This document shows, piece by piece, positions 1-37,822 of a DNA stretch of 37,822 nt. The translations under genes and the position numbers were made by a program. Position 1 is the stretch's first letter. Every line of letters starts with the position of its first letter. Source of the DNA: a virus (taxonomy: Duplodnaviria > Caudoviricetes); IMG/VR virus record IMGVR_UViG_3300035527_000247, positions 1 through 37,822 of that record; one strand, 5' to 3'. The notes beneath the pieces were generated by a model. The model made no database searches, was not told where the DNA came from, and saw only the letters and a program-made list of their open reading frames with translations.

Positions 1-102
1 TGCCGCTTACCTATTACTATTTCCTATTATAGTGAATTTTTATCCTATAACAAGTAAAATAGTTCGCCCGAAAATTTATATCACATCTCCATGCCAAACA
101 AC

Positions 103-136
103 AAAGGCAGAGCCTCAACAAAAAAGCCCTGCCTTT
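103..136. repeat. Inverted repeat / stem-loop
   Basis: AAAGGCAG (103-110) is the reverse complement of CTGCCTTT (129-136). Confidence 0.55.
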
Positions 137-151
137 AAAAGAATTGGGGTC

Positions 152-177
152 TGAGACGAGACCTTAGTCGAGTCTCA
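152..177. repeat. Imperfect palindrome, candidate recombination (att-like) site
   Basis: TGAGACGAGAC-CTTA-GTCGAGTCTCA: 11-bp arms with 2 mismatches around a 4-bp centre. The att role is inferred. Confidence 0.35.
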
Positions 178-201
178 CAAACTCCTGTAATTAAACTACT
201 T

Positions 202-588
202 ATGAATTTTCATCGCAGGCGCACAGTCCAACTTGAGGTCAAACTTGACCAGCCATTCCCCGAACCTCCGCCAAAAACGCCTCCAATAAATATACTCCAG
301 CAGGCCCTGACGGTCAAATCTTATATGACCGACCATCCGGATGAAACCTGCCTCTCAGCATCTGCAAAGATCAACGTCCATCGCAAACGCATCACCAAAC
401 TCATGACAATCCTCAATAACCTCCCCAAAGAATTCATCGAAAAATACAAAGAATGCGATGATCCAAAAATCCTCTACCGCATGTCCGTCAAACCGCTCTA
501 TCAAATCGCCTCAAATCCCTGCCCAAACCGGATTGCCCAAGAGCTAGAGAAATTTGAACAATCCCAACTTAGCATAGTTACTGATTAA
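202..588 (+). CDS. Small HTH-like protein resembling ParB/KorB-type HTH modules found with serine recombinases
   Basis: Segment SASAKINVHRKRITKLMTILNNLPKEFIE fits an HTH-like pattern. It is the only credible + strand gene; its frame is open back to position 139. Confidence 0.5.
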   Translation: MNFHRRRTVQLEVKLDQPFPEPPPKTPPINILQQALTVKSYMTDHPDETCLSASAKINVHRKRITKLMTILNNLPKEFIEKYKECDDPKILYRMSVKPLYQIASNPCPNRIAQELEKFEQSQLSIVTD

Positions 589-598
589 TATGCCCTTG

Positions 599-2197
599 CT
601 ATTTCTTTATCCCATAAATCTCTTCTATCATCTCCCAATCAACTTCGTTGGCAGATCCTAAAGGATTCAGCTTCTCCCCATAGGGTGAAATAATCCAAAG
701 CCAGTCATAACTTCCAGCACCTCCAAGCGCAAAGTATTCATGCATTTCAACAATAAGGCCTCCACTATGTTCACCTTTTGTAATGAGCCAAACATTAAGC
801 GCTGGAGATATGTATCGATAAATATTATGCTCTAAATTATGCTCATACAAAGCACAAGACGTTTCCCACGCTGGAATTAAAACATATTCACGCTTGCCAT
901 CAGGCGTCTGCTTTGGCTCACCGCAAAGCTTATCAGGTTTCTCATGAAAATAATCTGAAGCATTGGGCAATGCTTCTGGATATTCTGTCGATGTCTTAGT
1001 AAAACCATCAGTCGTAATTGCATAAATATCTTGATAGCTATATACAGCCCCGGCAGAAACATGAATCGCGATAGTCTTTTTCTGCCTATCAACCGTTGTC
1101 GAGTAATCAAGAAGCCTATACGGCTCTTTATTCGTTATTTGCAAATAATCATCTTCTAATACCCATATATCCTGGCTGTCAGCCAGATCATAAGCCTTGT
1201 AAGAATGCCCACCTCTTTGAGCGTTATACATCTCAACCAAAATGAAATCATCCCTGCCATCAAAATTAATGTCATAGAAAAAGAATGGTTCTTCATCTGT
1301 CCCGAAATTATATTCTTCTTCAGCGATCTTCGGGTCTGCATATTGCAAACCAATATCTTTCTTCAAAATATTAACAACATGCCCGCCTTCCTCCTCAGCC
1401 TGAACCTTATCAATAGAACCCTCTAATCGATCCGCTTTAATACCAAAATGATTATTAACAACCGTCGAGCTTGTCCCATGCTCAAGATTAGTAAGCTCGA
1501 TTATTGCTGGCCCCAAAACATGCTGATTGCGGAATTCTTTAGGCATCCATAACACCCTGACAGAAAGACCATGAACTGGTTTATTATATTTTAGTTCAAC
1601 AACTTCTTGCTCAACATCAGTCTCATTATCACTAAAATCAAACGTCTTAGGCTCTCTATCCCCTGACCCCGAAACAAAAACCATATTATCCAGCAAACGG
1701 ATATCTCCATCAAAGCGATCTCCCAGACCAACAGATCTGACAACTGAGAGCAAATTCTGTGTATACTTTCCCTCAGACCAAGAACTTTCCGCTGTTGATT
1801 CTTTTAAAACTAAAAGATCCATAAATATTCCAGACCCGCCTCCGCTATCCGCTGTTTGCAGTACATGCATTCCATTCTCAAGTTGCCCCAACCATTTATA
1901 TTGAAAGTATCCACCCTCATCCCTATCAGCCCGCACCCATCCGTTATCAACTTTGACATCATCCTTAGAATATTGATTCGTATCAAAAGCTGACTTAACA
2001 TCAACAGAAGTAACTATCGGAGGACGATAATCTGACATCCAATTAAAAAACTCAGCAATCAATAAAGGGTGAATGGGTTTGCCATCATAAGAAAAACTGG
2101 CTTTAGGTTCATTCAAGCCTGCTTCTGCCATTGCCGGAGCAAGAAGAATAAAAAAAGACAAAATTAAAAACGATATTTTTTTCATAAAAATCCTCAT
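599..2197 (-). CDS. Exported multidomain hypothetical protein
   Basis: 532 aa with an N-terminal signal peptide (MKKISFLILSFFILLAPAMAEA), a DINFDGRDDF motif and acidic composition. ATGA overlap with the upstream nuclease gene; alternative start at 2185. Confidence 0.75.
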   Translation of the reverse strand: MRIFMKKISFLILSFFILLAPAMAEAGLNEPKASFSYDGKPIHPLLIAEFFNWMSDYRPPIVTSVDVKSAFDTNQYSKDDVKVDNGWVRADRDEGGYFQYKWLGQLENGMHVLQTADSGGGSGIFMDLLVLKESTAESSWSEGKYTQNLLSVVRSVGLGDRFDGDIRLLDNMVFVSGSGDREPKTFDFSDNETDVEQEVVELKYNKPVHGLSVRVLWMPKEFRNQHVLGPAIIELTNLEHGTSSTVVNNHFGIKADRLEGSIDKVQAEEEGGHVVNILKKDIGLQYADPKIAEEEYNFGTDEEPFFFYDINFDGRDDFILVEMYNAQRGGHSYKAYDLADSQDIWVLEDDYLQITNKEPYRLLDYSTTVDRQKKTIAIHVSAGAVYSYQDIYAITTDGFTKTSTEYPEALPNASDYFHEKPDKLCGEPKQTPDGKREYVLIPAWETSCALYEHNLEHNIYRYISPALNVWLITKGEHSGGLIVEMHEYFALGGAGSYDWLWIISPYGEKLNPLGSANEVDWEMIEEIYGIKK

Positions 2198-3003
2198 TTG
2201 ATATATTTAGCCATTTCCTCGAACTTCTCGAGCAACTTATTTGCCAAATCTGTTTTTTTGATCAAAAACGGAGCCCAGCGCCCTTGCGAATCCGGTGATA
2301 AGTGATTTTGGATCCGCAAGCTCTCGCCACGCTTGCTTTTAACCACCGTTCCCTTCTCGACCTCAAGACTCGGCACCAACAAAACGTTCTCATCGATCTC
2401 CATCTTCTGCGCATTGAAATACGCCCCGACAACAAAATATGAATGATGCGGAGTGAAAGTCTTCTTATTGATATCCATCAAAAAATACCCACGCTTCTCA
2501 ACATTAAACCGTCCCTTGATCTGCAAAAAGATCGGCTGATACATTCCAGCCTTTGTGACAACCAAATCAACGCCCTGAGTATCTGTAACCGGCCGATAAA
2601 CACTCAACAATCCCTGCCCCTGAAGAACAATTAACTCCTTGATTCGCTCTTCGACAATATCACCCTTAGCTTGAGATGACAGCCCTGATATATCCACAAG
2701 CGTCTCAGCCTCCTCAAGTGGGGAATCCTTAACTTTCGCCTTAAAGGAAAGACTGTATTTTGATCCGCTTTTCTCGAAAACTACCTCATCGCCGACCTTT
2801 GTTTTATGCGCCTTATACCAGCGAACAAGACCAAAGACGCGCTTATGCTTAGCGTTATAAGTCAACTCATGATCTTTGCCATCTACCACAACCGGAATCT
2901 TTCCATCTTTATCCGGCATCATTTCAATGCCCTTTGCTGGAATATGCAAAAAGCCCAATTTAATTTCTACGTCAATAAGCTTTCGGATGAATTTCTTAAT
3001 CAT
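2194..3003 (-). CDS. PD-(D/E)XK restriction-endonuclease-like protein with a putative N-terminal B3/AbrB-like DNA-binding barrel
   Basis: C-terminal GDIVE...QGVDLVV...FLQIKG nuclease pattern. N-terminal LHIP...RVFGLVRWYK...VGDEVVF resembles split-barrel DNA-binding domains. Confidence 0.65.
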   Translation of the reverse strand: MIKKFIRKLIDVEIKLGFLHIPAKGIEMMPDKDGKIPVVVDGKDHELTYNAKHKRVFGLVRWYKAHKTKVGDEVVFEKSGSKYSLSFKAKVKDSPLEEAETLVDISGLSSQAKGDIVEERIKELIVLQGQGLLSVYRPVTDTQGVDLVVTKAGMYQPIFLQIKGRFNVEKRGYFLMDINKKTFTPHHSYFVVGAYFNAQKMEIDENVLLVPSLEVEKGTVVKSKRGESLRIQNHLSPDSQGRWAPFLIKKTDLANKLLEKFEEMAKYIK

Positions 3004-5165
3004 TATTTTAGATTCTCTTTCACAACGGTATATAAATCTCTTAATTCCCCATCCCCCATGTCTAAAATAGGCTCATACATGAAAGAGTTAACATGAATAT
3101 TTATAGGTGTAATTAAATTTACCCGCTTCAACAACTCTATATTCTTTTCTTCATTATTGTATTCATCCATATATTTTTTTAACATCTTATAATTTTGAGC
3201 AGATTCAATAGTCGTTAGATATGCTTTATCCGTTATCTTTGTTGCCATAAATTGCTCTGCTTTTAATCTGATCGCAATTGAAAGAACAATTTTATTCTCT
3301 AAATTCAGCCCTTCTTCTGCACTCAAACAGCTTTCAGCTGTATCAAAAATAAAATCAATCATATTTTGATCCACAACGCTAGGAAACGTAATATCTTGAA
3401 TATTCCTCTCAAATACTTCTTTAATATTTTCTACTTTTAATAAATCAGTTACTCCCGATTTATAATGCACAATACTTGTTAAAAGCTTGTAGTCATCATT
3501 ATCCATCCCTTTAGTATATTCGATAATATTGCGCACAAATGGGATTGAAGCAACTAACTTCCTGCGATCACTTAAATTTAGCTTCCAATCTTTAACAAAG
3601 GGGTTGTTCAAATATTTGATGGGCTCTAAAGCTACTCCCAAATCTTTTTTGAATGCAATCAAACTTTGATTATATGTGGAAACCCCTCTGCTTTGAATAG
3701 TTCTAAAAAAATCAAAATTATGAGATAAAATAATCATATAAAATTTGTTCTCGTCCGACATATACTTAAGATATTCGACAATTGCATACTTGTTTTTATA
3801 ATCAAATGAATCTGCAATATCATCAACAATGAATAAAGTTATTCCATCTTGTTTTTTTCGAACTTCCACTTCAAATATAATATTTAAAATATATAAAGCC
3901 CGCTTTTCTCCCGTACTCAATATTTTCAAAAGATCATTCTTATTCTCAAAACTTCGAGTCTCTGCCCCATCTTTAAAGATAAACTGAATGGTCTCGACAT
4001 CCTCCTTTAATATAACATCCTCTTTGTTCGCGATATTGACTGAAAATGGGAGATGAGAAAATCTGGTATTAAATATTCGGACTACTTCTTCCCAATCCGT
4101 TTTTTCCTGCTTAGCTTTTTCAAGAAGCCCTTCAATTACATTCTGTCCGTTCTTATATTTCTCTACCAAATCTACAAATAAAGATTTTTGATCAACAAAA
4201 TAAGCCATCCATATTATTTTTGCCAATCCACTTAGATCGTCTAGCTCCGGTAATATTTCTTTATTATCCAGCAAATAATCTCGAAACTCCTGAAGTTCTT
4301 TATTAGATAATTTTTTGCTTATCTCTTCAAATGTACCCCGCAATCCCTCATCACTAAATATTTTGTTTCTTTCTTCAGTAAGAATTGCCTGTAACTCTTC
4401 GTCAGATGAGTACTCTTTTTTCCCACTACCATCAAACAAATTGACCGAATGCCCGCCCTGAAAAAAGTTATTAGCTACAAGCTGTCTTTGTATGTTTTCT
4501 GCATGATGAAATTTAAAGTTTTTGTTTAAATAAGGAGATTTCTCAATTAACTCATCATACTTCTCAATATATTTCTTTATTGATTCTTTAAAATCTTTTG
4601 TTTTCAAGAAATTTAAAACTTTGTCGTTAAAAATTATGCTGTAATTAATTGAATGAAACGGGAGCGGATCACTGGACACAACACTTTTCTCAAGATCAAG
4701 AAGCGCATCAAAAAAACTTTTCCCAAAAATCTCTTCAAGAGTAGCTTCAATATTATTATTTCTTCCAGACAGCCCTGATAACTGCTTTAATTTCTTTAAT
4801 AACTCGGCTTTGCTTTTATCAATTTCCTTATGAATCGTGTCATACTCTTGTTTCAATTGCTTATTGGCAAGCAAAGTAGATATTTTTTCTGATTTATACT
4901 CTGCATTATATGATTCGATAACAAAAACATTATCTCCTCCCAAGTCATTCCCATCGGCTAATATTTCACGTACGGTTTTTCTTTCAGGGAAAGCCAAATC
5001 GACTGATTGCCGTCCTTTTGAATAGTCTTCAAATGTTTTCGCAAAAGAAGTCTTCATGATTCCATTAGCGGCATATATTGCGAACGTTCTGTTACTCAAA
5101 TCAAACTCATATTCAAGATTCTTAATCCCGTAACAATATTTAAATTTAATATTTATCTTTTTCAT
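3003..5165 (-). CDS. ABC/SMC-like ATPase, RloC/PrrC (AAA_13)-like, putative anti-phage protein
   Basis: Variant Walker A YAANGIMKTS, coiled-coil middle, ABC signature LSTGEKR, Walker B IVDDIADSFD, H-loop LSHNFDF. The gene is AT-rich. Confidence 0.75.
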   Translation of the reverse strand: MKKINIKFKYCYGIKNLEYEFDLSNRTFAIYAANGIMKTSFAKTFEDYSKGRQSVDLAFPERKTVREILADGNDLGGDNVFVIESYNAEYKSEKISTLLANKQLKQEYDTIHKEIDKSKAELLKKLKQLSGLSGRNNNIEATLEEIFGKSFFDALLDLEKSVVSSDPLPFHSINYSIIFNDKVLNFLKTKDFKESIKKYIEKYDELIEKSPYLNKNFKFHHAENIQRQLVANNFFQGGHSVNLFDGSGKKEYSSDEELQAILTEERNKIFSDEGLRGTFEEISKKLSNKELQEFRDYLLDNKEILPELDDLSGLAKIIWMAYFVDQKSLFVDLVEKYKNGQNVIEGLLEKAKQEKTDWEEVVRIFNTRFSHLPFSVNIANKEDVILKEDVETIQFIFKDGAETRSFENKNDLLKILSTGEKRALYILNIIFEVEVRKKQDGITLFIVDDIADSFDYKNKYAIVEYLKYMSDENKFYMIILSHNFDFFRTIQSRGVSTYNQSLIAFKKDLGVALEPIKYLNNPFVKDWKLNLSDRRKLVASIPFVRNIIEYTKGMDNDDYKLLTSIVHYKSGVTDLLKVENIKEVFERNIQDITFPSVVDQNMIDFIFDTAESCLSAEEGLNLENKIVLSIAIRLKAEQFMATKITDKAYLTTIESAQNYKMLKKYMDEYNNEEKNIELLKRVNLITPINIHVNSFMYEPILDMGDGELRDLYTVVKENLK

Positions 5166-5235
5166 AACTTATCAGCCCCTCTTCTATGGGTTTCTATATA
5201 ATCATTGGAAGGATTCCCACTGCTTCATATAAAAC

Positions 5236-5255
5236 TATGAATTAATTAATTCATA
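5236..5255. promoter_or_regulatory. Perfect 20-bp palindrome upstream of the ATPase gene (possible operator)
   Basis: TATGAATTAATTAATTCATA is its own reverse complement and lies in the res-ATPase intergenic region. Confidence 0.45.
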
Positions 5256-5287
5256 AAATATAAATCTACCCATCCAATCGATCATTC

Positions 5288-8200
5288 TTATCTCATCACC
5301 TTATCCCTGAGCGCTTGATAGGAATCAATCACGTCATATTTAATATCTGCATGACCAAGAGCTTCAAAATGCTTTCGGGCATAGCTAATCTTTTTCTGCT
5401 CAATTTCCTTTAACTGAAGACTCTCCATACTGCCCTTTGTTTCCGCGATGAAGTAAACATACTTATATTTATCCGCGTCAAAGACTATCGCCCAATCCGG
5501 AGAATAATTGCCAAGCGGTGTTGGTATTTGAAAACCATTCTGCCCTCTTGGTAATTTCGCATAAACCAGAACATCTTCAGCTTCCAAAGCCTTGGCGAAA
5601 TCCCTTTCCACCTTAGAATCCGTCTTCACATAATCATGAACATGCTTTCTGACTTCGAGAATATTGTCAGCAAGTGAGCCTTTAAAATTGTTGATGGTAA
5701 AAACACTGTCGTCATAAGACTGATCTGTCTTTGAATAAATGATATTGTTGATGAGCGTGGCCGCTTTCTCGCTATTAATCAAATTCACCACGCCTTGGAT
5801 AAAACTTTCCGGATTGACTTTGAAATTGTGAAATGTATCGACGCGCAAATTCTGCAATATCTTAACGACTGTTCGTCTTGTCAAATTCGTCTCTTTCGCG
5901 ATCTCAGCAACCAAATCATATTTCAATGAACCAAGTAATGATTCAGCCTTCTCCGTTATATTTTGTTGCTTCTTCATGCTCTCGCCTGACTTAAGGCTTG
6001 ATTCATCCATCTTGTCTTCTTGCTCACCGGAAGTGATATGCACCACGATTTTCTTAACAGTTAAATTATTATCAATCGCTTCAACGCTCTTCTTGATCAA
6101 TTCGTCGCTGTCAAAATATACCTCATACACCGTCTTGACCTTGATCTTCTTCCAGAGATCCTGAAACTCTTTCTTCGCAAAATTTTCATTCGGCTTTAAA
6201 ACAGCTTCATTGATACTGTTAGCGTTCTCATTTTCAGAGGCTTTAAAGTTAGCAGTTGTATAAATATTCTGCATCAACTGCGCAACTTGCGTTTCAAACC
6301 CCTTCAATTTTTCAGGCACTGTATATTTTTTATCCGCAATATCCTGAATAAAAACATCTGTGATCTGATAATTCTCATTCACATACCCCTTCATTTTCAG
6401 ATCAACAATTAAATCCATTGAAGCTAGATCATCAAAAATAAACTTATCGCCTTTTTCATTAGTTAAAACCAGATCTTTTAAAACCTCCACCGTCAATTTC
6501 ACCGGTCTTTCCGAAAGTGACTCTACGATCTCATTCTGCAGTTCTCGCGCGAAAGAGTCATAAGACTCACTAGCAACAACCGTCAATTTATTCACATCAA
6601 AGAACTCGCCTTCAAGCATCGAAACATCCATACGCTCGCCTTGCCCATTCACACAGATCCTCAATCCTCTGCCTATCTCCTGACGCTTACTGATCGTTGA
6701 CTGGCTGTGTTTAAGCGTGCATATCTGAAAGATATTCGGGTTATCCCATCCTTCCCTGAGTGCCGAGTGAGAAAAAATAAACCGCGTCGGTTCCTTCAGA
6801 TCCAAAAGCTTTTCTTTATTCTTCATGATCAGATCATACGCACTCTCATCATCGCTCCCGCCTTCTCCGCGCTTTTCTTTAGAATCAACAAGATTTCCTT
6901 TCTTATCTATCGAAAAATATCCTTTGTGAATATCCCCAACCTGATGTTTCGCAAGATACTCGTTATAATCATCTTCAAACAAATTAAGCTGGCTTATTGC
7001 CTGACTATATTCTTCTTCAAATACTTTGGCATAATCACCATTTTGATCCGGCTGAGAATAATCCCTGTATTTGACGACCTCATCAATAAAAAATAGCGAC
7101 AACACCTTAATCCCTTTAGAAAACATGATCCGTTCTTTTTCAATATGTGATTTGATCGTTTCTCGTATCTGAATGCGCCTAACATGCTCTTCATCCACAT
7201 GCCCTATTGTTTGCCCGACGGATAACTCAACCCCATTGGTAAATACAACCTTATTCGTTAATCCGTTGATTTCACTTACAACAAACCCTTCATATTGGGG
7301 CATTTCATTTGATAAATCGAACAACCTGTCATTTTCTTTAACCTGCCGAATCTTTTTCTGAATACCATTATTCTGCTTTACTTCCAACTCCAGATACGCA
7401 ACCGGATATTTATTTTTACTCACCTGAATACGATCGAGGAATAAATAACTATTAGTTCCGCTATTGCCCACGACCTCAATCCCTTTGACACTGATCTTTT
7501 TAACCAACTTTTGGTTATAAGCATCAATAGCATCAAGCCGATAAATCTTATTGAAGTCCTTTTTATGAGTGGCGGAATACCGCAACGTAAACAACTGATC
7601 AAACTCTCTTTGAGTAAATATCTTCTCTGCCTTTTCTCCGAAACGCTGAGGCTCATCAATGATCAAAATGGGTCTGGCGCGCTTGATAATATCAATAGGC
7701 CGCTCACTTTGAAGTGTATCCAATTTCTGATAAATCTTTCTGGATTCTTTGCTCGTTGTCGCAAAAGCCTGATAATTCATAATGATCACTTCAATATTCG
7801 ACGTGTCCGCGAAGCTCTTAATATTGATCAGATTCGATTTGTTCTGAGTGTTATAGATCGAGAAACGGATCTTCTTGCCGTATATTTCCTGAAAATGTTC
7901 CGCAGTTATTTCGAGCGATTTATGCACACCTTCCCGAATCGCAACGGACGGCACCATGATAATAAACTTGTTCCAGCCGTAATGCTTGTTCAGCTCATAC
8001 ATGGTTTTGGTATAAACATAGGTTTTGCCGGTTCCGGTTTCCATCTCAATGGTAAAATTCAATCCATCCAGACGGTCAATAACTTTTAAACCCTGCTCTT
8101 TCTGCAAAGCCTGAACATTTTTTAAAATATCGCTATCTGTAATTTCAATTTTCTTGTTAGAAAAGATCTCATGGGCCACAAAACCAGTACGCCCTGCCAC

Positions 8201-8296
8201 TTCCTTGCGTAAACCCTTGCTCTGACCAAGAAAACACTGCACCACCGCGGATGCGGCGTCTGTCTGATATTGTTGATGTTTAAATTGAAGTTTCAT
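5288..8296 (-). CDS. res: Type III restriction endonuclease Res subunit
   Basis: EMETGTGKTYVY, IIDEPQ, LRYSATH, LREGWDNPNIFQIC, QEIGRGLR, and C-terminal YSPDW...AETKG nuclease motif. Directly downstream of mod. Confidence 0.95.
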   Translation of the reverse strand: MKLQFKHQQYQTDAASAVVQCFLGQSKGLRKEVAGRTGFVAHEIFSNKKIEITDSDILKNVQALQKEQGLKVIDRLDGLNFTIEMETGTGKTYVYTKTMYELNKHYGWNKFIIMVPSVAIREGVHKSLEITAEHFQEIYGKKIRFSIYNTQNKSNLINIKSFADTSNIEVIIMNYQAFATTSKESRKIYQKLDTLQSERPIDIIKRARPILIIDEPQRFGEKAEKIFTQREFDQLFTLRYSATHKKDFNKIYRLDAIDAYNQKLVKKISVKGIEVVGNSGTNSYLFLDRIQVSKNKYPVAYLELEVKQNNGIQKKIRQVKENDRLFDLSNEMPQYEGFVVSEINGLTNKVVFTNGVELSVGQTIGHVDEEHVRRIQIRETIKSHIEKERIMFSKGIKVLSLFFIDEVVKYRDYSQPDQNGDYAKVFEEEYSQAISQLNLFEDDYNEYLAKHQVGDIHKGYFSIDKKGNLVDSKEKRGEGGSDDESAYDLIMKNKEKLLDLKEPTRFIFSHSALREGWDNPNIFQICTLKHSQSTISKRQEIGRGLRICVNGQGERMDVSMLEGEFFDVNKLTVVASESYDSFARELQNEIVESLSERPVKLTVEVLKDLVLTNEKGDKFIFDDLASMDLIVDLKMKGYVNENYQITDVFIQDIADKKYTVPEKLKGFETQVAQLMQNIYTTANFKASENENANSINEAVLKPNENFAKKEFQDLWKKIKVKTVYEVYFDSDELIKKSVEAIDNNLTVKKIVVHITSGEQEDKMDESSLKSGESMKKQQNITEKAESLLGSLKYDLVAEIAKETNLTRRTVVKILQNLRVDTFHNFKVNPESFIQGVVNLINSEKAATLINNIIYSKTDQSYDDSVFTINNFKGSLADNILEVRKHVHDYVKTDSKVERDFAKALEAEDVLVYAKLPRGQNGFQIPTPLGNYSPDWAIVFDADKYKYVYFIAETKGSMESLQLKEIEQKKISYARKHFEALGHADIKYDVIDSYQALRDKVMR

Positions 8297-8298
8297 TC

Positions 8299-10320
8299 TT
8301 ATATCACCGTAACCTTTGTTTCAGGTGAAAGCCTCTTGAACCGCTCTTCTACATTAATACGATCTTTGTCGTCCTTAAAACTTGCGTCTTTGAATACCAC
8401 TTTAAAAGGTTTCAAGCCCGCGATCTCATCGACGATCTTAAAATCAATATCATTGTCAAAACACGCCACAAGCGCGTTAGTCTGAACAATAAAAACCGTA
8501 TTTTTGCCAATTTTTTTTGTTTCAATAGGAAGAGAAAGCTCCAAGCCCAGATCAAGTAAAACTTGCGTAAGCAGGTCTTCAGGCGTGCGATCTTCTTTGA
8601 TATTACTTTCTAAAAACGCAAGCTGTTGCTGATCTAACGAAGCCGGATGATAAAACACATCCTTCATATTACTCGTGTCCGTTTTATAAACACGGAATCC
8701 GATATCGAGCTTGCTCGCATCAATCGGCTCCTGGCCCAACTCCAATTGCTGATTCTTTTTTTTAAGCTCATCGACTATTTTCTTGCCCGCACGACGAATA
8801 CGTTCTTTAGCTAATTCAGTTAAGTAATGAGGCTTAGAAATTTTATCTAAAAAAGAAATGCCATTTTCTATAATTTTTCTTTCAGATGAATCAGCTTTTT
8901 TAAGATTTACATCTAAGTCCTCCGGCAATTGAACTAATATAAAATTAATTTTTTTATTTTCTTGTATAACCAATTTAAATACAGCTTCAGCAGTTGTGCC
9001 AGATCCAGAGAAGAAATCTAAAACAATGTCATTCTCGTTTGTAATAAAATTAATGAGATGTTTAATAAGTGAGACTGGCTTTGGATAAGAAAATAAGTCT
9101 GCGCCCATTAATTCAGAAAGCTCACTAGTCGCATTTTCATTTGTCCCAACACTGTTTAATTTTTTATTTATTATGGGAGTTGTATATTTGTCTTTGATGA
9201 AATTAGTTGGTCTTTTATATCCCTCCTCTGACCTAATAAACCTTATCGATAAGATATCGGACTTAATTATAAACTTTGTCCCATTTTTTATTTCCTCATT
9301 TAAAAATTCCTGCGTCCATTTAAACTCACCCTTAAGCCTAAAATCCTTACTCGCATAACCATCACAAATTTTTATTTCATCTAATAATTCTACTCGATCC
9401 GGTTTCTTAGCAGAATATTTGCCATTCGGAAATTTAGACGGGTTAAAGAAAACTTTATCACATGGAAAAGTTAATATTCTTTCTGAGTTACCTGAATTTA
9501 ATAATGGTTGATCTCCCCCATCCAAAAGCTCACCTTTGTACTTAAATGGATTCCAGCTCTTTTCATAACAAAGAATATATTCGTTTGTTTTTCTTGACTT
9601 AGTAGATAATGCGGGAGGTGTAGATGTCTTTACCCAAGAAAATATTTCAATAAAATTATCTTCGCCAAAAATTTCATCCATAATAGTTTTTAAATTTGCA
9701 ACCTCTTCAACACCTATTGATACAAATATCGCTCCATTTTCGTTCAGTAAATCTCTTGCTACAACCAACCGCTCATACATCATACTCAGCCAATCCGAAT
9801 GAAACCGTCCGTTTGAATCTGTATTCCTGAACAGCTTACCGCCTTCTTCATCTTCCACGCCAAGCTCATCTTCATACTCATCCTTAGTCTTCTTGAAATC
9901 ATCTTTATAAATAAAGTCATTACCCGTGTTATACGGCGGATCAATGTAGATCATTTTGACTTTACCCAGATAACTTTCCTGCAAGATCTTTAAGACTTCA
10001 AAATTGTCGCCTTCGATATACAAGTTCTCTGTTGTGTCAAAATTAACGGATTCTCCACGACAAGGGCGAAGTGTTTGGGTGATAGGTGTATTGGCTTTAA
10101 GAAGAGCCGATTTTTTGCCCGGCCAGTCCAATCGATAACGTTCGCCCTCTCCCTCTACAATATCCTTGGATAACGCGGTTTTAAGCAAATCGAAATCCAC
10201 AGCTTTTTTAAGCGTTCCGTTTTCATCACGCGTTTCGGTGATCACATTAGGAAACAGCTCGGCGATTCGCTCAATATTCTTATCCGTTAAATCCGGTATC
10301 TGCATTTTCAATTTATCCAT
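8299..10320 (-). CDS. mod: Type III DNA methyltransferase Mod subunit (beta-class amino-methyltransferase)
   Basis: YIEGDN, MIYIDPPYNTG, HSDWLSMMYERL, FSYPKP and LDFFSGSGTT in beta-class order. Confidence 0.95.
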   Translation of the reverse strand: MDKLKMQIPDLTDKNIERIAELFPNVITETRDENGTLKKAVDFDLLKTALSKDIVEGEGERYRLDWPGKKSALLKANTPITQTLRPCRGESVNFDTTENLYIEGDNFEVLKILQESYLGKVKMIYIDPPYNTGNDFIYKDDFKKTKDEYEDELGVEDEEGGKLFRNTDSNGRFHSDWLSMMYERLVVARDLLNENGAIFVSIGVEEVANLKTIMDEIFGEDNFIEIFSWVKTSTPPALSTKSRKTNEYILCYEKSWNPFKYKGELLDGGDQPLLNSGNSERILTFPCDKVFFNPSKFPNGKYSAKKPDRVELLDEIKICDGYASKDFRLKGEFKWTQEFLNEEIKNGTKFIIKSDILSIRFIRSEEGYKRPTNFIKDKYTTPIINKKLNSVGTNENATSELSELMGADLFSYPKPVSLIKHLINFITNENDIVLDFFSGSGTTAEAVFKLVIQENKKINFILVQLPEDLDVNLKKADSSERKIIENGISFLDKISKPHYLTELAKERIRRAGKKIVDELKKKNQQLELGQEPIDASKLDIGFRVYKTDTSNMKDVFYHPASLDQQQLAFLESNIKEDRTPEDLLTQVLLDLGLELSLPIETKKIGKNTVFIVQTNALVACFDNDIDFKIVDEIAGLKPFKVVFKDASFKDDKDRINVEERFKRLSPETKVTVI

Positions 10321-10322
10321 TT

Positions 10323-10964
10323 TTATGACTCCTCTTTAATCTTGCGAAGCTGGTTCTTTCTCTCCAGCAATATTTTGTTCAGTTCAACTTTACGATTAAA
10401 CTGTTTTTCCTTTGATATCTTGTTCTCTAAAACTCCGATTTCATTTTCCAACGCCTTGATCTTGTTATCTGTATCGACAATCTCATGAAAACTGGCTTTT
10501 GTCCTCGCTTCATTTGTGATAAAAACCTTGATGACCTTTTGATAAACCTTCTCCAGATCGATCCCAGTAAAGTCAAATACCTTATCTTCGTTCCAGTCTG
10601 AAAAATAATAATTCTCCGGCTTCTGCCCTTTTAAAGTGACTGCGTAAGCCTCGCTATCTTTATAAACAAACCGATACAAAATTTGATACGGAATTGCCTT
10701 ATCAATAACCTTCAAAACATTTTTCGGAATAATCTGCTCTTTAAGCTCAATTTCAAATATCTGGATTTCAGTAACTTTATCTGTTTTGGCAATGCCGACT
10801 GTGCCTTCCGCCAACTTGTATTTCCATGTGATCTTTTGGATCTTATCAATAAATTCCTTTTGCAACTTGGCGCTTAAAGCCGCTTTTTCATAAAATTTAT
10901 TCTTTGCGATAAATTTATTAACAAAAGCCGCTTTGGGCAATTTAAAGCTGTCAATCGCCATCAC
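10323..10964 (-). CDS. DUF4391-like protein
   Basis: 213 aa with I..ITWKYKL, EIQIF, IDKAIPY and C-terminal KEKQFNRKVELN. Its position between an SNF2 helicase and Type III mod is typical of this family. Confidence 0.8.
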   Translation of the reverse strand: MMAIDSFKLPKAAFVNKFIAKNKFYEKAALSAKLQKEFIDKIQKITWKYKLAEGTVGIAKTDKVTEIQIFEIELKEQIIPKNVLKVIDKAIPYQILYRFVYKDSEAYAVTLKGQKPENYYFSDWNEDKVFDFTGIDLEKVYQKVIKVFITNEARTKASFHEIVDTDNKIKALENEIGVLENKISKEKQFNRKVELNKILLERKNQLRKIKEES

Positions 10965-13900
10965 TTGATCACCACAAAGGTCAAAAGCTCAAAATCCTCT
11001 AGACCTTTAATATTGTTCATGAGCGCGGTCGTTCCTCCGGGCGAAAACAGACTATCAACATCACTCTCATCTTTCACATGAAGAACAGACTCAATCGCTT
11101 TATTTAACAGCTGGGAATATTTTGTCATATTCTTTCCGTCATCGGTTTCCTCATTAAACAACTCGTAAACTTCTTGTATGGCTTCGCTGTTGCCTTTACA
11201 AATCGCGCGCAAAATATCCAGTGTTGTTTTTACATTCAAATGATTAGATAAAACATCTCCATTTGCTGTTATATAGACCAAATAAAACGGATGAAGCTGA
11301 TTGGTTTTATCAATATTGACCCCGGCATTGATATTCCTTAATACAAAAATAACGCCCGGCTCAATTCCGCGATCCATATCCTTCTTGCAAACTGCGTGCA
11401 TCCCGTTGGGAAGATTCGCCATACTGCCGTTTTCTTTGATGTAGTTGACCAAATCCATACGGAAATCATTCAAGCCCAAATCAGTTATGGAAACACCGGA
11501 TCCCATGTCCTCGATATCCACTACCTCTTCCTGCAGTTTTTCCAACTGCTTTTTCCGAAATAACAGATCCGATGATTTATTGGTCAACACGTTATCTTCG
11601 CCGGTTGCTGTCGCATCGACCATAAACATCTTGCTTTCAACCCGATTCTTCAAATTTATATAATCATCAAGGGATAATTGCGGCCAGAAGTTGATCAACT
11701 GAATATCTGTATTCCTTGAACCTATTCTATCAATACGCCCGAAGCGTTGAATGATACGCACCGGATTCCAATGGATATCGTAATTAATAAGCATGTCGCA
11801 ATCCTGCAGGTTCTGTCCTTCTGAAATACAATCCGTAGCGATCAACACATCAATCTGAGGCGCATCTTTATCCCTTCTCTCCTTTGAACGTGGAGAGAAA
11901 TTGATAAGAATATTATTAAAATTGTGATCCGCCGAGAGGGTTGTCTGGTTCTTATCAGAACCCGTTACTTTACCGGTTTCCAAATGAAGTGATTTATTGT
12001 AATTGGCAATATTCTCATACAAATAATTCACCGTATCCGCAAACGCGCTGAATATCAATATTTTACGGTTCCCAAGATTAATAGGATGCTCGAGTTTATT
12101 TTTTATAAAAGATTTTAAGTCCTGAAGCTTTTTATCATGTTCGGGTGTCACTCTTTGCATTTCAGCAAATATTGTTTTAGCGATCAAGAGATCTACTTGT
12201 AAATCCTGCTTCCATCCGGATGTGTTCATATCTTCTAAATTGACTTTGACTTTACCACCGACACTAAATTCATCACTGAGCCAGTCATCACTATCGGCAT
12301 CCAGATTGATATCATTAAATTGAGTTGCCTCAACTGATGATTGAACGCCTGTTTTTTCAAACTCTTCTATTTTCCCAATCGTATCCTCAATCTCTTTAAT
12401 GAACTTGCCGAGTGTGATCCGAAATGAATCGACAGAACTCTCTAACCTTTTCAAAAAATTAACCCGCATCAACGTTTGAAGGTTTTTCTCGCGGTGGATT
12501 TGCTGAAAGCTAACATTTTCTTTAATATTCGTGTCATAAATATCACTATAAAACTCTCGCTTTGTATCCAATATATATTCCGTCGGAGAATAAATAGACA
12601 TGGACAACTTTGAAAGCTCTTTGTAAAGCTCTGATATCTCCATAAATCCATTTAGATCGGCAATATCAGCGTGATGCGTGATCGGTTTTAATCTGTTAGG
12701 GAATTTCCCGATCTTATTGATATCGTAATACTTCTCAATATGTTTTCGACTTCGGGCTATTGTGACGCTGTCTAATAATTTAAAGAAATCAAAATTTGCA
12801 TTAAGACGTTTCAACAAATCTTGGCTGGTTCTTTCTTCCAATGGCAGTTTTGACCATTCATTAAATACCCTCTGCGCGTTGGTCAAAATAGTTTCAATCG
12901 ATTTATCCGCGTCCATCTTTCCGTCGGCAATGTTTGTCTCGCCCTCGCAAGCCAAAGCAATCTGATTTTTTAAATCAGTAAACCTGTTATTAACCGGCGT
13001 TGCCGAAAGCATAAGGACTTTCGTTTTAACACCTGCCTTCATAACATCATTGAGAAGCCTTTGATAGCGGGTTATCCTGTCTTTTCGAGGGTCATTGTTT
13101 CTGAAATTATGCGATTCATCTATAACGACAAGATCATAGTTCCCCCAATTGATCCTTGATAAATCTATTCCGTTAGATTCGCCACAGTCACGCGATAAAT
13201 CTGTATGATACAAAACATCGTAATTCAGGCGATCTTTGATCAGAGGATTGTCATCGTAATTATTTAAAAATGTCTGCCAATTATCCCCTAACCTTTTCGG
13301 ACAAAGAACAAGCACCGTGCGGTTTCTCTCCTGATAATATTTGATTACAGCCAACGCGGAAAAAGTTTTTCCAAGCCCGACGCTGTCGGCAAGAATACAT
13401 CCGTTATGACGTTCCAGCTTATTAATGATCCCCAAAGCGGCATCCTTCTGGAAGTCGTATAGCTTATTCCAGATGGCAGAATTCTTAAATCCAGTTTTCT
13501 CGTTGGCGAGTTCGTCTTCTGATATATCTTCTAAGAATTCATCAAAGATATTAAAGAGAGTTAAATAGTAGATAAATTCGGGAGAGTTTTCTTTATAGAG
13601 ATTCGCGATATATCCGACGACATCATCAGTCACATTCTTCAATACAGATTCATCATTCCATATCTCTTCAAAATTTTGAATGTACTGTTTTGTGGTTTCA
13701 AAATCATCGGTCTTGATAATTTGATGCAGAATCGAATTATTTTTCTCGTAACCAAACCCTGCACTACTGAATTCGTTTATCCCCATATAAACGTCTTTAT
13801 TCTCGCCGTTCATCAACGTAATATGCGGCTGAATATATTTATCGCCGACATTTGTTTTAAACGTTACTTTTTGTTCAATCCATTTTTTGCATTCCTTGGC

Positions 13901-14206
13901 GATCGCCTTGCCTTTTAGTTCATTCTTTAAATTGATCTCAAAGTCTGAACCACCGATAGACTTCTGCCTAAGATCTGCTCTGATTTGGAACTGTTTCTTT
14001 TCTCTTTTGTTTTTATCAACTTCAATAAAAGTGGGATCAGTGAAGATAAAATCTAATTTTTCAACTTTCTTTAGCTCATTTTTCAAACATTCAAACCCAT
14101 ATATCGTAAAGATACCAGCCGCGACCTGAAGCTTGCTTTCCTTCCCGATGCATTTCTTGAAATCATCGCCAACTTTTTCAGTTTTATTGTTAAAACTTTG
14201 AATCAT
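10961..14206 (-). CDS. SNF2-family helicase with an N-terminal degenerate PLD-like domain
   Basis: LADSVGLGKT, IDESHNFRN, LSATPVNN, SEGQNLQ, WNPVRIIQRFGRIDRIG. The N-terminal ~190 aa has a PLD-like layout. Confidence 0.9.
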   Translation of the reverse strand: MIQSFNNKTEKVGDDFKKCIGKESKLQVAAGIFTIYGFECLKNELKKVEKLDFIFTDPTFIEVDKNKREKKQFQIRADLRQKSIGGSDFEINLKNELKGKAIAKECKKWIEQKVTFKTNVGDKYIQPHITLMNGENKDVYMGINEFSSAGFGYEKNNSILHQIIKTDDFETTKQYIQNFEEIWNDESVLKNVTDDVVGYIANLYKENSPEFIYYLTLFNIFDEFLEDISEDELANEKTGFKNSAIWNKLYDFQKDAALGIINKLERHNGCILADSVGLGKTFSALAVIKYYQERNRTVLVLCPKRLGDNWQTFLNNYDDNPLIKDRLNYDVLYHTDLSRDCGESNGIDLSRINWGNYDLVVIDESHNFRNNDPRKDRITRYQRLLNDVMKAGVKTKVLMLSATPVNNRFTDLKNQIALACEGETNIADGKMDADKSIETILTNAQRVFNEWSKLPLEERTSQDLLKRLNANFDFFKLLDSVTIARSRKHIEKYYDINKIGKFPNRLKPITHHADIADLNGFMEISELYKELSKLSMSIYSPTEYILDTKREFYSDIYDTNIKENVSFQQIHREKNLQTLMRVNFLKRLESSVDSFRITLGKFIKEIEDTIGKIEEFEKTGVQSSVEATQFNDINLDADSDDWLSDEFSVGGKVKVNLEDMNTSGWKQDLQVDLLIAKTIFAEMQRVTPEHDKKLQDLKSFIKNKLEHPINLGNRKILIFSAFADTVNYLYENIANYNKSLHLETGKVTGSDKNQTTLSADHNFNNILINFSPRSKERRDKDAPQIDVLIATDCISEGQNLQDCDMLINYDIHWNPVRIIQRFGRIDRIGSRNTDIQLINFWPQLSLDDYINLKNRVESKMFMVDATATGEDNVLTNKSSDLLFRKKQLEKLQEEVVDIEDMGSGVSITDLGLNDFRMDLVNYIKENGSMANLPNGMHAVCKKDMDRGIEPGVIFVLRNINAGVNIDKTNQLHPFYLVYITANGDVLSNHLNVKTTLDILRAICKGNSEAIQEVYELFNEETDDGKNMTKYSQLLNKAIESVLHVKDESDVDSLFSPGGTTALMNNIKGLEDFELLTFVVIK

Positions 14207-14418
14207 TTATGCGATTGTCCTTTGTTTTTCTTGTTTCCGTGCGCAAAAGAATAAGACTTTGACCACTGATCTATATCATCTTTACGGAAACGCCACTGAC
14301 CGCCCGCACGAAAAGCCGGGATTTTACCATCCCTCGCCAAACGTCGGATCGTATATGGATGCAAACTTAAATAATTTGCTATCTCTTCTACAGTAAATGG
14401 TTTACCAAGTTCCGCCAT
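14203..14418 (-). CDS. Excisionase/MerR-like HTH (HTH_17) DNA-binding protein
   Basis: FTVEEIANYLSLHPYTIRRLARDGKIPAFRAGGQWRF. Start reassigned to ATG 14418 behind RBS AGGAGAGG; ATGA overlap with the helicase gene. Confidence 0.85.
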   Translation of the reverse strand: MAELGKPFTVEEIANYLSLHPYTIRRLARDGKIPAFRAGGQWRFRKDDIDQWSKSYSFAHGNKKNKGQSHK

Positions 14419-14429
14419 AGAACCTCTCC

Positions 14430-14475
14430 TGTTACATTTTAACACATATTCTAACACACCAAATTTAGTTATCAA
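14430..14475 (-). promoter_or_regulatory. Sigma70-like promoter of the defence operon with repeated TGTGTTA boxes
   Basis: Minus strand TTGATA (14475-14470), 16-nt spacer ending in TGT (extended -10), TAGAAT (14453-14448). TGTGTTA direct repeats at 14458-14452 and 14446-14440. Confidence 0.55.
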
Positions 14476-14476
14476 C

Positions 14477-14513
14477 AAAAAAACCTTCCCCAGCCATAAC
14501 GGCCAGCGAAGGT
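14477..14513 (-). terminator. Rho-independent terminator
   Basis: Minus strand ACCTTCGCTGGCC-GTTAT-GGCTGGGGAAGGT followed by a T-tract, just after the stop at 14535. Confidence 0.8.
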
Positions 14514-14534
14514 CTCCTTTTAATATATATATTA

Positions 14535-14846
14535 TTAATGTACGTTGAAATAGATGTTTACCAGCTCCGCGACAAACTTGTGCTTACCCCCGATATGCCA
14601 ATCTGTGTTGCGCTCCGGATCCAGATTTGATTTGTAATCATAAATCGTAAAGACAAGACCATTGATCCTGCCAACCCATTCAACCTTGATCTTATTGTCC
14701 AGCGAATTGCCTAACTGAGGCGCGCCGAAGACACGAACAATATCTTCATAACGTGTGCCTTCCGGCAGGTATCCCTGACAGCCGGTGCCGTCATGAGATA
14801 CCCCGCCCATTTCAACTTTCAATTCAATTTCAGCTTTGACTTTCAT
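14535..14846 (-). CDS. Phage hypothetical protein (FTIYDYK...WHIGG type)
   Basis: Start reassigned to MKVKAEIELK at 14846 (103 aa). Motifs YEDIVRVFGAP, VEW, FTIYDYK, WHIGG recall a small phage protein family of unknown function. Confidence 0.65.
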   Translation of the reverse strand: MKVKAEIELKVEMGGVSHDGTGCQGYLPEGTRYEDIVRVFGAPQLGNSLDNKIKVEWVGRINGLVFTIYDYKSNLDPERNTDWHIGGKHKFVAELVNIYFNVH

Positions 14847-15264
14847 TTTTTGCCTTCCCCTTTCCCCATCCAGACTTCCAACGGGCAACCGCACCAGCCA
14901 CAAGCGCATCGATCTCCTGCTGAGTGATCCCATCAGCCGTGACATGCATCAGTTCTTCCTTGTTTAAAACACGGAAATTCTTGATCCCGCGCTCCTTGGC
15001 GATCATCATCAGTGAATGACGTGATAGCTTGACTTCCGGATCGCCCTGATCAACAGGTGCGGTGTTCGCCATCTTTACAGCCTTGATCTTCTCGCTGATC
15101 GCATTAACCCCGCACTTTGACAAAGGCACCTTCTCGCCTGAAAGTTCGCTCATAACTTCCTGCCTGAATTTGCGATTAGCGGGTCCGGCAAGATGCCAAA
15201 CTTCCCGCTCGCAATCATGATCATTTAAACTCATCGCCTTTTCTATGAAATCCCTTACATTCAT
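14830..15264 (-). CDS. Hypothetical protein with a Rho-N/HeH-like motif
   Basis: LMMIAKERGIKNFRVLNKEEL resembles the Rho N-terminal helix-extension-helix. Start at MNVRD behind GGGAGAGG. Confidence 0.6.
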   Translation of the reverse strand: MNVRDFIEKAMSLNDHDCEREVWHLAGPANRKFRQEVMSELSGEKVPLSKCGVNAISEKIKAVKMANTAPVDQGDPEVKLSRHSLMMIAKERGIKNFRVLNKEELMHVTADGITQQEIDALVAGAVARWKSGWGKGKAKNESQS

Positions 15265-15275
15265 GACCTCTCCCT

Positions 15276-15542
15276 TCATAATACAGATTCTTGTAATTTA
15301 CCGGTCACGACATCCAGCATTTGAAAATGCGTCGTGCCTTTTTCTTTCCATTGTTGCTCAATCGTGATCGACCATTTACCCAACGGCATCACCCGCTGAA
15401 TTTCACGAAGGCGCAATTTGACGGCCGGGAGATGATCCCGCATCCGCCCTGTCGTCGAAATGTTTTCAACGTACATTTCCTCACCGTCATTTCTGACGCT
15501 GATATACCGCTCTTTTTTTGCTGTCATGTTTTCACGAACCAT
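15276..15542 (-). CDS. Hypothetical protein
   Basis: Strong RBS AAAAGGAGGG before ATG 15542 (MVRENM); 88 aa. Confidence 0.65.
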   Translation of the reverse strand: MVRENMTAKKERYISVRNDGEEMYVENISTTGRMRDHLPAVKLRLREIQRVMPLGKWSITIEQQWKEKGTTHFQMLDVVTGKLQESVL

Positions 15543-15603
15543 ATTCAACCCTCCTTTTGAGGGTAAGTAGGCCATAGGGTTTCATAGTTGGCAAGGCGTT
15601 TGT

Positions 15604-15849
15604 TCAGGCTTTCTTAATCAACGCTTTGACCGCCAACGGCACGTCTTTCGCTTCTTTGACGATCACATCCACCTCGTCTTTGGTGAGCTTTTTATCGGCA
15701 AAAGCCACGACGATTGCGTTGAGCAATTCGCTGATCTCTTTAAGTACGTTGAGCGCCTTTGAAAGCACCAACCAAACAGCCCCGATCCCCACAACCGCTG
15801 TGATGATTTGAGGAATATTCCCCGTGAGATAATCCATAATGATTTCCAT
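15604..15849 (-). CDS. Holin-like small membrane protein
   Basis: 81 aa with hydrophobic helix IITAVVGIGAVWLVL and a charged C-terminus; last gene of the late cluster. Confidence 0.5.
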   Translation of the reverse strand: MEIIMDYLTGNIPQIITAVVGIGAVWLVLSKALNVLKEISELLNAIVVAFADKKLTKDEVDVIVKEAKDVPLAVKALIKKA

Positions 15850-15863
15850 TTTCTTTCCCTCCC

Positions 15864-16133
15864 TTAGTCTAAATTGTTAAACTTTTGAACCAACCTTCTG
15901 TACCTGCCTTCGAGCCGAATAAAACTTTTATGATCCGCAAGCCCCTGCTCATGCGCAATTTTGAGCATATCCTCAACGACAACAAAGATGCCCTCCGCCA
16001 CATCCGTTGCCTGCTTGATACGTTTGATCCTCTTAAGCGCATAACGCTTCTGCTTTTGATCAGCGTTATTCCATTCCCGAAGGAATCCAAAAACTTCTTT
16101 AACGGCATCAACGATTTTGTTCGGCTCAATCAT
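15864..16133 (-). CDS. Hypothetical helical protein
   Basis: 89 aa, tightly packed in the operon, RBS GGAG. Confidence 0.6.
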   Translation of the reverse strand: MIEPNKIVDAVKEVFGFLREWNNADQKQKRYALKRIKRIKQATDVAEGIFVVVEDMLKIAHEQGLADHKSFIRLEGRYRRLVQKFNNLD

Positions 16134-16135
16134 AG

Positions 16136-16342
16136 CTACTCCAGGATTACCTGTTTGCTTTTTTCTATCTCAACAAGATCCTCATCAACATAAGTCAACT
16201 GCCTTTCAATATTCGCTTTCTGGTTAAGCAGATGTTGCTTGAAAGCAGTGACTTCATCTTTTATGATTTCCTTCTTTTTTCCGTCCGGAAAAGTTACGAT
16301 CTTTTTCCCATTCTTATATTTTTTTACTATTTGATTTGCCAT
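16136..16342 (-). CDS. Hypothetical protein (basic N-terminus, coiled-coil C-terminus)
   Basis: Start reassigned to MANQ at 16342 behind AAGGAGG; 68 aa. Confidence 0.65.
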   Translation of the reverse strand: MANQIVKKYKNGKKIVTFPDGKKKEIIKDEVTAFKQHLLNQKANIERQLTYVDEDLVEIEKSKQVILE

Positions 16343-16355
16343 CTCACGCCTCCTT

Positions 16356-16907
16356 TTATGATTGACCGCCACGGACAGGACGAACATAACACTGATCACC
16401 CCAGATTATTCCGTATGTAGTTAAATAACCATCATAGGCGTACACCGCCCAAGCCCCGTCACTCCACGGAGCACAGATAGTCGATGACCACCAAACACCC
16501 CACTGGTCTGGACACGGAGCGAAATACGACGTATCTAAAGCGGGATCGTATCTTCCGTAATCATTAATTGATGCTATTTCAAAAACATTCGGCAAACGCC
16601 AATCGCTATAACCCGCATAGTTCAAGTTTTCGCACGCATCGAGAGCGTTATACCATTGCATTGGAGATCCCAAACCGGCGGCCGCTGGATCTTTAACCCA
16701 AATCAACCCGGTAGCCATATCTGTCACGGTTCCGTTACCGTTATCAACAAATCTTTGACCCCAGTTAATTGGGTGACCGATTTGGTAATAACCGTCATCA
16801 TACGGATACCACGACATATACTGACCGGTCTTCGGCAATCCGCCATCGGTCTGTATTTCCGTGACCCTGTTTACAATCCTGCTTGATTTTTTATGATTAA
16901 GATGCAT
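16356..16907 (-). CDS. DUF1566 / Lcl C-type-lectin-like domain protein
   Basis: LPKTGQ, RFVDNGNGTVTDMATGLIW, GYSDWRLPN..E, WWSST...AW.V...G...YVRPVRGG. Confidence 0.9.
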   Translation of the reverse strand: MHLNHKKSSRIVNRVTEIQTDGGLPKTGQYMSWYPYDDGYYQIGHPINWGQRFVDNGNGTVTDMATGLIWVKDPAAAGLGSPMQWYNALDACENLNYAGYSDWRLPNVFEIASINDYGRYDPALDTSYFAPCPDQWGVWWSSTICAPWSDGAWAVYAYDGYLTTYGIIWGDQCYVRPVRGGQS

Positions 16908-16919
16908 TTTTTAGCCTCC

Positions 16920-17210
16920 TTAGTCTTCATACGTGACCGTTAATTTACCGTCGTCATTCCCAGCCCGAACAACCCTGAAATCCTTTATGTGATAAATGGA
17001 CGGAAGCTCAACAATATCGCCGTCCTCAAGTAACGTCCCTGATGACTGCGATGGGTTTTGACCATTTACGAAATACCTCATGGGTCCGTCCTCGGCATGG
17101 ATAATGGCAAACACCGCTGGCGCCCCTTCCGCGGGGTTATATATCGCCGGGGTTAACTGCTTCACTGCGGTACTGACAATTATTTCTTCATGTGCTAATA
17201 CTTTTGACAT
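16920..17210 (-). CDS. Small beta-rich phage protein, possibly structural
   Basis: RBS AAGGAGG before ATG 17210; MRYFVNGQNPSQSSGTLLEDGDIVEL suggests a beta-sandwich. Confidence 0.6.
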   Translation of the reverse strand: MSKVLAHEEIIVSTAVKQLTPAIYNPAEGAPAVFAIIHAEDGPMRYFVNGQNPSQSSGTLLEDGDIVELPSIYHIKDFRVVRAGNDDGKLTVTYED

Positions 17211-17212
17211 TT

Positions 17213-18382
17213 TCAATCCTCCTTTTTTAATGCCTGTAAAATTTCCTCGCCTTGCTTTGCGACATCAACCAAAACCTGACCTATCTTAAAAAGCATCCGC
17301 TCACGACGATCCGCAAGCTCAACCGGCAGGAAACCTAAAGCCTGATCGTTTTCAACTGCACAGATCTTGCAATACTTCGTAACAGGAACCATAAGCTCCT
17401 GATTAACCTTGTAATGCGTGATAACGCAACTGTGGCAGGTCTTTGCGTGCTTGCAGTGCTTGGCGCAACCGGTGTATTCCTTATCTATATTCAAGAATAT
17501 GCCCCTGATAAACGGCACCTCGTTGAATATATTGCCCAGTTTGAATATCCTTGCGCTTGCCGAACGGTGGCAGGGGTAAACGTCGCCATTATCCAGCACC
17601 GCAATGTAACTTTTACCGGCTTGGCAATACTCCTTCTCAGGTGGCATTTCGTCATTTACGATCTTGAGCGGTTTATCAATGAAGGCAATATGGAACGGAA
17701 TATCCTGTCGCTTGCAATACCGTCTGTAATGGTAAACCTGACCCAGCTGATAGGCGTACTGTTCAACAGCGTCATCCGTCCAATCGTCCTCAATAACAGC
17801 ATGGTGCATAATCTTCGTGACACCAATTTCCTGATGCAGATACTTGATGTTAATCGATAAACGACCAACGGTCTTTGGCGTGAACGTCATCCGCACACTC
17901 ATGTCAGGTTTAATCTTTAAAATCTTCTTCATGTTCTCAACGATAAGGCTGTAATCCCCATGACGATACTCTGCATGGGTGATCTCATCGCCATCGCAAC
18001 TGACCTGAATCGCCATACCTAACTCTGCAAACCGTTTGAATAACTCCTCATCGAAATACGTTCCGTTTGTTGAAATCGAGAATGTAGAAGTATGCCGACC
18101 CTTATCATCAGGTGGCCAGAGAGTGCGTGCATATTCAGCAAGCTCCAACACCGTCTGAGGGAAAAGTAAAGGCTCTCCCCCGAAGAACGTGATCTGCATA
18201 GCGTCCGGGCTTAACTGTTTCATCCGATCAAGAATCTTTTTGCCTTGATCAACCGATAGAACAGCTCCAGTCTTTGGGTGAAAACAGTAATCGCATTTCA
18301 TGTTGCATTTCTCGGTAATAAATAGATCAACGCTTTTGATCTCGTTCTTTAAATTACCGGCTACTAATTCTTGTTCTGACAT
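17213..18382 (-). CDS. Radical SAM/SPASM-domain enzyme (third of three)
   Basis: CNMKCDYC (CX3CX2C), FFGGEP, SPASM CQAG...GDVYPC...CAKHCKHAKTCHSC...YC. Confidence 0.93.
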   Translation of the reverse strand: MSEQELVAGNLKNEIKSVDLFITEKCNMKCDYCFHPKTGAVLSVDQGKKILDRMKQLSPDAMQITFFGGEPLLFPQTVLELAEYARTLWPPDDKGRHTSTFSISTNGTYFDEELFKRFAELGMAIQVSCDGDEITHAEYRHGDYSLIVENMKKILKIKPDMSVRMTFTPKTVGRLSINIKYLHQEIGVTKIMHHAVIEDDWTDDAVEQYAYQLGQVYHYRRYCKRQDIPFHIAFIDKPLKIVNDEMPPEKEYCQAGKSYIAVLDNGDVYPCHRSASARIFKLGNIFNEVPFIRGIFLNIDKEYTGCAKHCKHAKTCHSCVITHYKVNQELMVPVTKYCKICAVENDQALGFLPVELADRRERMLFKIGQVLVDVAKQGEEILQALKKED

Positions 18383-19449
18383 CTGTGACTCCTTTCAAGT
18401 TCTATATATTTTTTTATAACCTTAAACAAAACCTTATTCATCCCGCAGTAACCGGGTTCGGGCTTTAACATGTCGCCCATATGCTCAAGGTTTAATCCTA
18501 AACACTTATTCCGAGGACACTGTTTATACAGCTCACACCCTTCACAATACTGACCCAAATACTTCTCACGATTCTCGTCAATCTCCCAAACATAATCCAG
18601 CTTTGAATAATCAATGCCGTCATAAACCGTCCCTAATTTGTTATGCTGGCAGATATACATGTTGTCGCACTGCCAAATACCGCCCGCAGTGTCGATAAAT
18701 AAACGCTCTAATCCTGTCCGGCAGAAGTGAAAGTCTTTGACCTGAGCCTTTAACCCGAACTCCCTGGCATAAGCGTTTGAGTGCAGTGCCGGATTAAGCG
18801 TCTTATACAGCTCTGATTCACGTTTATACTTCTGAAGCAACTTGAAATACTGCTCGGCGAACCTCTCCAAATCTTCTTCCTTATGGTCAAAGCGGGTAGC
18901 AAGATCAATTGTAATGTTGTGCGTTATGTTGTTCGCAATGTAATCAAAATCTTCCTCGAGCTTGTCATAACGAACGACCATAAAGTTCACATTATGGTTG
19001 GGATTATCACGCACAAGTTTCAGCATACCGGGTTCAGCTTCTGCTTTCTGACGAACCCCGCCATACTTCTCGTAGCAGTTGCCAAACGACCATGTGAGAC
19101 CAATGCTTCGATTGCCTAAGAAGTAGTCCAGCATTTCACCTTTAACCAAAGACCCATTGGTGTTGGTGTGAAACTGCATTTGCGGATACTTTTCCATAAC
19201 TTGCTTAATCACCTTAAAGTTAATCGTCGGCTCACCACCCCAGAAGTAGATCGTGAACTTGGGATCAAGTTTCAGTTTCGTAAAACAGAACTCCAAAATG
19301 TCATCCGCAGTCTTAGTCGACATGCTTGCAGGCCCGAGCGTTGACATAGGATTGCGATCAAACAAACCCTTCCGATAACAGAACGAGCAGTGAACATTGC
19401 ACGCATGAGTCAAATACAGATAGACTGATTTATACGTAGGAATCCTCAT
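18364..19449 (-). CDS. Radical SAM/SPASM-domain enzyme (second of three)
   Basis: CNVHCSFC, FWGGEP, SPASM CRTG...GGIWQC...CEGCELYKQCPRNKC...C. Confidence 0.93.
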   Translation of the reverse strand: MRIPTYKSVYLYLTHACNVHCSFCYRKGLFDRNPMSTLGPASMSTKTADDILEFCFTKLKLDPKFTIYFWGGEPTINFKVIKQVMEKYPQMQFHTNTNGSLVKGEMLDYFLGNRSIGLTWSFGNCYEKYGGVRQKAEAEPGMLKLVRDNPNHNVNFMVVRYDKLEEDFDYIANNITHNITIDLATRFDHKEEDLERFAEQYFKLLQKYKRESELYKTLNPALHSNAYAREFGLKAQVKDFHFCRTGLERLFIDTAGGIWQCDNMYICQHNKLGTVYDGIDYSKLDYVWEIDENREKYLGQYCEGCELYKQCPRNKCLGLNLEHMGDMLKPEPGYCGMNKVLFKVIKKYIELERSHRCQNKN

Positions 19450-20663
19450 TTACGACCCCCATGATAAAGCTCGTCCACACCAGTCTCGATAGCTTTGCGA
19501 GCAATATATTCGTGCGTTGAAGCCTCAATCCTGTTTGCCCAGCAATGATTCGGCGCAGGTTTAAGCGGATTGCCAGTCACTGTATAGTTCTCAGCTAAAC
19601 ACATCGCTCGAGGACAACAACGTATATCGCCGTCAAGGCAAACCTCACACCCACGGCAATGCTCGTAAAGGTCGTCTATCCAGTCACCCATCTTTTTGAA
19701 GAAGTACGCTGTATCGTTAAACCCTGCCTTAACGTCGCCGATCTTAAACTCTGGGAAGTTAGCAAAGAAGTCGCAAGGAAAAATCTCACCCTTGTTATTA
19801 ATAGCGATGTAAAGATAACCGCACCCGCAGAACGTAGGCGGGACATCTTTTAAATCAACGCCTTTTAATTTGCGATAGATATTGTTCTTAAACGCAATGT
19901 CCCACTGCGACCGGTTAAATTTCGGCTCACCGCTAAAATAAACATAATCGGCTATGCGTTTAAATATCTCCTTAAACTGCTCGTTCTTGTTTTTGACAAT
20001 ATCCCAGTGCCGAGCAGAAGAAACACGCACAACCGGCACGCCGTATTCATAAAGATAAATAATCTCGTCATAAACACTCTCATCTTCAGGGTCATCAACC
20101 ACGTAATGAACATCCCCTCCGTTAGCCTTTACCAAATCAAGAACAGGCTCTGCTTTCTGCAAATATGACTTTCCCAACACTCTCTTAAGGGCAGATATAC
20201 TCACGCTGAGGTTAAGATGATACTTGTGTTTGAGAACCCAATCCCGCAATTCAGGATCATTGAGAAGAATAAGACCGTTTGTCGTAACTACGTACCGATA
20301 CATGCAATACGTATCACAAAGGTATTTCACCATCGGAATATTCACAAATGGTTCACCGCCAAATATGCTGAATTTAACTTTACGTTCATCAAACGTCTTT
20401 GACACCCAAGACATCGTCTTATCAATAACGCTCTGCGGGATATCCGAATTCTTCTGCCTGAACTCTTTGGGCTGATAACAATAGGGGCAATTTAAATTAC
20501 AATCCTGCGTCATCAAAAAATAAACGGTGGTATATTCCTGACGGCCATTCGTGATTGAATCAACATCAAACATGCCTTCGCCCTTATACCGTTTAATGAT
20601 GTCCCTGCATTGAGAGGGCAAATCACCGCATGATTTAGATCTTTTCAGTTCAAATACCGACAT
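19446..20663 (-). CDS. Radical SAM/SPASM-domain enzyme (first of three)
   Basis: CNLNCPYC, IFGGEP, SPASM CGCG...GEIFPC...CRGC...CCPRAMC...C. Confidence 0.93.
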   Translation of the reverse strand: MSVFELKRSKSCGDLPSQCRDIIKRYKGEGMFDVDSITNGRQEYTTVYFLMTQDCNLNCPYCYQPKEFRQKNSDIPQSVIDKTMSWVSKTFDERKVKFSIFGGEPFVNIPMVKYLCDTYCMYRYVVTTNGLILLNDPELRDWVLKHKYHLNLSVSISALKRVLGKSYLQKAEPVLDLVKANGGDVHYVVDDPEDESVYDEIIYLYEYGVPVVRVSSARHWDIVKNKNEQFKEIFKRIADYVYFSGEPKFNRSQWDIAFKNNIYRKLKGVDLKDVPPTFCGCGYLYIAINNKGEIFPCDFFANFPEFKIGDVKAGFNDTAYFFKKMGDWIDDLYEHCRGCEVCLDGDIRCCPRAMCLAENYTVTGNPLKPAPNHCWANRIEASTHEYIARKAIETGVDELYHGGRK

Positions 20664-21045
20664 CTTTTCTCCAATCTAATTTGCTCGAATCCTCATTTAT
20701 TGCTTTCACGTCCATGCCGATCCTGTCTGTTATCATTTGAACCTTGTCTTTGTCCAATGGGGCAATATGTGAAAGATAAACCTTGTTCTTTTTATCTCCG
20801 GCGATGATCAGAAGATAATCGGAAGTATTACCATTGATCCCTTCAACGCCAAGCCCCTGATACACTTCCTGCAACGCTGAAATAAAACTATTAACGTCCG
20901 CAAACCTACCTTGAGTAAAAGTTCCGACGCTATCATCTTCTAAATTATTCTTAACCCAATAAATCAACTCGGTTATCGTGTCTTCTTTTTCATGAACCGA
21001 TATAGCCTTCGTCAATTTATGCGGCTTCATTTGGTCTTTAAACAT
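20650..21045 (-). CDS. Hypothetical protein between the Cys-rich gene and the rSAM cluster
   Basis: Start reassigned to MFKDQMK at 21045, 4 nt after the Cys-rich gene stop; 131 aa; overlaps the first rSAM start. Confidence 0.7.
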   Translation of the reverse strand: MFKDQMKPHKLTKAISVHEKEDTITELIYWVKNNLEDDSVGTFTQGRFADVNSFISALQEVYQGLGVEGINGNTSDYLLIIAGDKKNKVYLSHIAPLDKDKVQMITDRIGMDVKAINEDSSKLDWRKDVGI

Positions 21046-21049
21046 CTCA

Positions 21050-21775
21050 TCACCATGAATAAGGGTTACATTTACAATTCCAAGCCGTATGGTTATGCCC
21101 ACCTTGATACTCACACGATCCCCAGTTTGATCCAGGTGGTGCATATGAACACCAATCCCACGGCACATACCCATCCCACGCAACAGGTGGATTCGCCGAC
21201 TTATACGGATATTCTGTCGCTGAAGGCAAATTGATACTCGCACAATTCCAATAATGATTTATCGAATGATGGCACTCTGAATATTTATGATCATCACAAG
21301 CTACCGAAGCATGAGAACATGACGTATAGTGATAACCGCAATCCGCACAATACTGGCACTGCTCCGTCTCGCAAATACAACTTGTCATAAGAGCCTCAAC
21401 AACGTCTCTGGCTTCTCTGAAATGAACGCCTCTGACCTCTGTAATAAGGGCAGTAATTGTTGGATCGGTTAAATCTATACATCCAGAATTATCCTCCGGA
21501 CAGTAACTCGACTCACCTCGACCAGACTTGCACTGTGCAAGCTCAGACCTAAGTTCATCCATATGAACTTTCCTGATCTCAGTCACTAACGCTGTAATAC
21601 TCGGATCTGTGTAGCTCCCTGTAGATTTACCCCTGCGGGTAAACTCCGCATTTAACATCGATCTCAACTCGTCCATATGCGGTTTGCGCACCTCTGTTGT
21701 TAAATCCGTGATAGTCGGATCAGTCCAAGAGGGCGTATTGCCTGAACATTGTTTTGGTGGTAATAAATGCGCCAT
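21050..21775 (-). CDS. Cys-rich repeat protein; putative tail-fibre component and rSAM substrate
   Basis: 241 aa with three TDPxITxLxTE(V/I)RxxHxxExR repeats and 17 Cys. The C-terminal half is rich in C/H/W/Y. RBS AGGAG. Confidence 0.75.
   Translation of the reverse strand: MAHLLPPKQCSGNTPSWTDPTITDLTTEVRKPHMDELRSMLNAEFTRRGKSTGSYTDPSITALVTEIRKVHMDELRSELAQCKSGRGESSYCPEDNSGCIDLTDPTITALITEVRGVHFREARDVVEALMTSCICETEQCQYCADCGYHYTSCSHASVACDDHKYSECHHSINHYWNCASINLPSATEYPYKSANPPVAWDGYVPWDWCSYAPPGSNWGSCEYQGGHNHTAWNCKCNPYSW
21407..21727 (-). repeat. Three degenerate ~22-aa coding repeats
   Basis: WTDPTITDLTTEVRKPHMDELR (aa17-38), YTDPSITALVTEIRKVHMDELR (aa55-76), LTDPTITALITEVRGVHFREAR (aa102-123). Confidence 0.9.
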
Positions 21776-21783
21776 ATCAACTC

Positions 21784-22284
21784 CTATGTGGCATAAACCG
21801 CTGTGCCAGCACCAAAATCAAAGAAACCTTTTGAGCCGACATCATTTGTTCCATAATATTTATTGTTACCCGGAGAAGCCACTCCGCCTTCCAGCTTGCC
21901 GGTGCCAACCCCGCCATCCTTTAACTGCAACTGGTCACTGCCTGATACCTGAAACATCGCTGTATCGATTAATCCGTCCAAATACTCCGGCGTTGTATCG
22001 CTTACATCAGCTTTTAATTTGTTGGGCGAATTAGCAAACGGTAAAACACCAGCCGCTGAAGGCACACTTGCCAAACCTGTGAGGGCTGACCCATGAACCT
22101 TATTCACAGTCGTAATCTGCGCCAACTTTGCATCTTCAATGCCAGCACCCGGGGCAACCTTATCGTTAGTGATCTGCAAATTAGGATCCGCACCCAACTC
22201 TAATGCTTCCCAGTTCGCACGGCATGCGGCAGGGAAGTTAATCAAAAGCATGTCATTTTCTGGTTTTGTCTTGTCCCATGCCAT
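21784..22284 (-). CDS. Putative tail-fibre proximal/adaptor protein
   Basis: Start reassigned to MAWDKTKPEND at 22284 behind AAGGAGG (166 aa). ITNDKV, IEDAKL and VGTGKL are fibre-shaft-like motifs; follows the gpJ-like gene. Confidence 0.6.
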   Translation of the reverse strand: MAWDKTKPENDMLLINFPAACRANWEALELGADPNLQITNDKVAPGAGIEDAKLAQITTVNKVHGSALTGLASVPSAAGVLPFANSPNKLKADVSDTTPEYLDGLIDTAMFQVSGSDQLQLKDGGVGTGKLEGGVASPGNNKYYGTNDVGSKGFFDFGAGTAVYAT

Positions 22285-22531
22285 CGGATACCTCCTTATT
22301 TTTATACTTCTCGGCAACCTCATTCATGTCGTACAGCTCAACTCCGTGTTCACGTAAAGTCTCAATCCAGCAAACATCGTGCATGAAAAGGTTCTGAGCA
22401 TAGTTATATGCTTGCTCAACACAGGTGTAGACCATAGGGCGTTTGCGGGGAGTCCTCAAAACAATATCTCCTCGGACAACAACATACGCCATCGCCTCTG
22501 AAATCTTTTGTTTACACCTGTGGCAATTCAT
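22253..22531 (-). CDS. Small zinc-finger-like protein
   Basis: CHRC near the N-terminus and HDVC later (CxxC...HxxC); 92 aa. Confidence 0.6.
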   Translation of the reverse strand: MNCHRCKQKISEAMAYVVVRGDIVLRTPRKRPMVYTCVEQAYNYAQNLFMHDVCWIETLREHGVELYDMNEVAEKYKNKEVSDGMGQDKTRK

Positions 22532-22742
22532 CGATTACTCCTTCACTTGTCTTTGCGTGTTTAATAAATTTATCCAGCAATCCATTAAAAGCAGGTTTGC
22601 TAAAATTCGCATTCTTTAAACCAATCGTCTTTGTTTTTCCTATCGATCCGTTATCGTTAACCTTATAAATAATGACTCCGTTGACGAATTTGCCGTCAAC
22701 GAACTCAATAACAATTTTGCAAGGTTCTAATTTCTTTGCCAT
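22512..22742 (-). CDS. Hypothetical protein
   Basis: 76 aa, RBS AGGAG, directly after the tail-tip gene. Confidence 0.6.
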   Translation of the reverse strand: MAKKLEPCKIVIEFVDGKFVNGVIIYKVNDNGSIGKTKTIGLKNANFSKPAFNGLLDKFIKHAKTSEGVIDELPQV

Positions 22743-22750
22743 GATCGCTC

Positions 22751-25700
22751 CTAAATTCCGTGGCTGTGCCAGTCAAACATTCCTGCCTGAGCCACGCCCT
22801 GTGCGTTATAAAGTTTTACTTCAAACCCTGTTATTGTTTTATTCTCAAACCGTGCGTAAATGCCATCCCCAGTTGTAATCTCAATATGCACACTCGGTTC
22901 TTCGTGATACGTTTTTGTAAAAAATATCTCCTTGCCGTCATCGGCAACCGTAATCTCATCGCTTCCATGCTCATCCACATCCGGCAAATCACCGAAGTAG
23001 GCTAAAGTAGAGCAGGTCACATAATCACCCAAGTTCTCTCTTGTTAAGGTCATCTCAATTTGAAAATACCGGCAATAATAATCACCTGCCTGATAATCCA
23101 CCCAATCGCTCCATACAATGTTGTCTTCAGAAGTCTTTATCCTAAAGCTGGCCGCTCTGAGTGTTTCTTGACCTGTAAACCTGAAAGAAACGTTATCATC
23201 GAAGCGTGACGTACCATCACTGTTAAAACGCCTTCCTGTCGAGATTGAAGCAATAACATCAACGCCTATATAAACTGTTGCGACATACCCAATATCCCTG
23301 ACCGGCGTCTCATATGATCCTGATAACTGACCGTCTGAGATAATAAGCGTTTCTGAATCTCGCTCGAGGTTGGAAAGGGTGCCTAGCCAATCGGGATGTT
23401 CTTCATATTCCGCAATGATATTTCTAAACGGAATAGTACTAACAGTGACAATCGCTTCCTTAGCGTTCTCTGAATAGTTGCCCGATGTATCCATAGCTTT
23501 AATCCAGTAACTCTGCTCAACGCCTCGTTTGACATCAGTCGTTAAATACGAAGTGCCTTGCTGAAAGGTAATAAGCTCACCACTTTCCCAGTCAATACCA
23601 CGCCTTATTTCATAACCCCACACGTCAACATCGCTGATTGCAGTCCATCCGAGATAAAGCATGTCACGGTTCTGATTAACCAAAAATGAAGTTACATCCG
23701 AGGGCGGTGCGGACTTACCGACAATAGTAATCTCCTGAGTAGGCGAGGTTTCAAAATCGCCTTCCTCTCCGTTATCCGTAACAGAAACAACTCGAACCTT
23801 ATATGTGTGGTCATCAATGATGTCGCCAAGTATCTGAAAATGCGTTCCAGTAGTTTCACCCCTGAAGCCCCAGCTTGATCCGTCGTTATCGCTTATATAA
23901 ACCTTTGCTTTTGCGTAAGTCTTAACGTAATGCGAAGCAACATTGGGCTTATCAAACCAAACATCAATAGCGTTCTCGATCGTGCCGTCTGCTTTTTTGA
24001 CCAAAACTTCAGTCAAATTAAGGTTCTCAACATTAGGTATCTCCGAAGACAAAGAAGAATAGTTGGTGTTCGGCAGAATGATATCCGAATCGTCATATAC
24101 GTTTTCGTTATACTCAAGAGCCTGTATCTGACACTCGTTCGTGCCTTCACGCTGGATTGACACAACACGGAAATCTTTCTTAATCTTGTTGGTCTCGCCG
24201 ATAGCGTAAACATCATAAGCCTGCGGAACATAGCTGAACTCCTCACATACGATCTCCGTGCAAGTTCCAGTAGGCGATGTAATCAACTTCTCCTCAATAA
24301 CATCATCTGAAAAACGAATTTGTATCTTGTAAGACTTACCGTCCTCAATCACCATTTCACGATCAAGTTTTATAAGCGTAGTTGTCGAGTCCGGCTGAAT
24401 CCTGCCTGAAAAACCCCATTGAGGAACGTCGTGTGAAATCGAAATAATATCCCCAGCCTGACAGGCGATAGCGTCAATTCCTGCCCTGAAGGTGATTGAA
24501 CGATTGATATATCGTGCAACCTTTAATGCGTATCGAGCCGCTCGGATAGCGTAACTTGTGCGTGTCGTAAAAAGCCTGATCTGACTCTTACGCATAGGCT
24601 CACCCGAAGATAAAGCGTCCTCATCAATGTATGAAACCGTCTCCTGACGGTATCCTTTATCCTTATCCATAAACTGAATCTCGATCACATTGGGAATCTC
24701 TTTAAGGGTTTTCCAGCTCTGAGCGAAAGTGTCTTTAACGATATTCCCCATGCCGAAAAGTTGTGTCGGATTTGATTCTTTGTCGATCTTGAAAGATAAC
24801 CCTCCAGCACTGTAAACAGGCATTGCGTTAAACGTTGCACAAAGCTGAATGAGCATATCAAGTGCTTTAGTATTGGAATCAATAACGACATCCATCCTGA
24901 ACCGCTTCTCAAAACCACCTGCACCGTCGGGAACCTTTTCCTCGCAATATTGAGCCATCTCTAAGAGTAAAGCGTTATCCAAATTCGCATGAGATATAAA
25001 CTCACCCAAACCGTAACGGTAGTTCGTATTAAAATCCCTTAAGCACCAAACAGGATTGGCGCAATACTGATTGACATAAGAAGACCCATCCCAATCAAGC
25101 AAAGTATCATCCGCAAGCAACCGGTAATCTGACCCATCCCAGTAATAATCTTCCCAGTCAATCGGCACTCCCGCATTACGCACATCCGGTGCTGACACTT
25201 TTCTGCCTTTAACAACCGCTGTTATGTTAGGCATAGAACCCGAAAGCTGATCCGTTGCCAATAGCTTCAGCCCCAAAAGGACAGTATTTGGATACCTTAG
25301 GTCATCTGTTTTAATCTCATCCATCTGAAACCACATAAGATCACCTTGTCTTAATGGATCCAATGACGAGTCATTCGATGTTCGTGTCACACGAATATCG
25401 TATTGACCGGGTGCAAGACCTTCTTTGCGGAACATTCTGCGAACAGTTGATCGTGACTTTGCAGAGATAGTGGTCTCTCCCAAATCAATGTAAGTCGGGT
25501 CTGTATGAAGTTTGTATTCAACCTTGAAAGTAACGCTCCAGCTTGAAATCCCGCCACCGCCACTTTGCTGATACAACCCGCTACCAAGCCTTAAATGAAC
25601 CTCAAATGCCTCAACATCAGAATCAACAGTGGTGTAAACGTGAGGATTATCTTTTGTGAGGTTCACATTAACCGAATAAAGGTTATGCAGATCTTCAAAG

Positions 25701-26374
25701 TTAGGGATAACCGTCTGTGAATTTGTGCCGAACCTTTCATACATCGTTACTCCGCCGAAATTCCCAAGAGGGTTGTTGTTTATTTCAATATCTCCAATGG
25801 ATTCAATCTCACCTTCACAAAGAGCGAGTAGAACATTTAAATAATTTTTGTCACCGTCATCCCTTAAAAACTGGTTTATGATATTTCCACCGATCTTATG
25901 CTCACCGTAAACAACCGCTATCGGAACGCCAACCTCCTGAATAGTCTGAGCACCATCCCATCCATAAGTGGGCGATCCTTCATCAAGACCGCCTGAGGGT
26001 CCGCTCCCAAGGTTAAAATCAGGCATCCTCGGCTGGTTCATGTACTGATAAATTGAGTAACCCATCGACAGCATGTAGAACGTAAATAGAAAAGGGTGTG
26101 CGACCGCATAAGCCGCTATGGCTGAAACGACCCAAGAGATGACTGCTACTACCGGAGCTTTAACTTCAGGAATCACCGTAATCTCGTCATCATCTTCGAG
26201 TTTAGTGTCAATCTCGCTTATCCGTTTGCCTGAAACAATGACACGTTTTTCTTTATAATCGAATCCCGATTCGTCCAGAAAATCACGCAAAGACTTATCC
26301 CTTGAAAAGGAAAGCTCCTTAACTTGTGCGTCTTCCAACTTAAATGGATTGTCTATGTTTCGTATTACTACCAT
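22751..26374 (-). CDS. Tail tip / host-specificity protein, lambda gpI-gpJ-like fusion
   Basis: N-terminal ubiquitin-like segment, GVPIAVVYGEHKIGGN, LCEGEIESI, LRYPNT, VKGRKV, NPVWCLRD, AGDIISISH and FN3-like C-terminal domains; 1207 aa. Confidence 0.88.
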   Translation of the reverse strand: MVVIRNIDNPFKLEDAQVKELSFSRDKSLRDFLDESGFDYKEKRVIVSGKRISEIDTKLEDDDEITVIPEVKAPVVAVISWVVSAIAAYAVAHPFLFTFYMLSMGYSIYQYMNQPRMPDFNLGSGPSGGLDEGSPTYGWDGAQTIQEVGVPIAVVYGEHKIGGNIINQFLRDDGDKNYLNVLLALCEGEIESIGDIEINNNPLGNFGGVTMYERFGTNSQTVIPNFEDLHNLYSVNVNLTKDNPHVYTTVDSDVEAFEVHLRLGSGLYQQSGGGGISSWSVTFKVEYKLHTDPTYIDLGETTISAKSRSTVRRMFRKEGLAPGQYDIRVTRTSNDSSLDPLRQGDLMWFQMDEIKTDDLRYPNTVLLGLKLLATDQLSGSMPNITAVVKGRKVSAPDVRNAGVPIDWEDYYWDGSDYRLLADDTLLDWDGSSYVNQYCANPVWCLRDFNTNYRYGLGEFISHANLDNALLLEMAQYCEEKVPDGAGGFEKRFRMDVVIDSNTKALDMLIQLCATFNAMPVYSAGGLSFKIDKESNPTQLFGMGNIVKDTFAQSWKTLKEIPNVIEIQFMDKDKGYRQETVSYIDEDALSSGEPMRKSQIRLFTTRTSYAIRAARYALKVARYINRSITFRAGIDAIACQAGDIISISHDVPQWGFSGRIQPDSTTTLIKLDREMVIEDGKSYKIQIRFSDDVIEEKLITSPTGTCTEIVCEEFSYVPQAYDVYAIGETNKIKKDFRVVSIQREGTNECQIQALEYNENVYDDSDIILPNTNYSSLSSEIPNVENLNLTEVLVKKADGTIENAIDVWFDKPNVASHYVKTYAKAKVYISDNDGSSWGFRGETTGTHFQILGDIIDDHTYKVRVVSVTDNGEEGDFETSPTQEITIVGKSAPPSDVTSFLVNQNRDMLYLGWTAISDVDVWGYEIRRGIDWESGELITFQQGTSYLTTDVKRGVEQSYWIKAMDTSGNYSENAKEAIVTVSTIPFRNIIAEYEEHPDWLGTLSNLERDSETLIISDGQLSGSYETPVRDIGYVATVYIGVDVIASISTGRRFNSDGTSRFDDNVSFRFTGQETLRAASFRIKTSEDNIVWSDWVDYQAGDYYCRYFQIEMTLTRENLGDYVTCSTLAYFGDLPDVDEHGSDEITVADDGKEIFFTKTYHEEPSVHIEITTGDGIYARFENKTITGFEVKLYNAQGVAQAGMFDWHSHGI

Positions 26375-26895
26375 TTCTTATTCCTCAACCTGTAAAAACC
26401 CTCTGTCTTTTTACTCCAACTCTCATCACCAAGCCTTGAAACCACAACGCCTTTTCTGCAACAGTGGATAAACTTCCTGTTCTTAAACACGATACCCGCA
26501 TGATTAGAAATGCCTCTTGAATTGACAAAAAGGATGCCGTCCAAAACATCAGGTCGTGATACTTTTTCCCAATCGTTCTCGTAATTCTCTTTAAAGTAAT
26601 CTTTGCCACGAAGCCCCCAGATCTTCTCATACTCAAGGTTTTCTATATCGAACAACTCAAACCCAAGATCGGCATACACCAGCTTCAAGAAACCCCAGCA
26701 ATCAAGACCGCTTAAAGTCCTGCCCCTGTGCTTGTAGGGAATACCGAGGTACTTATCAACGATCAGCTTCTCTACATGATGTAAATCCGTCTCATCGGAA
26801 CCGAAGGAAAACCGCCGAACCTCTGGTAATTGTCCAGTTGTTTGCATCTCTGTTGTGTTTTGTCGCATGTTAATTCTGCTCCTGCATACCCGCAC
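26368..26895 (-). CDS. NlpC/P60 tail-associated protein (gpK-like); start uncertain
   Basis: YLGIPYKHRGR...GLDCWG...HAGI...FIHC; lies between the gpL- and gpIJ-like genes. Confidence 0.85.
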   Translation of the reverse strand: MRVCRSRINMRQNTTEMQTTGQLPEVRRFSFGSDETDLHHVEKLIVDKYLGIPYKHRGRTLSGLDCWGFLKLVYADLGFELFDIENLEYEKIWGLRGKDYFKENYENDWEKVSRPDVLDGILFVNSRGISNHAGIVFKNRKFIHCCRKGVVVSRLGDESWSKKTEGFYRLRNKKW

Positions 26896-27383
26896 TCAGC
26901 GGATTTAAACTTCCACACACAATAATTGCGTGCATACCTTCGTGCCGGTAAATCAATGCCCAGCACATCAAACTTTCCCGTAAGCGTAAACTCAACGTTG
27001 CTCTGATCCGCTGTATAATTATCAATATAAAAAACGTCATCAATATACGCATCTGGATCCGCTAACTGATCCGCCCAAACAGTGCGAATGATCACTTTCT
27101 TTCCACGAAAATCGTACTGCTCAAGGTAAAACTCAATCAATCGTGATACGTTAGCCAGTGTGATTTTTACCTGATCAATCTGTCCCTGATTATTTTCAGC
27201 CACAAACTCATGCTTGATAGGGAACTTTGTGTAAACCTTTCCAGCAAATGTCACATCCTGATCGAACCCTGCAAAGTTAAGATCATCTACGCCGTCATAC
27301 TCTTTAAGCATGTATAAAAAAATAGGGGCATTTTCCTTCTTTGCCTTCTCTGCTTTAAATGTGGCGTTAAGATCTCTTGGCAT
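26772..27383 (-). CDS. Minor tail protein L-like
   Basis: C-terminal LPARRY..NYCVWKFKSAECGY...CDKT...C...N..RFGGFP carries the four Cys typical of gpL Fe-S binding. Confidence 0.88.
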   Translation of the reverse strand: MPRDLNATFKAEKAKKENAPIFLYMLKEYDGVDDLNFAGFDQDVTFAGKVYTKFPIKHEFVAENNQGQIDQVKITLANVSRLIEFYLEQYDFRGKKVIIRTVWADQLADPDAYIDDVFYIDNYTADQSNVEFTLTGKFDVLGIDLPARRYARNYCVWKFKSAECGYAGAELTCDKTQQRCKQLDNYQRFGGFPSVPMRRIYIM

Positions 27384-27721
27384 TACTTCACCTCGATTAA
27401 TTCAAACTCAAAGTCATAGACTTCGTGAGCCTTCATAGAATATTTAAAACTGTCCTCATTGAACCTGACAGTGTACTCAACCGAATCGTTAGGATTCGTC
27501 CACGTAAACGCTGTAAAAGAACCGTACTTGCTTGCGAAAAAGTCTCGCACAGCCTGCATATCAGCTTTAATACGATTCCTAAAACGGAGTCGCCACTTGC
27601 GTTGCGGGTTTTCCCATTTGCGCCGTCTCTGCTCGGCACCGCTCTCAAATTCCGAAACGATCGTCTTGTACTCAAGCGTTTCTTCAAAAACAAAATCTGG
27701 TAAACATGTAAATTCACTCAT
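27383..27721 (-). CDS. Distal tail protein (gpM/DUF2460-like)
   Basis: FESGAEQRR...FF....G....FTWTNP...VRF; directly after the tape measure gene. Confidence 0.8.
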   Translation of the reverse strand: MSEFTCLPDFVFEETLEYKTIVSEFESGAEQRRRKWENPQRKWRLRFRNRIKADMQAVRDFFASKYGSFTAFTWTNPNDSVEYTVRFNEDSFKYSMKAHEVYDFEFELIEVK

Positions 27722-29490
27722 GTGTAATTCCTAATAACAGATCTAATTTTTCCGTTGTTATAAATGTCATCCGCAATAGCGTTTGAAAGCATTTTGCGGT
27801 TACGCCAAACATCCTGTGCGTCCCATGCCTGAACAACTTGGTTCACATTAATAGTCACACCGCCTCCGGATACACCTTCGCCATTGTTTAAAGCTCTGAG
27901 ATTGTCAGAACCGCCCAAAGCGTTCATGCCTCTGCGTGAAAGCACGCCTTCACCAGTCTGTGCGATTATAGGCACCTCATCCGGAGCAAGCCCATCATGA
28001 GCCCGTATTAGTCCACCCTGATGTTTCCTGACCATACCGCCACGGTGGAACAAAGCACCGACAGACACCCCGAATATCTGACCACTGGGTCCGGCCATTG
28101 CGGTAAACATCTTGATAAGCAGTAGCCTTGCCAAAATGTTTGAAATCATCTGTAAGATCGCACGCCCAAAGTCCGCAAAGACTTCTTTGACACTGCGTAG
28201 CTCACCAGTGAACGCTTTAAAGAAGAACTGCGAAAAAGCGTTCTGCATATTACGTGCTGACTGCTTTGCAAATTCTTCCATTGCGCTGAACTGTTTTGTT
28301 GCTTCTTGTGCCGTCTCGCCAATTTGACCAGCAACATCCCTCAACACCTTCGCTGTATTAGCACCTGTCTCTTGAACCTTAGCAAACACAAGCTCATACT
28401 GTTCAATGGCGTCTCTGGCGCTATCCTCAGCCGCAAGTTTAAACGCCTGACGTGCTTGATCTAATCCTTGAGTAAGACCGCTGACATTAAAATTGATCTT
28501 TTTCTCCTCAAGGCTGGCTGAAAACTTTTCAACCTCTAAAGAAGCCTGACGATAAGTCTCGCCAATATTGCCGGGCAATTTCCCGAGAAGATCATAAAAC
28601 TTAATGAGTGGAACCATCATCTTTTGGAAAAACTCAATGCCTATACTTAAAAGACCGTTCAATGCGTTGGTGATCCCCTGAACAAAACCTTTGACAGCTA
28701 AAGAACCGTATTCAAGAACAGTAAAAATACCTGTTACAAGATGATTCATAAACGCCTGCAAGAATCCAAGTACATGCCATAAAGCTTGTCCTACCTTTAC
28801 CGCAAAATCTTCCCACTGAGCTTTTAGCTTCTGCATTTTCTCCAGCCTAGTCATAGTAGAAGTGTCTATCTGTTGAAGAATACGTTCACCAGCTTCCAGT
28901 GTTGCGTTTAAGAAGGCTTGCTTGCGTTCCATTTCGGTTAAGTCTTTTGCAGACTTACCGACAGACTTTGCATACTTCTCGTATGCGTCTCCCGCACTAA
29001 CGATAATCCCTAAATTATCTAGAATTAGTTTTGACTGACGACCAACACCGATAGCAATACTCTCAAACATGTATCCGACATCTTTCCCGAATGCACGTGC
29101 CGAGGCACGAGATATTTCCATCATCTTGGCAAGTTTAGTAGGATCAAGACCTAAGATCATTGCCTGTGAGGCTTTTTCCATGATCTGTGCGGTAGACATC
29201 GTCTCACCGGACATCTTGCGTAGATCGCTGATAATTTTGCTCGAACTCATCCCGAGCGAAGACGCAAGATTCTCAAAAGCCATCTTCTGTTGCTCAACTT
29301 TTGCACCAAGCTCCATAAGCTCCCACGCTTTGCGTAGAGCCATGATAGCCGCTGTAACTGAGGCAGTGATCGCAAGCCAGTTCTTCTTCCAAGAATTTGC
29401 GAACCTCTGCAAATTACCTCGAACACCTTCAAGACGTTTTGAGGCTTCGTCTTTTAACTTTAAAATTATGGATAACTGTTTATTTGTCAT
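27718..29490 (-). CDS. Tail tape measure protein
   Basis: 590 aa, Ala-rich and helical, ILDNLGI motif, C-terminal FHRGG...DEVPIIAQTGEGVL; follows the chaperone genes. Confidence 0.9.
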   Translation of the reverse strand: MTNKQLSIILKLKDEASKRLEGVRGNLQRFANSWKKNWLAITASVTAAIMALRKAWELMELGAKVEQQKMAFENLASSLGMSSSKIISDLRKMSGETMSTAQIMEKASQAMILGLDPTKLAKMMEISRASARAFGKDVGYMFESIAIGVGRQSKLILDNLGIIVSAGDAYEKYAKSVGKSAKDLTEMERKQAFLNATLEAGERILQQIDTSTMTRLEKMQKLKAQWEDFAVKVGQALWHVLGFLQAFMNHLVTGIFTVLEYGSLAVKGFVQGITNALNGLLSIGIEFFQKMMVPLIKFYDLLGKLPGNIGETYRQASLEVEKFSASLEEKKINFNVSGLTQGLDQARQAFKLAAEDSARDAIEQYELVFAKVQETGANTAKVLRDVAGQIGETAQEATKQFSAMEEFAKQSARNMQNAFSQFFFKAFTGELRSVKEVFADFGRAILQMISNILARLLLIKMFTAMAGPSGQIFGVSVGALFHRGGMVRKHQGGLIRAHDGLAPDEVPIIAQTGEGVLSRRGMNALGGSDNLRALNNGEGVSGGGVTINVNQVVQAWDAQDVWRNRKMLSNAIADDIYNNGKIRSVIRNYT

Positions 29491-29816
29491 CGCTTAAACC
29501 GATTCCTTCTTTTTTCACGCTCAAACTCTAACGATTGAAGCGCCTTCTCAATGACCTCGAATGCATCAATCAATTTTGCCGGTTGATCCAGCCAAGTGCC
29601 TGCGTTGGGAAGATAACCTTGCTTATAAAACTGAAATGCCCTTAGAAAATTCGCCGACTGACGTTTGACGATTTTGAAAGGGCATCCTCTATACTGCTGA
29701 CCGTTAAGCTCCCAGATCTCCTGACCCGGCACTTCATATTCACATTTAATCTTTCTCCCGCCTAAACAGCTATGGCAGTTCACGGTGAGGTCACCCAAAT
29801 GAACCGCCAGTATCAG
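29487..29816 (-). CDS. Tail assembly chaperone frameshift extension (gpT-like)
   Basis: Open in the -1 frame from the slippery site A AAA AAC at the end of the chaperone gene; contains GYLPNAGTWLDQP. Confidence 0.8.
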   Translation of the reverse strand: MILAVHLGDLTVNCHSCLGGRKIKCEYEVPGQEIWELNGQQYRGCPFKIVKRQSANFLRAFQFYKQGYLPNAGTWLDQPAKLIDAFEVIEKALQSLEFEREKRRNRFKR

Positions 29817-30238
29817 TTTTTTTGTTCATCCTCCGAAAGTCTTGATTCGTTCAAAATGACTTCGGACAATTCTGTCCTGAGTTCATTCGGAAACATGGCA
29901 ATAATCCTATCGGGAACGACATCCCGCATTTTGCCAGCGTAATGAATTGTCTCGAACTTCAGCTCCATAGGCTTTCTGGTCTGCGGATCGAGGAAATTAT
30001 CCATGCCCTTAATCCCAAACTTAATCGCCATGATCTGACGCTTATTCCAATTAAGCCTGACCTTAGCTTTATCGTTCGGGTTTGTTGAACTCATCTCATA
30101 AGAACTGCTCTCATCATCGACTTCCGCACGCAATACTGGGTCGAGTAGCCCAATATGAAATACTGTCGGATTATTTTTGTCCGGATCGAGTTTTGAAATA
30201 TGTTGTCTTGTCGAATTAATATCAATACCTGTAAGCAT
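29813..30238 (-). CDS. Tail assembly chaperone (gpG-like)
   Basis: Lies between tail tube and tape measure; ends ...EDEQKN* on CAA AAA AAC TGA. Confidence 0.82.
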   Translation of the reverse strand: MLTGIDINSTRQHISKLDPDKNNPTVFHIGLLDPVLRAEVDDESSSYEMSSTNPNDKAKVRLNWNKRQIMAIKFGIKGMDNFLDPQTRKPMELKFETIHYAGKMRDVVPDRIIAMFPNELRTELSEVILNESRLSEDEQKN

Positions 30239-30252
30239 AAAATACCTCCTGT

Positions 30253-31404
30253 TTAGATTAGTAATATTGCTAGTTCATCATCGCCGGGTTCCATAGATCC
30301 TGTTAAATCAAATGAAGTCTGAGCAAGTTGGATCCCATCACGATCACCATCATCAACCTTGTTGTATACAATGCTAGGAGCATAAAACCTGAATTTATTG
30401 CCATCAGTTTCTCCGTAAGCAAGGTCAAGAACCATGGGCGTGTTGTTAAACCACTTCGTGAAGAAGTCATGCGTTGCTACAGGCACCATTTCGGGATTAA
30501 ACGTTCCCTGCATGTCACGCCCTGTAATCATGTAAGACAAAATGCCTTTGGCATCGTCGATCTTATCTTTTGAGGCAAGAGTATTCGCAACATCAATCTC
30601 AACCTCGCCGACATTGAGCGAAACACCGTCACATGCCATAGTGGCGTTTAAAAGAACAGGCGGTACCGTTGCGTCAAAAGTTACACCCGAAAGCATAGGC
30701 ACATCCGCAACCCCGGATTCAACACCTTTAAAGCTGAAATCAAGCATCGCCGGTTCGCCGATCTTGAAATTAAACTTAACTGTTCCTCGGCAACCTTTAA
30801 TGACTTTGCGTACGCCATCTTCAAATAGTCCCATAGTCAAAGAGAGAATCGAACTGCTGATAGGCTTTAACTCATAACCTGAATCCGCAGGATCTCCCAA
30901 GGCTGTTGATGTTGCTCCTGATGTCCCGCCATTCAATAAATCACCACTCTCAAGCGTTCCTGTTACAGGTACGAAGTAAAGAATGGAAGCACCAGTAGCC
31001 GTCTCAACAACAACTCTGCCGGTTGCTCCTGAAGTGTCACCAGTAACAATCTCGCCGTGCTGATAAGGTCCGCCAGTAATCGCACCGATTGCGATCTTCT
31101 TTAAAGCATTAACCGCAAAACCGCATGCCCTGACAAGGTCTGCCCACTCAGGTTCTTGCGTTAAAGACCCCGAACCTTTTAACTCAATACTGAAATCTAT
31201 ACCGGCAGACCTTTTCCCTGCGAGTTTACCCATCTTCGTAAGTGAAGCCCTGACCGGATCCCGCTGATACATTTGTGGATCATAATTTGCTTTCGGCGAA
31301 AAATTGACCAGTATCCCGGCGTCAATAGCCGCAAGTGTCTCGGCGATACCTTCAACTGATTCAATCTTAGCCGCAAGCTGTCGTTTTCTTACAAGCATTG
31401 ACAT
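30253..31404 (-). CDS. Major tail tube protein
   Basis: 383 aa with FSIELKGSG, IKGCRGTV, YMITGRD and GDRDGI motifs; position after the tail terminator. Confidence 0.8.
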   Translation of the reverse strand: MSMLVRKRQLAAKIESVEGIAETLAAIDAGILVNFSPKANYDPQMYQRDPVRASLTKMGKLAGKRSAGIDFSIELKGSGSLTQEPEWADLVRACGFAVNALKKIAIGAITGGPYQHGEIVTGDTSGATGRVVVETATGASILYFVPVTGTLESGDLLNGGTSGATSTALGDPADSGYELKPISSSILSLTMGLFEDGVRKVIKGCRGTVKFNFKIGEPAMLDFSFKGVESGVADVPMLSGVTFDATVPPVLLNATMACDGVSLNVGEVEIDVANTLASKDKIDDAKGILSYMITGRDMQGTFNPEMVPVATHDFFTKWFNNTPMVLDLAYGETDGNKFRFYAPSIVYNKVDDGDRDGIQLAQTSFDLTGSMEPGDDELAILLI

Positions 31405-31416
31405 ATGCGTCCTCCT

Positions 31417-31884
31417 TTAGTTCTTTGCAGTAGGATCCGTCCGCAAATGACGGTAACGAACCCTGATCTCCATGATTATCCCCGCATACGGTTGCGCCTC
31501 GGTCGTTTCAAACGGCGTTGTCCCCAAAACATCTGTATCGATCGCTTCACCGCCACGAGTGGTATCCTGCAAAACTGCTTTTTTAATATCTCCCTGTAAT
31601 CTATTTAAATATGTATCTGTCGGCACTGGGTCGTTCTCATCATTCACGTAAAAAATATCGAGGTATACCGACAGCAGACATTCTTCATAAGGATGGGGCG
31701 AACTTGATTCGTCCTCATCTCCCGGACTGATAACAACCATAGGCATATCGACCATACGGTTGCCATGCATTGACCACCGCTGGACTGTGCCGGGCGTAAA
31801 ATCAAAGTTATACCCGTCGGCAATAGTAACGCCTTCAATGGTCGCCTTAATATTCTGTAAAATCCGTTCTCTTACTGTTTCCAT
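31417..31884 (-). CDS. Tail terminator-like protein
   Basis: METVRERILQNI...DIKKAVLQD.TRGGEAIDT; synteny. Confidence 0.7.
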   Translation of the reverse strand: METVRERILQNIKATIEGVTIADGYNFDFTPGTVQRWSMHGNRMVDMPMVVISPGDEDESSSPHPYEECLLSVYLDIFYVNDENDPVPTDTYLNRLQGDIKKAVLQDTTRGGEAIDTDVLGTTPFETTEAQPYAGIIMEIRVRYRHLRTDPTAKN

Positions 31885-32492
31885 TAAATCTTCCTCAACG
31901 CTTTATCTATTGAATTGTTCAAAATATTGATCCTGTAATCACCAAGACCGTCCCAAGTCCTGTAAAACCCCAAACGTGGCTGAATCCGCACCTGCCGTTT
32001 GAGAACATAAAGGGGTAAAATCTTCTGGGCACGTTTAGTAACCCGAGCAAGAAAAGTTTTACCCTTAAACCGCATCCGCTTAACATTCTTTAAAGACCTC
32101 GGCTGTTTATACCGACTGCGGAGTTTGCCTCTTGCGGTAAACATCTGCTTGCGTGCGGATAGCGGAACAGCAAGTCTACCACCGCCGGGATCAGTAACAG
32201 TTCCGCCAGTCTCGTGAAGTTTCGCTATTTTGGAATCGGAAAATATCTCGATCCCCATTCCTTCAATAGTGGGAGATACAAGAAACACCCGCTTAAACGT
32301 ACCGAACAGGCCGTGACCTGAAGCTCCACGCACACCCGGAGGTCCCTGCAACTGCTGTTGCCTGAACCTTTTCAAGAATCCTTTGCCGATACGATCCATG
32401 CCGTCGGCTAACTCAAACTTCAGGACTCTCGGAGCAATCTTTATTGCCCGGTCAAGCGCACGTTTGTCTATTTCTGTCGTTAACTGAACCAT
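31884..32492 (-). CDS. Tail completion / neck protein
   Basis: Basic protein with AKLHETGG and LAVPL motifs. Start reassigned to 32492 (TAATG overlap with the upstream gene). Confidence 0.65.
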   Translation of the reverse strand: MVQLTTEIDKRALDRAIKIAPRVLKFELADGMDRIGKGFLKRFRQQQLQGPPGVRGASGHGLFGTFKRVFLVSPTIEGMGIEIFSDSKIAKLHETGGTVTDPGGGRLAVPLSARKQMFTARGKLRSRYKQPRSLKNVKRMRFKGKTFLARVTKRAQKILPLYVLKRQVRIQPRLGFYRTWDGLGDYRINILNNSIDKALRKI

Positions 32493-32836
32493 TACCACCC
32501 CACAAGTAAATGCCACATGCCTTCATCACGATTTAAGACATCGTTTATTCTTGCTTCACGATCGAATCCTTCCGTGTCCTTCAGGGTAATCCGGTCGTCC
32601 TTCTTACTTATTTGCGTAACCCCTTCAACAGCATCGTTGGCGATATAGACTTCCGCTTGCTTTTTCAAAGAACGGTTGATGTTTTCTTCAGCCGGAGCAA
32701 GCTCGTACCTGACAACGATAGCTCTGACCACTCTTGATCCGACACCTTCTGCGGTATATGTGATCTCCTCAGCAAACTCATCGGTGTTTAAAAACACTCC
32801 GTGACCGTCCTGTGCCATCTGTGCCTTTAAAGTCAT
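32492..32836 (-). CDS. Head-tail joining protein (gpFII-like)
   Basis: VFLNTDEFAEEITY motif; 114 aa; synteny. Confidence 0.7.
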   Translation of the reverse strand: MTLKAQMAQDGHGVFLNTDEFAEEITYTAEGVGSRVVRAIVVRYELAPAEENINRSLKKQAEVYIANDAVEGVTQISKKDDRITLKDTEGFDREARINDVLNRDEGMWHLLVGW

Positions 32837-33201
32837 TTGATCACCTTCTCAGCTAAGAGAGCCGCAAAGTGAAAAGCAAGACTTACAAGACCACCGCCAA
32901 AACTGATCACGGCAATAAAGAACACCGCCTGTTTAAAACGTCCCGCCCATTCAGAGCTGTCACGCACAAGAGGAATAAACTCATCCATTTTTTCTTTTAT
33001 CTGAACGATGGTCGCTGATAATCCGTTATCAATGCGGTCTTTGATATGCTTCACATCGCCCGAAAGCTCTGCGAAGCGGATATCAGCTTCCCGCAGTTTT
33101 TCCTCGTGTTCCTTTAACTGCTCTTTAACAGTCTTGAACTCACGACCTGAAGCGTCATGCTTTTCTTTACAGACCTCTTTTGTTACGCAATTCTCCTGCA
33201 T
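32833..33201 (-). CDS. Coiled-coil protein with a C-terminal transmembrane helix (possible lysis/holin-like)
   Basis: Coiled-coil N-terminus and hydrophobic AVFFIAVISFGGGLVSLAF. Confidence 0.55.
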   Translation of the reverse strand: MQENCVTKEVCKEKHDASGREFKTVKEQLKEHEEKLREADIRFAELSGDVKHIKDRIDNGLSATIVQIKEKMDEFIPLVRDSSEWAGRFKQAVFFIAVISFGGGLVSLAFHFAALLAEKVIK

Positions 33202-33220
33202 ATAAAAACCCCAAGTTGTG

Positions 33221-33243
33221 CAGGGGAGCTAAAAGCCCCCCTG
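33221..33243 (-). terminator. Stem-loop after the major capsid gene (weak terminator or mRNA stabiliser)
   Basis: Minus strand CAGGGGGGCT-TTT-AGCTCCCCTG; no immediate T-tract. Confidence 0.5.
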
Positions 33244-33248
33244 ACAGA

Positions 33249-34205
33249 TTAAGCATCAACTTTCATCAAATGAGCAAAGTACGGATCGATGATCATTTCA
33301 TCGACGTGCTGTCTCACACGGAAGATATCGCTTCTTGCGGAATCATCCCTGTACTGCTCAACAGTTGCGTTCTCGGGGCTGTCACCCGTCCACAAAAACG
33401 TCCTGCCCATAGTAGGATCAGAAAGTTTTTGACCTTCGCCGATCACCGCAAGCATTGCGTAATCGTCACTCCAGATATCCGCACCCTGAAACGCTTTGCC
33501 TTCCTTGGCGGTGTTATAAATCGCTCGGCCGACAAGAATCTTTTTGATCCCTAAAATGTCAGCCAATGCGTTCAACAGCTCCGCTTCGGTCAATCTTGCG
33601 ACATATTGGATCGCACCCTTAATACCGTCGTTTGCAATCAGCCTGTCGAGATTGGCTTTACTGATGACAAGCGTCTGAGGATCCATACCGCAGTTTTTTC
33701 TGACCTTTTCACGGACTTCACGAACCTGTTCAATAACCTCTGAAGATTTATTGTCCCAAGGTGCGGCTGAATAATCCGTGTACAGGTTGGAACCTGAAAA
33801 GGTAGCCGTATCAAACACTGCTGATGCGATCCTTTTCTCCTGCGCCTGAAGAACCCTGCGGGTAATTATCTGAACGGTTGTAAGCTCTGAATCGAAATCA
33901 GTGGCATACATTTCACGCTCGGAATCATCCAGAGGCCCTTCAAGACCATGTTCCTCGCAGTTGTACTGGCGGTCTTTTGCCTGAAAAGAATCCCTGTTGT
34001 AATTACCTCTCGGAGCACGTTTGGTGTCCGCTTCCCGGGTAATACTTTCTCTGGTGATAGCAGGGAAAATGCTTGCTTTCTTCATAGTTCTGAAAATAGG
34101 AAGCACACGTGTACCGATAAATTCATCCGCATTCTGGATAAACTCCAAAGCCGCTTCCCCAAGCTCCAGTCTCGGCACTGCTCTTGTTCCTTGATAGTCT
34201 GGCAT
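33249..34205 (-). CDS. Major capsid protein (lambda gpE-like, HK97 fold)
   Basis: 318 aa after the protease and decoration genes, strong RBS AAGGAGG, followed by a hairpin. Confidence 0.85.
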   Translation of the reverse strand: MPDYQGTRAVPRLELGEAALEFIQNADEFIGTRVLPIFRTMKKASIFPAITRESITREADTKRAPRGNYNRDSFQAKDRQYNCEEHGLEGPLDDSEREMYATDFDSELTTVQIITRRVLQAQEKRIASAVFDTATFSGSNLYTDYSAAPWDNKSSEVIEQVREVREKVRKNCGMDPQTLVISKANLDRLIANDGIKGAIQYVARLTEAELLNALADILGIKKILVGRAIYNTAKEGKAFQGADIWSDDYAMLAVIGEGQKLSDPTMGRTFLWTGDSPENATVEQYRDDSARSDIFRVRQHVDEMIIDPYFAHLMKVDA

Positions 34206-34227
34206 TTTAATTTCCTCCTTTAATTGT

Positions 34228-34581
34228 TTAGGCGACTAACACTTCAACGACTTCCAAATCGTCCGCTGATTCTTCCAAGACTTTTCCCTGAATCGACCCG
34301 CTCACAACCGCAGAAACTTTTCCGTCATCCGCTCCGTAAAAATCTCCACCGGCGCTGATCGCATCGAGGGCAACAACCTTGAACGTGCGTCCCCGTGTTT
34401 TCAAATCAACCGTTATATGCTCGCCCTGACTGGCTTTAGCGGCTGTTATACCGATAAAATCTTCTCCGGCGTCAGCATACTCAACCTGAGATCCGCTACC
34501 GGCTGATAGCTTCACCCTGCGGTAAGCCTCTAAATCTTCTCCCGCAACAAATGCTTTTGATCCAATATTAAACTGTGACAT
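34228..34581 (-). CDS. Capsid decoration/cement protein (DUF2190-like)
   Basis: 117 aa, Ala/Gly-rich, AGEDLEAYRRVKL and AISAGGDFYGADDGKV; between protease and capsid. Confidence 0.7.
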   Translation of the reverse strand: MSQFNIGSKAFVAGEDLEAYRRVKLSAGSGSQVEYADAGEDFIGITAAKASQGEHITVDLKTRGRTFKVVALDAISAGGDFYGADDGKVSAVVSGSIQGKVLEESADDLEVVEVLVA

Positions 34582-34599
34582 TTTGCTCCTCCTTTTTCT

Positions 34600-35673
34600 T
34601 TAAGCGTCTTGTTTTGCGGTTGCTTTTAACGCGTCGGTTATGCTTCCACCATGCTCTCTCTGAAAAGCTTTCGCTCTTTCAAGATGAGTTAATTTCTTCT
34701 TCGGTTCTTCCTCGCCATCAGGCCCGACTTTTGGAGCTGAAGCATTGTCCAGATCGTCTAGCCGTTTCTGCTGGAAGTTAATAACCGCCTGATCCAAAGT
34801 GATCCCTTGCTCAACAGCTTCCAAAGCCATATCGTTTAAACCTTCAAACGCCTGTGCTTTTTTAAGAATCGAAACTGCCCGATCCCTCTCCTGCTGAACA
34901 CCCGAAGCACTTCCTTCCTGAAAGATCGAATCAAAAAGATCCTTTCTCTCCGTCTTTAACTGCTCTAGCGTTAACTCGTTCATCACTGCTACCTCCTTAT
35001 GTTTTTTTGTAACCATATCTCTGTTAACCCTATATCTATTTAAAAACCCGATTGTTTTTTCTACCGCATCAGGATTGTTCAGGAATTTATCCAAGAACGA
35101 TGTCATTTCGTACGACGGCAACACGCTGTCAGAAAAAAACATACTTCCGAAAAAACCGTTATTGGCCGCCGGGTCATCCACGACATCAACAGAGAGAAGT
35201 TTCTGAACCCGGATAAACGGCGGTAGTCCGTTTCCCTCCGAATCCAATTCTTCCCGTGGTTCCTCATCCCAGTGGATAACCATTGACGCTCCGAACATTT
35301 CGGGATCGCTCTCGGCAAGTTTCATCACGTAACCAGCTAAGTCGCCGTCCGGAGTGTCAAAGGCGGTCTTATCCACATGCAAATCAGCCCTGACGATATC
35401 GCTGTCACGCCTGAAATTGCGTACTCTGCCTAAAAACGTGCCTAACGCCGTACTACTCATATTGGGATGACCAAATCTGGACTTAATGCCGACCTTTGAT
35501 TTGTTCCCGAGATTAACAACCATATCCAAAGCCTGATCGTCAAACTCGCCCCGTGAGTCTTTCGTCATGCCTTTGGTCACAACTGCGAATCCATGAATGA
35601 CTGCGTTTTCCTTATCAATCTTGACATCACCAGCACGAGCGATATCTGTTCTAAAAAAATCTTTCTTCATCAT
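34600..35673 (-). CDS. Prohead protease / scaffold fusion
   Basis: KSRFGHP, FGASMV and SVDVVDDPAAN protease-like motifs with a helical C-terminal scaffold (QERDRAVSIL). Confidence 0.75.
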   Translation of the reverse strand: MMKKDFFRTDIARAGDVKIDKENAVIHGFAVVTKGMTKDSRGEFDDQALDMVVNLGNKSKVGIKSRFGHPNMSSTALGTFLGRVRNFRRDSDIVRADLHVDKTAFDTPDGDLAGYVMKLAESDPEMFGASMVIHWDEEPREELDSEGNGLPPFIRVQKLLSVDVVDDPAANNGFFGSMFFSDSVLPSYEMTSFLDKFLNNPDAVEKTIGFLNRYRVNRDMVTKKHKEVAVMNELTLEQLKTERKDLFDSIFQEGSASGVQQERDRAVSILKKAQAFEGLNDMALEAVEQGITLDQAVINFQQKRLDDLDNASAPKVGPDGEEEPKKKLTHLERAKAFQREHGGSITDALKATAKQDA

Positions 35674-37251
35674 TTACTCCTCACTTCGATTGTTAGGTTC
35701 TGTGCCGTCCTCATCTGCGTCGTCACCATTACCTGTATCTTCCTGCACAACTTTTTCGAGTCCGAGTTCCTTGATTTTTTCTTCTTCACGTTTTCTTTGT
35801 TCAAAACATTCCTCCCAGTCTTTGCCTTGAGCCGAAAAAAGATCTGAGTAGGTAACGATCCCGTTTTTAATCCCGACTTCTGCGGCTTTGGCTTCTTTAA
35901 GCGGATCAACCCATTCCCATCCCGGAGTTATCCATGAAGCATTAACCCAGTTCTGCCTTTTCTCATAAAAAGGAATCGTACCGAGATCGCCCCGCAAATA
36001 CGCTTCCTCGAGAACCATGTCCCAGACCGGCTGGCATAGCTTGCGTGCGAGCCATTCCTGACGCACCTTAAAATATCTGCGGGCTTCCAAGAGAGCCGCC
36101 CTTGCGCTGGAATAATTTGTCTTTGAAAAATCTTTTGCGACTAACTCGTAAGGAAGCCCAAGAGCCGCTGAAATCGCCCTGAGCATTTTTTCAACAAACG
36201 GCTCAAACGTTGCGCTCGGTCGTTGGGGATTAAACGAAGTAACAGATTCACCGGGAAGAAGATGTTTAATCATTCCCGGCTCAAGAGATTCTATTAATTG
36301 ATTCTTAAAATTTCGGTCGTATCCTGTGTTAACATCCATTGATGATTCGGACGTGATAAATATCGAGAAGCAGGCCGCAATCCGAGCCGCTACAAGTTCG
36401 GCTTCCGCATATTCAGATAAATCCTTAAAGTATGTAAGAACAGGGGCAAAGAACGGAACACCCCGGGTCTGCCCTGAACGCTGTACCGGATACAGATGAA
36501 ACACATTCGCACGGCCGTACTGATTGCGTGCGGGAATTTCGACAAACTTCCTGTCATCAGCCTTTGAGTAACGGTAATCGCCGGGATGCATTTTCTGGAT
36601 GAAATAGGAAACCGGCTCGCCGTTTTCACCGATACGCACACCTGCTCTGATAGTTTTATCTCCACGTTTTTCCGGAGGCGTGGCAAGCCTGTCGGCTTCG
36701 ATAACCTGAAGGGCAAGTGAGTAAGGGCGATTTTTATCCTTTATCATTACCGGAATGATAATAGCTTCGCCGTTCTCAAGAATCTGACGGTCAACTAACT
36801 GCTGTATTTCATAGAAGTCCATGCGATTCCCCGCATCAGCGAATGGAAGCCATATCTTCCACACTCGTTCGGCTTTTTTCTGGAACTTAGCCGCTTTGCT
36901 CTCACTGACCCCGAGAACCTCACGGTCAACACGGCTTTGCGGTCTAATCCCAGTCCCGACAACATTCGTTGTCATTGTGTTTGTAATCCCTGAAGCGTGT
37001 GCGTCATTACGGTTTAAATCCCGGCTACGTTCCCTGAGGTCAGGAAGATCAGGAATGATATCCTGATCCGCAGAACCGCCACCGGGAAGCCAAGATGAAC
37101 GCATACGGTTTCTTTCAGCGCCACGGTAAGCCCCAAACTTCTCGGAGATCTTAATCGCCTGCCTGAACATGCGCCTTTTAAATGCGGTCTTAGGCGAGAA
37201 GAAGCCAATAAAACCGTCAAATGTATCTGCAATTTTTTCTGTTATCTTCAT
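35674..37251 (-). CDS. Portal protein, lambda family
   Basis: LRERSRDLNRND, VGTGIRP, LQVIEADRL, GQTRGVP, NYSSARAALLE, WVDPLKE. Confidence 0.95.
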   Translation of the reverse strand: MKITEKIADTFDGFIGFFSPKTAFKRRMFRQAIKISEKFGAYRGAERNRMRSSWLPGGGSADQDIIPDLPDLRERSRDLNRNDAHASGITNTMTTNVVGTGIRPQSRVDREVLGVSESKAAKFQKKAERVWKIWLPFADAGNRMDFYEIQQLVDRQILENGEAIIIPVMIKDKNRPYSLALQVIEADRLATPPEKRGDKTIRAGVRIGENGEPVSYFIQKMHPGDYRYSKADDRKFVEIPARNQYGRANVFHLYPVQRSGQTRGVPFFAPVLTYFKDLSEYAEAELVAARIAACFSIFITSESSMDVNTGYDRNFKNQLIESLEPGMIKHLLPGESVTSFNPQRPSATFEPFVEKMLRAISAALGLPYELVAKDFSKTNYSSARAALLEARRYFKVRQEWLARKLCQPVWDMVLEEAYLRGDLGTIPFYEKRQNWVNASWITPGWEWVDPLKEAKAAEVGIKNGIVTYSDLFSAQGKDWEECFEQRKREEEKIKELGLEKVVQEDTGNGDDADEDGTEPNNRSEE

Positions 37252-37457
37252 ACCGGATTATCAAACCTCACATATGATGTGCGGGACATTCCGCTTGCGA
37301 CTTCCTGCTTAAGCTGATCCCGCAGTTTCATCAATTCTGATAAAGTGATGTACTGCAAATTGCGCCCGCCGATCGAATAAGACTGAACAGCTCCACCGGT
37401 CATGCGTGCGTTAATTGCGTTCTCAACGTTCTCGAGCATTTCCTTTTTCGTTGCCAT
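37248..37457 (-). CDS. gpW-like head-tail adaptor
   Basis: 69 aa with QSYSIGGRNLQY..L.EL; immediately before the portal with an ATGA overlap. Confidence 0.8.
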   Translation of the reverse strand: MATKKEMLENVENAINARMTGGAVQSYSIGGRNLQYITLSELMKLRDQLKQEVASGMSRTSYVRFDNPV

Positions 37458-37479
37458 TTAATGCCTTCCGTATCCCAAT

Positions 37480-37516
37480 AAAAAAAACCACCTCCGGCCA
37501 GTCGACTGGAGATGGC
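37480..37516 (-). terminator. Intrinsic terminator in the leader of the morphogenesis operon
   Basis: Minus strand GCCATCTCC...GGAGGTGGT followed by a T-run, about 20 nt before the gpW start. Confidence 0.7.
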
Positions 37517-37576
37517 TTTTAAATACTATTGGGAGCGAGAAACAGTGATCAGCTGCCCCGCCGTTATCTTTTTTTT

Positions 37577-37605
37577 ATTATTAAACAACCTATGATTCTT
37601 GACAA
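37577..37605 (-). promoter_or_regulatory. Candidate late promoter
   Basis: Minus strand TTGTCA-N17-AATAAT; imperfect -10. Confidence 0.35.
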
Positions 37606-37633
37606 TAGGGTCGTTACCAAAATATGGAATAAT

Positions 37634-37822
37634 TCATTTTTCGCTTTCCTCAACACTTTTAAAACATGTGCCGCATTTTCTGCATTTGTGATATCGCACT
37701 GGTATGCGACTTGCATAACATGTAACATTCTTGCTTTTACATCTAGGACATTTAACAGGAACATACCGCACACCATATTCCAAGCTATCATCACTCGGTC
37801 GACCTTTTGTTTTATCAACAGG
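37634..37822 (-). CDS. Zinc-ribbon protein, Ogr/Delta-like (5' end outside the window; absent from the ORF track)
   Basis: Manual translation from 37822: PVDKTKGRPSDDSLEYGVRYVPVKCPRCKSKNVTCYASRIPVRYHKCRKCGTCFKSVEESEK*, with two CxxC pairs. Confidence 0.75.
   Translation of the reverse strand, partial: PVDKTKGRPSDDSLEYGVRYVPVKCPRCKSKNVTCYASRIPVRYHKCRKCGTCFKSVEESEK

What the first reader, a model, noticed from the sequence alone, without database searches (positions are those of the whole stretch)
16356..22742. RiPP-like triple radical SAM/SPASM module embedded in the phage tail-fibre locus
Seen: three consecutive, divergent radical SAM genes, each with CX3CX2C, GGEP and a SPASM Cys cluster. 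They overlap one another (4 and 19 nt) and follow a 17-Cys protein and a 131-aa orphan gene. The block lies between the gpJ-like/fibre genes and the lectin/holin genes, and I found no internal terminator. Known: SPASM enzymes modify peptides and proteins (sactipeptide and ranthipeptide thioethers, triceptide cyclophanes, anSME formylglycine). Inference: a late-expressed system that crosslinks or otherwise modifies a virion receptor-binding protein rather than a secreted peptide, since no RiPP-type transporter or leader peptidase lies beside the cluster. I do not know of a characterised example.
Basis: partly seen in the sequence, partly recalled or inferred. Interest (0 to 1): 0.92.

Follow-up and report, generated by a model that had tools for sequence, protein, structure and literature searches.

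The report
Triple radical-SAM phage fibre-cap cassette
At the end of its tail genes this phage encodes a cysteine-rich protein predicted to cap the tip of a three-chain tail fibre, followed by three iron-sulfur "radical SAM" enzymes that travel with it in related phages and likely staple its cysteines to nearby residues, a way of finishing a virus particle that the papers I could search do not describe.

Summary
Observation confirmed. Three intact PapB/CteB-like radical SAM/SPASM genes (A, B, C) follow a 241-aa, 17-Cys gene in a lambda-like tail operon; close relatives are Omnitrophota prophages.

Linkage is tight: 26 of 26 distinct relatives with enough downstream DNA carry A+B+C, in sipho- and myovirus tails. 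A sister phage with a 90%-identical gpJ swaps substrate and enzymes together.

(1) The upstream 166-aa fibre-like gene ends in a Tyr motif shared by 19 of 24 otherwise varied upstream genes. A model docks its three ends into the three repeats of the Cys protein (0.67 vs best control 0.31): a gp38-like monomeric cap.
(2) Conserved Cys-x-x-(Asp/Glu/Asn) motifs point to ranthionine crosslinks.
(3) Only C keeps the SxDG..R loop.

The Lcl and 98-aa genes are not part of the module. The chemistry, virion location and receptor binding are untested. The scan has noted this same system on other DNA (five earlier notes, four genomes) and the theme in 82 findings. Ten literature searches found no description.

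The parts
22751..26374 (-). gpJ-like central tail tip protein (context)
   Evidence: PF24801, PF13550; phrog_31 E 1e-165
22512..22742 (-). 76-aa ORF, conserved in this phage family, unknown function (context)
   Evidence: no family
22253..22531 (-). 92-aa ORF, conserved in this phage family, unknown function (context)
   Evidence: no family
21784..22284 (-). 166-aa short fibre-like protein, predicted trimer; its last residues 159-166 (Tyr164) are the predicted docking peptide for the cap
   Evidence: start from RBS and homologues; V163-Y164-A165 invariant in 22 rows; Tyr end motif in 19 of 24 upstream genes; complex model; no Pfam or PHROG hit itself, so 'fibre' rests on position and on weak tail-family hits of positional equivalents
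21380..21775 (-). Cys-rich protein, residues 1-132: three TDPTIT..R..H..E(L/A)R repeats forming one pseudo-threefold helical domain, predicted fibre-attachment domain
   Evidence: repeats; three helices at pLDDT mostly 70-90; H33 and H71 invariant, H118 nearly so; interface residues 22-31, 60-70, 107-116
21050..21379 (-). Cys-rich protein, residues 133-241: Cys/Tyr/Trp/His-rich tail, predicted substrate of the radical SAM enzymes
   Evidence: 13 Cys; conserved C133-E136, C135-E138, C234-N237, C178-N182; pLDDT mostly under 50
20650..21045 (-). 131-aa accessory protein, alpha/beta fold, not PqqD-like by the search run; optional or mobile within the cassette
   Evidence: 19 of 26 loci; weak remote homologues after C in L276 and L289; model pLDDT 80.6, best fold match Z 4.5
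19446..20663 (-). rSAM_A, radical SAM/SPASM, lacks the SxDG..R loop
18364..19449 (-). rSAM_B, radical SAM/SPASM, lacks the SxDG..R loop
17213..18382 (-). rSAM_C, canonical radical SAM/SPASM (SxDG..R kept) with a conserved C-terminal extension
   Evidence: PapB model 175.5 bits vs cut-off 340; CteB 5WGG E 1.8e-19
16356..17216 (-). 98-aa ORF and Lcl C-terminal domain gene: neighbours, not part of the module
   Evidence: absent in L064, L065, L069; Lcl present beside the swapped single-enzyme cassette

Best explanation
The block is a tail-operon cassette in which a 241-aa protein is predicted to cap the three C-termini of a short trimeric tail fibre, and the three adjacent radical SAM/SPASM enzymes likely crosslink its cysteines to Asp, Glu or Asn three residues downstream, which would rigidify a tip that likely binds the host. 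Steps: (1) shown: gene order, intact motifs, strict co-occurrence, joint exchange of substrate and enzymes. (2) predicted by a model and by an independent sequence motif: each of the three repeats binds one Tyr-ended fibre chain, so one monomer caps a trimer, as S16 gp38 does on gp37. (3) inferred from family chemistry: SAM cleavage gives 5'-dAdo radical, H is abstracted next to the acceptor's carboxylate or amide, and a Cys held at auxiliary cluster I couples to give a ranthionine (-2 Da each). Candidate pairs: C10-N13, C92-D95, C133-E136, C135-E138, C234-N237, possibly C178-N182. (4) inferred: labour is divided. C is canonical; A and B have a remodelled SAM-binding loop and either serve other sites or act as substrate-binding partners, which may stand in for the missing RRE. 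(5) inferred, weakest: the stapled C-terminal domain is the receptor-binding part, and thioethers give redox-proof rigidity where disulfides would not form (reducing cytoplasm, likely anaerobic host).
For: Co-occurrence: of 122 Cys-gene loci (81 distinct C-termini), 26 of 26 with at least 4.5 kb downstream have A+B+C and 63 of 63 with at least 700 bp have a radical SAM gene. The reverse direction also holds. The cassette follows the fibre slot in siphoviruses with gpJ at 25-93% identity and in myovirus baseplate operons (L032, L056, L092, L294). Cassette swap: L093 has gpJ 90%, gpL 95% and fibre 87% identical to the window, but a different three-repeat protein (23% identity; hhalign 97%) with a CECECTCTC tail, one SPASM enzyme (29% to C) and a B12-binding radical SAM. 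Register: 210 of 534 Cys in 31 non-redundant homologues have D/E/N at +3, against 81+-7 in shuffles; -3 is depleted at 46 of 536. Nearest enzyme families are thioether formers (PapB model best for all three; CteB best PDB hit). CrpC installs ranthionines in a 28.8-kDa protein with C-X-X-Q/D motifs (PMC13692751). Cap: Y[AGS]x end in 19 of 24 upstream genes vs 39 of 1,164 background ends. Complex score 0.67, best of 3 controls 0.31; the mark was reached by 116 of 157 solved and 2 of 215 mismatched pairs; runs agree in at least 95% of contacts; partner pLDDT at least 79; the interface is exactly the Tyr164 ends in the three repeats.
Against: No biochemical or proteomic evidence. All three enzymes score far below the curated PapB cut-off (175, 101, 97 vs 340) and lack CteB's N-terminal region (alignments start at CteB 91-98). 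PapB's native motif CX3D is absent from the substrate. Only 5 of 17 Cys are in a C-x-x-(D/E/N) motif; C140/C143/C146 form an invariant CxxCxxC that could bind metal. The +3 counts come from homologous columns and are not independent events. A and B lack SxDG in 18 of 18 and 14 of 14 homologues, so they may be inactive or do other chemistry. Distant A/B-like enzymes (L184, L208; joined at SH-aLRT 94 in a quick tree) sit among fibre genes without a Cys-rich ORF. L298 has a split A followed by C with no B between. The complex calibration holds only roughly for a 3+1 job with my own alignments, and the control that kept the cap scored 0.31, just under the 0.32 mark. The 166-aa gene has no family hit that names it a fibre. 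Most loci belong to one related prophage group.
Confidence: 0.6

Rival explanations
1. The enzymes act on the same fibre cap, but the chemistry is not (only) Cys thioether: aromatic C-C cyclophanes on the conserved Trp/Tyr, other oxidations, or help in loading a metal or Fe-S centre held by the cysteines.
For: Conserved W206, W218, W232, Y142, Y148; invariant CxxCxxC at 140-146; A and B non-canonical; B12-type radical SAMs appear in sister cassettes.
Against: Strong conserved +3 D/E/N register; cyclophane-forming models (YhhB, DynA, WgkB) score far below PapB; no anSME-type (C/S)xPxR motif.
Confidence: 0.2
2. The Cys-rich protein is a fibre assembly chaperone (like T4 gp38 or a Tfa) that binds the fibre ends transiently and is not the receptor-binding part of the mature virion.
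For: A docking model cannot tell transient from permanent binding; T4's own gp38 is a chaperone (PMC6851490 passage).
Against: A chaperone gives no reason for a swappable, highly variable Cys tail with dedicated enzymes.
Confidence: 0.12
3. The cassette is a conventional RiPP cluster carried as cargo: the three repeats are leaders and a released Cys-rich peptide acts outside the virion.
For: Leader-plus-core layout resembles CrpA and RiPP precursors; PapB-like enzymes.
Against: No transporter or peptidase. The repeats form one folded domain with 3,759 profile hits, many in large proteins without a Cys tail, and it also partners a single enzyme. Position is fixed after the fibre gene in two tail types; the fibre docking model.
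Confidence: 0.06

Closest known systems
CrpC/CrpA of Methanococcus voltae (PMC13692751; abstract, section 8, discussion and passages read)
   Same: SPASM radical SAM beside a 25-29-kDa protein with an N-terminal domain and C-terminal Cys-rich region; C-X-X-D type motifs with Cys before the acceptor; seven-Cys SPASM.
   Different: One enzyme with an RRE, archaeal chromosome, repetitive core; here three RRE-less enzymes in a phage tail operon and a non-repetitive tail on a predicted fibre cap. 'phage' and 'tail' occur 0 times in its main text.
PapB (NF047865) and CteB (PDB 5WGG) ranthipeptide maturases
   Same: Best family model and best solved relative for all three enzymes; Cys-to-Asp/Glu thioether with the acceptor C-terminal, i+1 to i+7 tolerated by PapB (PMC12373016 passages).
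   Different: Below cut-off; no N-terminal RRE region; substrate has i+3 not CXXXD; Asn appears as a likely acceptor; substrate is a folded protein.
QhpD/QhpC (quinohemoprotein amine dehydrogenase gamma subunit)
   Same: Radical SAM thioethers (Cys-Asp, Cys-Glu) that build a structural protein subunit (as summarised in PMC13692751).
   Different: One enzyme with RRE and leader; periplasmic enzyme subunit, not a virion part.
Salmonella phage S16 gp37(3)-gp38 adhesin (PDB 6F45; PMC6851490 passages)
   Same: A monomer with a three-helix attachment domain caps a homotrimeric fibre through three symmetry-equivalent aromatic contacts; the distal domain is variable.
   Different: No sequence or fold match detected. 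In S16 three Trp of gp38 enter pockets of gp37; here the model puts the fibre's three Tyr ends into the cap. The distal domain is Cys-rich, not polyglycine, and needs enzymes.
CXXX-repeat target systems (PF27846 tSAM_targ_Cxxx_rpt; TIGR04115)
   Same: Cys-repeat targets beside SPASM enzymes; Atlas clusters with PF27846 that are 50-83% viral are weak neighbours (scores 0.77-0.80).
   Different: Uncharacterised; substrate here has no CXXX repeat; TIGR04115 scores 91, 36 and 74 vs cut-off 350.

Membership tests
Radical SAM superfamily | CX3CX2C cluster motif and GGE motif in a PF04055 core | tested here: met
   (C and A above the Pfam cut-off, B 28.2 vs 29.5)
Radical SAM superfamily | Reductive SAM cleavage | not testable with these tools
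   needs purified enzyme; A and B lack the SxDG..R loop
SPASM subclass | C-terminal seven/eight-Cys auxiliary-cluster motif | tested here: met
   seven conserved Cys in each of A, B, C; PF13186 for C, TIGR04085 29.7 vs 27 for A
PapB family (NF047865) | Score above the curated cut-off of 340 bits | tested here: not met
   175.5, 100.7, 97.2
Ranthipeptide RiPP system | RRE/PqqD domain on the enzyme or stand-alone | tested here: inconclusive
   B and C have only 16 and 25 residues before the cluster motif, A has 54; alignments to CteB start at 91-98; no PqqD-like chain among the 50 rows listed for orf131
Ranthipeptide RiPP system | Short precursor with cleavable leader, plus peptidase or transporter | tested here: not met
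   substrate is 241 aa with a folded N-domain; no peptidase or transporter by Pfam
Ranthipeptide RiPP system | Cys donors with conserved downstream acceptors | tested here: met
   C-x-x-(D/E/N) 210 of 534 vs 81+-7; CX3D absent
Ranthipeptide RiPP system | S-to-beta/gamma-carbon thioether shown by MS | not testable with these tools
   experiment needed
NxxcB-type (N-x-x-C beta-thioether; motif recalled and named in earlier scan notes) | Asn three residues before the Cys | tested here: not met
   D/E/N at -3 in 46 of 536 vs 83+-7 expected
Anaerobic sulfatase maturase (anSME) | (C/S)xPxR substrate motif (recalled) | tested here: not met
   absent from the Cys-rich protein; TIGR03942 67 vs 349
T-even gp38 adhesin | Sequence family match and polyglycine sandwich | tested here: not met
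   no Pfam, PHROG or PDB sequence hit; 6 Gly in the 109-aa tail
T-even gp38 adhesin | Monomer capping a trimeric fibre by a three-helix domain | tested here: met
   by prediction only: 0.67 vs best control 0.31; Tyr end motif
T-even gp38 adhesin | Same fold as the gp38 attachment domain | tested here: inconclusive
   not among the listed matches; best Z 7.7 to a designed helical filament

The most novel reading that the evidence does not exclude
Phages build a class of gp38-like tail-fibre adhesins whose receptor-binding domain is shaped by radical SAM crosslinks rather than by folding alone. Here a three-enzyme line does it (one canonical catalyst plus two remodelled paralogues, possibly one per acceptor type Asp, Glu, Asn, or as a hetero-complex replacing the RRE), and the phage changes host recognition by swapping cap and enzymes as one cassette.
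Probability: 0.35. Interest if true: 0.93.

Novelty: new variant of a known kind. Interest (0 to 1): 0.8.

Why it matters
If true, RiPP-type radical chemistry is a step in virion assembly, and host recognition by these phages depends on a post-translational modification that cannot be read from sequence or predicted by folding programs. It would explain many unannotated radical SAM genes in phage tail regions, including in cultured phages such as SPN3US. It would supply RRE-less enzymes that crosslink a folded protein, probably including Cys-Asn links, and it names a widespread three-repeat domain as an adaptor for trimer C-termini. This family is non-repetitive, so it fixes the donor-acceptor register (+3) that alternating Asn-Cys ladders leave ambiguous, and gives site-level predictions.

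Tried and rejected
Fold searches of the Cys-rich model found nothing significant: Foldseek PDB and BFVD had no E<=0.001, VIA best Z 7.7, PDB sequence search best E 0.085. The C-terminal half was too poorly modelled to test. orf131 as a stand-alone RRE: best Z 4.5 and no PqqD row listed.

No cultured GenBank phage carries the Cys-rich protein (0 of 50,697 records); rSAM_C hits there are distant (103 records; 21-28% identity in the 60 rows listed). The CP220 hit showed no annotated Cys-rich neighbour and was not pursued.

Expression: two metatranscriptome runs hold relatives at mostly 85-95% identity as contigs across tail and module alike; this cannot show transcription. Promoter and terminator scans were at or below chance. 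The careful tree did not finish; the quick tree joins A and B at only 82.

'Three repeats = three leaders for three enzymes' was rejected: the same domain partners a single SPASM enzyme. NxxC and anSME registers were rejected.

Paper searches (10 of 10): radical SAM+SPASM+phage+tail fiber; radical SAM+bacteriophage+virion+cysteine-rich; phage-encoded+radical SAM+RiPP; Velamenicoccus+prophage; anSMEcpe+ribose motif+SPASM; radical SAM+jumbo phage+tail fiber; two gp38 searches; thioether/radical SAM/virion protein/phage tail, 3 of 4 terms; SPN3US+radical SAM. None listed a description. Most hits were seen as listings only; passages of PMC12801897 and PMC13434306 were irrelevant. A paper on the host bacterium was not held. 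Subscription journals and the CrpA homologue supplement (Supplemental Data set 1 of PMC13692751, not opened) could hold phage cases.


Full report
Setting. The window is one 37.8-kb virus record. The minus strand carries a lambda-like head-tail operon: portal, protease, major head protein, tail genes, tape measure, gpM/gpL/NlpC-like genes and gpJ. Then come small genes, the block in question, an Lcl-domain gene, a hydrophobic holin-like ORF, an excisionase-like gene and a type III restriction-modification-like cluster. The twelve genome hits of the Cys-rich protein are titled Candidatus Omnitrophota (7), Ca. Velamenicoccus archaeovorus (1), Planctomycetales MAGs (3) and one short Saccharibacteria contig. 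An Omnitrophota host is therefore likely but inferred. The best-matching runs are oil-field metagenomes.

Observation. The three radical SAM genes, their overlaps, motifs and the 17-Cys gene are as described. For all three, the best NCBIfam model is the ranthipeptide maturase PapB, below cut-off, and the best solved relative is CteB. The alignments start at CteB residue 91-98, so CteB's N-terminal region, which holds its RRE (recalled), has no counterpart. Another run's contigs reproduce most of the block without differences.

Linkage. I gathered 122 loci with the Cys-rich gene from viral, genome and metagenome collections, giving 81 distinct C-termini. All 26 with at least 4.5 kb downstream have A, B and C, and all 63 with at least 700 bp have a radical SAM gene; orf131 is recognisable in 19 of the 26. 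From the enzyme side, orthologues of A (23 loci), C (21) and B (27) all lie on contigs with the Cys-rich gene. Three of these contigs were first reached that way, though the B and C profiles were built from Cys-gene loci and so are biased towards them. In 401 genomes of the phylum of G001, 8 have B; 7 have the Cys-rich gene and the eighth contig begins inside A. These genomes may overlap those. The cassette is not tied to one tail type: it follows gpJ loci of 25-93% identity and also myovirus baseplate operons, directly after the gene in the fibre slot. One exception: L298 has a split A followed by C, with no B between. The Lcl and 98-aa genes are dispensable.

Cassette exchange. Eight loci (L093-L095, L097-L100, L114) have the same fibre gene (79-87% identity) but a different partner: a three-repeat protein ending in a CECECTCTC run and a single SPASM enzyme. 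In L093 gpJ is 90% and gpL 95% identical to the window, closer than most trio-bearing relatives at about 75%. Yet the Cys protein is 23% identical, the SPASM enzyme 29%, and a B12-binding radical SAM follows. Substrate and enzymes were exchanged as a unit in a constant backbone. This is the best genomic sign that the enzymes serve this protein.

The substrate. Residues 1-132 hold three repeats that fold into one helical domain at good confidence; residues 133-241 are poorly modelled. The domain is widespread (3,759 profile hits), including at the ends of large non-phage-looking proteins without a Cys tail, so the repeats are not three leaders. In 31 homologues under 70% identity, 210 of 534 Cys have Asp, Glu or Asn at +3, against 81+-7 in local shuffles; +1 is moderately raised (140 vs 94) and -3 depleted (46 vs 83). 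The conserved pairs are C10-N13, C92-D95, C133-E136, C135-E138 and C234-N237, plus C178-N182 at +4. These counts reflect shared ancestry and are not independent events, but both partners are kept at 30-60% overall identity. The spacing matches the C-X-X-Q/D motifs of CrpA, a protein in which CrpC installs ranthionines (PMC13692751: abstract, section 8, discussion, passages). It also lies within PapB's tolerated i+1 to i+7 range (PMC12373016 passages). In the Asn-Cys ladder proteins of other phage loci, +1 and +3 cannot be separated (107 vs 108 Asn); this family separates them.

The cap. The gene just upstream of three-repeat Cys genes varies from 134 to 452 aa, yet 19 of 24 distinct ends match Y[AGS]x, against 39 of 1,164 background ORF ends, which include these same genes. 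The misses were L096, L120, L125, L288 and L289. V-Y-A stays invariant even when about 25 residues are inserted before it. I predicted that three such ends dock in the three repeats and ran the complex job with three copies of fibre residues 87-166 and residues 1-147 of the Cys protein. The score was 0.67, best of three controls 0.31; the mark was reached by 116 of 157 solved complexes and 2 of 215 mismatched pairs, counts that hold only roughly for this job. Runs agreed in at least 95% of contacts and partner pLDDT was at least 79. The interface was residues 159-166 of each fibre copy, centred on Tyr164, against repeat residues 22-31, 60-70 and 107-116. No solved relative was found by sequence, so memory of a like complex is unlikely. 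The model supports binding and does not show it. The architecture parallels S16 gp38 on gp37 (PMC6851490 passages), without detectable homology.

The three enzymes. A, B and C each form their own clade across sipho- and myoviruses (97-100 SH-aLRT, quick tree), so they are old, specialised paralogues. C keeps the S-x-D-G loop with its downstream Arg in 12 of 12 non-redundant homologues. A (0 of 18) and B (0 of 14) keep the Ser but not the Asp-Gly, while all cluster Cys are retained. That this loop contacts SAM is recalled from anSME/CteB structures; my search for a source found none. A and B may be altered catalysts or non-catalytic partners. Against a simple reading, their nearest outside relatives in the tree (L184, L208) lie among fibre genes with no Cys-rich ORF by my threshold.

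Wider picture. Many distant phage SPASM genes neighbour Cys-tailed proteins. The cultured phage SPN3US has two Cys-repeat ORFs, missing or mis-framed in its RefSeq annotation, between a virion gene and two radical SAM genes. Earlier scan notes describe this same system in four other genomes, the theme in 82 findings and fibre-cap readings for other families (seen after my own test). They are unchecked notes and I count none as support.

Verdict. This is a real, conserved and exchangeable module. The most likely mechanism is ranthionine-type stapling of a monomeric fibre cap (0.6). It works like CrpC/QhpD chemistry on a gp38-like architecture, but belongs to neither the PapB family nor the gp38 family by the tests run. 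Ten paper searches found no description (listed under Tried and rejected), within the limits of the library. Novelty: new variant of a known kind. Interest 0.8.

Noticed in passing
L058 6070-6462 and 6473-6877 (SPN3US, NC_027402): Two CXXX-repeat ORFs (both phrog_6085) precede two radical SAM genes; RefSeq omits the first and annotates another frame over the second. A cultured test system.
   Followed up: partly
L093 9296-10645; L096 9931-11268: The single-SPASM cassettes carry a second radical SAM (with a B12-binding domain hit in L093), suggesting methylation of a Cys-Thr tail.
   Followed up: partly
L208 7899-9020; L184 7800-9023: Single A/B-like radical SAM genes inserted among Gly-rich fibre genes with no Cys-rich ORF; substrate unexplained.
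   Followed up: partly
L134 4978-10628; L116 8004-15553; L191 7995-13303: Other phage tail loci with four or five radical SAM genes beside Cys-repeat proteins, from different enzyme lineages.
   Followed up: no
L280 13122-16253: A second three-repeat Cys-tail gene with its own radical SAM genes lies about 4 kb after the trio in the same contig.
   Followed up: no
L264 8169-9666: Two extra approx. 260-aa Cys-containing genes (SPASM hit in the first) are inserted between orf131 and B.
   Followed up: partly
P0032: A homologue of the Cys-rich protein carries an 80-aa C-terminal extension that resembles, from recall, the intramolecular chaperone of tail fibres; not tested.
   Followed up: no
P0038, P0041, P0049: The three-repeat domain also ends large repeat-rich and RHS-like proteins; it may be a general adaptor for trimer C-termini.
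   Followed up: no
window 21050-21775, His33/His71/His118: One conserved His per repeat could form a metal site on the pseudo-threefold axis; coordinates were not inspected.
   Followed up: no
window 599-14206: Cargo next to the phage end: SNF2-type helicase, DUF4391, DNA methylase and type III restriction subunit, an SMC-like gene and two unassigned genes; likely a defence island at the integration site.
   Followed up: no
window 16356-16907: Lcl C-terminal domain gene, variable (44-64% in most relatives) and present with both cassette types; a possible second host-binding protein.
   Followed up: partly
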